Assembly (NCBI GenBank): GCA_037127955.1 | Contig: JBAXXI010000001.1 | Location: 9,217-73,216 of the forward strand | From: Candidatus Berkelbacteria bacterium | Lineage (GTDB): Bacteria; Patescibacteriota; UBA1384; UBA12157 | Length of the DNA stretch: 64,000 nt | Reading direction: 5' to 3' | Part shown: positions 1 to 64,000 of the stretch, one piece after another | Numbering within the stretch: the stretch's first letter is position 1 | Layout: each line of letters starts with the position of its first letter | Translations under genes and position numbers: made by a program | Notes under the pieces: generated by a model | Seen by the model: only the letters and a program-made list of their open reading frames with translations | What the model was told of the DNA's origin: nothing | Databases searched by the model: none

Positions 1-302
1 AACTTATTATTTCCGGTTTTTGCCTTAAGACCTGCCAAGCCGCGACCTATACATAAATCACAAGGAGCAAAATTGAGATCGCCTACCGGTGCTCTCACGC
101 TCATTAAAACGTCACCTTTATTTGCAAGTTTTGTAACCTTTTTTGTATATGTGTCGAAGCTAGGATATAAAATACCGAATGTTCTGTTTCCTTGTAAAAA
201 TGGAACACCTTCAAAATCAGAATAATAAATAGATTCTGGCGATTGCCCTTGCACTACAAGAGCAACATTTGAAAGCTTGGTTTTGAAACCCACTCTAGTC
301 AT
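1..302 (-). CDS. hsdS: Type I restriction-modification specificity subunit HsdS, N-terminal part; gene continues past the window start
   Basis: Manual translation of the minus strand from the ATG at 302..300 gives MTRVGFKTKLSNVALVVQGQSPESIYYSDFEGVPFLQGNRTFGIL...LMSVRAPVGDLNF. The QGQSP...PFLQG and SVRAPVG blocks are typical of HsdS target-recognition domains. The ATG overlaps the hsdM stop (ATGACTAG). It is not in the ORF track because it is under 60 aa and partial. Confidence 0.75.
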   Translation of the reverse strand, partial: MTRVGFKTKLSNVALVVQGQSPESIYYSDFEGVPFLQGNRTFGILYPSFDTYTKKVTKLANKGDVLMSVRAPVGDLNFAPCDLCIGRGLAGLKAKTGNNK

Positions 303-1905
303 ATTTTAATCCATTTAACTGTTTTTTAATTTCAGATTCTAGATTTTTTGAGTCGGTGAAAAGCTCATTCAAATTCTTTTTATAGTCATCGATCTTACTA
401 GAAAATTGTTCTGGTGTGATATCTACATACTCAATTTTGACATCAAAATATTGCCCGGCTGATAACGAATAATTCTTTTCTTTAATCTCGCTATATTCAA
501 TAACAACAGAAAAATTTTCGATTGGCTCTTTAGTCTTGAAAGCAGAAATAATTTTTGATTCATCTTCACAGCTAAGTAGAGTTTTCTGATTTTTGCCATC
601 TTTTACTTTTTTCCCAAGTTTCGAAGCATCGACTAGCACAACTTTATCAGTGTTAGTTTTGTCGATAAAAAGAATGGACACATTCGTACCGGTAGTCGCA
701 AATATATTCGATGGCATCGAAACAACACCCTTAAGCCATTTCTTTTCTACTAATTTCTCACGAATCTTTTTTTCAATCCCGCTCTGCGCGGTAATAAAGC
801 CGGTAGGCACAACAATGGCCGCTTTTCCGGTATCATTCAGGCTCCGCATAATGTGTTGAATAAACAGTAAATAAATTGACATTTTGTCTTTGTCTTTATT
901 TGGGGTATTCGGTATGCCGGCAAAAAAACGCTCATTAAACTGTGGCAGTGATTCTAGATCATCACGCCAATCCGAGAAGTCCAATTTGAAAGGCGGATTG
1001 CTTACAATGAAATCCATCTTCTGTGGATGGCGATTGTTAAGAATTGTGTTACCTTGCACAATATTGTTGATACTATGGCTGAGACCATTTAGAATCAGGT
1101 TTAACCGTAAAAGGTTTGATGATTTCTGGCTGATGTCTTGGCTGTAAATCGTGCTTTTATCTGTGCCGATTTTACTCGCAATATTCATAAGCAGTGTTCC
1201 AGAGCCGGCACCTGGGTCGTAAACCTTCACATTTGTTGGCTTTGAATTACCTACAAGAATTTCCGCCATAACTTTAGCGACTGAATGAGGGGTGAAATAT
1301 TCGGCATATTTGCCGCCGCCGTCCTTGTTATAGTCCTTAATCATATACTCAAAAAGCGTTGAGAAGAAATCGAAGCCAGCTGAAAAAATGTCATCAAAGT
1401 TAAACTTGCTGTCGGCCAGTTTGTTGATAATGGATTTTGCAACAGCGTTGTGTTTTGAACGATCGGAAACAGCACTCTGTATGAGCTGTTCTTCAAACAA
1501 ACGAATCTCTGTTTTGCCATCTGTATGAACTGAGAAAACTGCGGAGTTAGTTACAGCAATATCGTTGAGCGTATCGTCAAATTTTTTAGCAAAATCAGAG
1601 TCTTCTTGATGTTTAAAAAGATAAGATAGCAGATGTTCCGGTTTTAAATGGGCTGAATTGTTTCCAAGTTTCATTAATAACAAACCGTATTCATTATTAC
1701 TCAGCTTTTTTAAGTCATCATATGTTTGAAGCGATGAATCAATTTTTGAAACTTCGTAAATGAATCTATCGTTTAAAAACTTGTAGAGGAAACATTGCGT
1801 TACAATTTTATATTCATTCGCATCACCACCAAGACCATTGTGAGCACAAATAGCCTTTATATCATCAACTAATTGTTTCGTTTTATTGTTATACTCTGTT
1901 TCCAT
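295..1905 (-). CDS. hsdM: Type I restriction-modification DNA methyltransferase subunit HsdM (N6-adenine)
   Basis: 536 aa. SAM-binding motif DPGAGSGTLL, catalytic NPPF (FIVSNPPFKLDFSDW), and a HsdM-type N-terminal domain. Start overlaps the hsdR stop (TAATG at 1905). Confidence 0.92.
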   Translation of the reverse strand: METEYNNKTKQLVDDIKAICAHNGLGGDANEYKIVTQCFLYKFLNDRFIYEVSKIDSSLQTYDDLKKLSNNEYGLLLMKLGNNSAHLKPEHLLSYLFKHQEDSDFAKKFDDTLNDIAVTNSAVFSVHTDGKTEIRLFEEQLIQSAVSDRSKHNAVAKSIINKLADSKFNFDDIFSAGFDFFSTLFEYMIKDYNKDGGGKYAEYFTPHSVAKVMAEILVGNSKPTNVKVYDPGAGSGTLLMNIASKIGTDKSTIYSQDISQKSSNLLRLNLILNGLSHSINNIVQGNTILNNRHPQKMDFIVSNPPFKLDFSDWRDDLESLPQFNERFFAGIPNTPNKDKDKMSIYLLFIQHIMRSLNDTGKAAIVVPTGFITAQSGIEKKIREKLVEKKWLKGVVSMPSNIFATTGTNVSILFIDKTNTDKVVLVDASKLGKKVKDGKNQKTLLSCEDESKIISAFKTKEPIENFSVVIEYSEIKEKNYSLSAGQYFDVKIEYVDITPEQFSSKIDDYKKNLNELFTDSKNLESEIKKQLNGLKYD

Positions 1906-4900
1906 TAGTTTTCTCCTTTATATTCGCTAGTATACTCATCAGCCAGAATATCTCTTATCCGGCCTGCATTTGCGACATCAAGAACTGGGACTTGTGAATT
2001 CTCAAAACTATCGACTGTAGCCTGACCGATAAAATTAGAGAAATAACCATCATTATCAACCAAGTTTTTGTTTTTACCAAGTTTCTCGGCTATCAATTTT
2101 TTAATATCTGATAGCACATCGAACAAAGGCTGATTTTGGTTGACACGACCAGTCGGTTCAAGCAATTTGAAGGTGCGGGCATACTTACGGTCACCGTCAA
2201 ATTTCTCAAGTACGACTTGATTCTTGCGGTTTAGCTCTCGGATTCGATCGTAAATGTGTTTTAACTCGGTTGAAGCATATTCCATCTTTTCTTTATTGCC
2301 ACTAGCTTCACTTTCATTGTATTCAGAAAGCAGGCGAGTGAATTCCTCGTATAAGGTTACCCATTCTGGGTCTTTCTGATTATAGTTCCTATCCAGTTCC
2401 AAGCGAGTGTTCCGGGCAATCTCCTGTAAATCATTTGCCAACAGCTTTAACTCTTCTTCGCCAGTCTTAGTAAATTCAAAAATTACTCCCTCGATAGCAG
2501 TATTGAGTAGTTCCTTACTATTAATATCATTTGTAGCATCCTTTAAATTGAGGAGCTTCAAGCGATTACTAACTTCGGTAAGCAATTTGGCAATGAGTTT
2601 AAAATCAATTTTTTCAAGGATTTCTGTGTAACCTAGCAGCCTCGCAATATTATATATATCGCGTGCCGACTCTAGCGATTTCTTTAATTGATTTATTGTT
2701 TCTTTGTCGTTAATTGCACTTATTTGACGACTGAAGGTTTCAAGATTATCTGTTGAGAATTCGGAAAGCATACTTAAAACAATAGCGATCTCTTCATCAA
2801 TTTCAGACTTACTCATAAAAAGTGAACCAAAAATGTTGTTTGGATCATCGTTTTCATCCATACCTTCGCTATATTCACGATTCAATTCGTCAAAGTAGGC
2901 CTGGTTGGTGACTTCGAACTCTTTGCTGATATCAGCAAAATCCACTACATAGCCAATGCGAAAATCACGGTATGGTCGGTTGACGCGTGTGAGTGTCTGT
3001 AATAGATTATGGGCGCGTATTTTTCTACCGAGATAGAGTTTCTTAAGTCTTGGAGCATCAAAACCGGTTAGAAGCATTGAATATACAAACAATAAATCCA
3101 GTTTACCGTCTTTAAAGTCTTTGATTTCCGTTTCGCGTGTTTCTTTATCATCTTCATCATGGAGAATAAGGGCTGCTTTAAGACCATGTTCACTAGATTT
3201 TTCATTAAACTGTCGAAACATTTCGCGCGCTTGATCAGAGCTATCTGCTACAACCATACCCCCAATAGTTTTGTCCCCGAAACGAATGCGAGAATTTTTG
3301 AAATCCTTAATAATGTATTCGAGCATTGGATCGACAAAGTTACTATGAGATCGTATTTCTTTACGATCAATCGAACCGAGTTTAGTTTCTATTTCATGAA
3401 CAATCTCGTTTAACTTGGCCTTGTAACTCGTTTCAATTTCTTCGCGCAGTAGCTTTAAAGTATATCCATCTTTGATCGAATTATTATAATAATATTTATG
3501 AATGTAGTTACCAAAAATATTGCGAGTAGTTCTTACATCTTGCTTATCACTTAGCTCTTCGTCATCTTCTTTATGTTCACCGTAAACTATTAGCGGTGTA
3601 CCGGTAAGCGCAATTTTAACAGCTGATTTGTCGGAATTATATAGATTAGCGAGAAATGATCCTTTTGGATCATAGCTTCGATGGGCTTCATCGATAAAAA
3701 ATATACGTTGAACATTAATATCATAGCCAGAATTGTTAAATGCGGTAGTGTCATCTTTAAATTTTTGTATATTCACGACCGTAATACCGGCTGTAGTAGT
3801 GTTTGAGGCAAAATCACGCACTAGTGATTCTTTGTTGTCGATAGTCTGTACTTCAAGACCGCGCTTTCTAAATTCATTGCGAGCTTGTTTTGCTAAATCT
3901 AGGCGGTCAACTATAAAATAGAATTTTGAAATAACACCTTTTTTGGCGTAGTAATCGGTCAAATATTTAACACCATAGTAACTCAAAGCGGTTTTTCCAG
4001 ATCCTTGGGTGTGCCATATAATACCGCGATCATTGCCTGCGTCCAAATAGCGTGCAATAGCTTTTGTTGCAAAAAATTGCGGGTAGCGCATAATGTGCTT
4101 TTGAATAACCGTCTCGCCGGTTATTTCGTCAATCTCATCAACATACGCGATACCATATCGAAGAATCATGATGAGACGTTTCTTTTCGAATAAAGAGCTA
4201 ATAACTCGATTGGTTGGAGCATCAATATCTTTATTACTGATAAACTCTGGCGAGTGTTTTATAACTTCGAGATTAGTGTCTCTTAATACAAAATCTTCGA
4301 CTACTTCGTCGAGGTTGTGAATTTCATCAATAATCTCGCTCTTTCGTTCTTCGCGAAAATTGTTAAACTTTGCACGAGAGTTCTTGGCAGTAGTCGCGTA
4401 GAATGCACCCTGAAGCTGATCGGCAGTTGTATCGTCGTATTCCATATTGTTTGAAAATACGAGCAATTGGGTAATATTGATAAACTTACGAAACTTTTCG
4501 TTTGCAAACCGCATGTTGATACGGTCACGCTCAGCCTTGATACCTTCTGGGTTGTTTGGTTTCTTCACCTCTATGAAAGCCAGCGGCAAACCGTTAATAA
4601 AGATTGTGATATCTGGTCGGAACTCATCTTCTCCATTTTTATTGGCGAGTTCGGTCGTAACAAGATATGAGTTTTTTTCTGGATTTTCAAAATCTACTAG
4701 CTTATAATTTCCTCCGTCCGTGCCGATGAGTTTTTTGTAAAATTCTCGCCCCAAGTCATCATTGCCAAGAGATTGCTTTACATCAGAAAAAAATCCATCG
4801 AACTCACCATTTTGCGAGTCTGTGATGTTATTTATTTTATTAAACTGATCACGAAACTCATTCACAATAATACTTGTTTCGGGATCAATATTATAATTTT

Positions 4901-5000
4901 TGTCTTTCAGAGAGAAGTATTTGTAGCCTAAACGAGTAAAATGAAGTAACGATGGAATCTTTACTCTAGAATCCTCTGAAAATGAATTATCTTTTGCCAT
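1905..5000 (-). CDS. hsdR: Type I restriction enzyme R subunit HsdR (SF2 helicase-nuclease)
   Basis: 1031 aa. Walker A HTQGSGKTALS, DEAH box (FFIDEAHRS), an N-terminal nuclease region and a long C-terminal helical domain. It sits directly upstream of hsdM with a 1-nt overlap. Confidence 0.92.
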   Translation of the reverse strand: MAKDNSFSEDSRVKIPSLLHFTRLGYKYFSLKDKNYNIDPETSIIVNEFRDQFNKINNITDSQNGEFDGFFSDVKQSLGNDDLGREFYKKLIGTDGGNYKLVDFENPEKNSYLVTTELANKNGEDEFRPDITIFINGLPLAFIEVKKPNNPEGIKAERDRINMRFANEKFRKFINITQLLVFSNNMEYDDTTADQLQGAFYATTAKNSRAKFNNFREERKSEIIDEIHNLDEVVEDFVLRDTNLEVIKHSPEFISNKDIDAPTNRVISSLFEKKRLIMILRYGIAYVDEIDEITGETVIQKHIMRYPQFFATKAIARYLDAGNDRGIIWHTQGSGKTALSYYGVKYLTDYYAKKGVISKFYFIVDRLDLAKQARNEFRKRGLEVQTIDNKESLVRDFASNTTTAGITVVNIQKFKDDTTAFNNSGYDINVQRIFFIDEAHRSYDPKGSFLANLYNSDKSAVKIALTGTPLIVYGEHKEDDEELSDKQDVRTTRNIFGNYIHKYYYNNSIKDGYTLKLLREEIETSYKAKLNEIVHEIETKLGSIDRKEIRSHSNFVDPMLEYIIKDFKNSRIRFGDKTIGGMVVADSSDQAREMFRQFNEKSSEHGLKAALILHDEDDKETRETEIKDFKDGKLDLLFVYSMLLTGFDAPRLKKLYLGRKIRAHNLLQTLTRVNRPYRDFRIGYVVDFADISKEFEVTNQAYFDELNREYSEGMDENDDPNNIFGSLFMSKSEIDEEIAIVLSMLSEFSTDNLETFSRQISAINDKETINQLKKSLESARDIYNIARLLGYTEILEKIDFKLIAKLLTEVSNRLKLLNLKDATNDINSKELLNTAIEGVIFEFTKTGEEELKLLANDLQEIARNTRLELDRNYNQKDPEWVTLYEEFTRLLSEYNESEASGNKEKMEYASTELKHIYDRIRELNRKNQVVLEKFDGDRKYARTFKLLEPTGRVNQNQPLFDVLSDIKKLIAEKLGKNKNLVDNDGYFSNFIGQATVDSFENSQVPVLDVANAGRIRDILADEYTSEYKGEN

Positions 5001-5002
5001 TT

Positions 5003-7105
5003 TTATTCCTCACTTATTTCGTCTGATTCCCTATTTTTTTGAAAAGATTGTTCTATTAAAGTCATCAAATAATCAATTTGAGTTTCGGAATTAATTTTTG
5101 CTTCTACATTGCCATTACCCCAATGGCCAAGACCAGTTACATCATAAGACATCTTCTCCGGATCGATAATTTCGTTATAATCCATGTTCATACAAACCTT
5201 TAATTGGTTTTTCTGCGGTATAATGTCGACAAAATTCGTACTATTTTTGTAAGCAATATACTTGGCTTTTATAACCTCTTTTACAGAAGAATCAATGTTT
5301 AATATACGCTGTCTCAGTTTATTAAAAAGATCCAAAATATTTCCTTGCAAATATTCCTTATAAATATCTAGTGTATATATTTGTTCCGTTTCATCAGTAT
5401 CGACTTGCTTATATTTTTGAATAATTTCACTTGGCAAGGATGGGGCAATCCAAATTTTCACCGCTTTCACCGCGAGTTCTTTACCTCTTTTGGTAATCTC
5501 TTCTTCGTTCCATGACGGCAAATTTGCTAATGAATAATTCAATCTAATAGGGCTATCTTTGAATCCTCCCTCCATCGATTGTTTATCCGCAAAAGCTTTG
5601 TCGCTCAGTTCGGGATTATAGCCTGTCAATGTTAGGTTTCCGATCGTATGAAGATACTTCTCCTGAATCTCTTTCCAATTATCACCCAAATTGGCCTGCC
5701 ACTCGCTTGATAACTTCGGATTTTGTGGCATTATATGTTCAATTGTGAAGGTATCGACAGATACCTTTTCTTTTCGGCCAAAATTTTCTAATTTGTCTAA
5801 AAGATAATTGCGTCTAGAAAAGTTATATACATCTTTTATAAGAAGTTCGCTCATAAATTCTTCGTCATTTGGGAATCTCCGGTAGGAATCTTTCGCCAGC
5901 AATACCGCCTTAACGCTTTCTAAATAATTATCTCGATCAATAAACTTGGCCAAATTGCCGAAAGTTTTATTCATTGAATTTGTTGGGATACCACAAACTC
6001 CACGTCTAAACACATACGATTCGACTAAACGCAATATCTCGATTAGCTCTTCTTTTATAATTCTATTTTGATCATAATCTTCTAAGACCACCATTAGAAA
6101 TGGATACGCAACATCAACCTTTAGCGTATTAATGTCTTTAATCGTACCCCTTATTTCAGTATCGTTAACTCTCTCAAATGCAAGTTCAACAAAACGCTTG
6201 GAGTGATGATAGACATCGGCAACTATCTCGGAAATCGTTAATTTACAACTACTAGCGTAAACTTTAAAATTTTCATAAATTTGGTTTATATTAGGAATTC
6301 TTCCAGTTTTGATTGTTAAATAATCGCGCATAAATCTATCAAAAAGAACTGAATATTCAGCGTGACCAAAACTTTGTTCCATCGGGTACCATGACTTTTC
6401 ATACACTTCCACTTGATCATCTTGTTCAAGTCCCATTAAAACATAATTACGAATTAAATCAGCTTGGGATAAATCTAGTCCAGTTGAATTGAGACTTTCA
6501 AATATTAATTGTGGATTGTCTCTATCCCTATCAAGAGCTATATCCACGATAATTAGCTTGCTGATTCCCTTGTATAATTCTTCAACATCAATATTCAATT
6601 CTTTTATTTTGTTTATAAAAAAATTATAATTTTCATTTATTCTGCCAGATTGATTTTCTACAGCGCTTCTACCTTCAAGCAAATTAATAAAAGCTTCTCT
6701 GTCGCTTTTGGTTAACATTAATCTGTATTTTAGGTCGCCTTCTTCTTCACTATTAATCAAATAGTAGTTATTTATTTTTCTTTTTGACATATCCGAGGTT
6801 TCATCTTGATCTGCGATAGAATCACGGATTGCCATCATCAATAAAGAAAGGGTGGTTAGCCTTTGCTGGCCGTCAATCACTAGAAGTTTAGAAACAGCTG
6901 CGACCTGATATAGTCCATTTTCAATATAAACGATCGATCCAATAAAATGACCGCCGGTTTCTTCACTTTTTACCGCGCGCAAGATGTCGCTCCAGAGTTC
7001 ATCGCATTGTTTAGTCGTCCAGCTATAGGTTCTCTGGTAAATAGGTATAATAAATTGTTTCGTGCCTTGTAAAAATTTCGTTAGACTTGTTTCTACTGCT
7101 TTCAT
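5003..7105 (-). CDS. DUF262/DUF1524 fusion protein (GmrSD / BrxU / SspE-like type IV modification-dependent nuclease family)
   Basis: 700 aa. N-terminal DUF262 motifs IPIYQRTYSW and DGQQRLTT. C-terminal DUF1524 His-Me-finger motif FTIEHIMPQNP ... NLTLTGYNPELSDKAF. The stop lies 2 nt from the hsdR ATG. Confidence 0.8.
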   Translation of the reverse strand: MKAVETSLTKFLQGTKQFIIPIYQRTYSWTTKQCDELWSDILRAVKSEETGGHFIGSIVYIENGLYQVAAVSKLLVIDGQQRLTTLSLLMMAIRDSIADQDETSDMSKRKINNYYLINSEEEGDLKYRLMLTKSDREAFINLLEGRSAVENQSGRINENYNFFINKIKELNIDVEELYKGISKLIIVDIALDRDRDNPQLIFESLNSTGLDLSQADLIRNYVLMGLEQDDQVEVYEKSWYPMEQSFGHAEYSVLFDRFMRDYLTIKTGRIPNINQIYENFKVYASSCKLTISEIVADVYHHSKRFVELAFERVNDTEIRGTIKDINTLKVDVAYPFLMVVLEDYDQNRIIKEELIEILRLVESYVFRRGVCGIPTNSMNKTFGNLAKFIDRDNYLESVKAVLLAKDSYRRFPNDEEFMSELLIKDVYNFSRRNYLLDKLENFGRKEKVSVDTFTIEHIMPQNPKLSSEWQANLGDNWKEIQEKYLHTIGNLTLTGYNPELSDKAFADKQSMEGGFKDSPIRLNYSLANLPSWNEEEITKRGKELAVKAVKIWIAPSLPSEIIQKYKQVDTDETEQIYTLDIYKEYLQGNILDLFNKLRQRILNIDSSVKEVIKAKYIAYKNSTNFVDIIPQKNQLKVCMNMDYNEIIDPEKMSYDVTGLGHWGNGNVEAKINSETQIDYLMTLIEQSFQKNRESDEISEE

Positions 7106-7108
7106 ATT

Positions 7109-7408
7109 TTATTCCTCAATTTTCGCCCGATTAATAATATTTTCAATGACCCAATATTTATAGCCAGCAATCTCTAAGTATTTATATTCTTTGTCATAAA
7201 ATGGCTTAATGTAACCATTTGAATCTATTTCTCTTACGAACATTTTTATTTCGTCTGATTTGTCTGGATAATCATCGATAACAACATATTCATGCGGAAT
7301 TTCCGGCATGGTTTTGGCAAATGTCCAAGCTAAATGAGAAATTAGTTTTGTAATTTCTTTTTGCAAATTCATTAGCTTTATTTTACGCTTCTGGAGGGAT
7401 TTATTCAA
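7109..7408 (-). CDS. Hypothetical 99-aa protein, first gene of the defense operon
   Basis: ORF track entry with an unrecognised conserved-looking core (WTFAKTMPEIPHEYVVIDDYPDKSDEI...GYKYWVIENI). It ends 3 nt before the DUF262/DUF1524 start codon, so it is likely co-transcribed. An alternative start at MNLQKE is 12 codons downstream. Confidence 0.5.
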   Translation of the reverse strand: MNKSLQKRKIKLMNLQKEITKLISHLAWTFAKTMPEIPHEYVVIDDYPDKSDEIKMFVREIDSNGYIKPFYDKEYKYLEIAGYKYWVIENIINRAKIEE

Positions 7409-7493
7409 GTTTACAAAAACACCTGGTCAAGAATTCCAAGAATTATCAATATTTTTTTGGGAAAGAGTTAATTATTTAGGAATCAATACAAGA

Positions 7494-7712
7494 TTAATCT
7501 CGTCTTTCTTCATTTAGATTGAAACTAACATTTTTATTGTTTATTTGAATTCGGTTTTTGGTTTGCAACTCATTAAAAGCCTGCTGGAAGGTCATTCGTT
7601 TTTCTTTAACCATTCTTTCCAATGTAAAATAAAGAGCCAGCGGCACAGTGTAGCCATCTGCTTTCATTTTTTTATACCATTCGGCAACAGTTTTAAATTC
7701 ATTAATATCCAT
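7494..7712 (-). CDS. Hypothetical small protein (72 aa)
   Basis: ORF track only. Sits in the defense-island gap between the 99-aa gene and the PLD-like gene. No recognisable motif. Confidence 0.3.
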   Translation of the reverse strand: MDINEFKTVAEWYKKMKADGYTVPLALYFTLERMVKEKRMTFQQAFNELQTKNRIQINNKNVSFNLNEERRD

Positions 7713-7796
7713 ATCTTGATTATATCAGAAAGTGGTAAATTATTAATTCAAAAAGTCCATATTTCACAGCAAGCATAGTATGACAAAATCACACTT

Positions 7797-8522
7797 TTAT
7801 TTGTAAAGAAAACTTATCAAGCCGAAAACAAATTTTGCTCCTTTCAACGATACTATTAATACTTTAACGATGGCAAATAACCACCACGCGAGAAACGGAA
7901 CAACTACTCCCAAAAAGAACAATTTGATCTTAGCCAGTTTATTCTCTTCAAGATTCTTGGCCATATTGCGATATAGCCGCTCATACTGAAACTTGTAGGC
8001 TTCAGCCAGCTTTTTGCTTAGCCCCAGATAAGACATAGTTTCTTGCACCAATATCTCATCCGAGATTCGCCTCATCATTTCACGACTTTGTCTTTGCGAA
8101 AGAATATTTAAGCTCCCTTCCCAAAGTATTTCGCGATCAATAATGGCTAATTTTTCATGAACAAATCCTGGCAGATGAGTAATATGGGCGCCGGACTCTT
8201 CATAATCCTTAAGTGCACAAGAAATTTCCGCTTTCATGAAATAATCATGTTCTTCAAGCGGTCTGGTAAAAATAAAAACCGGTATGTTTCTTTTCCGAAG
8301 TTCAATAAGCGTCCGTCTGAAAAATTCCGATCGAAACTTTGAAACAAACGGGCTGTAAATAACCACTTCTTTTTTGGCGGCCAACATATCTTTAACGAAT
8401 GCCTGATAAAAACTCTTTTCATTAAAAAGATTGCCTTTTTGCATTTCTTTCAATTTCTTGGCATCAACTTCATTTTGGATATTTGTAAGATGCTGCCTAT
8501 ATGCCGGTGATTGTCGTAACAT
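7797..8522 (-). CDS. PLD-superfamily single-HKD protein (Nuc/BfiI-like nuclease fold) with a C-terminal transmembrane anchor
   Basis: 241 aa. Canonical HKD motif HEKLAIIDREILWEGSLN (HxKxxxxDx6GSxN). Only one HKD copy, implying a dimer like Nuc. The C-terminal hydrophobic helix is LFFLGVVVPFLAWWLFAIVKVLIVSL. Confidence 0.7.
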   Translation of the reverse strand: MLRQSPAYRQHLTNIQNEVDAKKLKEMQKGNLFNEKSFYQAFVKDMLAAKKEVVIYSPFVSKFRSEFFRRTLIELRKRNIPVFIFTRPLEEHDYFMKAEISCALKDYEESGAHITHLPGFVHEKLAIIDREILWEGSLNILSQRQSREMMRRISDEILVQETMSYLGLSKKLAEAYKFQYERLYRNMAKNLEENKLAKIKLFFLGVVVPFLAWWLFAIVKVLIVSLKGAKFVFGLISFLYK

Positions 8523-8597
8523 TGTGCCCTCCTTAATTTATTTTGATATAGATTATGACTTTGTGTTATACTCGCCTTGTAATATGAAAGGAATAAT

Positions 8598-8816
8598 ATG
8601 AACGAAAAAGAACTTGAAGAAATGTTTGCCAACCCGTTTTATGCTGTTAATATTTTGCCGTCACTTTGCTTGGAACATGAGCCGATGGTCTCCAAGGAAA
8701 CTTGGGTCAAGGCTAACGCTAAGATGATTGACGAAATCGGCAAAGTAGAATGGCTAAAACGACTTCTTGATGTCTTGGAATCCGGCGGCCCGCAGAGCGA
8801 TCAAACGGCTGAATAG
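8598..8816 (+). CDS. Hypothetical small protein (72 aa)
   Basis: ORF track. An upstream TATACT -10-like element at 8562..8567. No recognisable domain. Confidence 0.3.
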   Translation: MNEKELEEMFANPFYAVNILPSLCLEHEPMVSKETWVKANAKMIDEIGKVEWLKRLLDVLESGGPQSDQTAE

Positions 8817-8870
8817 CTAGTTTTCTCTTACTCACTGGCGTTTAGGTGTAAAATCTGCTAAAATAACAGC

Positions 8871-9086
8871 ATGGGTACTGATAATTCTCTAAAAATGAAT
8901 CAAACAATCGGCGAACAGTTCAAAGCAGCTAGGGAAAAACTTCACCTGACCCAATTGGAGGTAGCCGAAAAAGCTGAAATAAGCACTAATTACTACGCGC
9001 AGATGGAACGCGATGAAGTTAATCCCTCAGTTGAAAAGGTGCGAGAAGTTAAAGAAGTTTTAAAAATAAAAGAGATCAAGATATAA
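8871..9086 (+). CDS. XRE-family helix-turn-helix transcriptional regulator
   Basis: 71 aa. LHLTQLEVAEKAEISTNYYAQMERDEVNPSVEKV matches the Cro/C1 HTH pattern. Followed by a hairpin plus T-run at 9208..9227. Confidence 0.7.
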   Translation: MGTDNSLKMNQTIGEQFKAAREKLHLTQLEVAEKAEISTNYYAQMERDEVNPSVEKVREVKEVLKIKEIKI

Positions 9087-9207
9087 ATTTATCCTGATCT
9101 TTGGGTAGATATGCTCTCATAATTTGATCGAGCCACTTCAAAAGGTGTTCGAAGGAAAGTGCATTAAGTCTACCATTCAACCAGCTCATGACGAGCTAAA
9201 TGAAAAT

Positions 9208-9227
9208 GACCTTTTAAGGTCTTTTTT
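9208..9227 (+). terminator. Weak Rho-independent terminator after the XRE gene
   Basis: gacc-ttttaa-ggtc followed by TTTTTT. Confidence 0.35.
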
Positions 9228-9232
9228 AGTAT

Positions 9233-9266
9233 TAAAAAATACGATCCAATTGGGTCGTATTTTTTA
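9233..9266 (-). terminator. Rho-independent terminator downstream of the DEAD-box helicase gene (bidirectional)
   Basis: aaaaaat-ACGATCC-aatt-GGGTCGT-attttttaa. A 7-bp stem with one G-U pair, flanked by A-run and T-run. Confidence 0.6.
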
Positions 9267-9280
9267 ATTTAATTTATTTT

Positions 9281-10534
9281 TTAAGCTTGAACAAAAGTTA
9301 AAGCTTTACCAGAACTCGCTCCACGACCAGTTCGACCAATACGGTGAACATAATCATTATAGGTCTGAGGAATAGTATAATTAATCACATGGGTAACATC
9401 TTTAATATCAAGTCCACGAGCAGCTACATCGGTTGCAACCATAATATTAATTGCACCAGTCTTAAACTGACTCAAAGTACGTGATCGCTGTGACTGATTT
9501 TTATTCGAATGAATCGATTCAACCTTAAATCCACCAACCAACAAACTTGAAGTTAAACGCTCAACCTCCATTTTAGTTTCAGCAAAAACTAAAACTCGTT
9601 GAAAATCAGGCGATTTTAAAAGATTGGAAAGATGATCAAATTTAGTTGTTTCATTTTCAAAGCGAACCACATCTTGATCAATATTTTCAGCCGTATCACC
9701 CGTTTTAACCTCAATCGTCACCGGATTTTTCAAAAACTGACCAATAAATCCACGGATTTTGATTGGCAAAGTTGCCGAAAAGAACAATGATTGTCGTTCA
9801 ACCGGCATAACCTTTAACATTTCTGTGATTGTATTAATGAAACCCATATCCAACATACGATCAACTTCGTCCAAAACAATATTATTGAATTCTGGAAGTT
9901 TAATATATCCACGATCAATTAAATCATTTAATCTACCTGGCGTACCAATTACAAAATTTGGCTCACGACGCAAATTACCCATTTGCTTATGGATTGGCGC
10001 GCCGCCAACGCAACAAGCAAAAAAGATACGCATGCCCCAAGAAAATTTACGTAATTCTTCTTCAATTTGAAAGGCCAATTCTCTAGTTGGCGTAATAATC
10101 AAAACTTTTTGGCTTCGATCATTATAAACCTTATTAATTAATGGCAATAAAAAAGCGGCGGTTTTACCGGTTCCGGTATTAGCCAAACCAATCAAATCGC
10201 GTCCATCAAGAATATAATTAATTGACTGATCCTGAATTGGAGTTGGCGATAAATAATTTCTCTGCTTTAAATTGTCTTGTAATTCTTTACAAAACGGGAA
10301 ATCACTAAAAGCATTTTTAATCTCAACGGCAACTACTGGTTTTTTATCAATTGATTTGTTTATAAACTTAGAGACATCGATTCGTTCACCTCTAAATTTC
10401 TGTCTACCAGAATTGCCTCGATTATTTGATCGAGAAAAAGATGGTCTACTATTACCATTAGACATTCCGCTATTAGATCTAAATTTTGAACCTGGTCTAC
10501 GACCGAAATTACCAGCTGAACTGTTTCGTTGCAT
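9281..10534 (-). CDS. DEAD-box ATP-dependent RNA helicase
   Basis: Motifs TGTGKTAAF (I), PTRELA (Ia), DEVDRML (II), SAT (III), HRIGRTGR (VI). The most probable start is the ATG at 10534 (MQRNSS), preceded by AAAGGA 7 nt upstream. The track ORF starts at an upstream TTG. The N-terminal ~60 aa is an S/R/G/N-rich low-complexity tail. Confidence 0.9.
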   Translation of the reverse strand: MQRNSSAGNFGRRPGSKFRSNSGMSNGNSRPSFSRSNNRGNSGRQKFRGERIDVSKFINKSIDKKPVVAVEIKNAFSDFPFCKELQDNLKQRNYLSPTPIQDQSINYILDGRDLIGLANTGTGKTAAFLLPLINKVYNDRSQKVLIITPTRELAFQIEEELRKFSWGMRIFFACCVGGAPIHKQMGNLRREPNFVIGTPGRLNDLIDRGYIKLPEFNNIVLDEVDRMLDMGFINTITEMLKVMPVERQSLFFSATLPIKIRGFIGQFLKNPVTIEVKTGDTAENIDQDVVRFENETTKFDHLSNLLKSPDFQRVLVFAETKMEVERLTSSLLVGGFKVESIHSNKNQSQRSRTLSQFKTGAINIMVATDVAARGLDIKDVTHVINYTIPQTYNDYVHRIGRTGRGASSGKALTFVQA

Positions 10535-10763
10535 GTTTTTTCCTTTGGCACACAAAAAGTGTGCAATTAATTAATTTCACAATTGCAATAATAAAACTTC
10601 GAAATTAATCGGAAATAATATGCAATGCGAGACGCTTACCAACTTACTGGCAAACGATTTGCTCGCAAAATTCTTTTTAAAACTTGAGAGCAAGATATTG
10701 ACTAAAGTATACTATAACACATTTTCAACTAAATGTAAAGAGATAAAGAGTATTTATTTATTT

Positions 10764-11228
10764 TTATTGCGAAACAGAAATAATATTGTTTTCCGCATCA
10801 CAAGCTTTAACGGTTACGATCCCATTTGAATCAATTGAAATTGAATAGCCAGTTAAAGCAGACGTCCCATTTGGATCAATAGGAATAGATTTTAAATATT
10901 TTGACAAGGAAGAAGTTAAATCTATAGCAGATGTTGCAGTAACATTACAACCACCTTTAGAGATCATGGCACCACTTTCAGCGGTACCAATCTGTCTTTC
11001 GGCCATACCAACCAAAAGACCAGTTGGATAAGAACCCTTATTATCTATAAAATATGAATGAACAGCCACTAAAATATTTTGAATATCACTAGCCCGTCGA
11101 GAATCATTGGAATCTTTTAATATTTTTGTCGGCTTAAAAACAATAAAAATTACTACAACCAAAACAGCAACCACGGCGACCGTTAAAATTAGCTCGATAA
11201 GCGTAAAAGCTTTTTTATTCTTGATCAT
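10764..11228 (-). CDS. Type IV pilin / pseudopilin-like protein with prepilin N-terminus
   Basis: Internal start MIKNKKAFTLIELILTVAVVAVL gives the class III signal motif (KA|FTLIEL with Glu+5) and a hydrophobic helix. The track ORF is extended 14 codons upstream. Confidence 0.75.
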   Translation of the reverse strand: MIKNKKAFTLIELILTVAVVAVLVVVIFIVFKPTKILKDSNDSRRASDIQNILVAVHSYFIDNKGSYPTGLLVGMAERQIGTAESGAMISKGGCNVTATSAIDLTSSLSKYLKSIPIDPNGTSALTGYSISIDSNGIVTVKACDAENNIISVSQ

Positions 11229-11395
11229 CAACCCTCCTCTAACTCTTATAATACCTTGACTCAAAATCAATATGAATTTAATATCTAATATAATAATACG
11301 CCAAAATTAACAAAAAATATATACAATCCAATCTGTTTTAGTATTTTAAGCTCTTTAGAGTTTAAAATTAAAAGAAAACCTGTTAAAATATAAAT

Positions 11396-12112
11396 ATGAA
11401 TTACTTGATTATTGTTGTTACAATTATAAGCACTTTTTTAGGTGGTTTATTCGCCATTCGTTTTCGCGACAAACTCCACTTAATTTTAGGCTTCAGTGCT
11501 GGCGCTGTTATCGGTGTAACATTTTTCGATTTGCTGCCGGAATCGATTAATCTGACCGCCGGTTTCTACCCCACGCAAACCATAACCCTTCTAATAGTCA
11601 TTGGTTTTATACTATACCTTATTGTTGACCGTTTTTTCTCGATTCATTCTCACGAAGACGATCATTGTGAAAATCCAAACCATCAAAATAAACTTGGCGC
11701 ATTCACTCTTTGCGTCCATAGTTTCTTGGATGGTCTTGGTATTGGTTTAGCCTTTAAAGTTTCTCCAACCGTTGGCTGGATCGTTGCTGCCGCGGTTTTA
11801 ACGCATGATTTTTCCGATGGTATCAATACAGTTAATATGATCTTAAAAAATAAAAACAATAAAAAAGAAGCTTATAAATGGCTTATTATCGACGCGTTAG
11901 CACCAGCACTTGGCATTACGACTGCGATATTTTTAACTGTATCTCAACCAGTTTTAGGTTTAATCTTATCTGTTTTTACCGGACTCTTTCTTTATATCGG
12001 CGCTAGTGAATTAATACCAGAAAGTCATCACCGTCACCCAACGATTTGGACAACAGTCATGACCGTTCTTGGTGTATCAACTTTATATTTAATTATTAAT
12101 TTTATAAAATAA
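11396..12112 (+). CDS. zupT: ZIP-family divalent metal (zinc) transporter
   Basis: 238 aa polytopic membrane protein with ZIP signature helices (HSFLDGLGIGLAF, HDFSDGINT, HHRHP). Confidence 0.8.
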   Translation: MNYLIIVVTIISTFLGGLFAIRFRDKLHLILGFSAGAVIGVTFFDLLPESINLTAGFYPTQTITLLIVIGFILYLIVDRFFSIHSHEDDHCENPNHQNKLGAFTLCVHSFLDGLGIGLAFKVSPTVGWIVAAAVLTHDFSDGINTVNMILKNKNNKKEAYKWLIIDALAPALGITTAIFLTVSQPVLGLILSVFTGLFLYIGASELIPESHHRHPTIWTTVMTVLGVSTLYLIINFIK

Positions 12113-12128
12113 TCAAAAAGGAGTTTTT

Positions 12129-13160
12129 TTGAAAAAAATCTTATTAACCCTGTCTATTTTATTAACTTTTAGCCTTGTCTTATTTGTAAACCCTGGTCAA
12201 ACTTTTGCCGCGTCAATTCCAACCACCTTTCAATGGGGCGTGACCATGAGACCTTATGCTCTTGGTAGCTACAGTAAGAGTGGCTGGACTAAACAAATTG
12301 TTAAAGCTAAAAGCCTCGGCGCTGGCTGGGCCAGAATCACCTGGGACTACAACGGCAAGCCTTTCGTCAGGAATACCGAAGTCATTAACACTTTGATTCA
12401 AAATAAAATCAATGTCGTCTTGGTCATTGAACACAACCCAAATGATGGAAACAACAATCTTTATAAAAACGGTTATAATGATGGTAAATGTATTGCTAAA
12501 TACTACAAGAAAAAAGTTGCCTACTACCAATTAATGAATGAAGGTGGCGCTCAATCACTCAAAAACGGTACATCTAATGGTCAAACCATGACCGATTATA
12601 ACGTTAATGAATACAATAAAGTTCGCGACTATATGAAAGGTTTGTCGGACGGTATTTCTGCTGGCGACCCATCTGCCAAAAAGATTGTCACAATCAGCTG
12701 GACCCATGTTGGATTTTTAGATAGACTCGTCAAAGATGGTGTTAAATTTGATATGATTGGCATCGATTGGTACGACTGGATGGGCGATTTTGGTAGCAGT
12801 AAATTATCTAACGGTCAATCGCTTTATGAAAAATTAAAAAGTTACGGAAAACCATTAACTTTTATGGAAGTTGCCGCTATGCCTAAAGGTGCTAATGCCT
12901 CGAGTAAATCTAAAACTATTGTCGACGAGACTAAACAAAATAGTTTTACCATGCAAACTGCCCAATGGGCCTGGGACCATCGCGACACAGTTAAAGGCTT
13001 CTACGCTTTCGAATTAGTCGACAATATTAGCAACCCAAGCCAATACAAAGATTATTATGGTTTAATCCAAGGTGTTAAAAAAGGCTCGAATTACACTTTT
13101 GGTAAACTCAGAAAAGTTTTTACTTCTTATAAAACTTTTATTAAAGCTCATAAAAAATAA
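12129..13160 (+). CDS. Secreted protein, putative TIM-barrel glycoside hydrolase-like
   Basis: TTG start 8 nt after an AAAGGAG Shine-Dalgarno. Signal peptide MKKILLTLSILLTFSLVLFVNPGQTFA. No firm family assignment. Confidence 0.45.
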   Translation: MKKILLTLSILLTFSLVLFVNPGQTFAASIPTTFQWGVTMRPYALGSYSKSGWTKQIVKAKSLGAGWARITWDYNGKPFVRNTEVINTLIQNKINVVLVIEHNPNDGNNNLYKNGYNDGKCIAKYYKKKVAYYQLMNEGGAQSLKNGTSNGQTMTDYNVNEYNKVRDYMKGLSDGISAGDPSAKKIVTISWTHVGFLDRLVKDGVKFDMIGIDWYDWMGDFGSSKLSNGQSLYEKLKSYGKPLTFMEVAAMPKGANASSKSKTIVDETKQNSFTMQTAQWAWDHRDTVKGFYAFELVDNISNPSQYKDYYGLIQGVKKGSNYTFGKLRKVFTSYKTFIKAHKK

Positions 13161-13162
13161 TT

Positions 13163-14164
13163 ATGAACAAAAGGATCGATTGGGTTGATACAGCCAAAGG
13201 CATTACTATTTTTCTAGTGGTTTTGGGCCATACTATTTTGCCATATAACTGGTTGATTTACGTTTTTTCTTTTCACATGCCGATGTTTTTCTTTTTATCA
13301 GGCTATCTTTATAATCCAGAAAAATATCAGAATTTATGGTCGTTAATTAAGCGAAAGGCAGGCACTTTACTTTGGCCATATTTATTCTTCTTCATATTTA
13401 ATTTTATTTACTGGGTTTTATTTTTTAACTCCAAGCAGTACTTTGACCCAATTATCAAAATGATCTACTCTACAGATACTCTGTCTGCCCCATTTATTCC
13501 GCTTTGGTTTCTAACCTGTCTTTTTGCCCTTGAAATAATTTTTTTCACATTAGAGCGACAATTTAAATCTTTTAAATTGTTTTTAGCAATAATTGTCTGT
13601 ACAATTACCGGGTTTATTTTGGCCAATAATCATTACCATCTACCATGGGGAATCGATATTGCCCTAGTATCAACGAGTTTTTACTATCTTGGCTTTATTA
13701 TCAAAAAGAATGATTTAATCGAAAAAACACAAAATGTATGGCTGTATTTGTTGGGTCTAATATTTATTATCATCAACTATTTTCTAGCTTTTCTCCTTGA
13801 TATTCAAGCCAGCATGTTCTATCGAGCCTACGGTCAAGAATGGCTATTTGTCTTAACGGCTATTTTTGGCATTTTAGGCTACATAATTTTAGCTAAATTC
13901 TTAAAACAAACTATACTCAAAAACAATACTATCATAGAATTTTTAGGTCAAAATTCTTTAATCATTTTAGGCTTACATACAGTTTTTTATTATTATGTTT
14001 CCGATTTTTTTCGAATATTTTTACATATCTATCCAAAAACCAGCACTATTTTTGCTTTTATTTATACTATTATTACCATATTATTAATTTGTCCATTTAT
14101 AATTTTTATTAACAAAAAAGCGCCTTTCTTAATCGGTCGAAAACCAACTAGTAAAAACGCTTAA
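13163..14164 (+). CDS. Acyltransferase family 3 membrane protein (OatA-like)
   Basis: N-terminal RIDWVDTAKGITIFLVVLGHT motif typical of acyltransferase_3, with roughly 10 TM helices. Confidence 0.75.
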   Translation: MNKRIDWVDTAKGITIFLVVLGHTILPYNWLIYVFSFHMPMFFFLSGYLYNPEKYQNLWSLIKRKAGTLLWPYLFFFIFNFIYWVLFFNSKQYFDPIIKMIYSTDTLSAPFIPLWFLTCLFALEIIFFTLERQFKSFKLFLAIIVCTITGFILANNHYHLPWGIDIALVSTSFYYLGFIIKKNDLIEKTQNVWLYLLGLIFIIINYFLAFLLDIQASMFYRAYGQEWLFVLTAIFGILGYIILAKFLKQTILKNNTIIEFLGQNSLIILGLHTVFYYYVSDFFRIFLHIYPKTSTIFAFIYTIITILLICPFIIFINKKAPFLIGRKPTSKNA

Positions 14165-14173
14165 AAAAATTAA

Positions 14174-14671
14174 TTATTTTTCTTCATCCTCTTCGGTCTC
14201 GTCCTCAATTTCTTCATCATCAGCCTCTTCAACAATCTCTGTAATACTCGGATTGATCTGAGCGGCATATTTTCCATCCGTATCTCGTGACTCATCATCA
14301 GTTTTGTTTTTCTTTGGCAAAAGTTTAGCAACAACCTTAAATTTTCTCACTTCACCTTTTTGATCTTCGATCTCATTGGTTTTGTGATCACTAAAGTACT
14401 CCATTAGCTCAGAAGATAAAATTTCCTCAAGTGTGCCTAACTCATCACGATTTTCTTTAATATCTGAAATTAATTTCTGAGTTTCTGCCTTAGCCCAAAT
14501 CGCGTCTTTAATCCTTTTTTTCTTATCCATCAAAGCTTTGATCTCTTCGCAAACCGCCAAGTAATCAGTATCGTTCTCTAATTCATTCTTCAGGGCCTCA
14601 CGAGCAATTTTGTTCTCATTTTTAAAAGTCTCTAATTGCTCCATTCTCTCTTTAATAATCGAAACGTCCAT
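14174..14671 (-). CDS. Hypothetical coiled-coil protein with an acidic C-terminal tail
   Basis: 165 aa, K/E-rich, poly-D/E C-terminus (EEADDEEIEDETEEDEEK). Confidence 0.4.
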   Translation of the reverse strand: MDVSIIKERMEQLETFKNENKIAREALKNELENDTDYLAVCEEIKALMDKKKRIKDAIWAKAETQKLISDIKENRDELGTLEEILSSELMEYFSDHKTNEIEDQKGEVRKFKVVAKLLPKKNKTDDESRDTDGKYAAQINPSITEIVEEADDEEIEDETEEDEEK

Positions 14672-14754
14672 GTTCTCCTTTTTTATTATTTGTTTTTTAT
14701 TTCAATTGATTAAATATTTCGGATTACTGAAATTCTGTGAATTTACAATAAAAT

Positions 14755-15354
14755 TTATTTAATAATAATAGATTCTATTTTATCGCCCATTTGGATTTTT
14801 TTAACCACATCCATACCAGAAGTCACTTGACCGAAAAGATTATAAAGCTTTGGTAGAGTCGGCAAATCTTCTAAACAAATGAAAAATTGTGACCCATTTG
14901 TATTTGGACCAGCGTTAGCCATAGCCAACGTTCCTTCTTTGTAATCACCTACTACCTTTTCGTCTTCAAACTTGTAGCCAGGACCACCTGCGCCGGTACC
15001 GGTCGGATCGCCACCCTGAATCACAAAACCTGGCACTACTCGATGAAAGTTCAAACCATTATAGTAGCCAAGTTCGGCCAAGTAAATAAAGTTACTGACA
15101 GTTTTTGGTGCCCTGTCAGCATAAAGATCTAATTCGATTACACCTTTACTGGTTGTAATGACGGCTTTTTTATTTTTAATTTTGTCGTCTGGCAAAATGC
15201 CAGGAAATTTGTAGTTAGACACTGTTTCTTCCTTTTTAGCTGGTTCAGACGTTTTTTCTTGAACTTTGTTCGTTCTTGAAAAACCAAAAAAACCAATTAC
15301 AATCAAAACAATAATGATTGGTAAAATTAATTTATTCATGTTTTCACTGTACAA
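14755..15354 (-). CDS. ppiB: Cyclophilin-type peptidyl-prolyl cis-trans isomerase, N-terminally membrane anchored
   Basis: HRVVPGFVIQGGDP and GTLAMANAGPNTNGSQFFI motifs. N-terminal hydrophobic anchor LILPIIIVLIVIGFFGF. Confidence 0.9.
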   Translation of the reverse strand: MYSENMNKLILPIIIVLIVIGFFGFSRTNKVQEKTSEPAKKEETVSNYKFPGILPDDKIKNKKAVITTSKGVIELDLYADRAPKTVSNFIYLAELGYYNGLNFHRVVPGFVIQGGDPTGTGAGGPGYKFEDEKVVGDYKEGTLAMANAGPNTNGSQFFICLEDLPTLPKLYNLFGQVTSGMDVVKKIQMGDKIESIIIK

Positions 15355-15471
15355 TAAAATACGATTTTTGCCAAGAGTAAATGGAAAAAATTTGACATAT
15401 ATTTAATACAAAGTTATGCTAAATATATATTAAATACCCCTACCATAGGTATGGGTCAATAAAGGAATATT

Positions 15472-15744
15472 TTGGACCAAAACCGTAAAAATATCATCAC
15501 TAATTTTAAAAAAGCCAAAAGCCACTTGGATAAAATTATCAAAATGACTGAAGATGGCGAGTATTGTATTAACATTATGCAACAAAACCTGGCCGTAATC
15601 GGTCTATTAAAATCGGCTCACCAAATATTAATGGAAGGACACCTTAATACTTGCTTTAAAAGCGCTATGAATTCAGCTAGTGAAAAAAGAAAACAAGAAA
15701 TGATTGAGGAAATTTTAAAAGTCTCAAAACTTGCAAACAAATAA
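15472..15744 (+). CDS. csoR: CsoR/RcnR-family metal-sensing transcriptional repressor (DUF156)
   Basis: 90 aa. Helices with the conserved C/H/C ligand pattern (EYCINIM ... H ... C). Heads a copA operon. Confidence 0.8.
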   Translation: MDQNRKNIITNFKKAKSHLDKIIKMTEDGEYCINIMQQNLAVIGLLKSAHQILMEGHLNTCFKSAMNSASEKRKQEMIEEILKVSKLANK

Positions 15745-15771
15745 TTACTTACTGATTTTTAGGAGGAAGAT

Positions 15772-16740
15772 TTGAACTATTGGATCATATTTTTTACTGG
15801 ATTAACCACCGGCGGACTTTCCTGTCTAGCACTTCAAGGCGGATTGCTTACCTCAACCATGGTTGAGAGTCAAACCAAATCAGCCCGTATTCGCAGCATC
15901 ATACTTTTTTTAATTTCTAAGCTCACTGCCTATACCATACTTGGATTAATATTAGGATTTTTGGGCGAAGTTTTTACACTTTCGCCAAAAGTTTTAGGCG
16001 GACTCAATATTTTTATTGCCCTATTTATGCTTGGGGTCGCTTTGGAAACCTTAAAAGTTCACCCGATTTTTAAGTTTTTTCTTTTGCAGCCACCGAAATT
16101 TTTACGCCGTCTAATCTTTAAGCAAGAAAACGAAAAAAGCAGTTTCACTGCCATCATCTTAGGCATATTTACAGTTTTAATTCCTTGCGGTGTGACTCAA
16201 GCTATGATGGCGCTCGCTGTCAGTACCGGCAGACCTCTGGTCGGTGCTACCACCATGTTTTTCTTTATCCTTGGTACTATTCCAGTTTTCTTTATTCTAG
16301 CTTATTTTGCCAGCGAAATTGGTGAAAAATTCAAAAACATATTCTACAAAATTGTAGCCGTATTTTTAATCATTCTATCGATTTATACTTTTAATCATGG
16401 CCTGCGCTTAAGTGGGATCAACTTGAGTACCCCAAAAAACAGTATCAGTCGAAACAGCGTGATTGATGATAACACTCAAAAAGTCACCATTAAACTCGAC
16501 AACAAAATTGGTTATACTCCAAATTCTATTATTCTTAAAAAAGATGTGCCCGTTGAACTTTCGGTTTACGCCAATAGTGCCACTACTTGCGTCAGAGTTT
16601 TCGTCATTCCAAGTCTCAAAGTCAATAAAGTCGTGCCAGAGAAAGAACCATTGATTATTAAATTTACCCCGACCAAACTAGGCAAAATTCCATTTACCTG
16701 CTCCATGGGCATGTATCAAGGCGAATTTGTTGTCGAGTAA
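15772..16740 (+). CDS. Membrane protein: DsbD_2/CcdA-like six-helix core with two membrane-embedded Cys, fused to a C-terminal cupredoxin-like beta-sandwich
   Basis: TM1 [11 protein letters not shown] and TM4 [10 protein letters not shown] mimic the CcdA/DsbD two-Cys topology. The C-terminal ~100 aa ends [17 protein letters not shown], which resembles the plastocyanin Y-x-F-x-C-x-x-H-x-x-x-G-M-x-G tail but with Cys/Met only. Located between csoR and copA. Confidence 0.55.
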
Positions 16741-16757
16741 TTTATAAAGGAGCTATC

Positions 16758-18953
16758 ATGAAAAAACAAATTCAAATCATTGGTATGCACTGTACCAGTT
16801 GTGCCGCCAACATCGAAAATAGTTTACTTAAAATACCGGGCGTCATCGATGCTGACGTTAATTATGCTTCAGAAAAAGCCACGATTGATGTTAAAGAAGA
16901 TTTTTCTGACGATAACACTCTAATTAAAACTATTGTAAATGGTGGCTATAAAGCCGTATTGATAAATAAAAAAAATGATAATCAAATGGATCACATGCAC
17001 CACGATCACGACAAAATGGTTTGGCGAAACTTTCTTTGGGCCGCCAGCCTTAGCTTGCCATTAATCATATTTATGTTTTTACCGATGAATCCTTACATTA
17101 GAATCATCTCCTTGATTTTAGCCACGCCAGTTCAGTTTATTATTGGCGCCAGCTTTTACAAAGGCATGTGGCAAGGATTAAAAAATAAAACTTTCAATAT
17201 GGATTCTTTGGTAGCTATCGGCACTTCGGCTGCCTACTTTTTCTCTATTTATAATTTTTTCCATGACGGTGCGCTTTACTTTGAAACCTCCGCCCTTTTA
17301 ATTACATTTGTCTTACTTGGTAAATTCCTTGAAGCCAAGGCTAAAGCTCGGACAAATGATTCAGTTAAAAAACTGGTTGGTTTACAGGCCAAAACGGCCC
17401 GAATTATCACAAATGGCAAAATTCAAGATATCCCGATTGAGGAAGTAAAAATTGGTGATATAATTTTAGTCAGACCGGGCGAAAAAGTCCCAGTCGACGG
17501 CGTCATTACCAAAGGCAGTTCGACTCTTGATGAATCAATGGTGACTGGCGAAAGTTTACCAGTTGATAAAACTATTGGCAATAATGTCATAGGTGCGACA
17601 ATAAACGAAACTGGCTCATTTGAATTTCGCGCCGAAAAAGTTGGCAGCGACACATTAATCGCTCAAATCATCAAATTTGTTGAGGAGGCGCAAGGGGCTA
17701 AAGCGCCAATTCAAGCTTTTGCCGACAAGGTGTCAAGTTGGTTTGTTCCAGCAGTTATTGTTATTGCGATTTTAACTTTTTGTATTTGGTTTTTTGCACT
17801 TAATATTGGTTTTGAAAAATCTCTTTTGTTTGCCACGGCCGTCTTAGTCATTGCTTGCCCTTGCGCCTTGGGCCTAGCTACACCAACCGCGATCATGGTT
17901 GGGGTTGGACTGGGTGCTAAATACGGTATTTTAATTAAAGGTGGGGAACCGCTCGAAATCGCCCAAAAGGTAAACACCATAGTTTTTGATAAAACTGGAA
18001 CACTGACTGAGGGAAAATTAGTCGTAACTGATATTGAGTTAAATCCAAAATCCGAATTACGAAATCCGAATGAAATACTAAAAATAGCTGCATCGCTCGA
18101 ATTTGGATCTGAACACCCGATTGCCGAGGCAATTATCAATAAAGCCAAAAAAGATAATATCAAATTAGTTGAAGTTACAAATTTCAAGGCAATTGCCGGT
18201 CATGGCATTACCGGCGAAATTGATGATAAAAAATATTATTTAGGTAATCGAAAATTAATGATAGATAATAAAATTAAAATTGATGATTTTAATGATAAAA
18301 TCGAAGCATTAGAAAGCCAAGGCAAGACCGTTATGATTTTAGCAAGTGATACTATCATTGGCCTAATCGCGGTGGCCGATACCATTAAAACTACAACCAA
18401 GCAGGCAATTGCTAAATTAAGATCGATAGGCTTAACCATTTACATGATGACTGGTGATAATGCAAGGACCGCCAATGCCATTGCTAAAGAAATCGGTATT
18501 AATCATATTTTGGCCGAAATTTTACCAGAACAAAAGGCGCAAGAAATTAAAAAAATACAAAATGGAAATCATATTGTCGCCATGGTAGGAGATGGTATTA
18601 ATGACGCACCGGCCCTGGCCCAAGCCGATCTAGGTATTGCTATGGGCTCTGGCACCGATGTCGCCCTTGAAAACGGCCAAATAGTTATTATAAAAAATGA
18701 CTTAATAAACATAATTACGGCGATCGAACTTTCGCGCAAAACATTTTCTAAAGTTAAACAAAATCTTTTCTTTGCCCTGTTTTACAACACTTTAGGTATC
18801 CCAATCGCCGCTGGCGCTTTTGCGGGTCTCGGACTGGTTTTACGACCGGAATTTGCCGGTCTCGCCATGGCCCTAAGCTCTATATCGGTCGTGACTAGTT
18901 CCATTCTTTTAAAATCTTTTAAGCCAAAGAATACTTTAATTGACAAGATATGA
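16758..18953 (+). CDS. copA: Copper-translocating P1B-type ATPase
   Basis: N-terminal HMA domain [14 protein letters not shown]6 CPC motif ([12 protein letters not shown]), DKTGTLT phosphorylation site, GDGINDAP hinge. Confidence 0.92.
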
Positions 18954-18986
18954 TATGATATATTTAAATTCAATAGAAAGGATTTT

Positions 18987-19289
18987 ATGAGTTTCGAAGA
19001 AAGAATTATTAAAGTTCCCGGGCAAGATAAAGGTAAAATCTTTATATTTGCCTTAAGCACCTGCGTATGGTGCAAGAAAACTAAACAACTACTAAATGAT
19101 TTAGGCGTAATGTACGATTACATTGATGTTGATTTAGTTTCAGGCAATGCTGAACAAGAGTTAATGGATGAATTTAAAAAATACACAAATAATATTTCTT
19201 TTCCAACTATCATCATCGAAGATGGTCAAGAAGTTATTACCGGTTTTGACGAAGCTAGAATAAAGGAACTATTTGAAAATGGAAAATAA
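18987..19289 (+). CDS. Glutaredoxin-like thioredoxin-fold protein (CxxC)
   Basis: 100 aa. ALSTCVWCKKTKQLL active-site CxxC. Overlaps the next gene by 17 nt. Confidence 0.7.
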   Translation: MSFEERIIKVPGQDKGKIFIFALSTCVWCKKTKQLLNDLGVMYDYIDVDLVSGNAEQELMDEFKKYTNNISFPTIIIEDGQEVITGFDEARIKELFENGK

Positions 19290-19566
19290 ACCAAAATCCT
19301 TACTTAATCCAGACAAATCATTTACCGACGAGGTCTTAAAAAACCTTAAAGTCAATGTAGAGCGCTACGGTTATGCGGCTTGCCCTTGCAGATTGGCTTC
19401 TGGCAAAAAAACTGAAGATGCCGATATTATTTGCCCATGCGAATATCGCGGCCAAGATGTGGCCGAATATGACACTTGTTTTTGCGGACTTTATGTCAGC
19501 CAAAAAGCCATCGACGAAAATATTCCCGTCAAACCAATCCCAGATCGCCGATTGGATAAAATTTAA
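19273..19566 (+). CDS. Ferredoxin:thioredoxin reductase catalytic-subunit-like [4Fe-4S] protein
   Basis: 97 aa with CPC-x16-CPC-x12-CFC (CPCRLASG...ICPCEYRG...CFCGLY). This matches the FTR catalytic CPC/CPC/CHC pattern with His replaced by Phe. Confidence 0.7.
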   Translation: MKMENKPKSLLNPDKSFTDEVLKNLKVNVERYGYAACPCRLASGKKTEDADIICPCEYRGQDVAEYDTCFCGLYVSQKAIDENIPVKPIPDRRLDKI

Positions 19567-19572
19567 AATATC

Positions 19573-19609
19573 AAAAAAGCCCGGTATTTAATCGTACCGG
19601 GCTTTTTTA
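19573..19609. terminator. Bidirectional Rho-independent terminator between the copper operon and bipA
   Basis: aaaaaa-GCCCGGTA-tttaatcg-TACCGGGC-tttttt. A perfect 8-bp GC-rich stem flanked by A-run and T-run. Confidence 0.85.
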
Positions 19610-19615
19610 TTTCAA

Positions 19616-21430
19616 TTATTTTCGATTTTTAGCACGCGCACTGCCATTTAAAATCTTTTTTCGAAGTCGAATACTTTTTGGTGTTGCCTCTAAAAGTTCA
19701 TCGTCTTCCAAAAAGTCTAAAGATTGCTCAAGAGATAAAATGGTTGGCGGCGTTAAAATAACTGAGAAATCTGAGCTCGATGCACGAACGTTAGTTTGCT
19801 TCTTTTCTTTTGCGACATTAATTTCAATATCTTCTTCACGAGAATTAATACCAATAATCATACCTTCATAAACTTCGGTTTGTGGCGGAATAAAGGTAAT
19901 ACCGCGACCCTGAGCAATATCTAAACCATAAGTAACAGCCTTGCCCGGACCAGAAGCGATTAAAACACCGTTTCTTAATTTTGGAATATCGGCACCAACA
20001 GGATCAAACCTTAAAAACATGGAGTTCATAATAGCTGTACCTTTAGTTAAAGTCAAAAGCTGATTACGAAGTCCTAATAAACCACGAGTTGAAATTTCAA
20101 ACAAAATACGAGTCGAGCCATCAGCGTTTTCATCTTGACTAAGCATAATACCTTTACGACGACCGACTTCAGCCACCACCGGACCAACCTTATCGGTATC
20201 AACATCAATCGTCAATTCCTCAACTGGCTCAGAAAGAACGCCGTCAATCATTTTATTGATAACTTGAGGCTTAGAAACTTGCATTTCAAAACCCTCACGA
20301 CGAAGCGTTTCAATGAAAACCGAAAGATGAAGCTCACCACGACCTGACAAAATAAATTCACCGTCTTTTTCTTCTAATTTTAAAGCCACATTAGTTTGTA
20401 ATTCTTTTTTAATTCGATCTAAAATCTGGCGACCAGTCACAAATTGACCTTCACGACCAGCAAACGGTGAGGTATTGGCTGAAAGCGCCATTCTTAAAGT
20501 CGGCTCTTCAATTTTAATAGTTGGCAAAGCTTCAGGATTTTGCGCATCAGCAATCGTATTACCAATACCAGCGTTTTTTACACCGGTAATAGAAACGATA
20601 TCGCCTGAAGTCGCTTGAGGTAATTCAATTCTTTTTAAACCCTGACTTGAATAAACTTTTTCAATTCTGGCGGTTTCTTTCTCACCGTCTTTATTGATCA
20701 GAACAACACTTAAGCCAGGCTTGGCAATGCCGCGATTAATACGACCGATTGCATATTTGCCCTGAAAATTATCCCAATCAAGTGCGCTGACCAACATCTG
20801 GAAAGGTTCGTCATCAGCTTCTTTTGGTGCTGGCACGTATTCTAAAATAGCTTCGAAAATACAAGTTAAATCGGCTGGTTCAGTTGGATCGACCGGCATT
20901 TCATGCCAGGCTTTACCTTCACGACCAATGGCATAATAAACCGGAAATTCTAATTGATCGTCGGTTGTAGCCAAATCTAAAAACAAATCATGGATTTTAT
21001 TAATCGTACTTGGAATATCAGCGTCACGTTTGTCAATTTTATTAATAACGACTATCAGTCTTAAACCAAGTTCCATCGCTTTTTTAAGTACAAATTTAGT
21101 CTGTGGCATTGGCCCTTCTTGAGCATCAACCACTAAAATGGCGCCATCGGCCATATTAAGAGTTCGTTCGACTTCTCCACCAAAATCAGCATGTCCTGGA
21201 GTGTCGATAATATTAATTTTTGTATCATTAAAATTTACAGCTGTATTTTTAGCTAAAATTGTAATACCGCGTTCGCGCTCTTGATCATTTGAATCCATAA
21301 TCAAAACCTGAGACATTTCTGCCTCATTATCACGGAAAGTTTTAGATTGTTTTAATAGCCCATCGACTAGAGTAGTTTTACCATGGTCAACGTGAGCAAT
21401 AATCGCAACGTTTCTTATGTTCATAAACAC
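19616..21430 (-). CDS. typA: Translational GTPase BipA/TypA
   Basis: 604 aa. G-domain AIIAHVDHGKTTLVD, DTPGHADF, NKID. EF-G-like domain order with the BipA-specific C-terminal domain. Confidence 0.92.
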   Translation of the reverse strand: MFMNIRNVAIIAHVDHGKTTLVDGLLKQSKTFRDNEAEMSQVLIMDSNDQERERGITILAKNTAVNFNDTKINIIDTPGHADFGGEVERTLNMADGAILVVDAQEGPMPQTKFVLKKAMELGLRLIVVINKIDKRDADIPSTINKIHDLFLDLATTDDQLEFPVYYAIGREGKAWHEMPVDPTEPADLTCIFEAILEYVPAPKEADDEPFQMLVSALDWDNFQGKYAIGRINRGIAKPGLSVVLINKDGEKETARIEKVYSSQGLKRIELPQATSGDIVSITGVKNAGIGNTIADAQNPEALPTIKIEEPTLRMALSANTSPFAGREGQFVTGRQILDRIKKELQTNVALKLEEKDGEFILSGRGELHLSVFIETLRREGFEMQVSKPQVINKMIDGVLSEPVEELTIDVDTDKVGPVVAEVGRRKGIMLSQDENADGSTRILFEISTRGLLGLRNQLLTLTKGTAIMNSMFLRFDPVGADIPKLRNGVLIASGPGKAVTYGLDIAQGRGITFIPPQTEVYEGMIIGINSREEDIEINVAKEKKQTNVRASSSDFSVILTPPTILSLEQSLDFLEDDELLEATPKSIRLRKKILNGSARAKNRK

Positions 21431-21527
21431 CTTTAGATAAATTAAAAAACACTGGTGAGTGTTTGCCGAAAATCGACTTTTGATTTTTACGAGGTCAATA
21501 GTTGAATTTTACTCCTTTTTTCTTCAT

Positions 21528-21556
21528 TTGTCAATGATTTTAAGATATAATATAAT
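21528..21556 (+). promoter_or_regulatory. Sigma-70-like promoter for the small membrane protein gene
   Basis: TTGTCA (21528..21533), a 17-nt spacer, then TATAAT (21551..21556). AAAGGAG at 21565..21571, ATG at 21575. Confidence 0.6.
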
Positions 21557-21574
21557 TAATAGTAAAAGGAGCGT

Positions 21575-21826
21575 ATGCAAGAATACAATCAAAAAACACT
21601 TGAAGATAAGCTTGATCGACATCATAAGCTTATGCATCAAAACATTAAAACTATGGCTTGGTACAGAGTTTTTGGTCGAGGCGTTATTGCCGGTCTCGGA
21701 GCCTCTATTGGCGCCGCTATCGTTATATCAGGCTTGATCTACATACTTAACCATCTTGAATTTGTACCATTCATGAATCAGTTTGTAGAGAAAACTAAAA
21801 TAATTCTCGAACACGCCAGAAGATAA
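21575..21826 (+). CDS. Hypothetical small membrane protein (83 aa)
   Basis: Consensus promoter, strong SD and a terminator all present. One TM helix VIAGLGASIGAAIVISGLIYIL. Confidence 0.5.
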   Translation: MQEYNQKTLEDKLDRHHKLMHQNIKTMAWYRVFGRGVIAGLGASIGAAIVISGLIYILNHLEFVPFMNQFVEKTKIILEHARR

Positions 21827-21841
21827 ATAAAAATTGATATT

Positions 21842-21871
21842 AAAAAAGTCCGTAGAAACTCTACGGACTTG
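21842..21871. terminator. Bidirectional Rho-independent terminator (glgC-like gene and the 83-aa gene)
   Basis: aaaaaa-GTCCGTAGA-aact-CTACGGAC-ttgtt. Confidence 0.7.
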
Positions 21872-21875
21872 TTAG

Positions 21876-23033
21876 TTATGCGATCATAGTGATTCCATGT
21901 TCGCGACGATACTCTCCCTGATAATCGATTTTTTCAGGAGTAATGATTGTGTTTGGCGGAATAACAATTCCGCTGCCAATAATCACTTGTTCTAAATGGG
22001 ACCCATGCCCAATTTTCGAATTATAATGGACAATCGCTCCATTTAAATTCACGTCGGTTTCGATCACTACGCCAGGCGACAACACCACTTTAGTCAACAT
22101 GCTTTTACTCACCGTACAACCACTGGAGATAATAGCTCCATCGGTTACTACAGCATCATGAATATTGGCCGGCGGCAAAACTAATTGTCTAAAGCATAAA
22201 TCCGAATTAAATGGATTTATATAAGGATTAAAAACCGGTTTACTACCAAGTAAATCCTTAATATGAAAATTATAGTATGATTTGAAATCACCTAAATCTT
22301 CCCAGTAACCGGTAAAATAATAGGCAAACACTTTAGCGCCTTGCTCTAAAATCATCGGAATAACATCTTTGCCAAAATCATCACGACCATTACCATTAGC
22401 ACAAATTGACTCTAATGCTTTGATCAGAAAATCAGCTTTAAAAACATATATCCCCATCGAAGCTAAAGCCTTTTCAGGGTGACCAGGCATTGATTTTGGT
22501 TCATCTGGTTTTTCGTCGAAATGACGAACCTTATGATCCTCATCCACTTCCAGTACACCTAAACTTTTGGCGGCACGTTCTCTTGGGACAGGCATAGCCA
22601 TAATGACAACATCAGCATGTTTTGAAAGACAAAACTTCCAAACTTTTTCATAGTCAATCCAAGTGGCATGGTCGGCAGCCGTTATAATCACGTGACTACA
22701 ACCACTGGCCTTAATTTTTGCCAAATTACAAAAAGCCGCATGAGCCGTACCCTTATAGGTATGACCCTTAGTCGACGGCACAGTTTGCAAACTCACCGAA
22801 TGATCCAGAATTGGTCGCCAATACTTCTGTATATAATCCTCGATCGATTGATGTTGATACTGAGTATAAACATCAATTTGCTGAAAATTACAACCCAAGA
22901 GAGCACCAAGCGCTAACGAAAGTGTATTGGTTGTCCCAGCAATTGGTACAACCGGTTTGGCCATATTCTGAGTCAGCAACTTCAAACGCGTGCCGGTACC
23001 TCCGGCTAGAACTGCTGCAAAAACTGATTTCAT
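21876..23033 (-). CDS. glgC: Sugar-1-phosphate nucleotidyltransferase, glucose-1-phosphate adenylyltransferase-like
   Basis: N-terminal AVLAGGTGTRL...PVVPIAG nucleotidyltransferase motif and a C-terminal left-handed beta-helix region. 385 aa. Confidence 0.65.
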   Translation of the reverse strand: MKSVFAAVLAGGTGTRLKLLTQNMAKPVVPIAGTTNTLSLALGALLGCNFQQIDVYTQYQHQSIEDYIQKYWRPILDHSVSLQTVPSTKGHTYKGTAHAAFCNLAKIKASGCSHVIITAADHATWIDYEKVWKFCLSKHADVVIMAMPVPRERAAKSLGVLEVDEDHKVRHFDEKPDEPKSMPGHPEKALASMGIYVFKADFLIKALESICANGNGRDDFGKDVIPMILEQGAKVFAYYFTGYWEDLGDFKSYYNFHIKDLLGSKPVFNPYINPFNSDLCFRQLVLPPANIHDAVVTDGAIISSGCTVSKSMLTKVVLSPGVVIETDVNLNGAIVHYNSKIGHGSHLEQVIIGSGIVIPPNTIITPEKIDYQGEYRREHGITMIA

Positions 23034-23130
23034 TTTTGCCCCCCTTTTTTTTCTATACTAAATTTTTCACGTACGAATGTCTATTTTACACGATTTTTGT
23101 CAAATTGTCAAGACAAAATCAAGATAATAC

Positions 23131-23160
23131 AAAAAACCAGCGCTTTCACGCTGATTTTTT
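23131..23160 (-). terminator. Rho-independent terminator downstream of tRNA-His/pyk
   Basis: aaaaaac-CAGCG-ctttca-CGCTG-atttttt. T-run on both strands. Confidence 0.55.
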
Positions 23161-23203
23161 GATAAATTACACTTCTTTTAAATCTGATAGTATTAGAAGT
23201 TAA

Positions 23204-23280
23204 TGGGGTGGCTGACCGGACTCGGACCGGCGACAGCTTGGACCACAACCAAGTGCTCTACCAACTGAGCTACAGCCACC
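23204..23280 (-). tRNA. tRNA-His (anticodon GTG) with encoded G-1 and 3' CCA
   Basis: Manual fold: G-1, acceptor GTGGCTG/CAGCCAC, D-arm GCTC-AGTTGGTA-GAGC, anticodon arm CTTGG-TTGTGGT-CCAAG, T-arm GCCGG-TCCGAGT-CCGGT, discriminator C, CCA. Confidence 0.85.
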
Positions 23281-23342
23281 ATACGATATGACCTAAATAT
23301 CTATTAAATCATACCATAAATTTACGTTTTTATCAAGAAATA

Positions 23343-24368
23343 CTAAATATTATTTGACCGATGGTAAATATAATTTTCAGTTTCTTCGACAATTTTTTTC
23401 ATGGTTTTCAAAGCTTCGACAGGATACTCACCAATTGTAGTTTCATTTGAAAGCATCACGGCATCGGTTCCGTCAAAAACCGCATTAGCAATATCAGTCA
23501 CTTCGGCACGAGTTGGAAAAGCACAATGAGTCATAGTCGAAAGCATATGAGTAGCAGTTACAACCGGTGTACCATCATAATTGCAACGTTTAATGATTTG
23601 TTTTTGAATAATCGGCAATCTTTCGATTGGCATTTCCACACCCAAATCACCGCGAGCCACCATAATTCCATCGGATAAAGTAATGATCGAATCAATATTA
23701 TCTAGCGCTACAGCAGTTTCAATCTTGCACATAATTTTAGCTTTGCTTTTACCCATCAAACTCTTCAAAAGCTTAACATCTTCCACGGTTTGAACAAACG
23801 AAATAGCAATCCACTCTGGTTCTTTGGTTAAGATAAACTCTAAATCGGCTCGGTCTTTATCGGTCAAGCTTGAAGTTGTAGTCACGGTTAAAGGCAAATT
23901 AACACCTTTTTTAGGATAGATTTCACCACCATGCAAAACTTTGCAAGTAATTTTATGATTTTCCACACTCAAAACTATCAATTCGATCGTACCATCATCA
24001 ATCAAAATTAAATCTTTTGGCTTAACATCAGTATGAATATATGGATCCATAATCATGATTTCTTTTGATTTACAATCATTACAAACAGAGCTGGTCAAAA
24101 CAACGATATCGCCATCGTGAACCTTTCTTGGCGCGTTTTCAAAAGGGGCCGTTCTGATTTTTGGACCCTGTAAATCACAAAGAATAGCCACTTTTTTATC
24201 GAGTTTTTTAGCCCATTTTCGAATATTATCAATTCTCTTGGCATGATTTTCATGACTATCGTGAGAAAAGTTAAGTCTGGCAATATTCATGCCATTCTCG
24301 ATTAACTCTTTGATTTTTTCTTCTGATTCAGTATTTGGACCAATTGTGCAAATAATTTTTGTACGCAT
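23343..24368 (-). CDS. pyk: Pyruvate kinase, short form lacking the C-terminal regulatory domain
   Basis: Real start MRTKIICTIGP at 24368. RLNFSHDSHENH motif. About 341 aa, covering PK domains A and B only. Confidence 0.85.
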   Translation of the reverse strand: MRTKIICTIGPNTESEEKIKELIENGMNIARLNFSHDSHENHAKRIDNIRKWAKKLDKKVAILCDLQGPKIRTAPFENAPRKVHDGDIVVLTSSVCNDCKSKEIMIMDPYIHTDVKPKDLILIDDGTIELIVLSVENHKITCKVLHGGEIYPKKGVNLPLTVTTTSSLTDKDRADLEFILTKEPEWIAISFVQTVEDVKLLKSLMGKSKAKIMCKIETAVALDNIDSIITLSDGIMVARGDLGVEMPIERLPIIQKQIIKRCNYDGTPVVTATHMLSTMTHCAFPTRAEVTDIANAVFDGTDAVMLSNETTIGEYPVEALKTMKKIVEETENYIYHRSNNI

Positions 24369-24438
24369 ATTTACCTTTCTCAATATTAACCTTATGTGAT
24401 ACAAAAAATCAGCCAATGCTGTTTCTTTGTAAATTTTA

Positions 24439-24515
24439 TGGTGCCCCAGGAGGGATTCGAACCCCCGACCTAAACGTTAGAACCGTCCCGCTCTAATCCA
24501 CTGAGCTACTGGGGC
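24439..24515 (-). tRNA. tRNA-Arg (anticodon TCT), CCA encoded
   Basis: Acceptor GCCCCAG/CTGGGGC, D-arm GCTC-AGTGGATTA-GAGC, anticodon arm GGACG-GTTCTAA-CGTTT (two G-U pairs, G32), T-arm GGGGG-TTCGAAT-CCCTC, A73, CCA. Confidence 0.65.
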
Positions 24516-24519
24516 ATTT

Positions 24520-24593
24520 TGGAGCGGGTGAAGAGAATCGAACTCTCGTAGCAAGTTTGGAAAACTTGTGCTCTACCATTGAGCTACACCCGC
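24520..24593 (-). tRNA. tRNA-Gly (anticodon TCC), CCA encoded
   Basis: Acceptor GCGGGTG/CACCCGC, anticodon arm CAAGT-TTTCCAA-ACTTG, T-loop TTCGATT, U73, CCA. Confidence 0.85.
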
Positions 24594-24626
24594 CCGCACA
24601 CTTCATATATTTCTATTTAATTTTAA

Positions 24627-24705
<79 letters not shown>

Positions 24706-24750
24706 ACACTTTTATATTATACCTTAAAAAACTAAAAAAATCAACAATTT

Positions 24751-26244
24751 TTAAACAGCCTTCTTTTCGGTTACTCGAAAAGTTAAATATTTCCCTAGCA
24801 TCAAACGAGTTTGTGCATCAATTGCTGGAAAACTTGAGAATAAAACTGCTTGAACTGGCACTAAAAACCACTGTAAAACCATTTCGGCCATTTTACTTTT
24901 ACCATATTGCGCTGGTCGAGGCGGCAACAACAATAACGAAATCCAAACCGAAACCACAATACCAGCCCAGGTAAACGACATTAAGGTTCTGATTAAAACT
25001 AACAAATTCGCACCTAACACTGTATGACTAAACCCTGGACCAAACAATAATGGAAACCAAGCCATGATGGCAATAAAAATCGAAGCAGTTGCCCAAGAAT
25101 AATTACCCTCTAATAATCGATAAATCTTTACTGTCTTATCCCAAAATGCAATTTTTCTGTTTTTATATGATTCAATTACGACGTATGGCACATGTTCTAC
25201 ACCATAAGCCCAACGTTGTTTTTGCAAATACTGATTCTTGATCGTCCCCCAAAAATCATGAGCCAAAACTGCATCCATATACACTGGTATAAAAAGTGGC
25301 ACAGCCTTATGATCGCCATCAAAGGTAAAATAAGCTCGCCAAAATTGCCTTGAATCCTCATTAACCACACCAACTTCCCAATAATTAATCTGAATCAACA
25401 TTTTCATACTCATGGCATGCGTCGCAAAATTGACTAAACGCCATGGCCGACTTGCCTCAATCATTTGCCAAAAAGAGTTACCAAAGGCAATAATCCTACA
25501 AATCGCTGGCGCCTGCCAAATATTATTTGAATAAAGCGTAATTGGCTGGAAGCTACGTCGATCACGATTTGGCTCAATACAATAATTATAAGATAAACAT
25601 GCCAAGTATTGACGATGAATCCTAGTATCGGCATCGGCTGTTGTGACCACGGCATTATCGTAAGCAATACTTTTTTCATCTAAAAATAATCTTAATTTTT
25701 TAGCCGCCCAGGTCACATTTGCACCCTTTGCCTTATGCTCGCCAATAATTCCATCCGGGTGTTCGGTTACCAAAAACTTATAAAATTTACTACCGTATTT
25801 ATCCACCAATCTCTTAGCAATTTGACGAGCATTAGCCTTATCACGCTCCTCTGTTGCCAAAACCAAAATGACTTTTTTTAAATTATAATGCGAATCGGCT
25901 AGAGCCTGAATTGAAGTGTCTAGGGTCTCAAAACTTTCTTTATAAGTAGCCAAAATCACCACTTGATAAATCTCCCGCCAGTCCTTAATCACCTCTGTCG
26001 GCTTAACCGATTCCATTCGCCTAACCCAGTCGACATGAAGATCGTGTTTTAAATTTCGATAACCGATAATTAAATTCACGCCAATCACCAAAGATCTGTA
26101 CATCCAATAAATATCTAAAAGCAAAATGTACGTGGCCACAACTACCGGAATGAAAAAAGATAGTACGATTGGTGCAATAAAAGAAAACCATGTCGCCGCA
26201 CCTGGCAAAATTTCCAATGATCGCCATAAAAATGTTTTCTTCAT
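24751..26244 (-). CDS. Family 2 glycosyltransferase, membrane-integrated (processive-type topology)
   Basis: 497 aa. N-terminal TM hairpin, GT-A core (VILATYKE...ADADTRI D-x-D-like, QxxRW-like QKQRWAYG) and C-terminal TM helices. Confidence 0.65.
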   Translation of the reverse strand: MKKTFLWRSLEILPGAATWFSFIAPIVLSFFIPVVVATYILLLDIYWMYRSLVIGVNLIIGYRNLKHDLHVDWVRRMESVKPTEVIKDWREIYQVVILATYKESFETLDTSIQALADSHYNLKKVILVLATEERDKANARQIAKRLVDKYGSKFYKFLVTEHPDGIIGEHKAKGANVTWAAKKLRLFLDEKSIAYDNAVVTTADADTRIHRQYLACLSYNYCIEPNRDRRSFQPITLYSNNIWQAPAICRIIAFGNSFWQMIEASRPWRLVNFATHAMSMKMLIQINYWEVGVVNEDSRQFWRAYFTFDGDHKAVPLFIPVYMDAVLAHDFWGTIKNQYLQKQRWAYGVEHVPYVVIESYKNRKIAFWDKTVKIYRLLEGNYSWATASIFIAIMAWFPLLFGPGFSHTVLGANLLVLIRTLMSFTWAGIVVSVWISLLLLPPRPAQYGKSKMAEMVLQWFLVPVQAVLFSSFPAIDAQTRLMLGKYLTFRVTEKKAV

Positions 26245-26277
26245 AGATTCAGCCTCGATTTACCACTAAATCAAACC

Positions 26278-26607
26278 TTAAAAAGCCTGACTCATGGCAA
26301 ATAGTCTTAAAAATATAATAAATAATATTTGAACTAAAGCACTACCGCCAAGCAAGATAAAACAAATCAACGTTTGTTTTCGATAAATAATATTTGATAA
26401 AAAAATGTTCAATATTAATACTGCCAAAGCGTAACTAATCGGTATAATTCCAATTAATTCCCGATAAAATTTAATATAAAGAAACCAAATGGCGCTGTTG
26501 GTCAAGAGCGATACGCCCACCAATAACCAAACCATTTTTGAACTCCAAAATGGATTTACAAAAAAATACTTGATTTGATTAGCGATAAATTTAAAAACTT
26601 TTTTCAT
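26278..26607 (-). CDS. Small hydrophobic membrane protein (109 aa)
   Basis: ORF track. Three predicted TM helices. Immediately downstream of the GT2 gene on the same strand. Confidence 0.35.
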   Translation of the reverse strand: MKKVFKFIANQIKYFFVNPFWSSKMVWLLVGVSLLTNSAIWFLYIKFYRELIGIIPISYALAVLILNIFLSNIIYRKQTLICFILLGGSALVQILFIIFLRLFAMSQAF

Positions 26608-26618
26608 ATTTTTTTATT

Positions 26619-26692
26619 TGGAGCCAATGGGCAGAATCGGACTGCCGTCGACGATTTACGAAACCGCTGCTTTACCACTAAGCTACATTGGC
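26619..26692 (-). tRNA. tRNA-Thr (anticodon CGT), CCA encoded
   Basis: Acceptor GCCAATG/CATTGGC, D-arm GCTT-AGTGGTA-AAGC, anticodon arm GCGGT-TTCGTAA-ATCGT, T-arm GGCAG-TCCGATT-CTGCC, U73, CCA. Confidence 0.8.
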
Positions 26693-26717
26693 ATTTTTTT
26701 CATCCTACAATTTATTT

Positions 26718-26892
26718 TGGAGCAGATAGCGGGAATCGAACCCGCATCCCATCCTAAGAATCTGATTTCCCAGAGCGGGATACCAGAATCGAACTGGCAT
26801 CTTATCCTTGGGAAGGACACGTTCTACCACTGAACCAATCCCGCTCTGGGAAATCATGGGAAGGATGTGTTCTGCCACTAAACCATATCTGC
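26718..26892 (-). tRNA. Interrupted tRNA-Gly(CCC)-like gene with a ~100-nt insertion after the anticodon loop. Putative exons ~26856..26892 and ~26718..26755.
   Basis: 5' part GCAGATA-TG-GTTT-AGTGGCA-GAAC-A-CATCC-TTCCCA(T) and 3' part (A)-GGATG-GGAT-GCGGG-TTCGATT-CCCGC-TATCTGC-T-CCA join into a perfect cloverleaf. The acceptor stem (7 bp), anticodon stem (CATCC/GGATG), T-arm and encoded CCA are all intact. Confidence 0.5.
26774..26844 (-). tRNA. tRNA-Gly (anticodon CCC), nested inside the insertion of the outer tRNA-like gene; no encoded CCA
   Basis: GCGGGAT-TG-GTTC-AGTGGTA-GAAC-G-TGTCC-TTCCCAA-GGATA-AGAT-GCCAG-TTCGATT-CTGGT-ATCCCGC-T. The acceptor stem continues into a perfect 12-bp extension (GATTTCCCAGA+A / T+TCTGGGAAATC). 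Confidence 0.7.
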
Positions 26893-26944
26893 AAAATTTC
26901 TTATATTAACACTATTATAGCAAATTTTAACCTAAAATAAAAGG

Positions 26945-28522
26945 TTAAAAATCCAAATCGTCCTGTTTTTGCTTAATAAAACGAAACCATGAATTACTAA
27001 TTTTAATAATACTTTTAAGCGGTGCTTCGATCAAAAAATCCAAAGTAATAGTAAATGGATTTTGCTTCGTAATCGCGTTAGACAAAAATTTACCAATCAA
27101 AATAAATGGTAAAAACGCGAATTCTACCATTGAAACCAAAAAACTATCCCGAGTTTTCTGCATCGCTAGTTCCAATGCAATATTTCGAATTCTAAATGAA
27201 AAAAACGAAACCGCGGAAATAAAAATAAAAAACAAAGATATACTAACAACATTGAACCCTAACTTTGTCAGCAATATTATCACCCCGATAATAATTGCAA
27301 TATTGAAAATAACATAAAGGGTGTCAAAAAACATTTCGATATGAGTTTTTTTACGCTCACCAATAAAAAATGGTTTTGATTCAATTTTTCGGTAAGTTAA
27401 AATATTATTAATAGAATTTAAAACTGTTTGCCGATTTGCCTGAGACGGGGTCTTGACCGACAATCCGGCAAACAACATGATGATCGGTGGGGCAAATATA
27501 TTAATTGCTAATGGTAAATAATCGATCGATTTCCTTAAAATCTGATCAAAAGGCATTTCAATAATAAAAGCTAATGAAACCTTAGTTAACAGAATAAAAA
27601 TTAAAGCTCGAAACGTACCTCGCCAAACCTTTGTTTTGGTTTTATCGATCAATTTGTCATAAACTCCCATCAACCAATCAACCAACTTTTCTCTATTACC
27701 ACTAATTAAGGTTAAATTACTCTGATAATTAGGCAATTCCTTAATTAGAACAAAAGGCGCAATGTATTTTTTCGAGTAAGCAAAATAATCCTTACTATAT
27801 GGATTTTTAAAAACCTGGTCTGCCTGACCAACAATATTATCAAAATGATGACCAATTTCCTTTGCATGATCAAGACTAAAATCTACAAAATAAGGAAAAA
27901 TTTTCCTAATCAACCAATATTGCGCATAAGAGTAATCTGGTTTAAAAATCAAAGTTAAAATAGAAAGTTTTAATTGAATTTCACTGATCTTTTCTTGAGA
28001 AACACTTGCAAACTTTAAATTATCTTTTAGGCAATTATAGGCAAAATCGACCATAATTTCTTGACGCTTACGACAAAAAAATATTTCATCAATCTCGCAA
28101 GCCATCCAGCCAATAACGATCTTTTGAGCGTCATATTTAGCCATATTTCTTGACCGAAGCGAGCTAAGTAATACCAAATAACGGTTAATGACTTTTTTGA
28201 CTTTAGCGACTTCGTCATCAGTTAAAGTATCAATATTAATATAATCAGCCCAAGCCAATTCGTTTAATAAATCATTAAATAACATTTCGGCATCAAGCGA
28301 GACAGACAAAGCATATTTGCGACGAATAATTCGACTAACGGCATTTTTAAAAATCAAATGGTCTTCCTGATATTCTACAGCTGTCCGAAATTTTTCATAC
28401 AAAAAAGCCGAGTGCATCATTTTGTCATTGCCCTTATTCAAATGCTTTTCGCCGGTCGCAAGTATAATAAATTTCTCCAGAAACTTTTCAACTTCCAGAG
28501 AGTACTGACTGTCTTTTTCCAT
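26945..28522 (-). CDS. Hypothetical protein with a C-terminal polytopic membrane region (525 aa)
   Basis: ORF track. Large soluble N-terminal domain and about four C-terminal TM helices. No confident family. Confidence 0.4.
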   Translation of the reverse strand: MEKDSQYSLEVEKFLEKFIILATGEKHLNKGNDKMMHSAFLYEKFRTAVEYQEDHLIFKNAVSRIIRRKYALSVSLDAEMLFNDLLNELAWADYINIDTLTDDEVAKVKKVINRYLVLLSSLRSRNMAKYDAQKIVIGWMACEIDEIFFCRKRQEIMVDFAYNCLKDNLKFASVSQEKISEIQLKLSILTLIFKPDYSYAQYWLIRKIFPYFVDFSLDHAKEIGHHFDNIVGQADQVFKNPYSKDYFAYSKKYIAPFVLIKELPNYQSNLTLISGNREKLVDWLMGVYDKLIDKTKTKVWRGTFRALIFILLTKVSLAFIIEMPFDQILRKSIDYLPLAINIFAPPIIMLFAGLSVKTPSQANRQTVLNSINNILTYRKIESKPFFIGERKKTHIEMFFDTLYVIFNIAIIIGVIILLTKLGFNVVSISLFFIFISAVSFFSFRIRNIALELAMQKTRDSFLVSMVEFAFLPFILIGKFLSNAITKQNPFTITLDFLIEAPLKSIIKISNSWFRFIKQKQDDLDF

Positions 28523-28563
28523 AAATTTATAATATGGTAATTAAAATATTTTATCAAGGAAAA

Positions 28564-29067
28564 TTACATTTTTCGACTATCATAAGCCCAGTGCAACAAA
28601 GCCTGTCGTTGTTTTTTTCGACACAACCAATCACCTTTATGACAATTTCTGACCACTTGCGCAACATGCCTTTTCATTGCCTTCCAGCGCTTAATTTGCC
28701 TATCATCTTCCTCTTGCAAACGTCGTCCCATAAAATATCGACAATACCACTGGAACCAACCCCTGGGATCATCTTTGTAAATCCAACCTTTTTCACACCA
28801 AACCGAAAGCGGTTGACTCGCATTAACTCCAAAGAAATTTAACTTTGCCTCATGAAAATTAGAATTCAATTTTGCCTTAGCAAACCAATCGTCAGGAAAT
28901 TCTTGCAAACAATCGGTCATATATTTACCGCCAAAAACACCTAATTCAAGCATATCTTTAGGGGTCAAATCTGGCTTAAATTCCGAATGAAAATTCTTAC
29001 CCATTGGCTCAACTAACTCATAACTATAATTTTTTTGCATCTTGTCGTTAACATGAACTTTTTTCAC
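28564..29067 (-). CDS. Hypothetical conserved protein (167 aa), Trp/Cys-rich
   Basis: ORF track, with a GWFQWYCRYFMGRR block. No confident assignment. Confidence 0.4.
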   Translation of the reverse strand: MKKVHVNDKMQKNYSYELVEPMGKNFHSEFKPDLTPKDMLELGVFGGKYMTDCLQEFPDDWFAKAKLNSNFHEAKLNFFGVNASQPLSVWCEKGWIYKDDPRGWFQWYCRYFMGRRLQEEDDRQIKRWKAMKRHVAQVVRNCHKGDWLCRKKQRQALLHWAYDSRKM

Positions 29068-29181
29068 TTTTACTCCATTTTTTAATTCGAATTGTTACAC
29101 TCTTAGTATAAACGATGATAATCTATAAAAAAATATCATCGAATCATTTAAACCTTGATAGCTAGCATCTAAATCTAACTA

Positions 29182-29210
29182 TTGATACTGCTCTAGATTC
29201 ATGTTAAAAT
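29182..29210 (+). promoter_or_regulatory. Sigma-70-like promoter for the 104-aa gene
   Basis: TTGATA (29182..29187), a 17-nt spacer, then TAAAAT (29205..29210). Strong SD AAGGGGG about 7 nt before the ATG at 29239. Confidence 0.55.
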
Positions 29211-29238
29211 CGTATTACAATTATTCAAGGGGGTAAAT

Positions 29239-29553
29239 ATGAATAATACAAAAGAAATCAATGTCCAAAATTTGATTTTTTTGGTTTTTGCTGCTAATCC
29301 ATGTTATATCAAAGTGACAGACAAAAAACCAAAAGACGTCACCATTAATCTGGTAACCAAAACTTGGTTTAGAAATGGTGACCATGAACCTCATCGTAGC
29401 AACAGAATCGGCTCAGCCATTCGCCAACCTATTAAAGATGGCGGCGCCATTATCGGTGTTTACGACCGAACAAACATCAACCATTTAAATGCGATGGCTG
29501 GTGATATCAGAGATGCAACCTACTCTGATTCTGGCTCAATCGACTGCGGCTAA
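29239..29553 (+). CDS. Hypothetical protein (104 aa)
   Basis: Strong SD and promoter. Followed by a canonical terminator. Confidence 0.45.
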   Translation: MNNTKEINVQNLIFLVFAANPCYIKVTDKKPKDVTINLVTKTWFRNGDHEPHRSNRIGSAIRQPIKDGGAIIGVYDRTNINHLNAMAGDIRDATYSDSGSIDCG

Positions 29554-29560
29554 ACCCCAA

Positions 29561-29582
29561 CCTCCTTTACAGGAGGTTTTTT
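29561..29582 (+). terminator. Rho-independent terminator
   Basis: CCTCCT-ttac-AGGAGG-TTTTTT. Confidence 0.8.
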
Positions 29583-29676
29583 AATATAAATTTAACCTTA
29601 ACCTTAAACGCCTCAATGGACTGAGGCGTTTAAAAATAGCCACGAAAAAACACCAGTTTCCTGGTGTATTTTCGTG

Positions 29677-29699
29677 GCGGACCGGACGGGACTCGAAGG
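29677..29699 (-). repeat. 23-nt duplicate of the tRNA-Asp 3' end (direct repeat of 29862..29884)
   Basis: tggcggaccggacgggactcgaa is present identically at 29677..29699 and at the 3' end of the intact tRNA-Asp. The upstream copy cannot fold into a tRNA. It is a putative att-site remnant. Confidence 0.6.
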
Positions 29700-29823
29700 A
29701 CGGGACCCTGCCCGTCTTCTACTCTACCTTTTACACTAAATCTTGGCTTTAAAGAGTGCTTCCAACTTTTTAATAATTATCTTGGATTAACTTTTGCCTC
29801 GCGGCTTCATCAACCCATCTACC

Positions 29824-29861
29824 AAAAAGAGAATTTATCACTTTGTGACAAACTCTCTTTT
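29824..29861 (-). terminator. Hairpin plus T-run immediately 3' of tRNA-Asp
   Basis: Minus strand aaaaagagag-tttgtcacaaagtgataaa-ttctcttttt. Confidence 0.45.
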
Positions 29862-29938
29862 TGGCGGACCGGACGGGACTCGAACCCGCGACCTCCTCCG
29901 TGACAGGGAGGCGCTCTAGCCAACTGAGCTACCGGTCC
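29862..29938 (-). tRNA. tRNA-Asp (anticodon GTC), CCA encoded
   Basis: GGACCGG-TA-GCTC-AGTTGGCTA-GAGC-G-CCTCC-CTGTCAC-GGAGG-AGGTC-GCGGG-TTCGAGT-CCCGT-CCGGTCC-G-CCA. Confidence 0.85.
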
Positions 29939-30009
29939 ATATGATAATATTATTATAAACTAAAACCAGGATTTTTTCAACCCTTTGGCGAGTTTTAGCT
30001 CACGATCTT

Positions 30010-30945
30010 CTACTTAATAAAACGCCATGTTCGAGTTTGTTTTTTTAAATTAGCCAACCAATTATCAAAACTATCGTTAATCACACCTTTTTTGGCCTCA
30101 ACCTTAACAACCTCGAATCCTGCCGAAGTCTTAACGGGACCAACGATATCGCCAACCTTTGCACCAAAAACCGCATTATCAAACTCTGGCAAGGAACTAC
30201 CATCGGCCACTAATTGACCTTTACCCAACCAACCTAACTCACCATTGTTATCTCGAGACTTAGTGTCTTCCGAAAACTGCTTGGCTAAGCCTGCAAAATC
30301 CTCGCCTTTTTGAGCTCTAGCTGCCACATCTTTAGCCCGATTTTCATCTTTTGTAAAAACATGAGCAACCTGAACTTGAACCATTAAATTATTACGAATC
30401 GCCTCTTTAATCAATTTTTGTCTAACCAATGTTTTAAATTCACGCTCGCTCATACCGTATAAGTCATTCAAAACTTTTTTAACTTCGGTACGACCACCAG
30501 CCTGATCAATCACTTGCTGATAAGCATCATTAAAATCTTTATTACTAACCTTGATATTATAACGCAAGGCCTGAAATTGCAAAATTTGATCTTCGGTCAA
30601 TTGATCAATAATTTTTTTTCTTAAATCGGTTTGATCAGAAAAGGTTTGTTTAGTTTTCGATGAAAATTGCTGAATATAATTTAATTGTTGATAATAAGCA
30701 CTGGCCCAAACCACTTTACCATTAACAAAGGCGGCCGGGAACGGGTAAAAATAAGTCGAAGTTTTGATGATCGGACTATCATTTTTTTTGCCATAAATTT
30801 CTATGCCAAAATAAATACCAAAACCGATATAGATCAAAATGAGAGTACAAAAAACCGCTGAAAAAATCCAACGAAAAGTTTTTCTAGGCTTCAATCTATT
30901 TAATAAATTAAGCCAAAGATTTTTCAAAATTTCTAAAAATTTCAT
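30010..30945 (-). CDS. Parvulin-type peptidyl-prolyl isomerase (PrsA/SurA-like), N-terminally membrane anchored
   Basis: PpiC domain (VAHVFTK...GELGWLGKGQLV...FDNAVF...GDIVGPVKTSAGFEVVKV). N-terminal TM FRWIFSAVFCTLILIYIGFGIYF. Confidence 0.75.
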   Translation of the reverse strand: MKFLEILKNLWLNLLNRLKPRKTFRWIFSAVFCTLILIYIGFGIYFGIEIYGKKNDSPIIKTSTYFYPFPAAFVNGKVVWASAYYQQLNYIQQFSSKTKQTFSDQTDLRKKIIDQLTEDQILQFQALRYNIKVSNKDFNDAYQQVIDQAGGRTEVKKVLNDLYGMSEREFKTLVRQKLIKEAIRNNLMVQVQVAHVFTKDENRAKDVAARAQKGEDFAGLAKQFSEDTKSRDNNGELGWLGKGQLVADGSSLPEFDNAVFGAKVGDIVGPVKTSAGFEVVKVEAKKGVINDSFDNWLANLKKQTRTWRFIK

Positions 30946-31556
30946 TGTCCTCCTTTAAAACCAAGCCAAGTACTTAAAATCAATAAACCCAAAATTAAAA
31001 CACTCACCACGAAATAGCCTAAAACCTTTTTAAATCTTAACACATTGTGTGTATACAAGTAAATCAGGTTTGTAATTAGATAAAAAACTACCACTAAAAT
31101 TAAACTTTTAATTTTTGGGTCAACTGGCCAAAAAGCCAGACTTAAAAATACTTCCAAAACCACTAACCCATTTAGACTGGCAAATAACCAAAATAACGCC
31201 CGTCTCATGAGTGTATCAATTTTGTCCAAAATCAACATACAGAGAAATAAAAGTGTCACCAGTAGCCAAACCGCAATCATAATCAAATAAAGCTGAATAC
31301 CAAGACCATAGAGTAAATTATAAAGCGTAAAAACAGCTAAATACAAAACAAATAAAATTAAAAACTCTCTATGACTGGTCAAAGGCGGCTTTTCGGCCTC
31401 ATGGCGGATCCCCATATAAAAGCTTACTCCTGCAATCACCACTACTAAAACTTTCAAAATGATCGATGTTTCAAAATAGAAAAAACCGTAAACAGACACA
31501 GCTAAAATAGCTGCTAAAATCAATTTTCCTCTTAATAACCACTGATCATTCAACAT
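30942..31556 (-). CDS. Hypothetical polytopic membrane protein (204 aa)
   Basis: ORF track. About six TM helices. 4-nt overlap with the downstream parvulin gene. Confidence 0.4.
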   Translation of the reverse strand: MLNDQWLLRGKLILAAILAVSVYGFFYFETSIILKVLVVVIAGVSFYMGIRHEAEKPPLTSHREFLILFVLYLAVFTLYNLLYGLGIQLYLIMIAVWLLVTLLFLCMLILDKIDTLMRRALFWLFASLNGLVVLEVFLSLAFWPVDPKIKSLILVVVFYLITNLIYLYTHNVLRFKKVLGYFVVSVLILGLLILSTWLGFKGGQ

Positions 31557-31577
31557 GGCGACCTTTTATTAAATATT

Positions 31578-32924
31578 TTATAGACTAGAAGTTGACCGTT
31601 GATCTAATACTCTATCCTGACCTAATATAACCTGAATATCATAGTTTGTACAACTAGTTTTAGTTTTTACCGTAGCTTGCAAGATTTTAGCAATACTAAT
31701 CGCCGTCGATTCACCTGTTGTACCGGTACAATTATAAACAATCGTACTCGGAATTGAACCTGTTGCTGAATTACCAACTGACGACACTGAATAATTATAT
31801 GTTTTTAATAATTGTGAAGCTTCGGTTGCAATACCGGCTTTACCAGTACTATTTAGAACTTGAATTTTTAAAACTGGCGCTAAAGTCACTTCTGGCACAA
31901 AAATATTTTGAGCGATCTTTTGCATATCCGAATAATTATCAATGCCTTTTTTAGGCAAAATAATATAACCGCGTTCATCTTGTAACGCCACCAAAACACT
32001 GCCTGGCGCCGTATCGAAAACTTTATTTGTCATATTCGCCGTATCGATTGTCTTAATCCCGCTCCAAAGAGTCATAATTTCATTAACCGACATATTTGTT
32101 CGAATATGCGTCCCTAAAATATTCAACAATTCTGTGATTTTTTTAATATTTGATAAAGTTTCGAGTGAAAATATTTTTTCCTTAACCGCTGTTAAAACTT
32201 GTTGTTGGCGTCTGGCTCGATCAAAATCAGAAGTAGTTTCACGGGAACGAGCATATTTAAGCGCGGTTGCGCCATCCATATGATGAAGCCCGACCGTAAT
32301 CTTAAACGGATCGTAATCAACCATATTGGCTGCTGGATAATAAGGGTCATACAAAGCCTTGTCAACATAAATATCGACTCCGCCGAGCGCATCAACAGTT
32401 TTGCGAAAGCCATCAAAATCCAGACTGACATAATAATGAATCGGTATACCCAAAACTTCGCTAATCACGGTTGAGGCAACTTTACCACCGCCGCCAGAAA
32501 TTTTCGGATTCTGGTTTCCAGCAAAAAAGGCCTCGTTAATCTTAGAATAATGATAATTTGGCACTTTAACCCATAAATCTCTTGGTACAGAAATCATGGC
32601 CATCTTTTTTTCCTGCCAATTGATCGATAAAACCATCATGGTATCAGTTAAACCGCCACCAGGGTGATTCAACCCGCCATTACCAAGTAGCAAAATATTA
32701 GTTCTACCTTCGCTTTGACCTTTGATCGTCTTACCATCAAACAAAGACAATAGAGAATTCTTTTTCGAATCCGATGTGATATTTTTAATCGAATGGAAAA
32801 TATCATAACCAAGCCAAGAACCGACGCCAACGATCAAGACCACAACAGCAAACACAATCCACCAAATTGTTTTTGATTTAGTTTTAACTAAATCTGAGAC
32901 ATTTCTTTTATTTCTATAAACCAT
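31578..32924 (-). CDS. LytR-CpsA-Psr (LCP) family cell-envelope phosphotransferase
   Basis: N-terminal TM, LCP core NILLLGNGG...DTMMVLSIN...VPRDLWV. Confidence 0.85.
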   Translation of the reverse strand: MVYRNKRNVSDLVKTKSKTIWWIVFAVVVLIVGVGSWLGYDIFHSIKNITSDSKKNSLLSLFDGKTIKGQSEGRTNILLLGNGGLNHPGGGLTDTMMVLSINWQEKKMAMISVPRDLWVKVPNYHYSKINEAFFAGNQNPKISGGGGKVASTVISEVLGIPIHYYVSLDFDGFRKTVDALGGVDIYVDKALYDPYYPAANMVDYDPFKITVGLHHMDGATALKYARSRETTSDFDRARRQQQVLTAVKEKIFSLETLSNIKKITELLNILGTHIRTNMSVNEIMTLWSGIKTIDTANMTNKVFDTAPGSVLVALQDERGYIILPKKGIDNYSDMQKIAQNIFVPEVTLAPVLKIQVLNSTGKAGIATEASQLLKTYNYSVSSVGNSATGSIPSTIVYNCTGTTGESTAISIAKILQATVKTKTSCTNYDIQVILGQDRVLDQRSTSSL

Positions 32925-32987
32925 TTATTCCTCTTAAATTAAAAAATCCCCTTAAGCTTTAAACATAGTGTATCATTTTTTCTCTTG

Positions 32988-33016
32988 CTTGACAAAAAAA
33001 TCTCGGTTGTTAAGAT
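32988..33016 (+). promoter_or_regulatory. Putative sigma-70 promoter of pyrB
   Basis: TTGACA (32988..32993), a 17-nt spacer, then TAAGAT (33011..33016). AAAGGAG at 33038..33044, ATG at 33052. Confidence 0.45.
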
Positions 33017-33051
33017 AAGGCTAGTAACTTAACAATCAAAGGAGACTTATT

Positions 33052-33981
33052 ATGCCAGAAAAATTGAAGCACTTAGTCAGTGTCGATGACCTAAGTAAAG
33101 AATGGATCGACCTGATTTTCAAACGAGCCGACATTCATAAAAAGTATAAAGCCGAACCAATTGACCAGATTTTAACCAACAAAATCATTGGTAGTCTGTT
33201 TTATGAACCCAGTACCAGAACGAAATTCTCTTTTGAATCAGCCATCTATCGATTTGGCGGTCACGTTATCGGCACCGAAGACGCAAGTAAATTTTCCTCC
33301 GCCGTTAAAGGTGAAAATTTACAAGATACAATTAAGGTTTTGGGGAACTATGTTCATGCAATTGTCTTACGTCATAACCAAACTGGATCGGCTCAAAAAG
33401 CTGCTGAAATTTCTACTGTTCCAATCATCAATGCCGGCGATGGCAAGGGCGAACATCCAACTCAAACTTTAGGCGACTTATACACAATCCAAGAGAAAAA
33501 GGGTACCATCGACAATCTGACAATCGGTATGGCTGGAGACTTAGCCAATGGTCGCACAGTTCATTCGCTTGCCAATGGCTTAAGCCAATTTTACAAAAAT
33601 GTTAACATGTTTTTAGTTTCACCACCGAGTTTACAAATGCCTGAATATATTAAAAAAATGCTAAATGATCGCAATATCAACTATTATGAATACGAGGCCT
33701 TAGATGATATCGAGCCTGATCAACTTGACGTTCTTTATATGACCAGAATTCAAAAAGAACGTTTTAAAAAGAAGGAGGATTTTTTGGCGGTTAAAGATAG
33801 TTGCATTCTTGGCATGGATTTTGTCAATAAAATGAAAAAGGATGCTATTATTATGCATCCTTTACCCAAAATTAACGAAATTAAACTTGCAGTCGACGAC
33901 GACTCGAGAGCCGTCTACTTTGACCAAGCCAATTACGGCCTATTTATTCGCATGGCGATCTTAGAACTCATCCTAAGCTAA
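33052..33981 (+). CDS. pyrB: Aspartate carbamoyltransferase catalytic subunit
   Basis: STRTKFSFE carbamoyl-phosphate motif, HPTQTL and IMHPLP motifs. 309 aa. Confidence 0.85.
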   Translation: MPEKLKHLVSVDDLSKEWIDLIFKRADIHKKYKAEPIDQILTNKIIGSLFYEPSTRTKFSFESAIYRFGGHVIGTEDASKFSSAVKGENLQDTIKVLGNYVHAIVLRHNQTGSAQKAAEISTVPIINAGDGKGEHPTQTLGDLYTIQEKKGTIDNLTIGMAGDLANGRTVHSLANGLSQFYKNVNMFLVSPPSLQMPEYIKKMLNDRNINYYEYEALDDIEPDQLDVLYMTRIQKERFKKKEDFLAVKDSCILGMDFVNKMKKDAIIMHPLPKINEIKLAVDDDSRAVYFDQANYGLFIRMAILELILS

Positions 33982-33988
33982 CCTATTT

Positions 33989-34013
33989 CCCCTGATTATT
34001 CAGGGGATTTTTT
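33989..34013. terminator. Rho-independent terminator after pyrB
   Basis: CCCCTG-attatt-CAGGGG-ATTTTTT. Confidence 0.8.
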
Positions 34014-34368
34014 AATTTGAATAATCTGGTAATGCTATTTTAGAAAACTTTTGATCAAGGTTTTGCGATAAAACCTTTTCTAATTCATCTTTATTATAAG
34101 CCAAAACCGGAATGTCCAAAGACCAAGCCATAACATTAGCCACAGCCATTGCCACTCTCAAACCAGTATAAGAACCAGGACCGGCACAAACTAAAATTGC
34201 AATCAAATCTCGAGATTCAATTTTGGCTTTCACTATTACTTGATTAATTTTTGACAAAATATCAGCCGATTGATCCTGAGTTTCAAATTCTGAAAAATCT
34301 AAATTATTATTAACAAATAATCCGATTTTTAATTTATTTCGATCGGTTGTATCAATTATTAGCTTCAT
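34012..34368 (-). CDS. tsaB: Minimal TsaB (YeaZ)-like protein, N-terminal half only
   Basis: LIIDTTDRNKLKIGLF ... ILVCAGPGSYTGLRVAMAVANVMAWSLDIPVLAY (GPGSYTGLR hallmark). About 118 aa. Directly downstream of tsaE. Confidence 0.6.
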   Translation of the reverse strand: MKLIIDTTDRNKLKIGLFVNNNLDFSEFETQDQSADILSKINQVIVKAKIESRDLIAILVCAGPGSYTGLRVAMAVANVMAWSLDIPVLAYNKDELEKVLSQNLDQKFSKIALPDYSN

Positions 34369-34828
34369 CGCATCCTTTAATTTCAATTTTTCTGGTTTTT
34401 TCATCGATAAATGCAAAATCAATATTAATCATATTTTTTGGCAAAATTTTCATAATTTTTTCAGCCCATTCGACAGCCATCACAACATCATCACGACCCA
34501 AATAATCCTCAATACCAACTGATTTAATATCTTCAATATTTTCACACCTATACGCGTCGATATGCACAAATTCAATTTTTTTATCACCGATTTTACCAGG
34601 ATAAACCTTCATAATGACAAAGGTTGGTGAAGTCACGATCTCTTCAACCCTGAGCGCCTCAGCCAAACCTTTAGTAAACGTAGTTTTACCGCCACCTAAA
34701 TCTCCATGCAGCGCCAAAATTTCCCCACCGACAAGAGAACTGGCAAAGCTCTGCGCCAGCTCAATTGTCTCTAAAGTATTAAGTGTCGTCGTCACCAAAA
34801 TGGCCTCCGGTAATATTAATTCTTTCAA
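34352..34828 (-). CDS. tsaE: tRNA t6A37 biosynthesis ATPase TsaE (YjeE)
   Basis: LHGDLGGGKTTFTKGLAEAL P-loop and the conserved HIDAYR block. Confidence 0.85.
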   Translation of the reverse strand: MKELILPEAILVTTTLNTLETIELAQSFASSLVGGEILALHGDLGGGKTTFTKGLAEALRVEEIVTSPTFVIMKVYPGKIGDKKIEFVHIDAYRCENIEDIKSVGIEDYLGRDDVVMAVEWAEKIMKILPKNMINIDFAFIDEKTRKIEIKGCDEANN

Positions 34829-36734
34829 ATCCTTTTATTTTAATAACTAATAATAACATAAAAATTACACCAAGTCCAATCAAAAACTTCGCAATCTGCA
34901 CCAAAACCGGATTCGAATTATCCTGATTTTCACTCAAATTAGACTGTGTCTCGGTATTTACTGAAGCCGCTTTAGCTTGACCAATAAAATCAGTGGCCGC
35001 CGGGGCCCGAGGCTTATTTGCACCAGTATTCTTTTGCACAGAACTCGCCACAACCGATTTTTTAACTGTTTTTGGCTTTGGTTCAGATTCGTTTTTAGTA
35101 GTCGCATCTTTTTTAATAATCCAAATATCATCTTGAACTCTAGGTAAAATTCGCCAAGTCTCACGATATAAATTGACCACTCCAATTACGCCAAAAATAT
35201 CGCCCTTACGCATTGGCGGTTTTTTTATTTCGGTTTTGGCTTGAATATAAATTTTAACCTGACCGGAACCATCATTTAAATAAAAAGTATTACCCGCAGT
35301 TTGCGTCACCTCACCTTCAACTTCAACTAATTTATCTTTATTATGCTTATAATCTTTAGTTTTTATTTTGATTGGTTTTTTATTAATAACCGGCTTTTCT
35401 TCTTCGTCAGCACTTGTCACTTCTACGGCCGGTAAATAAAAAATATTTTCTTCACCAGACGTCGCCTTACTTGTCCAAGCCCAATCATTGCTACTATTCC
35501 TGGCCCAAGTATAAGTTTCTTTTCCGCCACTAAAAACTGGTGTTTCATACGCGATTTTATCATTTGGATAGTACAATCTAACACCGTCTTTATCATTATT
35601 TAGCGTAATACCAGTTTTACTACGAGCGAAAATTAAATAACCCAACGGCTCGATCTGACCATCTGTAATCTGATAACGTTTAATTGCACCTTCCATGTCC
35701 TCAAGATACCAACCAGATAAATCAACTTTTTCATCTGATTTATTATAAAGCTCAATCCATTCATAAGTCGTCTCGTCACCTGAAGGATCAGCCATTAATT
35801 CATTAACCGCAATTGCATCGGAATAAACCGGTTCAACTAATGAAATTTTGTAAATTTCTGACTCGGTCTTATCGGTGTCATTCGTTGCAATCACTTGCCA
35901 ATAATAATCACCCCAGGTTAAATCAGGAATATTATATTCAAGTTTTGATAATTTCACTTCATCGACAATCGGATCAGAAAGATCTTCATTCTTTGATAAT
36001 AAAAATTCATAAGTTAAATTTTGAGTATCTTTTTCCTGCCAAGAAAAAGTAATATTTTGAGTATTTTCAATTGATTTATTGTCAGGCAAAAGTTCTGTTG
36101 GCGCTAAAGGTTTTAACATTTTTGGCTTACTGGAATTTTCTTCACCAGGCGTTCCAAGGTAAGAAACTGTATCAGAAGCCAATAAATTTACTAACTTCAC
36201 GGCCGTTTGCCAACTATCACTCAAACTACCGTCGTCATAGTCACTGGTTCTTTCCATAGAAAATTTTTCCGAACTTGTATTTTTTCCAGCTAAAGGCGTC
36301 TTACCATCGCCAGCTACATCAACCAATAAAGTTTTATCCTGCCAATCACCCTTATAAAGCTTTATTTGCAAAGTATCATTAGACAAACTTACGCCCTTAT
36401 CAACTAAATCAGGACTTATGTCTAAAATCGAACTTGAGCCTTTTGCATAATGTGAGATTAAAAAATATGAATCTGATTCAATCTTACTATCCGCAGGAAA
36501 AGTCAACATTAGCTTCTCCGTACCACCACTTAAATAGGTTATTTGCCAACCAGAGATGTCAACATCAGTATCGCCAGCATTATAAAGCTCAACCCATTCA
36601 TCATAAGATGTTTTACCACCAGACCACATTAATTCATTTATAAAAATAGACTGACTAGCAGCCTGAACTTTTGAGAAATTTAAAAATAGAACAAAAAAAG
36701 AAAAAATGAAAAAAATAAAAAAACGTCTAAACAT
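34779..36734 (-). CDS. Secreted protein with two lamin-tail domains (LTD) and a C-terminal membrane anchor
   Basis: Signal peptide. LTD signatures INELMWSGG...EWVELYNAGDTDVDISGWQI and AVNELMADPSGD...EWIELYNKSDEKVDLSGWYLED. C-terminal TM FLIGLGVIFMLLLVI. Confidence 0.65.
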   Translation of the reverse strand: MFRRFFIFFIFSFFVLFLNFSKVQAASQSIFINELMWSGGKTSYDEWVELYNAGDTDVDISGWQITYLSGGTEKLMLTFPADSKIESDSYFLISHYAKGSSSILDISPDLVDKGVSLSNDTLQIKLYKGDWQDKTLLVDVAGDGKTPLAGKNTSSEKFSMERTSDYDDGSLSDSWQTAVKLVNLLASDTVSYLGTPGEENSSKPKMLKPLAPTELLPDNKSIENTQNITFSWQEKDTQNLTYEFLLSKNEDLSDPIVDEVKLSKLEYNIPDLTWGDYYWQVIATNDTDKTESEIYKISLVEPVYSDAIAVNELMADPSGDETTYEWIELYNKSDEKVDLSGWYLEDMEGAIKRYQITDGQIEPLGYLIFARSKTGITLNNDKDGVRLYYPNDKIAYETPVFSGGKETYTWARNSSNDWAWTSKATSGEENIFYLPAVEVTSADEEEKPVINKKPIKIKTKDYKHNKDKLVEVEGEVTQTAGNTFYLNDGSGQVKIYIQAKTEIKKPPMRKGDIFGVIGVVNLYRETWRILPRVQDDIWIIKKDATTKNESEPKPKTVKKSVVASSVQKNTGANKPRAPAATDFIGQAKAASVNTETQSNLSENQDNSNPVLVQIAKFLIGLGVIFMLLLVIKIKGFERINITGGHFGDDDT

Positions 36735-36744
36735 TTTAAGGTTT

Positions 36745-37575
36745 CTAGAATTTTATTTCACCACCCTTGGCTAAATCATCATTTGAAATATCACCTTCTT
36801 TGACAACAGTATCTTTTTTTACTTCATGTCTTGACTCAATCAGTGGCGGACAAATTGGCGGTGGCGGACAAACACACTCTTTTTCCACTGATTTTGTTGT
36901 ATCTACTTGGCCAGTACTGATTAAAGATTTATTTCTAACGATCAAACCGCCGCGAAAATCTCCATCAGCAATAGCCGCCTCACCAATTCTCTCTTCTTTG
37001 GCAATATGCTCATTATGTAAATCTAAAATTTTATCAGCAATAGAAGCCGGATCAGGAATACTCTCAACCACATATGTTCGGGTATTCTCACCCGCACTTT
37101 CAGCAATCAAATCACCGTAATTAAACAAAGTTGGTAACAAACCTTTAACCCTAGCCGAAACATCTTGAATCCGAAGAAGCGATATTTCCGTAATCCTTCG
37201 ATCAAATAAACCACTTTGATCGATATCAATCACCTCGTTGTCGGTAATTACAAAAACATTATAATAATAGCTAATCCAGGTAGTGAAGAAAAAAGACAAG
37301 AAAACTAGATAGTAAATTGAACCAAAAATAGTTAGAATATTAGCCCAAAGTGTTGAAAAAATTTCTGGATTGAGCGATTTTAAAACAGAAATGATAAAAA
37401 TTGGCATTAGAAACATTACCAAACTCATAAAAATAGGCTTGATCATTGAAGCTATATGTCTTCTGGTGATCACGATCACATGATCTTTTTCGTGACCCGG
37501 AATAGAATTAATTGATAAACTCATATTAAACCTTATTGGCTTTGAATCAAATTGATATTTAAATTGGTATTCCAA
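36745..37575 (-). CDS. Membrane protein with a bacterial PH domain (bPH_2 / YdbT-like) and a Cys/Pro-rich C-terminal segment
   Basis: Two TM helices then NEVIDIDQSGLFDRRITEISLLRIQDVSARVKG, matching the DUF304 pattern. C-terminal CVCPPPPICPPL. Confidence 0.55.
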   Translation of the reverse strand: MEYQFKYQFDSKPIRFNMSLSINSIPGHEKDHVIVITRRHIASMIKPIFMSLVMFLMPIFIISVLKSLNPEIFSTLWANILTIFGSIYYLVFLSFFFTTWISYYYNVFVITDNEVIDIDQSGLFDRRITEISLLRIQDVSARVKGLLPTLFNYGDLIAESAGENTRTYVVESIPDPASIADKILDLHNEHIAKEERIGEAAIADGDFRGGLIVRNKSLISTGQVDTTKSVEKECVCPPPPICPPLIESRHEVKKDTVVKEGDISNDDLAKGGEIKF

Positions 37576-37760
37576 TCAAGATTGGCCATAATTGATAAAG
37601 AAATAATGATAATTAGAACCATCATTACAGCATAAACAACCAAAAGCAATCTGGTTCGATCATGCTTTAGTCTCATTGAGTAAACACGAAAAATAGCATA
37701 TACATTAAAAATGATATACAGTACTAGAAAAATAAAATATAAATCTAAAAATATTTTCAT
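37533..37760 (-). CDS. Small membrane protein (75 aa)
   Basis: ORF track. Two hydrophobic helices. Confidence 0.3.
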   Translation of the reverse strand: MKIFLDLYFIFLVLYIIFNVYAIFRVYSMRLKHDRTRLLLVVYAVMMVLIIIISLSIMANLDWNTNLNINLIQSQ

Positions 37761-37796
37761 AATTAAATCATAACAGATTAAATTACAAATAAAAGA

Positions 37797-39005
37797 CTAG
37801 GATGGTCTAACTATCTTCATTGATCGAACTTGGTTCAAATTATAACTTCGACCAGGGCCAATCGGGTCATGCATTAAATATTTCCCACCAGATACACCTT
37901 TGATCACAATAAAATGCGACGAACCATCTCTATTAATGGCTCCGACCGACGGTAAATAAATACTGACAATAACCGGGTGTTTAGAGCTAAGTTCACTATT
38001 AACTGTATTCCAGTCAATTGGCTGACTCGGACCGACACTTACACCAGGAATAGCGGTTGAATTCAAGTAGCCTTCACGATCAAATAACCACCACATTTGA
38101 GCAATATTGGTTGGAGTCATTTTTTTGCCATAATAGGTATCAATCATGGCAATTGAAGTAATTAAACAACCATAGCTACTAACCGTATATGGGCTACGAC
38201 CCAATCTGGTATAATTACCGGTTTGCATATAATACCAGCTGCTAGCCTCTTGAGAAACAATTTGACTACCCCAATTACTCTTACCGGTTAAGACAGCCAT
38301 CTGATTATTAATTTCATCAATTCTAGCTTGAGCCGCTTTTTGCTGATTCTGTAAATCGGCAATTGCACTTTTGGTATTACTCAAAATGCCAGCCTTATTT
38401 TGCTGCTCTATCTGAATTCCATTTTGTTGTTGAACTAAAATGTCTTTTTGAGTCTCTAAATCAGACTTTTGGCTTTCCAAGTCTACTTTTTGTGCCTGAA
38501 GGTCTGACATTGTTTTATTAATACTGGTAATTTGCTTATTCAAATCTTCCGAAATTGAGTCTAAATACTGACTTTTATTTAAAATATCTGATAAAGAATT
38601 GGAGCTAACTACAATTTCTAAAGTCGATGGACTTTGATTCTCATAATAAGCCCTGATCGTTTCATAAAGACTATCTTTTTGCTTTTTTAGTTCAACCATA
38701 TTCGCATCAATACTGGACTCGGTCGCCGAAATCTGCTGATTAGTTAAATTAATTTTACTTAAACTGTAATCAATATCTTTCTGCATGCCATCAATTTGAT
38801 CGCTCAAGTTATTGATTGTTCCTTGAATATCATTAGCCTGTATCTGTTTCGATGAAATCGCTGAACGGTTGGCTTGAATTTGCCGATCTAAAGCAGCCTG
38901 CTCCTTTTTCAAATCAGAAAGTGTACTAGCAAAAACAGGCGTCTTAAATAAAAACCCAGACGTCGCGACCAACAAAAGTAAAATTATATAAAACGTTTTT
39001 TTCAT
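37797..39005 (-). CDS. PcsB-like cell-wall hydrolase: signal peptide, long coiled-coil, C-terminal cysteine peptidase (CHAP/C39-like) domain
   Basis: About 230 aa of heptad-rich Q/L/K/D sequence, then SSYGCLITSIAMIDTYYG (catalytic Cys) and HFIVIKG...HDP (His). Immediately downstream of ftsX. Confidence 0.6.
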   Translation of the reverse strand: MKKTFYIILLLLVATSGFLFKTPVFASTLSDLKKEQAALDRQIQANRSAISSKQIQANDIQGTINNLSDQIDGMQKDIDYSLSKINLTNQQISATESSIDANMVELKKQKDSLYETIRAYYENQSPSTLEIVVSSNSLSDILNKSQYLDSISEDLNKQITSINKTMSDLQAQKVDLESQKSDLETQKDILVQQQNGIQIEQQNKAGILSNTKSAIADLQNQQKAAQARIDEINNQMAVLTGKSNWGSQIVSQEASSWYYMQTGNYTRLGRSPYTVSSYGCLITSIAMIDTYYGKKMTPTNIAQMWWLFDREGYLNSTAIPGVSVGPSQPIDWNTVNSELSSKHPVIVSIYLPSVGAINRDGSSHFIVIKGVSGGKYLMHDPIGPGRSYNLNQVRSMKIVRPS

Positions 39006-39017
39006 TATTACAAAAAA

Positions 39018-39932
39018 CTAAAACTTTAAGTATTTTTTAATACTAATTAAACTACAAAATACACCAATCGCCATACCAACAAGCAAATCCAATCCCAACA
39101 TTGCCCAAAAATTACCACTAAAGAAAACCAACAAAAGCTGACTATTAGCTTGACCCAAATAATGAGTTGTACGTGGCAATATCATAAACAAACCAATCCA
39201 AACAATCGACATTGACATAATTGTAGCCAAAAGACCGTAAATCAAACCCTCTAAAACAAAAGGATATTTAATAAAAGCATCACTTGCCCCAACTAGACGC
39301 ATGATTTCGATTTCGTCTTTTCTTGTAAACATTGCCAAGCGAGTGGTGTTAATGACAACCAATATAGAAATTAAAATAAAAATCCCGCATAGCATCCAAC
39401 CAAATTCACGAGTGAAGGCTGTGATAGCCACCAGTCGATCGATTAAATCTTTATTATCTTGATAACTAATATTATGAATAATCGGTTTTAAGGACTCTTG
39501 CTTCAAGGACTCGGCTATGACCGGTATACTTTCGGCCTGAATCGCTTTGATCTCTAAACTGCGTGGCAGAGGATTATCGTTTGGATCAATCACACTGGCA
39601 ATTTGTTTATTTTGAGTTTGTTTTTCAAAAGCCATGAGAGCGTCTTCTTTTGATATATAGGTGACGGTTTTAACATCGGTTCTGGCCGCAAGCTGTTTTT
39701 GTAAATCCGTAATTTGCGATGTCGAAGCCGAGTCATTAAAATAGACGCTAACGTCCATTTTAGCTCTAACTTTATCGGTAATTTTGTTAATCGCCACTGA
39801 CGAAATCACAAAAAAACCGACTACCAACAAGGTTAAAGTCATAATTAAAGTTGCCGCAAAAGACAACCAGCTATTACGCCAAAAATTGGTCAAGCCTAAC
39901 TTAAAAATTCTTTTGGCTGATTCTATTCTCAT
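39018..39932 (-). CDS. ftsX: Cell division permease-like protein FtsX
   Basis: 304 aa. TM1, a large extracytoplasmic loop, then three C-terminal TM helices. 4-nt overlap with ftsE. Confidence 0.85.
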   Translation of the reverse strand: MRIESAKRIFKLGLTNFWRNSWLSFAATLIMTLTLLVVGFFVISSVAINKITDKVRAKMDVSVYFNDSASTSQITDLQKQLAARTDVKTVTYISKEDALMAFEKQTQNKQIASVIDPNDNPLPRSLEIKAIQAESIPVIAESLKQESLKPIIHNISYQDNKDLIDRLVAITAFTREFGWMLCGIFILISILVVINTTRLAMFTRKDEIEIMRLVGASDAFIKYPFVLEGLIYGLLATIMSMSIVWIGLFMILPRTTHYLGQANSQLLLVFFSGNFWAMLGLDLLVGMAIGVFCSLISIKKYLKF

Positions 39933-40606
39933 ATGGCGTATCCCCCTTTAATTCGATCTGAAACAATTTTGCCTGCCTTCATCAGGATCACTCTGCGTTT
40001 TAATCGATCAACAATACTTTTATTATGCGTCGCAAAAATTAAAGTTGTACCTAAACTATTCACCTTCTCCAATAAATCAACGATTTCCCAAGCATTAACC
40101 GGATCAAGATTACCAGTCGGCTCATCGGCAATTAAAATTTTTGGGTTATGAATCAAAGCACGGGCGATACTCACACGCTGTCGCTCACCACCAGAAAGCT
40201 CATGAGGCAAATTATTGCGGCGTTTAAGCATACCAACTAAATCCAAAATTTTAGGGACTTTATCTTCAATTTCTTCAATTGGCGCTTCACAAACCTCAAG
40301 TGCAAACGCCACGTTTTCATAAACAGTTTTTTGAGGCAATAATTTAAAATCTTGAAAAACTACCCCGACTTTTCGGCGATAATAAGGGAGTTCAGCTGGC
40401 AAAAGTTTAGCAATATTTCGATCAGCCACAATAATTTTTCCAGAGGTCGGACGTTCTTCACAGACTAAAAGTTTAATCAAAGTAGATTTACCTGCTCCAG
40501 ATGGACCAACTAAAAATACAAACTCGCCGCGTTCAATATTCAAATTAATATTATCAACGGCTAAAGTATTCCCATATTGTTTAGATAATCCAATAGCTTC
40601 TATCAA
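39929..40606 (-). CDS. ftsE: Cell division ABC ATPase FtsE
   Basis: GPSGAGKST Walker A, LSGGERQRVSIARAL signature, ILIADEPTGNLD Walker B. Confidence 0.9.
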   Translation of the reverse strand: MIEAIGLSKQYGNTLAVDNINLNIERGEFVFLVGPSGAGKSTLIKLLVCEERPTSGKIIVADRNIAKLLPAELPYYRRKVGVVFQDFKLLPQKTVYENVAFALEVCEAPIEEIEDKVPKILDLVGMLKRRNNLPHELSGGERQRVSIARALIHNPKILIADEPTGNLDPVNAWEIVDLLEKVNSLGTTLIFATHNKSIVDRLKRRVILMKAGKIVSDRIKGGYAI

Positions 40607-40751
40607 TAAATCTCCTTTTTTTCTTAGTCAAATGTCTAAATTTATTATACCATTTTTCTTAATTGGTTCCAAATCAATCTGACAAAACCGGTTGACAGGT
40701 TCAAAATTTTCTGATACAATCTGACTATCATTTTCTGAGGAGGAAATTACC

Positions 40752-41507
40752 TTGAAAACTAAGTCCTTTGGACAAAAATTGAACGACTTATTTTTAGGCT
40801 TAATGAATATCATTATCCCTATAGCCAGCTACTTCTTTCCATTTGTCTTGATTTATTTTAATCACTGGATCGGCCTATACGCAAGATTAATATTTATCAT
40901 TATTCTTGCTATAGAATTCTATCTAATAACTCGACTGATTAAAAATATCTGTGACGGCTACAGCCCTTTTTATAAGGATAGCTATACTTATCTTGGTAAA
41001 TACTTACTTTTGGCGGGTTTAATTTTCGGCTTAGCTGGATTAACTATTCATATTAAATGGCCAGGTGATCCAACAAGCAACATAATCTACAATGTTAAAT
41101 CCGGCTCTATAACCCTCTATGACAATCAAATACGTTGGTATAATCCTTTTAGTCAGACTACAGTCTTGATGAATGATTTGCGAAAAAAGTATGATTGCGA
41201 ATCAATTTTATTTGAAAAACCATTGTTAATTAGTTTTAAACAGGCTCAAATAAAAATTGGTGTGTCACGCAATGAATTAATTAATAGTGACATTATCGGC
41301 CCGAATGGCACACTACTCTATAACGAAGAAATTACCAAAAGTATCGAACGCGCCAAAGAAAAAACTTTATTAAAAATGATTGATGGTATTAAAAATCATG
41401 GGTTAACCCATGACCAAAAACTCATTTTTATCTCCATGTTTAAAGATGAAATCAAGGAAAACCTACCAGCTTACCTTGAAACAGGCGAAATCCTCATCGA
41501 ACAATAA
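40752..41507 (+). CDS. Hypothetical membrane protein (251 aa)
   Basis: ORF track. Three N-terminal TM helices and a soluble C-terminal domain. Confidence 0.4.
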   Translation: MKTKSFGQKLNDLFLGLMNIIIPIASYFFPFVLIYFNHWIGLYARLIFIIILAIEFYLITRLIKNICDGYSPFYKDSYTYLGKYLLLAGLIFGLAGLTIHIKWPGDPTSNIIYNVKSGSITLYDNQIRWYNPFSQTTVLMNDLRKKYDCESILFEKPLLISFKQAQIKIGVSRNELINSDIIGPNGTLLYNEEITKSIERAKEKTLLKMIDGIKNHGLTHDQKLIFISMFKDEIKENLPAYLETGEILIEQ

Positions 41508-41514
41508 TCACTCA

Positions 41515-41542
41515 AACCCGAATCAACATTCGGGTTTTAAAT
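41515..41542. terminator. Hairpin terminator between convergent genes
   Basis: AACCCGAAT-caac-ATTCGGGTT-ttaaatt. Confidence 0.5.
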
Positions 41543-41553
41543 TACTTAATTTT

Positions 41554-43272
41554 TTACCGATCATGAGTCCATTTAACCAGATCAACTAAACTCATTGTAT
41601 TAATAATGTCTGATTTTTCACACCAACCACGACGCGCCACCGATACGCCATAACGCATTAAAGAAAAATGATTAGTGTGGTGCGAATCAGTATTAATTGC
41701 GAATTTAACACCCATTTTACAAGCAGATTGGACCAAAACATCAGCTAAATCTAAACGATTTGGAAATGAGGAAATCTCTAAAGCTGTTCCGGTCTGAGCA
41801 GCTTTAGCAAAAATTTGTGGCCAATCTAAATTACAAGGCTCTCGAACTCCAATTATTCTTCCTGACGGATGACCGATAATATCAACATGAGGATTTTCAA
41901 TCGCCTTAATCATTCTGGCTGTCACAATTTCTTTTTCTTGATTAAAACTTGTATGAATAGAAGCAATTACTAGATCCATTTTTTCGAGCATTTCATTTTT
42001 TATGTCTAAATCACCGTTCGCCTTAATATTAACTTCAACCGCGGAAAGAACTTTAATTTTATGGTTTTTCTGAACCTTTTCAATTTCTTTTTGACGTTCC
42101 TCCAGAGCTTTCTCGTCCAAGCCATTAGCAATCCCTAGGCCGACCGTATGATCAGAAATCGCCACATACTCATAACCCATTTTTTCGGCTTGTGTTACCA
42201 TTTCCTCAATCGTCATGAGCCCATCAGACCAGGTCGAATGAGTATGTAAATCACCTTTAATATCTTTTTGTTCAACTAATTTTGGTAAACTGTGTGACAA
42301 CGCCGCCTCAATCTCACCCCTGTCCTCACGAAGTTCTGGGGTAATAAAATCCATGTTTAAAAATTCATATACACCTTTTTCTGTTTTAAAAGTATGAACT
42401 TTATCCCTAAATTTAATCCCATGTTCTGAAACAGATTTGTTTTGAGTTTGAGCATAAGTTCTGAGTGCCACGTTATGTTCTTTACTTCCAGTAAAATGTT
42501 GCAACAAGGAACCGTATTCAGTCTCTGGCACAATTTCCAAATCGACCTGCACTCCCTGCCAATGAATAATAGTCGACTTGGTTTTACCCTGAGTCACTAC
42601 ATGATCGACAAATGGCAGTTTCACAAATTGATCGATAACCATTTTGGGCTTTTTGCTGGTCGCCACAATATCGATATCGCCAATGGTTTCTTTCATTCTC
42701 CTTAAACTACCAACAAAATCAACCTGAACGGTTTCAGGAAATTTTTTAATTGCTTCAACAATTTCTTCAGCAATTGGCAAGGCTTCAGTGATCAAAAGCT
42801 TACCTGATAATTTTCCTAAAATTTCAATACCACGTAAAATATTTTGAGCGGTTTTTTCTTGAAAAACTTCTTTGGCCTTACCGGCTTCAATTTTCTTTTT
42901 CAAATCACTAATATTTTTAGCCTTTAATTCTCTGGCGATTTTAACAGCCATTTTTGGCCCCACACCAGGAATTTGCAAAAATTCTATTTCCGAAACCGGC
43001 ACTTCTTTCTTAAGTTCTAAAAGATACTCAAGTTTACCAGTTTTTAAAAGCTCTTCAATCGCGCTCGCAATCGATTCACCTACACCATCGATTTCATTTA
43101 ACGCTTTGATACCACCTTCAAGATAAATATTTCTGAGTTCATGAGCCAAGTTTTCAATCACTTGAGCTGATTTTCGATAAGCTAAAATCCGAAATCGATT
43201 TTTTTCTGGATCCAAAATTTCCAGAATCGAAGCGATCTGGTTTAAGTTATGCGCAATTTCTTTATTTGTCAT
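41554..43272 (-). CDS. polX: Family X DNA polymerase with C-terminal PHP phosphoesterase domain
   Basis: Pol-beta-like N-terminus with Hh[15 protein letters not shown]. Nucleotidyltransferase GSLRR...DIDIV. PHP motifs [11 protein letters not shown] and VAISDHT. Confidence 0.85.
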
Positions 43273-43282
43273 TTTACCCCTC

Positions 43283-43831
43283 CTAGAGTAAACGTTTGCT
43301 TAGCATGATTTTATCAGAAAATCTCTTATTTCTATAAAGTCCATCAGGCAAAATTCCATATTCTTTCATACCGACTTTAGCATATAACGCTCTAGCCGGT
43401 TCATTATCAGAAAAAACATCAAGTATAGCGGTTCGAAGACCCATTTTCCGACCACAATCAAAAATCATTTCCATTAAAAATGTACCAAGTCCCTCGCCAC
43501 GAAAATCACGATCAACCATAATACCGATCGTCCCGATATGATACTCACGCACATTCATGCCATGATAAATATCAACTGAACCGATAATTTTTCCATCAAA
43601 AATAACCCAACGAAGAGAAGAGATGCCTTTAGTATTTCTTTCAATTTGCGTCGCCAACCATTTTTCCTCGTCCTCACGCATAATTTTTTTACCTGGATCA
43701 AAACTCAAAAATGTATTTTCTTTGGCTAACTTATTAGCAAAAGCCAAAACTTCATCGAGCAAATCCATGGTCGGTTCAACAATTTGAACCTTACGATTTT
43801 TCTTGGTTGTAAACTCTTGAATTATTTTCAT
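43283..43831 (-). CDS. GNAT-family N-acetyltransferase
   Basis: Acetyl-CoA motif FRGEGLGTFLM and the general GNAT fold pattern. Confidence 0.8.
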   Translation of the reverse strand: MKIIQEFTTKKNRKVQIVEPTMDLLDEVLAFANKLAKENTFLSFDPGKKIMREDEEKWLATQIERNTKGISSLRWVIFDGKIIGSVDIYHGMNVREYHIGTIGIMVDRDFRGEGLGTFLMEMIFDCGRKMGLRTAILDVFSDNEPARALYAKVGMKEYGILPDGLYRNKRFSDKIMLSKRLL

Positions 43832-44262
43832 ATTTCCTCATTTTCTACAAAGAATGCTTTGAAAAAGTTTTTGACTGGTAAAAATAATGGTTTTGGCAAT
43901 TTTTTTATGTGGAACCAACCCAAATCAGTCATTTTGTCTGGCTCCATGATTTTTGGTTTACCAGATCTTATTTCGGCACGCATCGCAATGGTTATATAGT
44001 GTTTCCCATCATCGAATATATCATTAGTTAGACCGAAGAATTTAACATTTTTAATTTTAACACCAACTTCTTCCAGAACTTCCCTCTTAGCGCAATCGAC
44101 AAAAGATTCACCGAACTCCAAATGCCCGCCGGGTGGACACCACGTACCCTCACCGTGAGTGCCTTGTCGACGCAATAAGAGTATCTCATTTTTAGAATTG
44201 AAAATATAAACCCCAACCCCAACTTTCGGCCGCAAATCACTTTGTTGTTGTATATGGTTCAT
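43828..44262 (-). CDS. NUDIX hydrolase
   Basis: Nudix box GGHLEFGESFVDCAKREVLEEVGV. The start is taken at MNHIQQ (ATG 44262), directly after the stop of the upstream DUF1653-like gene. Confidence 0.8.
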   Translation of the reverse strand: MNHIQQQSDLRPKVGVGVYIFNSKNEILLLRRQGTHGEGTWCPPGGHLEFGESFVDCAKREVLEEVGVKIKNVKFFGLTNDIFDDGKHYITIAMRAEIRSGKPKIMEPDKMTDLGWFHIKKLPKPLFLPVKNFFKAFFVENEEI

Positions 44263-44263
44263 T

Positions 44264-44473
44264 TTACTCTCCAATATAGTCAAATCTTGGAATTTTTTGA
44301 CCATCGATTTCGACAAATTCTTCAAACATTTTAGCCGGCCGAACCCACAAATCATAATCACCATAAAGCGCCCGATACACAACCATATCTTCTAAAGTTT
44401 CTGAATCACGAGCTGTACCAATAACCTCATAATCTTTATCTTTATAATGTTTATATCTGCCAATTTTAATCAT
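44264..44473 (-). CDS. DUF1653-like small protein (69 aa)
   Basis: GRYKHYKDKDYEVIGTARDSETLEDMVVYRALYGDYDLWVRP resembles the DUF1653 pattern. Confidence 0.5.
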   Translation of the reverse strand: MIKIGRYKHYKDKDYEVIGTARDSETLEDMVVYRALYGDYDLWVRPAKMFEEFVEIDGQKIPRFDYIGE

Positions 44474-44482
44474 AAAAATTTA

Positions 44483-44908
44483 TTATTTATTTAAAATTTT
44501 TTCGAGAGTTGGGATTATCTCTTCCGAATGAAACGCTAATTTAAGTTTTTTGATATCGGCAAGCGTCATCCACTCAATGGCGGCACCCTCATGTAACTCG
44601 ACTTTTACATCCTGTTTAACACGACAAAGGAAAACTCTATCCCGAACATTTTCGTCATGCATAAATTCAAAGATGAATTCACATTCGCTTAATAAAACTT
44701 CTAAATCCAATTCTTCTTTAATTTCCCTAACAATTCCTTCGACATCACTTTCACCTGCATCTTGGCCACCACCGGGAATCGTCCACATATTTGGATATAA
44801 AATATTTTTACCATTACCATCGTCTCTTAATTGCATCAAAATTTTGCTATCTTCCCGCAAAAGAACAAAAGTTAAACCGAACTGAATTTTAGAATCTTTT
44901 TTATTCAT
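44483..44908 (-). CDS. NUDIX hydrolase (second copy)
   Basis: Nudix box GGGQDAGESDVEGIVREIKEELDLEV. Confidence 0.8.
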   Translation of the reverse strand: MNKKDSKIQFGLTFVLLREDSKILMQLRDDGNGKNILYPNMWTIPGGGQDAGESDVEGIVREIKEELDLEVLLSECEFIFEFMHDENVRDRVFLCRVKQDVKVELHEGAAIEWMTLADIKKLKLAFHSEEIIPTLEKILNK

Positions 44909-44923
44909 AGTATTATAACGGTA

Positions 44924-47473
44924 TTATTTCCCGTGACACTTTTTAAATTTCTTGCCAGATCCACATGGACATTCATCATTACGACCAACATGACCGAAAG
45001 CTGACGAGACAGATGGCGAGTTAACATCGTTGGTCTGTGTTTTTTGCCTCACCGTCACTTCAACTCCATTTTTAGAATTCCCAGGTTTTGATTCGTTGTG
45101 AACTACCGGACGAGCCGACGCAATAGCTCCTCCAGCCATATTTTCATCAGCGCCCTGCATCTTCATTTTTCGCTGAGGCTGACGCTCAATACTCAATGGT
45201 CGTGGATTAATTTCTGCTTTGAGCAAAATCTCCACGGCCTGATTGTCAATACTTGTCATTAATCTTTGAAACAAATGATAAGCCTCAGCCTTATACTCAA
45301 CCAAAGGATCACGTTGGCCATAACCGCGCAAACCAATCCCATCACGCAAAACTTCCAAAGCATTTAAGTGCTCCACCCAGATCGTATCAATTGAACGCAA
45401 ATAAACCATACGCTCCACTTCGTCCATTACTTCGGCGCCAATCGAATTATATTTTTTTTCATAAACTGACCGAGTGTCATCATCAAGTAAATTTAATATG
45501 TCTTCATGAATACTTTTTGATTGTAAAATATGTTTTCGCTTAGTGTAAATTGCCTGTCTATGCTTATTAGCGACATCGTCATATTCAACAAGTTGTTTGC
45601 GAATATCAAAGTTATGGCCTTCAACTTTTTTCTGAGCCGATTCAATCGAACGAGAAATTAAACCATGTTCAATTGGCATATCGTCTGGCAATTTTAGACT
45701 ATCCATTAATTTTTTCATCTTGTCGCCCCCAAAAATACGCATCAAATCGTCGTCCATCGAAACATAAAATTGACTTGAGCCTGGATCACCTTGACGACCA
45801 GCTCGACCTCGAAGCTGATTATCAATTCGTCGAGACTCGTGACGTTCGGTACCAATAATATGCAAACCGCCTAACCTTGCCACTTCAGCACGTTTTTCAT
45901 TATCAACTGGCACGCCGCCGAGCAAAATATCAACACCACGACCAGCCATGTTTGTAGCCACAGTCACTGCGCCGGCCCGGCCCGCTTGCTCGATAATTTT
46001 AGCTTCACGTTCATGGTGTTTGGCATTTAAAACTTCATGACGAACACCACGACGGGTCAACATTTGTGATAATTTTTCTGATTTTTCAATCGAAATAGTA
46101 CCAACCAAAACTGGTTGACCAAGTGCATTTTTCTTTTTCACTTCTTCGACCACAGCTAAAAATTTGGCTTCTTCTGACTTATAAATTAGATCCTGTAAAT
46201 CTTGACGTACAGCCGGCTTATTAGTTGGAATCTCCACCACATCAAGTTTATAAATTTTATAAAATTCTTCAGCTTCAGTGGCGGCCGTTCCGGTCATACC
46301 AGCTAATTTTTTATACATTCGAAATAAATTTTGAAACGAAATAGTCGCCAAAGTATCTGACTCGCGTTGAACTTCAACCTTTTCTTTGGCTTCGATTGCC
46401 TGGTGTAAACCCTCAGAGTAACGGCGACCGGGCATGAGTCGTCCAGTAAACTCATCGACAATTACCACCTCACCATCTTTGACCACGTAATCTTTATCTT
46501 TTTTATAAATCACATTGGCAACCAAAGCTTGCTCTAAATGATGAACTAATTCGATCGAATTTGCATCATAAATATTTTTAATACCCAGTAATTTTTCAAT
46601 TTTATCCATACCAGCATCGGTCAAGGTAACAGCTCGCATTTTTTCATCTAAAGTATAATCTGTTTCAGAAACTAATTGTGGTACGATTTGAGCAAATTTT
46701 CGATAGAGCCCAGCCGATTCTTCGGCTGCCGCCGAAATAATCAAAGGCGTTCTAGCCTCATCAATCAAAATTGAATCGACTTCATCTACAATCGCAAAGT
46801 TTAATTCACGTTGCGCCATTTGACTAGCATTTTGAACCATATTATCACGCAAATAATCGAAACCGAATTCATTATTTGTACCATAAGTAATATCGGCCAC
46901 ATAAGCTTCCTGACGAGTAATCGGACGTAAATTTTCATATTCGATATTAACCGGGTCTGACTCAGGATTAAGCTTAACTGGATTGAAAATATATGAACTT
47001 TCATGATTAATAACTGCAGTTGAAAGACCAAGTTTGGCATAAATTTGCCCCATCCAGGCACAATGAAAACGCGCCAAGTAATCATTAACTGTAATCAAAT
47101 GAACACCTTTGCCCTCTAAAGCGTTCAAGTAAAGCGGAGCCGTCGCCACCAAAGTCTTACCTTCACCAGTTTTCATTTCGGCAATCTTGCCCTGATGCAG
47201 AACAATTCCGCCGACCAACTGAACATCAAAATGTCGTTGACCGATCGTTCTTTTTGCCGCTTCACGAACAGCAGCAAAAGCCTCTGGTAAAAGATCATCA
47301 AGCGTCTCACCCTTAGTCAGTCTTTCTTTAAATTCAACGGTTTTCTCTTTTAATTCTTTATCGGTTAATTTTTCGAATTCTGGTTCTTGAGAATTAATCT
47401 CATTAATCAAAGGCTGAAGCTGATTAATTACACCTTGATTTGAACCAAACATATTTCCTAAAAATTCAAACAT
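44924..47473 (-). CDS. secA: Preprotein translocase ATPase SecA
   Basis: Start [17 protein letters not shown]-like motor, PPXD and HSD regions. C-terminal zinc-binding [14 protein letters not shown]. Confidence 0.93.
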
Positions 47474-47594
47474 TTTTCGCCTTTCTTTAATTCCTGACTC
47501 AATATAATAATTATACCAGATCAAACAGATAAAGCTAGACTAAAATAAGATCGTAAATTGCGATATTTAGTCACTTAGCGTAAAATATAATTAT

Positions 47595-48197
47595 ATGAAA
47601 AATATTTTAATTGGTATTATAATTGTTGGTTTGATCGGCATACTAATTATGTTCGGTTTAAAATCAACTAAAAAATCAACACCAACAAATACGACCACTA
47701 CAACCACCGCAAACACCAAAACAGAGAATACTATCTTAAAGCCGAAATCCAGCACTACTAACAATGTCTATTACGGCTTCAAATTACCAGTAAAACTAAA
47801 TGACACCGATGTAACAAATAGTTTAGCCAATAAAACCAGGATAAACATCAGTGGAAATAATTTTTGCGAAGAAACTTTATCCATGGCCGAACAAGACGCC
47901 TGGCAAATCGTCAGCCAAGAAAATTTTACAACCGGAGATGGCGAAAGTTTTGTTACCGATTATTTTAAAACAAAAGATTCGCCAGCCATTGAATTTTACT
48001 GTCATTGGGATAGTCCAAGCCAAACTTTTGACAGAGGTACTATCACTTTCATTAGTACTGAAAAAATTGGTTCATGGCTTTTAAAGATAAAAAATAACCC
48101 GAATGCAATTTTAGCCGAATATTTAAATGTCGCCGAACTCATGGATTGCAATGGCACTATCGTCGAGACATCGCCTGGCATCACCGAATGCAAATAA
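47595..48197 (+). CDS. Hypothetical secreted/anchored protein with a Thr-rich linker (200 aa)
   Basis: N-terminal TM or signal sequence, TNTTTTTTANT linker, four Cys in the C-terminal half. Confidence 0.4.
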   Translation: MKNILIGIIIVGLIGILIMFGLKSTKKSTPTNTTTTTTANTKTENTILKPKSSTTNNVYYGFKLPVKLNDTDVTNSLANKTRINISGNNFCEETLSMAEQDAWQIVSQENFTTGDGESFVTDYFKTKDSPAIEFYCHWDSPSQTFDRGTITFISTEKIGSWLLKIKNNPNAILAEYLNVAELMDCNGTIVETSPGITECK

Positions 48198-48214
48198 GTA
48201 TAATTATTCTACTT

Positions 48215-48243
48215 AAAAAAGTCCTGACTTCAGGACTTTTTTT
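48215..48243. terminator. Bidirectional Rho-independent terminator
   Basis: aaaaaa-GTCCTGA-cttc-AGGAC(T)-ttttttt. Confidence 0.85.
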
Positions 48244-48264
48244 AAATATAAATTTATTTTTGAA

Positions 48265-48600
48265 TTAGATTATTTCATCGTCGATATGACGATCGCCAAT
48301 CTTAATTTTTTCTTTATACTTCACAATTTCTCGTTCTAATTTTTCTTGAGCCAAATCAATCGAGCCAAAAAAATCATCGGTTTGCGCCTCAACATGCAAA
48401 GCATTTTTCTCACCAGGCAAAGTCAAAGTAATTCGTACCAATTTATCTTCACCACCTTTTGGACCAAATTCATTAGATAAAGTAATATCGCAAATTGCTG
48501 GCTCAACAATCATCTCGATAAATTTCAAAACTTTCTCTTGAGCATAACTTTTCAAATCTTCGTTTAATTCAACATTGTGACCGGAAATATTAATTGTCAT
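48265..48600 (-). CDS. hpf: Ribosome hibernation promoting factor (HPF/RaiA family)
   Basis: 111 aa. MTINISGHNVELNEDLKSYAQEKV...IDLAQEKLEREI matches the S30AE/HPF fold pattern. Confidence 0.85.
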   Translation of the reverse strand: MTINISGHNVELNEDLKSYAQEKVLKFIEMIVEPAICDITLSNEFGPKGGEDKLVRITLTLPGEKNALHVEAQTDDFFGSIDLAQEKLEREIVKYKEKIKIGDRHIDDEII

Positions 48601-49871
48601 TTTACGCTCCTTTTGATTTCCTTAAAATTACAATATTTATGCAAAACTTTAGGTAAACGCACGGAACCATCTTTTTGCTGAAAATTTTCCAAAATAGCAA
48701 TTAAAGCTCTTGAAATCGCAATTGCCGTACCATTCAAAGTATGAACAAAATCCTTATTACCATTTTCATCTTGATACTTAATATTTAAACCGCGAGACTG
48801 ATAGTCGGTACAATTGGAAGTCGAGGTTATCTCCGCCCAATCGCCCATACCGTTTTTCGTATTCGGTTTACCAGGCATCCAAGCCTCTAAATCAAAAGTT
48901 CTAAAACTTGGCCCACCTAAATCAGCAGTACAATGATCCACAACTCTAAACGGAATTTCTAATTTTTTGAATATTTCTTTTTCTACAGCCAAAAGCTCTA
49001 AGTGCATTTTTTCTGAATCTTCAGGTTTTGTATAACTAAACATCTCAATCTTAGTAAACTGATGAACTCGGAATAAACCTTTGGAAAATTTAGAATAGCT
49101 ACCAGCTTCAGTCCGAAAACAGTGAGAAACAGCCGCATATTTCTTCGGCAATTCCTTCTCGTCTAAAACCTCATTCATATGATAACCACCCATGGTAATT
49201 TCGGCCGTACCAATTAAACTTAAATCGGTATTTTCCACATTGTAGATCTGGGTCGATTCACCTCTTGGATTAAAACCCAAACCTTCCAAAACTTCTTTTT
49301 TAGCCAAGTCTGGCGTAGTAAAAGGCGTAAAACCTTTTTTAACCAAAATATCCAAAGCAAAACCAATTAAAGCTTGTTCCAAAAGAGCTAATTCATTTTT
49401 TAAATAATAAAATTTAGCACCACTAACCTTAGTTGCACGCTCAAAATCAATTAAATCTAAACTTTCCGCCAGCTGTAAATGATCTTTTGGTTCAAAATTA
49501 AAATTAGTTGGCTTTAAGTAAATTTCTAAAACCGGATTATCGCACTCATCAGAACTTATTTTAACTTCAGAGTGAGTTAAATTCGGCACCTTCAGTAATA
49601 TTTCGCGAATCTTAACGGCCAAAGGGTCAACTTCTTTTTCAAGTTCAGAAATTTCCTCGCCAACTTTTTTCATCTGCAATATAATTTCTGGGGTTGGTTT
49701 GGTTTTTGAAGCTTCATTTCTTTTGGCACGCAGAGTCTCGATCTTAGTTTCAAAATCACGTTTTTTTTCGTCGAGTTTAACCAATTCATCAAGATCGACT
49801 TCGACCAATCGGTTTTTGGTATTGGTTTTAACTTGATCCAAGTTCTCTCTAATGAATTTAATGTCTAACAT
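48597..49871 (-). CDS. serS: Seryl-tRNA synthetase
   Basis: N-terminal coiled-coil arm (MLDIKFIRENLD). Class II motifs including FRTEAGS and GSGLAIGRT-like. Confidence 0.92.
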   Translation of the reverse strand: MLDIKFIRENLDQVKTNTKNRLVEVDLDELVKLDEKKRDFETKIETLRAKRNEASKTKPTPEIILQMKKVGEEISELEKEVDPLAVKIREILLKVPNLTHSEVKISSDECDNPVLEIYLKPTNFNFEPKDHLQLAESLDLIDFERATKVSGAKFYYLKNELALLEQALIGFALDILVKKGFTPFTTPDLAKKEVLEGLGFNPRGESTQIYNVENTDLSLIGTAEITMGGYHMNEVLDEKELPKKYAAVSHCFRTEAGSYSKFSKGLFRVHQFTKIEMFSYTKPEDSEKMHLELLAVEKEIFKKLEIPFRVVDHCTADLGGPSFRTFDLEAWMPGKPNTKNGMGDWAEITSTSNCTDYQSRGLNIKYQDENGNKDFVHTLNGTAIAISRALIAILENFQQKDGSVRLPKVLHKYCNFKEIKRSVK

Positions 49872-49872
49872 A

Positions 49873-50466
49873 TTACTCCTTTATAATTTGCTCTACTCGA
49901 AATATCTTTTTACCTAAAACTGCAAAAATTAATAATATATTAATAATAACAAGATATATTGGAAAAGCATATGCTGTAAAAACCCATGATTTTATTGCAA
50001 AAAAACTAGTTATCGAGCTAAATAATCCAGTAACATAAGGGTCAATTGTTTCGGTTGCTGGGTAATGCCAAGATTTAATAAGGGTTGGTATAGCTGCAAA
50101 AAAGTCACTAGCTACAGCAAAAATAATTGCAATCAATGGTTCTTTAGTAATCCACCATAATAATAAAGCTAAAACAGAACAAATACCACAAATATAATCG
50201 AAAGACTCTAATTTCCAATACGATTTTGGATTAATAAACGACGCCAGAAAAACTAATAAAGGGCCAAAACCAGACATAAAAACAGGTAAAACCGCCCATC
50301 TAATACCGTCAGAAAACGCTGCAACGCTCGCTATTAGAGGAGCTATCGCCCATAAAAGCCAACTAACCTTATTTGGTTTTGTCTCACCTTTAATGGTTTC
50401 TTTTATATATGAAGCGATGCCAATTAACTGGGCAACAGCCCCGATAATAACAACATACTGAAGCAT
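49873..50466 (-). CDS. Hypothetical polytopic membrane protein (197 aa)
   Basis: ORF track. About six TM helices. Immediately downstream of serS. Confidence 0.4.
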   Translation of the reverse strand: MLQYVVIIGAVAQLIGIASYIKETIKGETKPNKVSWLLWAIAPLIASVAAFSDGIRWAVLPVFMSGFGPLLVFLASFINPKSYWKLESFDYICGICSVLALLLWWITKEPLIAIIFAVASDFFAAIPTLIKSWHYPATETIDPYVTGLFSSITSFFAIKSWVFTAYAFPIYLVIINILLIFAVLGKKIFRVEQIIKE

Positions 50467-50486
50467 AAAATATTTCTCGATAATAA

Positions 50487-52043
50487 TTATATTGATTTTA
50501 ATCTATCAATAACAAATTTTTGATCTAAACTTGCCAGTAACCAGCCAGCCTGCGGGCCGGAATCTTTACCTAAAAATGATAAATAAATAGCGGAAAAAGC
50601 CTGTTTTGGCTCAATTTTCATATCATTTTTAATCTCGTGGATCTTGGCGTGCAAATCCTCACCCGTCCATTTTTCTTGAGCCGATATAGCCTCGGCGATT
50701 TTTGCTAAATAAGTTTTTTGCTCGTTGCTTAAATTCTTGGCAACCTCTGGAACAACATCGGAAATGGTAAATTTGACTGATTCTGGCGCGTACCCATCGA
50801 GCCACAATTTAGCCACTTTGATCCGATTTTCGATTTCTTCTTTTTCCACTTCAGTTAGCTCGCTACCCTTTTCTTCTTTAGCATAAGCTAAAATATCCAT
50901 TCTTGGCATTTGTAAAAAATTAGCCACTTTTGAAAATCTTAAGTAATAGCTTGGCAGTTTATCAAACAATCCTTTTTCTGTATAGAAAAACGCTCTAGCC
51001 ATGTCGGTATCAACCTTTTCCTGAAAATCCTTAGCGCAACGATCATATTCATCGTAAAGTAACGGAATAGTATCGCCTTCCGGGTTAAACTCAATTGCTC
51101 TTTTATATTTAGTTCTGGTAAATAAAAATTTCAAAATATTGGCAGGCAATAAATCGGCCATCTGTTTGGCCGTCACACCTAAGCCCTTGCTTGAACTCAT
51201 TTTGGCACCACCAATTAAAATGTGTTCATATGGCGCATCGTGAGGTGGGGTCTTGCCAAAAACTTCTCGATAAATTCGACTGGCGACATCACGAGTCCCG
51301 CCGGCGGCGGCATGATCTTTACCGGCACCTTCAACATCAATACCCATAAAGCTCCATTTACTCGGCCATTCAACCTTATAAGGCAGTTTTGCATTGCCGT
51401 CAAACGGACTAATTTTACCCTTATAACCACAACCTTTAGCCCAATCAACCATATTTTCCATACACTCAAATTCAACTTCGGTGCCGTCCCAACCATGGAC
51501 ACGAGTCGTACCAATTTTACCGCAATTTGGACAAACCACATTTAAAGCATACCAATCTTCACCTTTGTCGCTTCCCGAAACCTCTTTGTAAATCGCCCTA
51601 ATCTTATCGGCATGATCGAGCGTTAGCTTGATTGCATCATTGAACTTGCCTTCTTTATATAAAATTGAAGTATAATAATACTCTGGCTTTATCTTTAAAT
51701 AATCAATAATAGCCTTTAGTTCATTGGCATATTGAGCTGCAAAACTTTCCGACTGACCGTCAGGAGCTGGTACATTTGATAACGGCAATCCCATATATTT
51801 TTCAAAACTTTGATCAACATAAATCGGCAAGCCATCCATTGGATCAAAATCGTCAAAACCAAAAATAAACTTGGCTTTCTTACCATTCTCCACAAGACCT
51901 TCACGAATTAAATCGTGAATAATCAAACCACGCAAAGACCCGACATGGGCCTGACCAGACGGAGTAGTTGAGTCATTAATCAAATAGGAATCTTTATTTT
52001 CTTTGGCTATAATACTGTGTGTAATTTCATCTGTCCAAAACAT
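50487..52043 (-). CDS. lysK: Class I lysyl-tRNA synthetase (archaeal-type)
   Basis: PSGQAHVGSLRG (HIGH-like of class I LysRS) and KMSSSKG (KMSKS), about 518 aa. The architecture differs from class II LysS. Confidence 0.8.
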   Translation of the reverse strand: MFWTDEITHSIIAKENKDSYLINDSTTPSGQAHVGSLRGLIIHDLIREGLVENGKKAKFIFGFDDFDPMDGLPIYVDQSFEKYMGLPLSNVPAPDGQSESFAAQYANELKAIIDYLKIKPEYYYTSILYKEGKFNDAIKLTLDHADKIRAIYKEVSGSDKGEDWYALNVVCPNCGKIGTTRVHGWDGTEVEFECMENMVDWAKGCGYKGKISPFDGNAKLPYKVEWPSKWSFMGIDVEGAGKDHAAAGGTRDVASRIYREVFGKTPPHDAPYEHILIGGAKMSSSKGLGVTAKQMADLLPANILKFLFTRTKYKRAIEFNPEGDTIPLLYDEYDRCAKDFQEKVDTDMARAFFYTEKGLFDKLPSYYLRFSKVANFLQMPRMDILAYAKEEKGSELTEVEKEEIENRIKVAKLWLDGYAPESVKFTISDVVPEVAKNLSNEQKTYLAKIAEAISAQEKWTGEDLHAKIHEIKNDMKIEPKQAFSAIYLSFLGKDSGPQAGWLLASLDQKFVIDRLKSI

Positions 52044-52083
52044 GGTAATTTCCTCAATATATTTGGTTTGATTGTATCAAAAA

Positions 52084-52112
52084 AAAGACCTGTTCGCAAC
52101 CTGGTCTTTTTT
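52084..52112. terminator. Rho-independent terminator after greA
   Basis: aaaa-AGACC-tgttcgcaacc-TGGTCT-tttttc. Confidence 0.7.
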
Positions 52113-52136
52113 CTTTTCTAATATAAGCGACAATAT

Positions 52137-52595
52137 TTACTTAACGTCAACAATTAAATATGTGGTTGTTCCACCTGGAGTTTTAATATCAACCTTCTCA
52201 CCTTTAGCTTTTCCAATCAAAGAAAAACCAAGCGGTGATTCAGCAGAAATCTTACCCTTTAGCGGATCTGATTCATTGGCACCAACGATTTCATAAGAAA
52301 ATGAATCATTATCAAGCTTTAAAGTCACGGTTGAACCCATTTCAACCTTATTGCTAGAAGCAGATTTCACAACTACTTTGGCATTTTTAATCATTTCTTC
52401 TAAATCTTGGATTTTACCTTCAACAAAAGATTGTTCATTACGAGCATCATCATATTCACTATTTTCAGAAAGATCACCATATTCACGAGCAATTCGAATA
52501 CGCTCAGCTACGGTTTTACGTCGTTCTTTAAGTTCTTTTAATTCTTTTTTTAATTTTTCTAAACCTTGCTGGGTTAAAAGTGTTTCTTTTGGCAT
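52137..52595 (-). CDS. greA: Transcription elongation factor GreA
   Basis: N-terminal coiled-coil LTQQGLEKLKKELKEL and a C-terminal FKBP-like domain. Confidence 0.9.
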   Translation of the reverse strand: MPKETLLTQQGLEKLKKELKELKERRKTVAERIRIAREYGDLSENSEYDDARNEQSFVEGKIQDLEEMIKNAKVVVKSASSNKVEMGSTVTLKLDNDSFSYEIVGANESDPLKGKISAESPLGFSLIGKAKGEKVDIKTPGGTTTYLIVDVK

Positions 52596-52701
52596 TTTTT
52601 TCCTAAATTATTCTTAAATTTTTTCTGGACACTTCATACATTTTAATATAACTACAATTTATTGTCAATAGATCAATCTTAACAATTATTTAAAAATGAT
52701 T

Positions 52702-54597
52702 TTATTCTTCCGAAAAATATGACTTCATAGCACTCTTAATAACTGGGCCTGCGGCTGCATAACCTTCACCGCCACCTTCAACAATAACTGCAATCGCGAT
52801 TTGCGGATTTTTATAAGGCGCGAACGCCACCATCCAGGCATGAGTTTTATCTTGATCGCCAAACTGCGCTGTACCAGTTTTAGCCGCAACTTCTACCGAT
52901 AAGTCCTTCAGTGCCTGACCAGAGCCAGATGTAACAGTTTGGCGCATACCATCACGAACAATTCGTAAATTATTAGCATCAACTACATTAGACCTAGTCA
53001 CAACATTTGGAAAAGTTTGAATCGTATTACCATTATTATCAGTAATTTTTGAAACTAGATGCGGTTTTAATAAGTTTCCACCATTAGCAACCGTGGCTGT
53101 GGCCATCGCCATTTGGAGCGGAGTAGTTAAAACATCTCCTTGACCGATTGACATATGATAAGTATCACCCAAATACCACATTTCATTTTTAGTCTTTTTC
53201 TTCCAAGCTGGATCAGGCACCAGTCCTTTGGCTTCACCCGGTAAATCAATCCCACTCTTAGCGCCTAACCCAAATTTTTCATAATAGGCTTTCAACTTAT
53301 CTGGACCGATTCCTTTAATCTTATCGTAACCACCACCAACTGCATAAAAATAAATATTGACACTTTCGGCAATCGCTTTTTTTACATCAGTCAACCCGTG
53401 ATATTTCCAGTCTGGAAAAGTCCAACTTCCTACTTTAATTTCAGCCGGACAATCTAAAGTTGTATTTTCCGTAATCACCCCCTCTTGAAGACCAGCCGCC
53501 GCTACAATCGGCTTAACAGTTGAACCAGAAGGATATTCGCCAGAAATAGCCCGATTAAAAAGAGGTAAATTTTTATCTTTAAGAATCTTCTGGTAATCTT
53601 CAGCACTTATACCCTGAGCAAAAACATTATTGTCATAACTCGGCAAACTAACTAAGGCCAAAATTTCACCGGTTTGCGGATTAACGGCCACGGCTGCGCC
53701 CGCGCTTGAACCGGTTTTCTCAATTTCGCTCGCCATAGTTTCAGAAATCGCTTGTTCAAGATCAGCATTAAGCGACAAAACTAAATTATTCCCAGGTTCA
53801 GGCGAAAGCGAAGTTAGTAATCTCTGTGCTCTTCCACGAGAATCAACCTCGATTTCATTAATCCCATCTTTACCTTTCAAATATGACTGATAAATTTTTT
53901 CGAGACCATCTTTACCAATCATTTGATCTAACGTTAAAGTAATATCCTGATTATTTTTCAGGTCACTATCAGTCACCCGTCCAGTATAGCCTATGACCGG
54001 AGACAAACCACCAATCGTACTATACTGACGCACAGGTTGAGCCGCGACAACTACGCCAGACAAATCGACTATTTGAGTTTGCAATAAAAGCGCCGTATCC
54101 CGATCAAGTTTTTCTTTCAAAATAACCGCATTTGTCGAATAAGGGCCTTTTTCGTTAATCTTTGCTTTAATTTCGTCAGACGGGATTTGAGTAATCTGAC
54201 TTAAATGATCGTAAAATGCTTGACGCTCGCTAGTCTGACGCGGCAAATCAACCGGATAAACCTGTAAACTAAAAGAGGCATCATTCAAGACCAAAGGTTT
54301 ACCAGTATTATCATAAATCAAACCACGAGGTGCAGGAATCAATCTTGTTCGAATTCTATTGCCTTCAGCCAAAAATCGATTAAAACTACCTTGTTTTATT
54401 TGAAGGTTAAGAAGCTGGATGCCTAAACATAAAAAAACCAAAAATATCGCTAAATAAAAACTCCAAAAATGCTTTTCTTCCCTTGAAAATATCTCTTGTT
54501 CGGCCGGAAAAAGTTCGTATTCATCTTTATCTAATTCTACTCGTCTATAACCACGATCCCCTGGTAAACTCTTATCAAAACGATCAAAAATACTCAT
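52702..54597 (-). CDS. mrdA: Penicillin-binding protein 2 (elongasome transpeptidase)
   Basis: N-terminal TM. Transpeptidase motifs SGSTVKP (SxxK), SVN and KTGTAQ. 4-nt overlap with mreD. Confidence 0.88.
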   Translation of the reverse strand: MSIFDRFDKSLPGDRGYRRVELDKDEYELFPAEQEIFSREEKHFWSFYLAIFLVFLCLGIQLLNLQIKQGSFNRFLAEGNRIRTRLIPAPRGLIYDNTGKPLVLNDASFSLQVYPVDLPRQTSERQAFYDHLSQITQIPSDEIKAKINEKGPYSTNAVILKEKLDRDTALLLQTQIVDLSGVVVAAQPVRQYSTIGGLSPVIGYTGRVTDSDLKNNQDITLTLDQMIGKDGLEKIYQSYLKGKDGINEIEVDSRGRAQRLLTSLSPEPGNNLVLSLNADLEQAISETMASEIEKTGSSAGAAVAVNPQTGEILALVSLPSYDNNVFAQGISAEDYQKILKDKNLPLFNRAISGEYPSGSTVKPIVAAAGLQEGVITENTTLDCPAEIKVGSWTFPDWKYHGLTDVKKAIAESVNIYFYAVGGGYDKIKGIGPDKLKAYYEKFGLGAKSGIDLPGEAKGLVPDPAWKKKTKNEMWYLGDTYHMSIGQGDVLTTPLQMAMATATVANGGNLLKPHLVSKITDNNGNTIQTFPNVVTRSNVVDANNLRIVRDGMRQTVTSGSGQALKDLSVEVAAKTGTAQFGDQDKTHAWMVAFAPYKNPQIAIAVIVEGGGEGYAAAGPVIKSAMKSYFSEE

Positions 54598-55082
54598 CTT
54601 AAATCCAATCTAACCGTAGAAATATTAAATCGTTTTGACCTTAAATTTAAAATATAAAGAAAAAATTGAGCCCAAGCAATACTAAATAAAATATTAAAGA
54701 TAAAACCTATTAGATTAAATTCGTGACTAATTATAACAAAAATTGAATCATAAATAACAATACAAATAAAAATAATCACAGACATAACCAAAGGCGAAGT
54801 GCCGGTTAGGAATTTATTTACCAAAAACTTTGTCATTAAGGCAAAACCCATTAGTATCAAAGTAAAAAAACCAAAAAACATCGGACTGGCTAAATCGAGC
54901 ATTAACCCACCAAAACTGGCGGTCAAATATGCATCATAGTCATGATCGAAAATCACTAAAACTAGAACTAAAATGAAAACTAAATTCGGCCAAACATTGC
55001 CAATAGCAAAATAAGGTACCAGTGTAAGCTGAACAATAACTAAGAAAAAGATTGCAAAAATTTTAACAATATTTTTTATCAC
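54594..55082 (-). CDS. mreD: Rod shape-determining protein MreD
   Basis: 162 aa, five TM helices, positioned between mreC and pbp2. Confidence 0.6.
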   Translation of the reverse strand: MIKNIVKIFAIFFLVIVQLTLVPYFAIGNVWPNLVFILVLVLVIFDHDYDAYLTASFGGLMLDLASPMFFGFFTLILMGFALMTKFLVNKFLTGTSPLVMSVIIFICIVIYDSIFVIISHEFNLIGFIFNILFSIAWAQFFLYILNLRSKRFNISTVRLDLR

Positions 55083-55864
55083 TTTTTGACCACAAATAAA
55101 ACTTCTAAACGGGAAAAATCTATTGGCGAACCAATAGAAACTTTTTGAAAAATTTCACCTGGTTTTGAAATTAAATTTTGAACTTTTCCGATCACCAACC
55201 CGGCGGGGATCTGACCACCAAGTCCACTGGTTACTACTGACTCACCATTTTTTGTTCCAATATTGAGCGGAATATCCTCCACCACCAAACCCTCCAAGCC
55301 GCCACGCAATAAACCAGTTCCACGTGAATCCTGCAGTATAGCTGGCACTAAAGAATTGTAGTCAGTCACCAAAGTGACTTCAGCGCTATCTGCTTGAACC
55401 GACTTAATAATGCCAACTAGAAAACCTTCAGAAACTACTGCTTGACCCTTAACCACGCCGTCTTTCTCACCTTTGTCGATCACTACTGATTTCAAATAGC
55501 CCGAAGCACGACCAATTATCGCTGACGGCACCAAGGCCATATTTAATGATTGACTCTGCGAAAACTTTAATTCTTTTTTCAAAATTTCATTTTCGTAACT
55601 AACTTCATTTAATTGGGCTAACTGTGATTGTAAATTTAAATTCTCATTAATTAGATCGTGATTCTGTTTTAAAATTCGATTGATTTCAAATATATTAGTA
55701 AAAGTTTTTGGTACACGACCAAAAGAGACTTTCAACACTGCGCCAACTGGGCTAACAGTTCGCCAAAAGATATTTTTAGGAAAACTCAACCAACCAAACA
55801 GAGAACTGACGGCTAGCAATACAGTTAAAATTAAAATTATAATAATCGCTCGGTATCTTTTCAT
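55079..55864 (-). CDS. mreC: Rod shape-determining protein MreC
   Basis: N-terminal TM, coiled-coil, then Gly-rich beta domains (GLVVEDIPLNIGTKNGESVVTSGLGG). Confidence 0.75.
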   Translation of the reverse strand: MKRYRAIIIILILTVLLAVSSLFGWLSFPKNIFWRTVSPVGAVLKVSFGRVPKTFTNIFEINRILKQNHDLINENLNLQSQLAQLNEVSYENEILKKELKFSQSQSLNMALVPSAIIGRASGYLKSVVIDKGEKDGVVKGQAVVSEGFLVGIIKSVQADSAEVTLVTDYNSLVPAILQDSRGTGLLRGGLEGLVVEDIPLNIGTKNGESVVTSGLGGQIPAGLVIGKVQNLISKPGEIFQKVSIGSPIDFSRLEVLFVVKK

Positions 55865-55932
55865 AATCCCTCATTAATTAATTTTAATTACAACTCAAGT
55901 GCTCGAATTAAACGCAAAAATAAAACTCTATC

Positions 55933-56988
55933 TTAATTATTGAACTGAGTTGGTAATAAAACTTGTTTCAATGTTTCTAAATCTTCGAGAACAAAACCAG
56001 CTCCACGCACTACCGAAGTCAAAGGATCATCAGCAATATGAACCGAGGTCTGAGTACTCTCGGCGATCACTCGGTTCAACCCTTTAAGTAAAGCACCGCC
56101 GCCGGCCAAAACAATACCTTTATCCATAATGTCAGCTACCAATTCCGGCGGAGTTTCTTCCATAGTTTGACGCACCGCATCTACAATCTGACCAATCGAT
56201 TTCCTTAAAGCAGACCGAATCTGCTCGTCATCAACAATGATTTCTTTTGGTAAACCCGTCACCAAATCACGACCGCGCATCGGACAAGTCAAAACTTCTT
56301 TAAGCTCACAAGCTGAACCAATCTTCATTTTAATATCTTCGGCTGTACGCTCGCCTAACAACAAATTAAACTGATTACGTGCAAAATCAATAATATCTTG
56401 GTTAAGTTCATCGCCAGCGATACGCAAACTTCGACTAGCGACAATTCCACCAAGCGAAATGACCGCTACCTCAGTTGTACCGCCACCAATATCGACAATC
56501 ATATTACCGGTTGCCTCTTGAATCGGCAATCTAGCACCAATCGCCGCAGCCAAAGGCTCTTCGATTAAATAAACTTCGCGTGCCCCAGCATTAATTGCCG
56601 CTTCTTCCACGGCTCGTCGCTCCACCTCGGTCACGCCATAAGGAATACCAATCACCACTCGCGGTCTTGGTAGTAATGAAAATTTTTCATGATGAACTTT
56701 ATCAATAAAATATTTAAGCATCTGTTCGGTCACTTCAAAATCAGAAATAACACCATCAACCAATGGCCGAATAGCTACAATATGCGACGGAGTTCGACCA
56801 ACCATTTTTCGCGCTTCTTCACCAATAGCTAAAATTTGCTTAGTTTTTTGATTTATAGCCACAGTCGATGGTTCATTAATAACAATACCTTTATCTTTAA
56901 CATAAACCAAAGTATTGGCGGTACCTAAATCGATTCCGATATCATGACTAAAAGCGCTCCAAAATTTTTCTAAAAAATTGTATGCCAT
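55933..56988 (-). CDS. mreB: Actin-like rod shape-determining protein MreB
   Basis: GIDLGTANTLVYV, DIGGGTTEVAVIS, GGGALL motifs. 351 aa. Confidence 0.92.
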   Translation of the reverse strand: MAYNFLEKFWSAFSHDIGIDLGTANTLVYVKDKGIVINEPSTVAINQKTKQILAIGEEARKMVGRTPSHIVAIRPLVDGVISDFEVTEQMLKYFIDKVHHEKFSLLPRPRVVIGIPYGVTEVERRAVEEAAINAGAREVYLIEEPLAAAIGARLPIQEATGNMIVDIGGGTTEVAVISLGGIVASRSLRIAGDELNQDIIDFARNQFNLLLGERTAEDIKMKIGSACELKEVLTCPMRGRDLVTGLPKEIIVDDEQIRSALRKSIGQIVDAVRQTMEETPPELVADIMDKGIVLAGGGALLKGLNRVIAESTQTSVHIADDPLTSVVRGAGFVLEDLETLKQVLLPTQFNN

Positions 56989-57094
56989 ATTAATCTTTTC
57001 TATTTATCTATCATTTACCATACCAAAAAAATCGTGCTTCTTAAGGCCCCGCTCCTTAGATAAATCTTAACATCTATTCAATCAAATACCAAAT

Positions 57095-58078
57095 CTATTT
57101 GAGTTTAAAACTAGCAATAATCCCGGCGATATCTGAATCAAGCTTGAAATCTTCCGGAGCCCACTGAGCATGAGTCCAAGTAAAAACATATTTATCATTT
57201 TTTGTAATCAGAGAATCTTGCGGACCATCGCTTTTGACTACATCTTTCCATTGAGCCAAGGTATAAACACTTAAGGCAAATGGCGAATAATAATCTTTCA
57301 GATCAGTCGAATTACCATCTGTTGAAGACGGAAATTTAGTTGGCACATTAACATAGTAGGTTGCCGTAGCTCCCTCAATATTAGCCTCTTTGATTTTATA
57401 TTTTTCCCAACTTTTTGGAAAGGTTAAACTAAAACCATATTTTGAGTTAGTATAAATCTTAGAGGTTGTAGTAACAGAATCAATGAATTTAAAAGTGGAA
57501 AGAATTTGATTAAAATCTAAAATATCAACGCTGTTACTCGGGTTATCATACACACTAAAAAAATGCTCTTTATTAGGTGATTGAATTAAATATTCGCTCC
57601 TGCCCTCAATAGTCTTCAAAAACTTAGCGCTTATTTTACCATTTAAAGCTCTATCGACTACTTTAGTATTTTCGTTTTTTTCATTTTTACTAACCATATC
57701 GTCAAAAGAACTATAAATATCATTACCGGACATAATAGTTAGACCTAATTCACCACCGGCATGTTGAATAACTTTATGAGCCGAATCTAATATAATTATC
57801 TTTTTATTTATACTATCTTCTCTAATATCCCAATCACTTGGATACTCAAAACTAAAACCATATTTGTCGTTTTCATAAGTCTTTAAGTTGGAACTAGTCG
57901 CCCATTCATCGTTAAATTTTATATCAGTCGGTGCCGGGCTAATTGGCTCAAAATACACCGGTTCGTTAATTCTGCGGTAGACATAAAAGCCGCCAATCAG
58001 CACCAAGATTAACGATACAATTAACAGCCAAACTGGCAAGTGTAATTTATTTGGTTTTTGTTCCATTTTTTCCTCCAT
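57095..58078 (-). CDS. Hypothetical membrane-anchored extracytoplasmic protein with two repeated modules
   Basis: N-terminal TM, then two copies of a Y-x-N-x-KYGFS(F/L)x(Y/F)P-x-x-W module (YENDKYGFSFEYPSDW, YTNSKYGFSLTFPKSW). Confidence 0.4.
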   Translation of the reverse strand: MEEKMEQKPNKLHLPVWLLIVSLILVLIGGFYVYRRINEPVYFEPISPAPTDIKFNDEWATSSNLKTYENDKYGFSFEYPSDWDIREDSINKKIIILDSAHKVIQHAGGELGLTIMSGNDIYSSFDDMVSKNEKNENTKVVDRALNGKISAKFLKTIEGRSEYLIQSPNKEHFFSVYDNPSNSVDILDFNQILSTFKFIDSVTTTSKIYTNSKYGFSLTFPKSWEKYKIKEANIEGATATYYVNVPTKFPSSTDGNSTDLKDYYSPFALSVYTLAQWKDVVKSDGPQDSLITKNDKYVFTWTHAQWAPEDFKLDSDIAGIIASFKLK

Positions 58079-58087
58079 TATACAATA

Positions 58088-59341
58088 TTATTTTTTGACC
58101 ACACTGCTTTTAAAACTGTCGGCAATTTTTTGCGCTGTATCCAATTCGGCTTTAATTTTGCCTGAATAAGTACCTTTGATGATTTTATCAGATATCTCCT
58201 GGTAAGGCTCGCGAGTCGAGCAAACATCCTGATTAACCGAGGCCTGAAAATGCAAATAATCTAAAATTGACTGATCGCGATCAATTTCACTAGTCTCCAA
58301 ATTAATAATTAAGTTCGGGTAAATCGCATTGTTAGTCGGAACATAAATATTAATTTCAAAATCTGGGTAACAGGCATGATCAGCATGCGTAACAACTAAA
58401 AGCGCGTTATTGCCCAGCTTTTCATAACCAGTCACCCAGTCTTTCGGCTTCATGTTTGCCAAAAAATCTTCTTTAGCCCAAGCTAAATTCACTTTTTGAC
58501 CAACTGGCAAAGCTAGTACGCCATTGGCAAAATCGGCCGAATAAATATTAAAACCAAAAACATTGTCCGGATCGAAAAATACGGGCTGAGAACTGTCACT
58601 TCTGTACAAACTCGAAAAAGCAGAGCCTTTATTAATGGCATTTTTTTCAATTGGCGTTAAAACAATATCTTGCCATGAGCCAGGATAAGTAAATTCAAAA
58701 CCTAATTCTTTATTAATAAAAGTTTTTTGCTTAACCGGCAAAACTGAAGCTACAACAACAGGATTAATTTTAAAAGTTCCAAGCATGGCATTAAATTTAT
58801 CGGTTTTTAAATTAATATTTTGCTTTAAATGGTAAACTTTACCATCTTTCAAAATAAAACGTTCTTCAAGTCCACAATCAGAGCTAGCGCAACTAGTTTT
58901 AATCTTATAAGCCTTGTCGGAGCCAATCATGATTTCAGTTTTTTGATATTGAGTGTTTGGATAAAAAGCTTTAACAACATCGTCAATTGACCCAGTCCCA
59001 AAACCATCTTTTACCTCAATGGTCAAAGCGGCAATATGAACATTTTGATCATTTTGCGGTTGAATATAAACCTTGGCTGGATCACTATCGAGCACAAACC
59101 AATTATTCATATATTTAAGACTGTAATTATATTTTTGATTATTATAAATCTGCCAATCAGCTACATTATTTTCGTTCGGCACATTTACGATCATTCCAAC
59201 CGAATCAGCCTTAACTCGATTCTGTCGTAAAGATACCACGGTTAAAAACACTATAAAAATAGCAACGATTAAAACTAAAGTCCAAATCAGCCACTTTCTT
59301 ACCGGTTTAGATTGTTCTGGACCAAAAAACCCCTCTTCCAA
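58088..59341 (-). CDS. Hypothetical membrane-anchored extracytoplasmic protein, paralogous to the neighbouring gene
   Basis: N-terminal TM and related modules (YNNQKYNYSLKYMNNW, FINKELGFEFTYPGSW). Confidence 0.4.
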   Translation of the reverse strand: MEEGFFGPEQSKPVRKWLIWTLVLIVAIFIVFLTVVSLRQNRVKADSVGMIVNVPNENNVADWQIYNNQKYNYSLKYMNNWFVLDSDPAKVYIQPQNDQNVHIAALTIEVKDGFGTGSIDDVVKAFYPNTQYQKTEIMIGSDKAYKIKTSCASSDCGLEERFILKDGKVYHLKQNINLKTDKFNAMLGTFKINPVVVASVLPVKQKTFINKELGFEFTYPGSWQDIVLTPIEKNAINKGSAFSSLYRSDSSQPVFFDPDNVFGFNIYSADFANGVLALPVGQKVNLAWAKEDFLANMKPKDWVTGYEKLGNNALLVVTHADHACYPDFEINIYVPTNNAIYPNLIINLETSEIDRDQSILDYLHFQASVNQDVCSTREPYQEISDKIIKGTYSGKIKAELDTAQKIADSFKSSVVKK

Positions 59342-59352
59342 AATCCACTCCT

Positions 59353-60285
59353 TTAACGATATTTTTGTAAATTTGCTAAATGTTCGTCATAAGTCTTACT
59401 AAAAACTGATTGACCATCAGACTTATTAAAAAAATAAAAATAATTTGTTTTAGCCGGATTAATCACCGCTTTGATTGATTTTAATCCAGGATTAGAAATC
59501 GGAGTTGGCGGCAGCCCGGCATGTAAGTAAGTATTGTATGGCGATTGAAAATTTTTATAATCCACCTTTAAAATTGGCGCCCAATCACCTTTGCCATACT
59601 GAATAGTTGGATCGGAATCAAGTTTCATGCCAATCGACAAACGATTTAAATAAACACTAGCAATAGACGCTCGATCAGAATCTAATTTTGACTCTCGCTC
59701 AACAATAGATGCAATAATCAATGTCTGCTGATCGATTTTCAAACCTGATGTTTTCTTGGTAAAATTATCCAACATAATTTGTTCTATACCTTGAGCGGTC
59801 GAACCAACTGGCAATCTATAAGTATCTGGAAAAAGATAACCTTCCTTTGCACCAGCAACCTTTAGAAATTCGCCTTTTTTTAAAATATTTTTTTGAGCTA
59901 GCAATTCGTCTATTTGACTAGCACGCCAGCCTTCCGGAATCGTAATTAAATACTCTTCAACACGACCCGAATGAATCATAGTGGCAATTTGAGCAAGATT
60001 CATGTTTGCCTTAATACGATAAACACCATTTTGTAGATACCAGTGCCTCAAATAAACAAAACCCGAAAAAAATAAATCCGAACTAATCAATTTCTCTTTT
60101 TGCAAATTTTTAGCAATCTGCCTTGTACCGGTACCACTATCAACAATAAACAAGGTTTCACGTCCGGCTTTGTGCCAAAAAACAACATTCATGCACAATA
60201 AGATTAAGATTGTGCAAATCAAAACCACAACTATTGGCAATATCGTTTTTTTAGAAATTACAAATTTTAAAATTGGAATTTTCAT
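59353..60285 (-). CDS. mltG: Endolytic murein transglycosylase MltG (YceG-like)
   Basis: N-terminal TM. YceG domain with GLPPTPISNPG and the conserved EGYLFPDTY block. Confidence 0.85.
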   Translation of the reverse strand: MKIPILKFVISKKTILPIVVVLICTILILLCMNVVFWHKAGRETLFIVDSGTGTRQIAKNLQKEKLISSDLFFSGFVYLRHWYLQNGVYRIKANMNLAQIATMIHSGRVEEYLITIPEGWRASQIDELLAQKNILKKGEFLKVAGAKEGYLFPDTYRLPVGSTAQGIEQIMLDNFTKKTSGLKIDQQTLIIASIVERESKLDSDRASIASVYLNRLSIGMKLDSDPTIQYGKGDWAPILKVDYKNFQSPYNTYLHAGLPPTPISNPGLKSIKAVINPAKTNYFYFFNKSDGQSVFSKTYDEHLANLQKYR

Positions 60286-60677
60286 TGTCCTAAATATTGC
60301 TCAAGGATTAATTTAGCGCTAATCCTATCAATCTCTCGTTTATATTTAACTGATTTGATATCAATTTTTAAGCCACTTAAAATTCGCTCTGATTCCTTGC
60401 TAGTCAAAGTTTCATCTACAAACTCGATTGGAATAGGCAATAATTTATTAATCTCTAAAGCAAAACTTCTCACCATATCCTCGGCTTCTCCAGACTTGCT
60501 TTTTGGCAATCCTAATACGATCATCTCGATTTGTTCCTCACGACAAATTTTCAAAATCCGCTGAATCGCCTCATCCCGACTCCAATATTCAATTGTATCT
60601 TGAGAAGCAACGGTTTTTCCATCCGAAAGCGCTACGCCAATCCTTCTTAAACCTAAATCTAAACTCAATATTCTCAT
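60282..60677 (-). CDS. ruvX: Holliday-junction resolvase-like RNase RuvX/YqgF
   Basis: MRILSLDLGLRRIGVALSD N-terminus, RNase H-like fold. 131 aa. Confidence 0.88.
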   Translation of the reverse strand: MRILSLDLGLRRIGVALSDGKTVASQDTIEYWSRDEAIQRILKICREEQIEMIVLGLPKSKSGEAEDMVRSFALEINKLLPIPIEFVDETLTSKESERILSGLKIDIKSVKYKREIDRISAKLILEQYLGQ

Positions 60678-60679
60678 AA

Positions 60680-62335
60680 TTATTCTGTCCCGACTCCTGT
60701 TGTATAATTAATTTTCACTTTTACATTATTTGATAAACTCGATACCTTTTTCCAAAAAGCTGGTCTGAAATTAAACGTGACCTTCTCAACTCCCGGCTGA
60801 CTTGAAACAAAATCAGACGCCGCAGACTCACTCTTACCGATAATACCATTTTTTATAACATCTTGTGAAATTTTTGGAGCGATTTTAGCGATTACATTAG
60901 TCGTTACATCCAACTCACCCTTATCATAAGACTGCTTATCAATCACTAAATTAATATCATCAGTCGAATTAATTGCTACCATTTTATCTACAGTAACCTG
61001 CTTTGAAAGTGTTTGAATCAAGAAATCAACAAATTTAGAATTATCATAAGCCATAACTTGCTTTTTTAATTTCACAGTTAATTCAAATTCAGTCGCTTCC
61101 TGATCAATACTTGAACTACTCGACACTTCTGGATCAGGAATGACTGCAGCCTTATCGATCAAAACTAAGCCCTTACTTTTAGTTTTTAAATCTTGATCAA
61201 GACTAGCCGTCAAACTATCTGTCACAGATTTCAAGGCATTATTATAATCATCTTTGGAAACGACTTGAACTTCTTTAGTAAAGCCACCTTTTAGATCATT
61301 AGCAGACTGACCATAAATCGCGGCTTGTTGATTAGCTGGCAAGCCAGCAATAACAAATTTACCAGCTTTAATATTATAATCTTCACCAGCATTTTCAGCT
61401 TCTACGTCGACAGTTGCGCTACCAGGCACAACTTGTAAATTTTGAACGGTCGCGCCAGGCAATAAAATGGCTGTTTTAGTTAAGAAAGTTTTATTTTGTG
61501 CCAATAACTTTGTCCCAGCCGGATACTTATGATTTAACGAATCCAAACCGTTATAAAGCATTATTGTACCAGTTGCTTTACCACCAAGATTTTTTTTGCC
61601 AGTTGCCGTAAATTTCTGAGTATCGCTCACCTCTGCCTCAACCAAAACACCACTAAAAACGCCCTGATCTATATCTGAAGTTTTAGCCGAAGTTGTAAAA
61701 ACTACAGGTAAAGATTTTTTTAAGTCGTCCGATTTAACAAAAACCTGAACATCAACAGCCGGCCAAAGCAAATAAGCACCAAATAAACCTAAAATGGCGA
61801 TTATGACCAAAATCGGCCAAATAACAGCTTTAGCCCGATGATCTATCTCGTGGATTGGATTTTTTATTACATTTTTTTCAGACTTTTTTTCTTGTTGTAT
61901 CACCGGTTTTTGACGAGATTTCCATTTTATGATCGGTCTATCTTCTTGAAAATGACGAACATTTAATTCACGGCGAGCACTGGGTCGTTCCGCCGATTCG
62001 CTAGCAGGCGAATGACTGTCGATTTCCAAAACTTCATCTTGATTTTTATCTGGCTTGACAGACTGCATTACTGGTCTTTCTTGCTTAACTGAATTATAAA
62101 CCGGTAAACCGACTTGAGCGGCCAAATTACTACCGATTTGATCTGTTGTCACAATCGCAATTTCTTTACCTAAAACCTCGGCTTCTTTGGCTAGCAACCT
62201 TAAATTGACCACACTTTGCAAAAGTGTCGCTCCTCGAGGTACCACTAAACCTAAATGCTTATTTTGAGCATTTTTCATCTTGTCTATAACCGAGGTTATC
62301 TCTTCGTCTGGTTCTAGATAAATAATTTCATCCAT
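60680..62335 (-). CDS. Hypothetical bitopic membrane protein (551 aa) with a cytoplasmic N-terminal domain and a large extracytoplasmic region
   Basis: About 170-aa N-terminal domain, one TM (AVIWPILVIIAILGLFGAYLLW), and roughly 360 aa of beta-rich S/T/K-rich sequence. Sits between the ftsA-like gene and ruvX. Confidence 0.4.
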   Translation of the reverse strand: MDEIIYLEPDEEITSVIDKMKNAQNKHLGLVVPRGATLLQSVVNLRLLAKEAEVLGKEIAIVTTDQIGSNLAAQVGLPVYNSVKQERPVMQSVKPDKNQDEVLEIDSHSPASESAERPSARRELNVRHFQEDRPIIKWKSRQKPVIQQEKKSEKNVIKNPIHEIDHRAKAVIWPILVIIAILGLFGAYLLWPAVDVQVFVKSDDLKKSLPVVFTTSAKTSDIDQGVFSGVLVEAEVSDTQKFTATGKKNLGGKATGTIMLYNGLDSLNHKYPAGTKLLAQNKTFLTKTAILLPGATVQNLQVVPGSATVDVEAENAGEDYNIKAGKFVIAGLPANQQAAIYGQSANDLKGGFTKEVQVVSKDDYNNALKSVTDSLTASLDQDLKTKSKGLVLIDKAAVIPDPEVSSSSSIDQEATEFELTVKLKKQVMAYDNSKFVDFLIQTLSKQVTVDKMVAINSTDDINLVIDKQSYDKGELDVTTNVIAKIAPKISQDVIKNGIIGKSESAASDFVSSQPGVEKVTFNFRPAFWKKVSSLSNNVKVKINYTTGVGTE

Positions 62336-62359
62336 TCGATTAATTCTCCAACTAACAAT

Positions 62360-63646
62360 TTATTCTCTTAAACTAGCCACAATTCGATTTAAAACTGAAT
62401 CCATGGCCCCTTCTTGACCGACTAAATCGATCGCCATATTAGCCAAACTCATTGGTGTAATATCCCAAAGATGAGTCAAATCACCAGTCTGATCAATAAT
62501 ATTTTCTACATCTTGAGGCTTGATAAAATGAACCGTGGGTCGTCTAGCAAAAGGTAAATTTTTATTCCATTCGGCTTTTTCTAAGGTTCGAGCTAGATCT
62601 GGCAAATTTGAGCCACCACCGCACATTAAAATTCTTGAAGGCAAAAGTTCAATATTAGAAAATTCTTCTAAAGTTAGCTCGACACCCGAAAGCCAAACCT
62701 GACAATCTGTCTCCAAGCCTTTTTTAATTAATTTCATATCGCTTTCATCAAGCACGCCGGCAGAATATTTTATCTTTAAATCTTCCGCCTCTTCAAAAGA
62801 AACACCCATAATCGTGCCGATCCTTTTTGTAAAAGACCGACCACCGAGCGCGAACATTTTAGTCCCCTCAACACCACCTTGACGAACTACAGCGATGTCG
62901 GTAGTACCACCACCAATATCAACAAAAATAGCTGAAAATTCTGTCGATTCCTTTGGACCAACAGATTTAGCCAAAGCGTAAGGATCAGCCACCACGCTCA
63001 ATAAATCTAAACCAAGCTCATCCGCAATTGTTTGCATAGCTCCAAGATGAACAATCGGCGCAAAAGCATTAAAAACACCGACTTGCATCTCCCTACCCTG
63101 AAAACCCAACGGATTAGTTACTTTATAACCGTCAATTTTAACATCCACGACAGCCGCATTAACCAATTTGACATCAATTTCAGCGTGACCAGTTTCCCAA
63201 GAAAGAATCTGACGTGCCCGGTCAAAAGCCCGTCGTTGAACCTTGCTAATAATATCTTTTAGTTCTTCAAGTGTAATATTTGTCTTTGGATTAGGTCTGG
63301 TATATTTAATAGTTGTGGTATTACCCTTGACCAACTCGCCGGCAATTCCCATGATCACTTGGGTTGGCATCACTCCAGCCTGTTCGGCTGCACGTTCAAG
63401 AGATTTCTTGCAATTTTGGACTACACCATGAATATCAGTCACTGAACCACCCTGCATATCAGATAATCGCTGACGCTGACGGCCAGTACCCATGACCAAA
63501 CCCTTACCATCTTCAACCTTAAAAATCAGAGATTTTGCGTACTCTGTTCCTATATCGAGTGCAATCGCATAATTATCATCTGTATTTTGATTAGAAAAAA
63601 AATCGAAAATGCCCAATTGTCTCCTCCTTGAAAAGTATAAATACAC
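62360..63646 (-). CDS. ftsA: Actin-like ATPase, FtsA-like cell division protein
   Basis: ALDIGTEYAKSL (phosphate 1), DIGGGTTDIAVV (phosphate 2), MCGGGSNLP (adenosine motif). Confidence 0.65.
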   Translation of the reverse strand: MYLYFSRRRQLGIFDFFSNQNTDDNYAIALDIGTEYAKSLIFKVEDGKGLVMGTGRQRQRLSDMQGGSVTDIHGVVQNCKKSLERAAEQAGVMPTQVIMGIAGELVKGNTTTIKYTRPNPKTNITLEELKDIISKVQRRAFDRARQILSWETGHAEIDVKLVNAAVVDVKIDGYKVTNPLGFQGREMQVGVFNAFAPIVHLGAMQTIADELGLDLLSVVADPYALAKSVGPKESTEFSAIFVDIGGGTTDIAVVRQGGVEGTKMFALGGRSFTKRIGTIMGVSFEEAEDLKIKYSAGVLDESDMKLIKKGLETDCQVWLSGVELTLEEFSNIELLPSRILMCGGGSNLPDLARTLEKAEWNKNLPFARRPTVHFIKPQDVENIIDQTGDLTHLWDITPMSLANMAIDLVGQEGAMDSVLNRIVASLRE

Positions 63647-63748
63647 GAAAAATCGGAAATACTTCCCTTCTTTATTAGTATAACACGTTTCGCAAACAAC
63701 AAAAACCGACCATTTTGGTCGATTTTAATATTTACCTTGATTTTGAAT

Positions 63749-64000
63749 TTATTCGAGTATAGCCTTGATTCTACGAATACCAGATGAAGACGACTCTTCT
63801 TTCAAAATCTTAAAATGCCCTAAACCACCCGTATGTTCAACATGTGGACCGCCGCACATTTCAGTTGAAAAATCGCCAATTTTATAAACTTTCACTTCCT
63901 CGCCATATTTACTGGAAAATTCCCCCATAGCACCACAGGCTTGCGCATCTTCAAGTCTCATTTCGGTCATACTGACAGGCAAATCCTCTTGAATTTTTTG
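63749..64000 (-). CDS. alaS: Alanyl-tRNA synthetase C-terminal editing region, or AlaX-like, 3' end; gene continues past the window end
   Basis: KYGEEVKVYKIGDFSTEMCGGPHVEHTGGLGHFKILKEESSSSGIRRIKA matches the AlaRS/AlaX editing-domain block (CGGTHV...GxFKI...GVRRIEA). The reading frame stays open to the window edge; the track ORF begins at an internal TTG. Confidence 0.65.
   Translation of the reverse strand, partial: QKIQEDLPVSMTEMRLEDAQACGAMGEFSSKYGEEVKVYKIGDFSTEMCGGPHVEHTGGLGHFKILKEESSSSGIRRIKAILE

Follow-up and report, generated by a model that had tools for sequence, protein, structure and literature searches.

A small gene of an unnamed, widespread family precedes a GmrSD-family nuclease and Type I restriction genes in an uncultured Candidatus Berkelbacteria

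The DNA analysed here, which we call the window, is a stretch of 64,000 nucleotides from an uncultured Candidatus Berkelbacteria (CPR/Patescibacteria), and the region at its start is very probably a combined Type IV-like and Type I restriction cluster. Five genes, for a small protein, a GmrSD-family nuclease, HsdR, HsdM and HsdS, share the minus strand at the places assigned to them in the initial annotation, and are flanked by a promoter-like element and several further genes:

3..302, minus strand: hsdS, N-terminal 100 codons, running off the start of the window (PADLOC Specificity_I, 1.3e-21)
295..1905, minus strand: hsdM, N6-adenine DNA methyltransferase, 536 aa (Pfam N6_Mtase, 8e-66)
1905..5000, minus strand: hsdR, restriction subunit, 1031 aa (Pfam HSDR_N, 8.8e-27; SWI2_SNF2, 2.9e-40)
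5003..7105, minus strand: GmrSD-family nuclease, 700 aa (three Pfam domains)
7109..7372, minus strand: small gene, 87 aa, unnamed family; putative nuclease partner
7380..7408, minus strand: candidate promoter-like element TTGAAT-17 nt-TAAAAT (consensus scan, 9/12)
7494..7712, minus strand: 72-aa ORF between the PLD gene and the small gene (called on the public contig)
7797..8522, minus strand: PLD-family (PLDc_2) protein with a hydrophobic C-terminal tail (Pfam PLDc_2, 7.7e-10)
8598..8816, plus strand: 72-aa ORF of a divergent pair
8871..9086, plus strand: HTH_3 regulator of the divergent pair (Pfam HTH_3, 1.9e-11; PADLOC capH, 9.5e-10)

Profile matches support the identification of the DUF262/DUF1524 nuclease and of all three hsd genes, and the catalytic motifs are intact in the translations of the cluster proteins. 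As predicted for 5003..7105, the nuclease matches DUF262/GmrSD_N over residues 9-222 (Pfam, 4.1e-37) and DUF1524/GmrSD_C, a His-Me finger, over residues 412-545 (1.2e-24); it also has a DUF5655 domain at residues 583-690 (7.5e-13) that was absent from the initial annotation. Its translation carries the motifs IYQR, DGQQR (residues 78-82) and FESLN in the N-domain and EHIMPQ and GNLTL in the C-domain. The protein matches the PADLOC profile of HEC-06 over residues 7-553 (PDLC04157, 3.6e-75), and its best PADLOC model, far above HEC-06, is 'Orf5' (PDLC02693, 6.3e-190), the source of which was not traced in a literature search. HsdR combines an N-terminal PD-(D/E)XK nuclease with an SF2 motor, as is characteristic of Type I enzymes, with additional Pfam matches to ResIII (2.4e-24) and T1R_D3-like, a PADLOC match to REase_I (5.8e-45), and DEAH and D..E.K motifs in its translation; its TIGR00348 match (1.9e-72) scores 244.8 bits against a curated cut-off of 284.55. 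HsdM matches MTase_I of PADLOC over its full length (1.6e-255) and NCBIfam TIGR00497 hsdM under the curated cut-off (2.9e-49), and contains an NPPF motif (SNPPF). The hsdS gene is complete on L113, which is the same contig as the window at greater extent, where it encodes 416 aa with Methylase_S; the two target-recognition domains of HsdS are assigned at the level of this match and of the full gene.

The junctions between the five genes are tight. On the minus strand, the small gene ends with TAA at 7111..7109 and the GmrSD gene begins with ATG at 7105, leaving a 3-nt gap, the GmrSD gene ends with TAA at 5005..5003 and hsdR begins with ATG at 5000, leaving a 2-nt gap, and hsdR and hsdM overlap by 1 nt at 1905 (TAATG), all as first described. 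The overlap between hsdM and hsdS, however, is 8 nt rather than the 4 nt reported initially (ATGACTAG; ATG 302..300, stop TAG 297..295), and the gene calls on the full contig confirm this (hsdM 15468-17078, hsdS 17071-18321). The full contig also does away with a limit of five genes, since genes for a UvrD-like helicase and a DUF2779 protein come after hsdS at 13-nt spacing. Four consecutive tight junctions would occur by chance with a probability of about 0.36^4 = 0.02, which is suggestive, but tight spacing is nonetheless usual in this genome, of which about 93% is coding: gaps of 3 nt or less are found in 36% of the co-directional neighbour pairs of the window. Shine-Dalgarno-like GAGGA or AGGAG sequences lie 7-9 nt before the ATGs of the GmrSD gene, hsdR and hsdM. 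No convincing minus-strand terminator was found within 300-7408, where four weak matches (4312, 1280, 1030 and the equivalent of L113 16093) have stems of 5-6 pairs and lie within coding sequence, and promoter-like matches are as frequent as in shuffled sequence (33 found versus 32.2 expected).

The promoter-like element at 7380..7408 ends 7 nt ahead of ATG 7372, and no Shine-Dalgarno sequence lies between the two. The stretch from TTGAAT to this ATG is identical at 34 of 36 nt in loci L005 and L030, with the similarity ending abruptly upstream of TTGAA. The 99-aa reading frame of the initial annotation is present and extends to TTG 7408, its mechanical maximum, but the likeliest start is ATG 7372, which gives 87 aa. 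The TTG sits in the conserved -35-like hexamer, the public annotation (P0001) is an 87-aa protein from ATG 7372 that is 100% identical to ours, and in most of 16 homologues a candidate start lies 16-17 codons ahead of the FAKTMP motif, as ATG 7372 does. A repeat search over 7100-9300 gave nothing clearly meaningful near the small gene, and Rfam found no RNA family in 1-9300, its only hits being tRNAs elsewhere in the window.

Upstream of the small gene, it is uncertain whether the 72-aa ORF at 7494..7712 is a member of the restriction unit. It has no significant family match, the weak NCBIfam hit to PtuA (E 0.0044) being far under the cut-off, and when compared with the 229-aa gene in the same slot of L005 the two proved unrelated; the ORF is not conserved there. 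The best promoter-like match (7746..7719, 10/12, with an extended -10) lies near this ORF. The PLD gene, in contrast to it, shares 71% identity with a gene in the same relative place in L005 and is probably a defence-related neighbour conserved with the cluster. A divergent HTH gene likewise flanks the PLD gene of L005, and the divergent pair at 8598..9086 is a candidate regulator of the island.

The small gene, which the initial annotation presented as an oddity of this locus, belongs in fact to a large family that accompanies nucleases whether hsd genes are present or not. The protein has 54 close homologues, and a profile search (E<=1e-3) retrieved at least 3,114 representatives of clusters at 50% identity, from CPR bacteria, Proteobacteria, Bacteroidota, Actinobacteriota, Planctomycetota and phages. 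None of Pfam, NCBIfam, PADLOC and PHROGs contains the family, and the novelty of the locus rests on it. Its members share the motif FAKTMPxIPHEY...YKYW...IINRAK. Among 68 diverse members, M22, H27, Y65, Y73, W74 and N81 are invariant, and a K and an R are nearly so within the same fold of about 85 aa; Pfam at E<=1 gave these members no consistent family, only scattered matches in one or two of them. The AF2 model is confident (pLDDT 92) and consists of a helix, two strands, a helix and four strands, but neither a PDB profile search (best E 0.12) nor Foldseek against the PDB (best E 0.48) yielded a match, and the protein is unlike any known DNA-binding or modified-base reader domain, an observation that counts against a recognition role. 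So does its charge, as the window copy is acidic (pI 5.2) and the pI of the family varies from 4.4 to 10.1 (median 8.0), which is atypical of a general DNA binder. Relatives were found in phage contigs; tblastn with the small protein and a distant member gave no match in 50,697 GenBank phage genomes. The domain is duplicated in tandem in P0055-57, P0059 and P0080, which would fit a dimeric binding module.

We compared the surroundings of the small gene in 80 non-redundant loci, many of them too short to show neighbours and all retrieved by the pattern KTMP[ED]IPH, so that the sample is biased to one part of the family. In at least 25 of the 80, a nuclease directly adjoins the small gene or is fused to it. 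GmrSD genes lie directly downstream in seven (the window, L005, L007, L016, L031, L034 and L035) and directly upstream in three (L014, L051 and L059), and in L026/L027 the domain is fused to GmrSD (profile E 6e-38). Other partners are NucS_C/DUF8426-type nucleases (L001, L003, L037, L047 and L058), a DUF4268 protein (L012), PLDc_2 (L105), AlwI (L070) and, in L015/L055, an EEP nuclease with 36% identity, over 268 aa, to the EEP portion of P0075, a fusion protein; PDDEXK_4 is fused to the domain in P0103 and P0161. Two further assignments are tentative: the 'HNH-like' label of the L017 fusion came from a Cys/His pattern alone with no Pfam match, and an MT-A70-like reading of the gene downstream in L018 had no Pfam support. 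The cassette of small gene and nuclease stands beside hsd genes with GmrSD in the window, L005 and L007, with a NucS-like nuclease in L037 and L058 and with PLD in L105, and occurs in L001, L003, L012, L016 and L035 with no hsd genes. Small proteins 60-76% identical to that of the window are paired with nucleases of unrelated folds, which argues that their function is independent of the fold of the partner. The family's combinatorial association with GmrSD, NucS-like, PDDEXK_4, EEP, PLD and AlwI nucleases is of the kind known from readers of modified DNA. Across the wider family, generic class-I SAM methyltransferases are the domains most often fused, and there are also fusions to GNAT, NUDIX, AdoMet decarboxylase and integrase domains; what the partners have in common may therefore be something else than DNA, such as RNA, a nucleotide or a protein. 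Nuclease-free contexts also occur, with PAPS reductase/ParB or with neighbours that have no assigned function.

Taking these observations together, we lean towards an explanation in which a cassette of small protein and GmrSD nuclease precedes a complete hsdR-hsdM-hsdS set and the small protein is the partner of the nuclease. By analogy with their families, HsdM and HsdS would methylate host sites and HsdR would cut DNA that lacks this methylation, while the NTP-binding DUF262 domain of the GmrSD protein would sense DNA, typically modified DNA, for cleavage by the His-Me finger. Transcription probably starts at the conserved promoter-like element upstream of the small gene and would then proceed through the nuclease and hsd genes, each with a Shine-Dalgarno sequence of its own within the end of the gene before it. 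Comparative genomics makes it likely that the small protein is functionally linked to the nuclease, with which, and not with the hsd genes, it would work. That its role is specifically one of recognition or targeting is a tentative proposal, to which we give somewhat less than an even chance: the protein would be a separately encoded module, probably a dimer, that recognises nucleic acid or a DNA modification and is attached, by gene adjacency or by fusion, to nucleases whose folds are unrelated. More speculative still is the possibility that it represents a new widespread domain, a portable recognition subunit common to at least five unrelated folds of restriction nuclease and to phage DNA-modification enzymes, plausibly a reader of modified or non-self nucleic acid, so that the cassette of the window would be a two-component Type IV enzyme with recognition in trans.

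C proteins time or limit expression in Type II R-M systems, and the small protein might be a transcription factor with the same effect on the nuclease and hsdR, although we consider this unlikely. Like a C gene, the small gene comes first, with a nuclease gene closely coupled to it, in the window and at least 13 other loci, and the conserved promoter-like element abuts its start with no Shine-Dalgarno sequence, reminiscent of the leaderless transcripts of C genes in several R-M systems; the protein also exists in tandem and dimeric forms. C proteins, however, have a helix-turn-helix, of which there is no trace in the Pfam matches or in the two helices and six strands of the AF2 model. Many relatives are fused, at either end, to enzymes (nucleases, NUDIX, integrase, methyltransferases), which would be unusual for a dedicated regulator, and in at least five loci the small gene is downstream of the nuclease. 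In addition, residues H, Y, W, N and R hardly vary, which points to a single ligand kept across the family and not to a range of operators. The 120 nt ahead of 42 stand-alone members gave no shared operator, only AT-rich words near shuffle level (the top word occurs in 18 of the 42, versus 13-17 in shuffles).

It is improbable that the small protein is a safety catch, i.e. an antitoxin- or immunity-like inhibitor holding the nuclease inactive until infection. This role would suit a small acidic protein whose gene directly precedes, and is coupled in translation to, that of a nuclease that could harm its own host; the relatives in phage contigs would also be in keeping, as nuclease inhibitors are common in phages. 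Yet an inhibitor should co-vary with its target, whereas small proteins of 60-76% identity accompany GmrSD, NucS-like and DUF4268 partners; stable fusion to nucleases at either terminus is unlike a releasable inhibitor, the family is not consistently acidic, and the fusions to methyltransferase, GNAT and NUDIX domains would be left without explanation. Just as improbable, in our view, is that the adjacency reflects mere clustering in a defence island or mobile element, with an unrelated small gene (e.g. a phage-derived accessory) and internal promoters driving hsdRMS, so that the five genes would not form a single transcription unit. The frequency of gaps of 3 nt or less, promoter-like sites within the GmrSD gene (e.g. 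5757..5730, 10/12) and the many family contexts with no nuclease are in keeping with it, but fusions to GmrSD, EEP and PDDEXK_4 speak for a functional link beyond clustering, a nuclease adjoins or is fused in at least 25 of 80 loci even though many are too short to show neighbours, and promoter-like matches are at chance rate with no convincing terminator-like site between the genes. Least probable is a small enzyme or nucleotide sensor whose product or ligand would control the neighbouring effector with no DNA binding, to which the invariant H, Y, Y, W and N (and nearly invariant K and R), the fusions to nucleotide- or cofactor-using NUDIX, AdoMet decarboxylase, SAM methyltransferase and GNAT domains and the PAPS-reductase-like neighbours in phage contigs would lend themselves, but the protein resembles no known catalytic or ligand-binding fold, 85 residues are few for an enzyme, and in the loci sampled no other association is as strong or recurs as often as that with DNA nucleases.

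The interest of the locus thus lies in its small gene, which represents a family thousands strong with a near-invariant motif, a confidently predicted but unmatched fold and a repeated link to nucleases. If the protein were a sensor or targeting module, as we tentatively propose, it would enlarge the catalogue of modification-dependent restriction architectures, help to find new defence genes through their association with it and possibly provide a new DNA-recognition reagent; if it were a regulator or a safety catch, it would be a control device common to unrelated nucleases.

In modification-dependent restriction enzymes, a modular combination of sensor and nuclease is the rule (PMC6765204; also PMC12191111). 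The family described here resembles them in that many unrelated nuclease folds go with one and the same small domain, by fusion or as neighbours, but differs in also being fused to non-nuclease enzymes and in having no sequence or fold similarity to the sensor domains PUA/EVE/YTH/ASCH, SRA, winged helix, SBD or iEndoIII (Pfam, PDB profile and Foldseek). The pairing of a Type IV-like nuclease with Type I R-M is a further case, from the little-studied CPR bacteria, of a defence strategy that is already on record. The core idea of the initial annotation, that GmrSD and Type I R-M together would cover modified and unmodified DNA, is right as a plausible rationale but is not new, having been published for related systems (PMC4619093; PMC11411939; bioRxiv 10.1101/2024.01.29.577857), and the pairing itself is known from RloF, TgvAB and HEC-06/BrxU. 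Among defence functions, Type I R-M domains are found next to GmrSD most often (RloF; PMC4619093), and GmrSD-like genes are often embedded in Type I R-M (bioRxiv 10.1101/2024.01.29.577857). The nuclease of the window had been described as embedded in this way, but it actually precedes hsdR and does not lie between hsd genes, unlike the GmrSD-like genes that sit inside Type I R-M, Hma and BREX systems. HEC-06 sits in an Hma system, whereas the window has no Hma genes and the neighbours are hsdRMS and the small gene. A single gene suffices for HEC-06 (bioRxiv 10.1101/2024.01.29.577857), and members of the GmrSD family therefore do not all need a partner; both HEC-06 and BrxU are reported as single proteins, in contrast to the nuclease of the window with its coupled small gene. 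TgvAB, a published pairing of Type IV with Type I R-M, is similar in that two genes form a Type IV-like cassette attached to a Type I R-M operon and that a second protein accompanies the full GmrSD protein or is required by it (PMC11411939); in the window, such a requirement is putative. The tgvAB genes lie between hsd genes and TgvA is itself a DUF262 protein, whereas the cassette of the window is upstream of hsdR and the 87-aa partner has neither DUF262 nor any other Pfam match. The nuclease shares with RloF of Campylobacter jejuni, HEC-06 and BrxU the combination of DUF262 and DUF1524, the DGQQR motif and the His-Me finger, and is co-directional with the hsd genes. To these known GmrSD systems the window adds a C-terminal DUF5655 domain, a coupled small gene of an unnamed family and a CPR host.

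Our analysis suggests that the small protein encoded by the first gene of the cluster very probably functions together with the nuclease encoded beside it, since split and fused pairs of the two exist for both GmrSD and EEP nucleases; for this cassette, neighbouring hsd genes are optional. In the window, the cluster was read as follows:

7109..7408, minus strand: ORF of the small gene (ORF reading)
5003..7105, minus strand: GmrSD-family nuclease gene, 700 aa (ORF reading and family matches)
1905..5000, minus strand: hsdR, 1031 aa (ORF reading and family matches)
295..1905, minus strand: hsdM, 536 aa (ORF reading and family matches)
Window start, minus strand: first 100 codons of hsdS, the rest lying beyond the window (PADLOC Specificity_I)

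The 700-aa protein matches GmrSD_N/DUF262 (4e-37) and GmrSD_C/DUF1524 (1e-24) in Pfam, as the initial annotation had proposed for 5003..7105, and has an additional C-terminal DUF5655 domain (7.5e-13, Pfam). Its translation retains intact DGQQR and His-Me finger motifs, and the PADLOC models Orf5 (6e-190) and HEC-06 (4e-75) both score above the SspE and generic Type IV models. The hsd assignments are likewise borne out by Pfam and PADLOC: HsdR carries HSDR_N, SWI2_SNF2, ResIII and T1R_D3 domains, HsdM matches N6_Mtase and MTase_I (PADLOC, 1.6e-255), and HsdS matches Specificity_I (PADLOC, 1.3e-21) across the 100 codons inside the window. Together, hsdR-hsdM-hsdS is a complete Type I system.

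The junction sequences agree with the initial reading of a 3-nt gap between the small gene and the GmrSD gene, a 2-nt gap before hsdR and a 1-nt overlap (TAATG) between hsdR and hsdM; the hsdM/hsdS overlap (ATGACTAG), previously given as 4 nt, is 8 nt, also in the gene calls of the full contig. GAGGA or AGGAG lies 7-9 nt 5' of the ATG of the GmrSD, hsdR and hsdM genes. A 12-nt string, TGAGGAATAAAA, occurs twice on the minus strand, at 7106-7117 (1 nt off the GmrSD ATG) and at 5001-5012 (abutting the hsdR ATG), and the proteins upstream of both copies terminate in -EE. Separate promoters or terminators that would divide the proposed five-gene unit were not apparent: a minus-strand search between the genes gave no convincing terminator hairpin, the few matches having stems of 5-6 pairs inside coding sequence, and promoter-like matches in a consensus scan were not above the shuffled rate (33 vs 32.2 ± 6.1). 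About 93% of the window is coding, and 36% of its co-directional neighbour pairs lie ≤3 nt apart; tight spacing is thus ordinary here, and the junctions favour a single unit only moderately. The co-directional run extends past five genes: on the window's own contig beyond the window start (L113), where the complete hsdS encodes 416 aa, genes for a UvrD-like helicase (619 aa, 13 nt after hsdS) and a DUF2779 protein (493 aa, after a further 13 nt) continue on the same strand (18335-20264), with no terminator-like site between them. The genes in this run may together constitute a larger unit with a role in defence or repair.

The small protein, initially read as 99 aa, is 87 aa from ATG 7372 in the public annotation, and the homologues point the same way: a candidate start lies 16-17 codons ahead of FAKTMP in most of the 16 examined, as does ATG 7372. 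The 36 nt 5' of this ATG read TTGAAT-17 nt-TAAAAT-7 nt, and 34 of them are identical in the related loci L005/L030, whose small protein is only 76% identical; similarity to these loci ends abruptly 5' of TTGAA. We infer that this block is the cassette's own promoter, abutting the start codon without a Shine-Dalgarno sequence. A second promoter-like match at 7746..7719, closer to consensus, precedes a 72-aa ORF. The upstream neighbours are:

7494-7712, minus strand: 72-aa ORF (ORF reading)
7797-8522, minus strand: PLD-family (PLDc_2) gene with a hydrophobic C-terminal tail (family match)
8523-9086, plus strand: divergent pair, 72-aa ORF plus HTH_3 gene (HTH_3; PADLOC capH-like, 9.5e-10)

Two relatives that are syntenic elsewhere carry unrelated genes between the PLD gene and the small gene (72 aa in the window vs 229 aa at 7311-8000 of L005); this position behaves as a variable insertion point bordered by the conserved promoter-like block. 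The PLD protein, 71% identical to the L005 gene in the same relative place, has partial PADLOC matches to MkoC and MkoB and may be another nuclease of the island. A tandem 14-nt repeat (TAATATGAAAGGAA / TAATATGAACGAAA, 8580-8607) lies over the first start codon of the divergent pair and could be an operator. Between the HTH gene and a DEAD-box helicase gene (9281..10555, minus strand), a near-perfect 19-nt palindrome with flanking A and T runs (9231-9268) is terminator-like on both strands. Seven tRNA genes in three groups (23207-29938, minus strand; Rfam) are unrelated to the cluster.

Searches of Pfam, NCBIfam and PADLOC with the small protein gave no match, and PHROGs gave an insignificant one at most (E 0.089); 68 diverse members scanned singly gave no consistent Pfam or PHROGs family. 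The protein is strongly conserved all the same: a word-indexed search returned 54 homologues, and an exhaustive profile search 3,114 cluster representatives at E ≤ 1e-3, including 1,338 at ≤ 1e-10. The family motif is F-A-K-T-M-P-x-I-P-H-E-Y … Y-K-Y-W … I-I-N-R-A-K, with M22, H27, Y65, Y73, W74 and N81 invariant in the 68-member set, and tandem duplications of the domain occur. Loci were collected by homologue look-ups and by scanning genome, metagenome and viral-contig sequences with a single peptide pattern; the domain was located by profile and the set reduced to 80 non-redundant copies. Its partners at these loci (L) or in homologous proteins (P) include:

GmrSD directly downstream, gap -11 to +39 nt: window, L005, L007, L016, L031, L034, L035
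GmrSD directly upstream: L014, L051, L059
GmrSD fused, small domain C-terminal: L026, L027 (Bacteroidales; GmrSD profile E 6e-38)
NucS_C/DUF8426-type PD-(D/E)XK nuclease: L001, L003, L037, L047, L058
DUF4268 protein: L012
EEP nuclease, adjacent: L015/L055
EEP nuclease, fused: P0075 (Pfam); P0136 and L013-type fusions (sequence motifs, similarity)
PLDc_2: L105
AlwI-type endonuclease: L070
PDDEXK_4, fused: P0103, P0161

Over 268 residues, the EEP nuclease adjacent to the small domain in L015/L055 shares 36% identity with the EEP portion of fusion P0075. The cassette stands without hsd genes inside the fetched flanks of five loci (L001, L003, L012, L016, L035), and beside them with three nuclease types: GmrSD (window, L005, L007), NucS-like (L037, L058) and PLD (L105). 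At L058 (73-4255), an EcoR124-type HsdR is followed by a NucS_C-like nuclease with DUF5655 and then the small-domain gene; DUF5655 thus accompanies the small domain again, here on a nuclease of another fold. The gene downstream of the small gene in L034 (1874-4297) encodes an 807-aa GmrSD_N protein with HEPN-like and DUF4357 regions in place of a recognisable DUF1524. Distant members precede PAPS-reductase/DUF3440 and ParB genes in phage contigs; in the phage-like contigs L008/L009, L103/L111, L110 and L112 they overlap the PAPS-reductase/DUF3440 start, with ParB_N genes next, an arrangement that may be a phage module for DNA modification. In other distant members the small domain is joined to a class-I SAM methyltransferase, GNAT, NUDIX, AdoMet decarboxylase, tyrosine integrase or Bro-N domain.

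As to what the small protein does, the reading we tentatively favour is that of a module, encoded apart from the nuclease, for recognising or targeting nucleic acid, which may be modified DNA. Its conserved aromatic/His/Asn/Arg set, combined with many nuclease folds, is a sensor-domain pattern that suggests this role by analogy with modification-dependent restriction enzymes, in which sensor domains are combined with many nuclease folds (PMC6765204; PMC12191111). However, the window's protein is acidic, pI is inconsistent across the family, many fusions are to non-nuclease enzymes, and no link was found between its fold and any known reader. The position and promoter context of the small gene resemble those of a dedicated controller protein, but the absence of an HTH, the fusion of the domain to other proteins in relatives and the lack of a shared motif in upstream regions of the family weigh against that role. 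An antitoxin-like inhibitor of the nuclease is disfavoured in turn, since small proteins 60-76% identical to each other accompany nucleases of unrelated folds, making a fold-specific interface unlikely.

GmrSD homologues next to or within Type I R-M loci have ample precedent. Type I domains are the commonest defence neighbours of GmrSD, with RloF as an early example (PMC4619093), and GmrSD-like genes often lie inside Type I R-M, Hma and BREX systems, 96.7% of them co-oriented (bioRxiv 10.1101/2024.01.29.577857). The initial interpretation of complementary coverage by Type IV-like and Type I activities is thus right in kind but not new, this rationale having been published for embedded GmrSD-like genes (bioRxiv 10.1101/2024.01.29.577857). 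The locus belongs to the metagenome-assembled genome of a CPR bacterium, Candidatus Berkelbacteria. It is an intact restriction cluster of Type IV-like plus Type I composition, ordinary in principle, and its point of interest lies in its first gene, which belongs to a large, unnamed, nuclease-associated family. The locus departs from the typical HEC-06 arrangement of a single gene in an Hma system, and it is not TgvAB, a two-protein GmrSD-like system within a Type I operon (PMC11411939), because the nuclease's partner here is no DUF262 protein and their cassette precedes hsdR rather than being embedded.

Follow-up and report, generated by a model that had tools for sequence, protein, structure and literature searches.

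A small protein encoded ahead of a GmrSD-type nuclease in a Berkelbacteria genome belongs to a large, unnamed domain family associated with enzymes of DNA restriction and modification

Genes and features at the locus

The window, that is, the whole 64,000-nt stretch of a Candidatus Berkelbacteria contig that was analysed here, carries close to its left end a small protein-coding gene on the minus strand (7109..7372, 87 aa; ATG at 7372-7370, TAA at 7111-7109), which is followed directly by the gene of a GmrSD-type type IV restriction nuclease of 700 aa (5003..7105, minus strand). The nuclease is composed of a GmrSD_N/DUF262 domain (residues 9-222), a GmrSD_C/DUF1524 domain (412-545) and a DUF5655 domain (583-690). 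In the same operon as the small gene, there follow the genes of the type I restriction subunit HsdR (1905..5000, minus strand) and the type I methyltransferase HsdM (295..1905, minus strand) and, beyond these, the first 100 codons of HsdS (3..302, minus strand), a gene that passes the window end and is complete in locus L001. A GmrSD enzyme embedded in a type I restriction-modification (R-M) locus is already well known (PMC4619093); what is new here is an undescribed and widely distributed accessory domain in a type IV module.

Past the left end of the window, the operon in locus L001 goes on beyond hsdS (17071-20264) and encodes a UvrD-type helicase (619 aa) and a DUF2779 protein, and in another locus (L029) the pair of small-protein and GmrSD genes is followed by a DUF2779/Cas4-like gene. 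DUF2779 may, by these gene orders, be a further recurrent companion of loci that pair the small protein with GmrSD.

Upstream of the small gene and on the same strand lies the gene of a PLD-like (PLDc_2) protein of 241 aa (7797..8522, minus strand), the last ~45 residues of which are strongly hydrophobic, suggestive of a membrane anchor, and which has weak PADLOC matches to MkoC, MkoB and DrmC. The related locus L011 also has a PLDc_2 gene in this position, as the second gene upstream of its small gene; given this kept position, the PLDc_2 gene may belong to the same defence island, and we treat it as a candidate member of the module only. Divergent from the PLD gene are an unannotated ORF of 72 aa (8598-8816, plus strand) and the gene of an XRE-type HTH_3 protein of 71 aa (8871..9086, plus strand), present also in L011, which is by its family a more conventional candidate for the transcriptional controller of the island than the small gene. 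Another ORF of 72 aa (7494-7712, minus strand) is located between the PLD gene and the small gene; the public assembly annotates it as a gene, it matches no family, and the equivalent slot of L011 holds an unrelated 229-aa gene. Elsewhere in the window, seven tRNA genes (His, Arg, Gly, Pro, Thr, Gly, Asp) form a loose and ordinary cluster (23204-29938, minus strand), no Rfam family besides the tRNAs scored above threshold, and the island and the DNA flanking it are even in G+C content (0.32-0.39).

Start site, translational coupling and selective constraint of the small gene

The earlier note had described a 99-aa protein ending 3 nt before the DUF262/DUF1524 gene. The corresponding ORF (7109..7408, minus strand) is indeed present, measures 99 aa if counted from a TTG codon and contains the motifs that were quoted for it, and the protein carries the motifs FAKTMPEIPHEY, YKYL, YKYW and IINRAK. 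It is likely, however, that translation starts at ATG 7372 and yields 87 aa, rather than at TTG 7408; a public protein from a Candidatus Berkelbacteria MAG (P0001) is 87 aa long, begins at ATG 7372 and is 100% identical to the small protein, and a start equivalent to this ATG is found in nearly all homologues. The 36-nt segment 5' of the ATG (7373..7408, minus strand) could represent either a short promoter/leader or a 12-codon extension read from the TTG, and the former appears to be more likely. Specifically, a promoter-like site, TTGAAT-17-TAAAAT (7408-7380; called by consensus match only), overlaps the supposed extension, ends 7 nt before the ATG and is kept in L011, and the DNA homology between the window and L011 starts exactly here and is near-perfect across the 36 nt. 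The promoter-like site, together with this homology, favors the ATG start and a dedicated promoter, and the small gene probably heads the operon, being transcribed from a promoter of its own. An autoregulatory operator was also considered and set aside, as the 150 nt upstream of 11 related genes share no inverted repeat or motif.

At the other end of the small gene, the spacing reported before was confirmed: the TAA (7111-7109) and the ATG of the GmrSD gene (7105-7103) are separated by a gap of 3 nt, both genes are in one frame, and the junction reads ...ATT GAG GAA TAA AAT ATG... The Shine-Dalgarno sequence of the GmrSD gene, GAGGA (7113..7117, minus strand), lies within the two codons that precede the stop of the small gene, GAG GAA (7117-7112), with 7 nt between it (7117-7113) and the GmrSD ATG at 7105. 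The 3-nt gap and the position of the Shine-Dalgarno sequence inside the upstream gene indicate that the small gene and the nuclease gene are translationally coupled.

Within the close subfamily of the small gene, pN ranges between 0.09 and 0.25 while pS ranges between 0.62 and 1.0 (i.e., is saturated), and dN/dS does not exceed 0.16 wherever it is computable. Based on the low pN relative to the saturated pS, the 54 relatives (~85 aa, chiefly from Patescibacteria) recovered by the first homology search, and an AlphaFold2 model with a pLDDT of 92.3, the small gene is real and under strong purifying selection.

A very large family with conserved polar and aromatic residues

The statement of the earlier note that the small protein falls into no recognised family was borne out by Pfam-A, NCBIfam, PHROGs and PADLOC, none of which provided a match; the phage members of the family have no PHROG match, and two family profiles searched against PDB sequences matched no chain. 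An exhaustive profile search of 1.84 billion representatives recovered 3,117 clusters (at 50% identity) with E<=1e-3, and 1,333 with E<=1e-10. About three quarters of the best matches are stand-alone proteins of 85-130 aa, with the remainder being longer. We define this family here as the 'FAKTMP-PHEY-YKYW-INR' domain family, and the window protein matches its HMM with an E-value of 1.8e-40. A tblastn search of four family members against deposited phage genomes matched nothing, and literature searches on GmrSD architecture, IbrA/IbrB, DUF3440, the ParB-CTPase fold, Menshen and BREX brought up no description of the domain. Judged by these searches, the family is a very large, unnamed domain family that is absent from the libraries and literature consulted.

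The AlphaFold2 model predicts an alpha+beta fold (alpha-beta-beta-alpha-beta4), with two helices on an antiparallel sheet, for which Foldseek found no neighbour in the PDB (best E 0.2, TM<0.41). As had been noted from the sequence before, there is no helix-turn-helix (HTH) signature: none is seen in the model, and no HTH family is matched at E<=1 in Pfam or NCBIfam. Across diverse members of the family, residues H27, Y73, W74, N81 and R82 are invariant (71/71), residues A19, M22, P26, Y29, G53 and Y65 are conserved in >=90% of the same 71 members, and the window protein has all of the invariant and near-invariant residues. Such a pattern would point to a ligand-binding or active site and not to a mere protein-protein adaptor.

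With a pI of 5.2 and a net charge of -4, the window protein is acidic; across the family, the pI is mixed (median 8.1, 37% of the members below 7). The simple DNA-binding model is tempered by these values, and a uniformly basic DNA-binding protein was rejected based on the mixed distribution. Similarly, the small protein was not found to be a paralogue of the DUF5655 domain of the nuclease, as hhalign gave the family profile a probability of 0.3% against the DUF5655 profile.

Close relatives precede unrelated nucleases

In each of the approximately ten non-redundant loci of relatives that share 60-76% identity with the small protein, the next gene downstream encodes a nuclease, and the gap between the two genes is -11 to +39 nt. 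The partner belongs to the GmrSD family in six of these loci (the window/L001, L011, L014, L124, L127 and L128), is a 308-aa PD-(D/E)XK protein of the DUF8426/NucS_C type in three (L005, L009 and L130), and is a DUF4268 protein in one (L025), where an Eco57I/MmeI-type enzyme is encoded next. The GmrSD partners found directly downstream of small-protein genes cover four GmrSD subtypes. A domain common to the different partners was considered and rejected, since BLASTP among the GmrSD, DUF8426/NucS_C and DUF4268 partners shows no similarity. In both the tree and the identity matrix of the close small proteins, the partner types are interspersed, and the small proteins share 65-76% identity whether their partners are related or not. 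That is, as far as these comparisons of sequences go, the small protein swaps partners without co-divergence. In the CPR subfamily, the small protein is always paired with a nuclease, and no modification genes are found nearby.

Neighbourhoods and fusions across the wider family

For the family at large, 201 loci were fetched and reduced to 97 non-redundant groups at 90% identity, a sample that is biased, having been retrieved with narrow sequence patterns. At least one of the censused enzymes of nuclease or modification type occurs within three genes of the domain, or fused to it, in 51 of the 97 loci, and roughly half of the loci are without an annotated neighbour of either type. By local profiles, the census comprised ParB_N (23 loci), PAPS reductase (21), GNAT (15), the GmrSD family (12), N6/N4 methylase-like proteins (7), DUF8426/NucS (4), EEP (4) and DUF4268 (2). 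In the 12 loci of the GmrSD family, the gene is within two genes of the domain or fused to it, and in 7 of them it is directly downstream. Among the 56 non-redundant downstream genes on the same strand, the most frequent were GNAT (8), GmrSD_N (7), PAPS reductase (4), class-I methyltransferase (3) and NucS_C/YhcG_C (3), with one each of RNase_T, PDDEXK_3, DUF4268, PLDc_2, EEP, HEPN and HNH. Many of the partners have the ParB/Srx fold (ParB_N in 23 and GmrSD in 12 of the 97 loci), which may be meaningful even if it is not universal.

The domain is also fused to a GmrSD-like enzyme, to EEP and PDDEXK_4 nucleases, to methyltransferases of the Methyltransf_25 type, to NUDIX and to AdoMet_dc, and further to GNAT, a tyrosine integrase and Bro-N; tandem copies of the domain are found as well. 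The family is coupled non-randomly, through neighbouring genes and through fusions, to DNA-cutting and DNA-modifying enzymes. The earlier note had specified a common housekeeping domain, scattered without linkage to DUF262/DUF1524 genes, as the outcome that would speak against its view, and this is not what the family looks like. Family members are also carried by plasmids of Rhizobium, Desulfotalea and Butyrivibrio, where all are annotated as hypothetical (the Butyrivibrio member adjoins McrBC, WYL and HIRAN genes), and some members are located beside integrases.

On viral contigs, a recurrent cluster of overlapping genes encodes a ParB_N protein (~180 aa), the small protein, a GNAT protein (~128 aa), a PAPS_reduct+DUF3440 protein (~390 aa) and another ParB_N protein (~218 aa). 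In other phage loci (L056/L058 at 4594-5864, L146, L147) and other fused members, the domain comes immediately after an S-adenosylmethionine decarboxylase-like (AdoMet_dc) gene or forms one protein with it, beside genes for an N6/N4 methylase-like protein and a PAPS reductase; the company of AdoMet_dc, methylase and PAPS reductase hints at a SAM-derived DNA modification. A set of 46 near-identical viral contigs of 20-130 kb (L076-L122; IMG/VR, mostly sample 3300045988) encodes a 281-aa protein that has the domain at its N-terminus and a C-terminal half assigned to no family, and in each contig the next gene downstream encodes ~180 aa; a related protein (L072) has a weak Methyltransf_25 match.

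The tyrosine integrase (L165, 565-1995) matches lambda Int/XerA over residues ~100-385 and has the domain at its C-terminus (400-475). This arrangement was seen in two contigs and is a candidate fusion or the result of a lost stop codon. We had considered the integrase as a pointer to arm-type DNA binding; since its domain is C-terminal to the catalytic domain, it carries no information on binding of that type, and the idea was set aside.

GmrSD enzymes with and without the domain

The fusion to GmrSD-like enzymes is represented by single ORFs in two MAGs (L039 and L040), and the cluster concerned (P0324) holds 20 member sequences. The L039 enzyme (715 aa) is a bona fide DUF262 protein with the motifs DGQQRLTTL and IHHIFPQ (His-Me-like), and has the small-protein domain at its C-terminus (residues 626-711), which in the window enzyme is occupied by DUF5655; the L040 enzyme is a GmrSD-like fusion of 822 aa. 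Of the 120 clusters of homologues closest to the fused enzyme (72-100% identity), 119 are without the domain, and a 608-aa relative with 87% identity to it has no copy of the domain within 4 kb. A common GmrSD fusion was thus rejected, the fusion being rare among the closest homologue clusters of the fused enzyme itself.

The nuclease of the window has at least 8,000 homologues at E<=1e-30, and its best non-identical homologues (57-61% identity) are from Planctomycetota, Bacillota, cyanobacteria and an archaeon. The architecture of GmrSD plus DUF5655 is found at full length, with ~56-61% identity, in Planctomycetota, Bacillota, cyanobacteria, CPR and a Methanococcoides MAG (P0205-P0323), and its conservation across these phyla indicates a wide horizontal spread of one architecture. 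None of the top 120 homologues of the window nuclease contains the small-protein domain. Further, no copy of the small gene was detected within 4 kb, even at permissive thresholds, of orthologues with 57-61% identity in three contexts, i.e., an hsdM-hsdS-GmrSD-hsdR locus, a solitary gene in Tautonia, and Paenibacillus polymyxa. Accordingly, the small gene is not an obligate partner of this GmrSD clade; it is an optional addition, and any contribution it makes is auxiliary.

The view of the earlier note that the small protein is a candidate new accessory component of GmrSD-like modules can therefore be retained in part. The link to GmrSD is non-random (12 of the 97 loci and one true fusion type), but it is not specific, as relatives with 60-76% identity precede unrelated nucleases and the family is found with methyltransferases, EEP, PD-(D/E)XK, NUDIX and PAPS-reductase/ParB proteins.

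Discussion

Type IV (modification-dependent) restriction enzymes combine readers and nucleases as exchangeable parts, and how enzymes of the GmrSD type choose their targets is only partly understood. In prokaryotes and phages, the family behaves as an accessory, movable between partners, of enzymes that act on DNA in this way. The small gene is accordingly an accessory that restriction and modification enzymes can gain or do without, and is most likely a plug-in module for recognition or control, as opposed to a classical regulator or antitoxin. The family-level finding is solid; the mechanism is one that we infer. The role that we tentatively favor, with a little less than even confidence, is that of a trans-acting, optional subunit that binds a nucleic-acid feature or nucleotide-like ligand and thereby targets or licenses the nuclease. 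Specifically, the small protein would act in trans as an optional extra subunit of the GmrSD-type modification-dependent nuclease, mirroring the role that the same domain would have in cis when fused to GmrSD-like, EEP, PD-(D/E)XK and methyltransferase enzymes. Residues H27, Y29, Y65, Y73, W74, N81, R82 and, usually, K20 would form a polar/aromatic cluster lining a pocket, the pocket would bind the nucleic-acid feature or nucleotide-like ligand (e.g., a modified base), and binding would target or license the attached enzyme. In such a scheme, the small protein would be a recruited sensor or specificity module akin to the lineage-specific sensor domains of other ParB-DUF262 systems.

It is known that GmrSD enzymes bear variable C-terminal accessory domains (PMC4619093, PMC5714182) and that ParB-DUF262 systems repeatedly recruit extra sensor domains (PMC12065111). 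The pattern observed here, i.e., optional, sporadic, repeatedly acquired and independent of the partner, fits both the GmrSD C-terminal domains and the Menshen sensor domains (PMC4619093, PMC5714182, PMC12065111). Several points speak against the role as a targeting or licensing subunit: the acidic window protein and the mixed pI of the family, the rarity of the GmrSD fusion, the nuclease orthologues that do without the small gene, and the loci (about half) with no annotated nuclease or modification gene nearby. In addition, the invariant His/Tyr/Asn/Arg set could equally well be a catalytic site. The earlier note had offered a regulator, an immunity or antitoxin partner, and a sensor as options. 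The sensor survives; the other two are weakened by the results discussed below, and we infer that the small protein is neither needed for the nuclease to exist safely in the cell nor an HTH controller.

A more specific version, which we regard as unlikely, sees in the domain a new fold for reading a hypermodification of phage DNA or the precursor of one. Phages would use it to guide modification enzymes, and bacteria would have captured the reader and added it, either as a fusion or as a subunit of its own, to GmrSD, PD-(D/E)XK and EEP nucleases, so directing these at DNA with that modification. The modification read in this manner could be the product of the phage ParB-GNAT-PAPS-reductase (IbrA/IbrB-like) clusters.

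Alternatively, the small protein might be a gate at the protein level that holds the nuclease inactive until a phage cue arrives, in the manner of an antitoxin, or it might have a role akin to that of T4 IPI*. A first position in the operon, coupled to the nuclease, would ensure that an inhibitor is made first, the window protein is small and acidic, and the phage members lie within DNA-modification clusters, where an inhibitor of type IV restriction would be useful. We nonetheless consider this explanation quite unlikely, because no copy is found within 4 kb of nuclease orthologues that share 57-61% identity with the window enzyme and come from Planctomycetota, Bacillota and a type I R-M context, the domain is present in 0 of the 120 top nuclease homologues, and small proteins that are 65-76% identical serve unrelated nucleases with no sign of co-divergence. 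Consistent with this assessment, an antidote would be of no use to the methyltransferases and NUDIX proteins with which the domain is fused, and there is no match in sequence or fold to the PDB, which includes inhibitor structures. It is the closest GmrSD orthologues without the small gene, together with the swapping of partners without co-divergence, that weaken the antitoxin option.

It is also rather improbable that the protein is a small enzyme or cofactor-binding protein of a DNA-modification pathway (acting on a nucleotide, a cofactor of the SAM/CoA type or DNA) that merely shares the operon with the nuclease. The domain has only 85 residues and matches no known catalytic fold, a binding module would more typically be found, as this domain is, joined to enzymes that are complete in themselves and differ widely in chemistry, and the CPR subfamily always occurs with a nuclease and has no modification genes nearby. 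These observations have to be weighed against the invariant His, Tyr, Trp, Asn and Arg, which are typical of active or phosphate-binding sites, and against the partners, many of which depend on cofactors that contain adenosine (SAM methyltransferases, AdoMet decarboxylase-like proteins, PAPS-reductase/PP-loop ATPases, GNAT, NUDIX and the NTP-dependent ParB/DUF262 fold).

A transcriptional controller, i.e., an analogue of C proteins with a non-HTH DNA-binding fold that times the downstream nuclease genes, is highly unlikely, even though the small gene has the classical position of a C gene (directly upstream of the restriction gene and overlapping its signals) and is, like C proteins, exchangeable between unrelated nucleases. 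The protein shows neither an HTH nor another known DNA-binding fold, the regions upstream of the gene in 11 related loci have no palindrome or motif in common (in several of these loci the gene abuts the preceding one), the phage genes are located mid-operon, the domain is fused to enzymes, and an XRE HTH gene of the conventional kind, kept in L011, is already part of the island. The regulator option loses ground on the same points, namely no HTH, no conserved operator, fusion to enzymes and a place inside operons. Finally, a hitch-hiking gene of mobile elements, unrelated in function to its neighbours and simply frequent in defence and counter-defence islands, is the least likely of all: roughly half of the 97 loci lack a recognised nuclease or modification neighbour, and members are found on plasmids and beside integrases, but every close relative is tightly coupled to a nuclease (gaps of -11 to +39 nt), fusions arose repeatedly and independently, and the GmrSD family accounts for 7 of the 56 downstream genes, far above chance (the background rate being an estimate of a few copies per genome).

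The family comprises thousands of sequence clusters, is unnamed and is without a solved structure or a detectable structural relative. Should the domain be a recognition or licensing module, it would represent a new reader fold for the restriction and anti-restriction toolkit, provide a handle on the phage PAPS-reductase/ParB modification pathway, and serve as an annotation marker for defence and counter-defence loci, including those of CPR bacteria, where such loci are poorly described.

Comparison with known systems

Type II antitoxins differ from the small protein in that the nuclease of the latter is also found without the small gene and partner-specific co-evolution is absent. Like R-M controller (C) proteins, the small protein is encoded immediately upstream of a restriction gene, is coupled to it and is exchangeable between systems; unlike C proteins, however, the small protein has no HTH and no C-box-like operator, is fused to enzymes, and is found inside operons. 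T4 IPI*, a phage inhibitor of GmrSD, is also small, tied to GmrSD and found in phages that modify their DNA, but the two proteins share no homology, the small protein is encoded by the host beside the nuclease, its domain is elsewhere fused to such a nuclease, and its family serves many enzymes.

DndE is a small DNA-binding protein of the phosphorothioation cluster that includes DndB (ParB-like) and DndC (PAPS-reductase-like). In the phage clusters, the small protein is likewise encoded between ParB-like and PAPS-reductase-like genes (the Dnd side of this comparison is from general knowledge); unlike DndE, it matches no PDB chain, although the PDB includes DndE, and the phage clusters are IbrA/IbrB-like (DUF3440). 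With the modified-base readers of type IV enzymes (SRA, EVE/ASCH/PUA-like, YTH, winged helix) the small protein shares a modular association with many nuclease folds, and its conserved aromatic and polar residues could form a pocket as in these readers. It has no fold or sequence similarity to SRA, PUA/EVE/ASCH or YTH, and its predicted fold has no barrel.

Further parallels are offered by the variable C-terminal domains of the GmrSD family, namely DUF4268, DUF4357, DUF5655, AlbA_2 and DNA_binding_1 (PMC4619093, PMC5714182), and by the sensor domains that the Menshen NsnA (ParB-DUF262) proteins have recruited at their N-terminus (PMC12065111). Unlike DUF5655, DUF4268 and DUF4357, to which it has no homology (no Pfam match; hhalign probability of 0.3% against DUF5655), the small-protein domain is usually encoded by a separate gene, and it serves non-DUF262 nucleases, methyltransferases and phage clusters as well. 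Like the GmrSD C-terminal domains and the NsnA sensor domains, it is an optional, lineage-specific add-on to a DUF262 nuclease that is sporadic and was gained independently several times, and in the L039 and L040 fusions it occupies the same C-terminal position as the GmrSD accessory domains.

Follow-up and report, generated by a model that had tools for sequence, protein, structure and literature searches.

PLD-TM is a protein of 241 amino acids encoded on the reverse strand of the window, by which is meant the whole stretch of 64,000 nucleotides of Candidatus Berkelbacteria DNA that was analysed. Downstream of its gene, on the same strand, lies the gene of a small basic protein (S72dn); upstream of it, and divergent from it, lie the genes of a small acidic protein (S72up) and of a helix-turn-helix protein (XRE). 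Together these make up a conserved cassette, and beyond S72dn are a further small ORF (S99), a GmrSD gene and the hsdR and hsdM genes of an R-M operon (Table 1).

Table 1. Features of the locus, with positions counted from the first nucleotide of the window
Feature	Position	Strand	Description	Basis
PLD-TM gene	7797..8522	-	241-aa single-HKD PLD-family protein	ORF and translation, profiles, AF2, Foldseek, pN/pS
HKD catalytic motif	8106..8159	-	residues 122-139, HEKLAIIDREILWEGSLN	regex and alignment
C-terminal membrane-association region (predicted)	7800..7928	-	residues 199-241	hydropathy, homologue survey, AF2
S72dn	7494..7712	-	72-aa basic protein, 84 bp downstream of PLD-TM	
Divergent control region	8523..8597	.	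75 bp between PLD-TM and S72up starts	promoter scan, locus comparison
S72up	8598..8816	+	72-aa acidic (pI 4.6) helical protein, first gene of S72up-XRE operon	
XRE	8871..9086	+	71-aa HTH protein, DNA-binding domain only	HTH_3, E = 1.9e-11
Conserved cassette S72dn-PLD-S72up-XRE	7522..9175	.	1.65 kb	blastn of window against loci L001, L003 and L006
Context, outside cassette	295..7408	-	hsdM 295-1905, hsdR 1905-5000, GmrSD 5003-7105, S99 (99-aa ORF) 7109-7408	

The PLD-TM protein and its tail

The open reading frame of PLD-TM starts with ATG, 6 nt downstream of AAGGAGG, the Shine-Dalgarno sequence held by the control region. The protein comprises an N-terminal helix (residues ~5-30), a PLD alpha/beta core (34-164), a conserved stalk helix (167-198) and a hydrophobic tail (199-241). 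An earlier note on this DNA had placed it in the PLD superfamily on account of a perfect HKD motif in a single copy, and both points are borne out: the pattern HxK(x)4D(x)6G[ST]xN matches the protein once only, at HEKLAIIDREILWEGSLN (residues 122-139), and PLDc_2 (PF13091; 39.2 bits against a cutoff of 27, E = 7.7e-10) is the sole Pfam domain. Of 120 homologues, 118 have the motif. An alignment of 31 sequences has 40 invariant columns, including H121, K123, D128, G135, S136 and N138 (in alignment numbering, which is the protein numbering minus one), so that the conserved His and Lys, whose dispensability in relatives had been named as a possible refutation, are invariant in all 31. Comparison with a relative of 89% nucleotide identity gave a pN/pS of 0.043. 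Because there are 483 homologue clusters, 40 invariant columns and so low a pN/pS, PLD-TM is a real gene under strong purifying selection.

The AF2 model of PLD-TM has a mean pLDDT of 82, with values of ~85-94 in the core, and the protein is basic (pI 9.6) with a single Cys. Nuc and Zucchini are homodimers, in which one active site is formed from two HKD motifs; by analogy, PLD-TM would have to dimerise to build its active site in the same way.

The C-terminus had been described as a strongly hydrophobic helix serving as a tail anchor. The hydrophobicity is indeed strong: the 19-residue Kyte-Doolittle average is above 2 in windows that begin at residues 199-208 (a span of ~199-226), peaks at 2.5, and stays above 1.2 to the end of the protein. 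A single anchor helix is too simple a description, as the 43-residue tail consists of two segments, a hydrophobic one of transmembrane (TM) length (201-219) and a Lys-punctuated amphipathic one (220-241). AF2 draws it as the continuation of one long helix (167-239). A hydrophobic C-terminus is a trait of the family, being present in 97-100 of the 120 homologues surveyed; ~17% of them are without a TM-length segment and have an amphipathic basic tail only. The tail is also the least conserved region of PLD-TM, with a majority-residue fraction of 0.41 versus 0.79 in the core. At the other end of the protein, no hydrophobic or signal-like segment was found in PLD-TM or in the 120 homologues, in which the 12-residue hydropathy over the first ~35 residues reaches no more than 0.95 (median -0.62). 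The lack of a signal peptide, the stalk helix and the variable tail, taken together, suggest that the catalytic domain lies at the cytoplasmic face of the membrane. That the tail might be the variable region of a DGR was considered and rejected, as no TR/VR pair overlaps the PLD gene; genes for a DGR RT and bAvd do lie convergent beside ~10 cassettes, with clear TR/VR pairs that have adenine-specific mismatches.

The cassette, its putative controller and its surroundings

The cassette has 89% nucleotide identity with that of a Berkelbacteria MAG, and the flanks are unrelated on both sides. In a 95%-identical relative, the cassette is flanked by an RNB gene on one side and hydrolase/GNAT genes on the other, and R-M genes are absent nearby. 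Thus the adjacency to hsd/GmrSD that had been pointed out in the window is as described, the GmrSD gene having Pfam matches to GmrSD_N (4e-37) and GmrSD_C (1e-24) and the hsdR- and hsdM-like ORFs having visible DEAH and NPPF motifs, but it is not conserved. The companion suggestion, of a module separate from the R-M operon with small ORFs and an XRE regulator alongside, fits the data well: the small ORFs are S99, S72dn and S72up, the regulator is the HTH_3 gene, and the relative has the 1.65-kb block with no R-M operon nearby. On the other side of the cassette, beyond the end of the conserved block, is an ORF at 9281-10555 whose translation, judged by eye, looks like that of a DEAD-box helicase. 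The block was searched for terminal repeats, inverted or direct, and for a target-site duplication, and nothing exceeded chance. A 13-nt repeat at 7328 and 9194 is within random expectation for AT-rich DNA, by our own estimate.

Within the control region, the promoter scan predicted that the S72up-XRE operon is read from a rightward promoter, TTGATA-18-TATACT, whose -10 is extended. Other S72up-type loci conserve a GAGTATAACACAA box (= TTGTGTTATACTC), and the control region may function as an operator; the gap between the divergent genes, of 47-120 bp, is kept in 40 loci. XRE itself matches the PADLOC profiles capH (9.5e-10) and R-M Control_protein (2e-4), its family matches include the TA antitoxins HipB and PezA, and its pN/pS is 0.045. 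A homologue of XRE is found divergently upstream of PLD in ~42 of 44 short-form loci, which have a conserved control region of 47-78 bp, and XRE is presumed, from its sequence and position, to be the repressor or controller of the cassette.

The other small proteins are less widely shared. Of 66 sequences searched, made up of the window and the other cassette loci collected, 13 (~10 of them non-redundant) have an S72up homologue between XRE and PLD. S72up has 404 homologue clusters, 11 invariant columns in 44 sequences and a pN/pS of 0.106; no Pfam, PHROG or fold match was obtained for it, the best match of its AF2 model (pLDDT 72) having E>3. Its identification as a fragment of a serine recombinase (‘Recombinase’) is unsupported (Pfam E = 0.17; blastp E = 0.002 over 43 aa). 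S72up belongs to one variant of the cassette and a protein called P120 to another (variant A), and the two are mutually exclusive beside PLD. P120 was also tried as remote kin of S72dn, S72up or S99, and rejected with hhalign probabilities below 1%. S72dn, which only the closest relatives have as a member of the conserved block, is 94% identical in L001 and L006, has a pN/pS of 0.034 over 64 codons, and gave no family matches in profile searches.

The S72up-XRE pair is not confined to PLD genes. Elsewhere it is divergent from Septu (PtuA 1e-166, PtuB 4e-65) or from a D12 MTase with an AlwI REase, and it also precedes an AlbA_2 gene. Related cassettes themselves often lie among defence genes, as the location of the present one had led the earlier note to expect: recognised defence genes are no more than one or two genes away in at least 13 of ~46 distinct loci. 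These neighbours include HpaII R-M with Vsr, an MTase with AbiV and a KAP NTPase, and a GmrSD-like protein, and further ones are SAVED-HNH (7e-137), DrmD (4e-208), HKD+Snf2, HsdR, Fic and DGR RT. However, the Pfam domains counted within ~3 kb of the cassettes, with those of housekeeping genes such as LeuRS among them, differ little from those counted at 5-10 kb.

Relatives and known systems

The PLD-TM family is compact and patchy, and was found only in Berkelbacteria-like Patescibacteria (31 of ~185,000 species representatives). No relatives were found in IMG/VR viral contigs, INPHARED phages or PLSDB plasmids, and a phage- or plasmid-borne cassette, for superinfection exclusion, was rejected on these grounds, the only PHROG match being that of XRE. 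In the literature, no XRE-PLD-TM cassette, PLD toxin with an XRE partner, or PLD defence gene of CPR bacteria was found described.

PADLOC matched the protein to MkoC (6.2e-11), MkoB (2e-5) and DrmC (0.012). The top Foldseek matches, with probability 1.00, were Zucchini (1.9e-8), NucT (4e-8), PLD3 and Nuc, and the only PDB sequence matches were PLD6/Zucchini, at ~21% identity. Mokosh-II-like helicase-PLD proteins of ~1056 aa have a C-terminal PLD domain that shares 36-45% identity with the core of PLD-TM; they match the MkoA helicase (1e-58 to 1e-62) and MkoC (1e-45), have a Zn-ribbon at the end, and in some cases also have an adjacent XRE gene. Assignment to the cardiolipin/phosphatidylserine synthase type was rejected: PLD-TM has one HKD motif, not two, and scores 17.4 bits with TIGR04265 (cardiolipin synthase), against a cutoff of 290 (E = 0.0017). 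Thus, when nuclease and lipid PLDs are compared, as had been proposed in the earlier note, the best matches are Zucchini, NucT, Nuc and MkoC/MkoB, and the nearest relatives of PLD-TM are nuclease-type PLDs, with the lipid synthases not close.

Among solved structures the closest is Zucchini/PLD6, which acts in the animal piRNA pathway; like PLD-TM it has a single HKD motif, and it is membrane-anchored with a cytosolic catalytic domain, as is predicted for PLD-TM. The anchor of Zucchini is an N-terminal helix and the enzyme has a zinc-finger insertion, whereas PLD-TM is bacterial, predicted to be anchored C-terminally, hydrophilic at its N-terminus, has only one Cys, and is repressor-linked and multi-copy. 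Nuc (of pKM101) and NucT (of Helicobacter pylori) share the single-HKD minimal PLD fold of ~150 residues and the predicted dimer; they are exported through a signal peptide, which PLD-TM lacks, and PLD-TM adds an N-terminal helix, stalk and membrane tail.

DISARM DrmC is likewise a small PLD-family nuclease of defence loci, and one related cassette adjoins a DrmD-like helicase. DISARM was nevertheless rejected, as the DrmC match reaches only the E value given above, no DrmA- or DrmB-like genes are in the window, and DrmA, DrmB or methyltransferase partners are absent from the window and from most PLD-TM loci. The regulators of C-protein R-M units and CapH resemble the XRE of the cassette by profile and by the occurrence of S72up-XRE upstream of AlwI R-M and Septu; the difference is that no methyltransferase or other self-protection gene, and no CapP-like peptidase, accompanies PLD-TM.

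The likeness to Mokosh (type II MkoC; type I MkoA+MkoB) lies in the PLD domain, which is of the same clade. In Mokosh, mutations of the PLD active site abolish defence, and a COG1112/Upf1-like RNA helicase defines the system and is needed for its defence (10.1101/2022.05.11.491447). Such a helicase is missing from PLD-TM and its cassette. The protein has instead an N-terminal helix and a membrane tail, and the cassette an obligate XRE. A BLAST search (E<=1e-5) with the helicase part of one Mokosh-II-like relative gave no match among the ORFs of the cassette loci or in the first 20 kb of the window, and by PADLOC profile L008 is the only related locus with an MkoA-like helicase gene nearby. PLD-TM was therefore not assigned to Mokosh, having the PLD (MkoC, MkoB) and lacking the helicase.

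SNIPE offers a different kind of resemblance. It is a membrane-bound nuclease that cleaves phage DNA during injection, a single constitutive gene found in many phyla, with an N-terminal TM segment, a GIY-YIG nuclease and a DUF4041 domain that binds DNA and the tape measure; deleting the TM segment makes the nuclease toxic, and tethering prevents self-cleavage (PMC13190303). As in PLD-TM, a conserved nuclease is combined with a poorly conserved membrane-targeting region, and a minority of homologues have a non-TM mode of membrane binding (PMC13190303). PLD-TM is not a member of SNIPE, as it has neither DUF4041 nor GIY-YIG (PLDc_2 being its only Pfam domain) and its anchor would be C-terminal rather than N-terminal; the resemblance would be functional only.

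Candidate functions of the cassette

The explanation tentatively favoured here is that the cassette is an autonomous defence or toxin-like conflict module, with a membrane-tethered, transcriptionally controlled PLD nuclease as its effector. PLD-TM would be this effector, from a nuclease clade common to the PLD domain of Mokosh and to eukaryotic Zucchini/PLD6, and its substrate could be DNA or RNA. The divergent minimal XRE, in the window co-transcribed with the acidic S72up, would repress transcription of the cassette. The tether would keep a nuclease with no sequence specificity off the nucleoid, and the tethered enzyme would most likely cut nucleic acids that come in through the membrane or are processed there, for example the DNA of an injecting phage; this would be a spatial self/non-self logic analogous to that shown for SNIPE. 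The poorly conserved tail may fit different PLD-TM paralogues to different membrane partners. No phage-sensing component was identified in the cassette, in which the DUF4041 of SNIPE is without a counterpart. The case for a defence or abortive-infection role comes from context: since S72up-XRE heads R-M and Septu systems elsewhere, PLD-TM would fill the role of a defence effector that could harm its own cell and is kept in check by regulation like that of C-proteins. The cassette is portable and often present in several copies, with 2-5 per MAG in 10 of 31 genomes.

Repressor coupling, multi-copy occurrence and linkage to serine recombinases fit a toxin or addiction gene as well as a defence gene, and the reading of the cassette as a TA-like or abortive-infection unit, doubtful but not lightly set aside, overlaps the favoured explanation. 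PLD-TM would then be a toxin silenced by XRE, with S72up or P120 as co-regulator or antitoxin, and loss of the cassette or infection would free the toxin to kill or arrest the cell, which would stabilise a mobile island, e.g. one borne by a serine recombinase. Any of S72up, P120 and S72dn might be a binding partner of PLD-TM; no family match was obtained for them. Such a unit would account for the obligate XRE linkage, for so many copies in small genomes, for the duplication of a SerRec-XRE-PLD block within one MAG, for the different contexts of the cassette in close relatives, and for occasional decayed copies (a split ORF in L032); the mutually exclusive small accessory proteins beside the effector and the antitoxins among the XRE matches are also in keeping with it. 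It accounts poorly for the arrangement of the genes, as XRE is divergent, whereas in classical type II TA systems the antitoxin gene is co-transcribed with the effector, and XRE is a bare HTH without a toxin-binding extension. Moreover, variants A and B have unrelated accessory proteins, and S72up-XRE also controls genuine defence systems.

Equally, a location at the membrane could point to a phospholipid substrate. The head groups of phospholipids in the inner leaflet would then be hydrolysed or remodelled by PLD-TM, whether to disrupt the membrane in abortive infection or to remodel lipids in bacteria that scavenge them from hosts. The tail would put the active site at the membrane, there is the weak cardiolipin synthase match, JGI auto-annotation labels the homologues ‘phosphatidylserine/phosphatidylglycerophosphate/cardiolipin synthase-like’, and the structure of PLD6, the closest solved relative, was deposited as ‘mitochondrial cardiolipin hydrolase’. 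This reading is unlikely: the cardiolipin synthase score is far below its cutoff, nuclease PLDs outrank lipid PLDs in Foldseek, its nearest relatives by sequence carry fused SF1 helicases and Zn-ribbons and are nucleic-acid enzymes, the protein is basic, and an accessory, multi-copy, repressor-linked and patchy family is unlike a housekeeping lipid enzyme.

Least probable is a NucT/EndA-like membrane nuclease that processes imported DNA in auxotrophic, pilus-bearing CPR cells: NucT, a PLD-family nuclease linked to transformation in H. pylori, is among the top fold matches, CPR bacteria rely on external nucleotides, and a gene of type IV pilin character is close by, at 10764-11270, but the catalytic domain is predicted to be cytoplasmic in the absence of a signal peptide, the gene is an accessory, multi-copy one of few lineages with no conserved linkage to competence genes, and its dedicated repressor is common to R-M and Septu systems.

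The favoured explanation, a tethered PLD nuclease effector, can be carried a step further, into a proposal that is speculative and considerably less probable than the explanation itself. The cassette might represent a second, independent instance of spatial self/non-self discrimination, in which a PLD of the Mokosh/Zucchini clade lost its helicase and gained a variable C-terminal tether, and is switched by a portable S72up-XRE controller that is reused before R-M, Septu and other effectors; paralogous cassettes would differ in specificity by way of their tails and accessory proteins.

PLD-family nucleases are already known as defence effectors, in Mokosh and DISARM, and SNIPE is the precedent for a tethered nuclease. 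The cassette would unite both ideas in a minimal form, an enzyme of 241 residues and a repressor, in CPR bacteria, on whose immunity hardly any experiments have been done. Should PLD-TM attack lipids instead, or be an addiction toxin, it would still represent an uncharacterised and strongly conserved family that is mislabelled ‘cardiolipin synthase-like enzyme’. A prokaryotic, membrane-anchored relative of Zucchini/PLD6 bears on the evolutionary link that has been proposed between Mokosh and the piRNA pathway. The S72up-XRE pair, for its part, looks like a reusable controller of several unrelated defence systems, and could serve to mark new effectors in CPR bacteria.

Conservation of the PLD cassette

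The gene for the single-HKD protein (PLD) is real, as is apparent from its 483 homologue clusters, its 40 invariant alignment columns (the catalytic H, K, D, G, S and N among them) and its pN/pS of 0.043 against a relative with 89% DNA identity; the small genes beside it are also under purifying selection (pN/pS: XRE 0.045, S72up 0.106, S72dn 0.034). The protein belongs to the PLD superfamily: Pfam PLDc_2 passes its gathering threshold (39.2 vs. 27 bits, E=7.7e-10) and, as the earlier note had stated, the HKD motif is perfect and single, its pattern being matched once only in the protein. The neighbours (GmrSD, hsdR- and hsdM-like ORFs, three small ORFs and an XRE protein of the HTH_3 type) are also as described there.

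The adjacency to hsd/GmrSD, which had been taken as the context of the PLD, is not conserved. In a Berkelbacteria MAG with a 95%-identical relative, the PLD is flanked by an RNB gene on one side and hydrolase/GNAT genes on the other, R-M genes are absent from its surroundings, and DNA homology to the window is confined to one block (89% identity), both flanks being unrelated. The suggestion of a module separate from the R-M operon is borne out by the same comparison, in which XRE and the small ORFs S72up and S72dn were kept. The real unit is the cassette, not the R-M neighbourhood. No terminal repeats of the conserved block were found.

Among 185,579 species-representative genomes scanned, 60 loci were found, 44 of which have the short TM-tailed form, in 31 Patescibacteria genomes; ten of these genomes carry 2-5 cassette copies. 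A divergent upstream XRE gene (~70 aa) is present in about 42 of the 44, and the PLD/XRE control region is conserved (47-78 bp), with a strong SD for PLD, a CTGGAAA -35-like box and AAATTT repeats; the XRE start is apparently leaderless, 8-9 nt past an extended -10. There are two variants: in A (16 loci), XRE is divergent from PLD, which is followed 6-25 bp 3' by P120, a helical, unannotated protein of ~120-aa and ~220-aa forms with no matches in Pfam, PHROG or profile searches; in B (about 10 non-redundant loci, the window included), XRE and S72up are divergent from PLD. P120 and S72up are unrelated to each other, and were never seen together in one locus among those examined. In L032, two ORFs (133 aa and about 100 aa) stand in place of a single PLD gene; a frameshift in a decaying copy is the probable cause.

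Features of the window and of related loci in other genomes or MAGs (L handles)
Feature	Locus	Coordinates	Strand	Remarks
PLD	window	7797-8522	-	241 aa; ATG start, AAGGAGG ahead
HKD motif HEKLAIIDREILWEGSLN	window	8106-8159	-	residues 122-139; HxK(x)4D(x)6G[ST]xN
S72dn	window	7494-7712	-	72 aa, basic
S72up	window	8598-8816	+	72 aa, acidic
XRE	window	8871-9086	+	71 aa
Conserved block	window	7522-9175		
hsdM	window	295-1905		
hsdR	window	1905-5000		
GmrSD	window	5003-7105	-	700 aa
99-aa ORF	window	7109-7408	-	
Palindrome	window	9231-9268		38 nt, 17 pairs
Helicase gene	window	9281-10555		
P120	L042	10729-11091		
P120	L018	10732-11418		
Split PLD	L032	9989-10711		
PLD-P120-helicase	L008	4981-9222		
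Duplicated 2.8-kb block	L017	7749-10465		same MAG as L018
Duplicated 2.8-kb block	L018	7727-10462		same MAG as L017
DGR repeat pair	L043	12410-12541 / 12916-13047		
DGR repeat pair	L044	3944-4068 / 4435-4559		
DGR repeat pair	L014	13905-14028 / 14605-14728		
DGR repeat pair	L034	4359-4487 / 5818-5946		
DGR repeat pair	L029	7515-7643 / 8327-8455		
S72up-XRE, Septu	L068	3013-5409		
S72up-XRE, AlwI	L009	10731-15100		
S72up-XRE, Schlafen/AlbA_2	L073	294-2300		

In the window, 3 bp separate GmrSD from the 99-aa ORF upstream of it; this ORF has the same orientation, is matched by nothing in Pfam, NCBIfam, PADLOC or PHROGs and, as it falls outside the conserved block, is probably part of the GmrSD/hsd operon. 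GmrSD has an additional C-terminal DUF5655 domain (residues 583-690), and its best PADLOC match is the model 'Orf5' (E=6e-190), not the generic type IV enzyme model. hsdS was not seen within the window, and probably lies beyond its left end. Just beyond the conserved block, between the cassette and a convergent helicase gene (by eye, DEAD-box type), is a near-perfect palindrome with T-run flanks, probably a bidirectional terminator.

Neighbourhoods, mobility and control

The window cassette adjoins type I R-M and GmrSD. Directly flanking genes in other loci include HpaII R-M with Vsr, an SMC-like ATPase, an MTase, AbiV, a KAP NTPase, a GmrSD-like protein, SAVED-HNH (7e-137), DrmD-like SNF2 (4e-208), HKD+Snf2, an MkoA-like helicase, HsdR and Fic. 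Thus, the defence-island setting proposed earlier stands in part: the association is qualitatively clear, defence genes flanking many cassettes, but it is not statistically established, because some neighbours are housekeeping genes (e.g. LeuRS) and the Pfam census of near neighbours is much like that of far ones.

In 5-7 loci, the gene just past XRE encodes a large serine recombinase, and a 2.8-kb block with the recombinase, XRE and the PLD core is duplicated within one MAG (72% nt identity), which suggests that the cassette is able to travel with the recombinase. DGR reverse transcriptases adjoin about 10 related loci, convergent to the cassette, and come with bAvd and with pairs of template and variable repeats in which the mismatches are almost only at one base; PLD was rejected as their target, as the variable regions fall in other genes. 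No PLD relatives were found in viral, phage or plasmid collections.

The S72up family comprises 404 clusters of small unannotated proteins. Three other kinds of cargo are divergent from an operon of S72up followed by XRE: in L068 a bona fide Septu system (PtuA 1e-166, PtuB 4e-65), in L009 a D12 methyltransferase with an AlwI restriction enzyme, and in L073 a Schlafen/AlbA_2 protein; the divergent gene is PLD in 12 of 80 further metagenomic S72up loci. XRE is similar to CapH and R-M controller proteins, and XRE genes also lie beside some Mokosh-II-like helicase-PLD relatives and some TM-less PLDs. The S72up-XRE pair looks like a portable, reusable controller for differing defence cargo.

Affinities and tail of the PLD

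Every line of evidence favours the nuclease branch of the superfamily. In PADLOC, the C-terminal PLD of Mokosh MkoC ranks first (6e-11) and MkoB next (2e-5), with a marginal match to DrmC (0.012), and PLD6/Zucchini are the only solved structures reached by sequence, from a single query or a 31-sequence profile. In the AlphaFold2 model (mean pLDDT 82), residues 5-30 form an N-terminal helix, 34-164 the PLD alpha/beta core and 167-239 one long helix; in Foldseek, mouse Zucchini (1.9e-8) is followed by H. pylori NucT (4e-8), PLD3 and Nuc, and classical lipid PLDs rank below.

An exhaustive HMMER scan gave only 11 clusters (50% identity) at E<=1e-30; therefore, the narrow family is compact. Its next relatives in that scan are stand-alone PLD domains of ~150 aa and ~1050-aa proteins with the PLD at residues ~790-950. 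Genomic relatives of the latter kind share 36-45% core identity with the window protein, match the MkoA helicase (1e-58 to 1e-62) and MkoC (1e-45), and terminate in a Cys-rich Zn-ribbon. A COG1112 RNA helicase and a PLD nuclease together define Mokosh, and its defence requires both (10.1101/2022.05.11.491447). A link between the Mokosh PLD and PLD6/Zucchini has been drawn in the literature, and, judged by sequence, the window protein belongs within this Mokosh/Zucchini clade.

Neither Mokosh nor DISARM, to which the earlier note had looked, is the home system: the cassette lacks the Mokosh helicase, and DISARM partners are absent and the DrmC score marginal. In L008, the gene directly after PLD-P120 encodes a 1414-aa Upf1-like SF1 helicase (MkoA E=3e-29), an arrangement that is Mokosh-type-I-like, with the TM-tailed PLD included. 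Zucchini has an N-terminal helix anchor and a zinc-finger insertion; the PLD was rejected as a Zucchini, since its anchor is at the opposite end and it has no zinc finger.

The C-terminus is hydrophobic, as first noted (Kyte-Doolittle 19-residue mean >2 for windows beginning at residues 199-208, maximum 2.5), but the single-helix anchor is a simplification, because the 43-residue tail comprises a TM-length segment (201-219) and then a Lys-punctuated amphipathic segment (220-241). A hydrophobic or amphipathic tail is a trait of the family: among 120 homologues, the HKD motif is kept in 118, a C-terminal segment with KD19 >= 1.6 occurs in 97-100, the other ~20 have a shorter amphipathic, basic tail, and an N-terminal hydrophobic segment was found in none. 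Conservation is maximal in the core (0.79) and minimal in the tail (0.41). Since a signal peptide is lacking, a cytoplasmic catalytic domain is expected.

Proposed function

As to the function of the family, we infer entirely. Our leading, still tentative, reading is an autonomous conflict cassette: the PLD, tethered at the cytoplasmic face of the membrane, would act as a dimeric, sequence-non-specific nuclease, its transcription would be controlled, perhaps by repression, by XRE (plus S72up), and the cassette may have anti-phage activity. By analogy, the closest functional precedent would be SNIPE. This GIY-YIG nuclease is bound to the membrane and cleaves phage DNA as it is injected; its nuclease domain is highly conserved, its membrane-targeting region is not, and removal of the TM segment renders the protein toxic (PMC13190303). 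The PLD is like SNIPE in pairing a conserved, putative nuclease domain with a poorly conserved, putative membrane region; membership was rejected, as the domains differ.

A toxin-antitoxin or addiction-like toxin module, which overlaps the conflict-cassette reading, is less likely. A lipid-directed PLD is improbable: it would suit the public annotation of the family (hypothetical or 'cardiolipin synthase-like'), but Zucchini, NucT and Nuc lead the matches, and identity as a cardiolipin synthase failed on the single HKD and on a score of 17 bits vs. the 290-bit cutoff of the NCBIfam model. A DNA-uptake or scavenging nuclease is least probable; Nuc and NucT are exported via a signal peptide, and membership of that group was rejected for the PLD, which has none.

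No description of the PLD cassette was found in the literature searched. The family is compact, strongly conserved and experimentally tractable, with an unusual architecture, in a poorly studied phylum.
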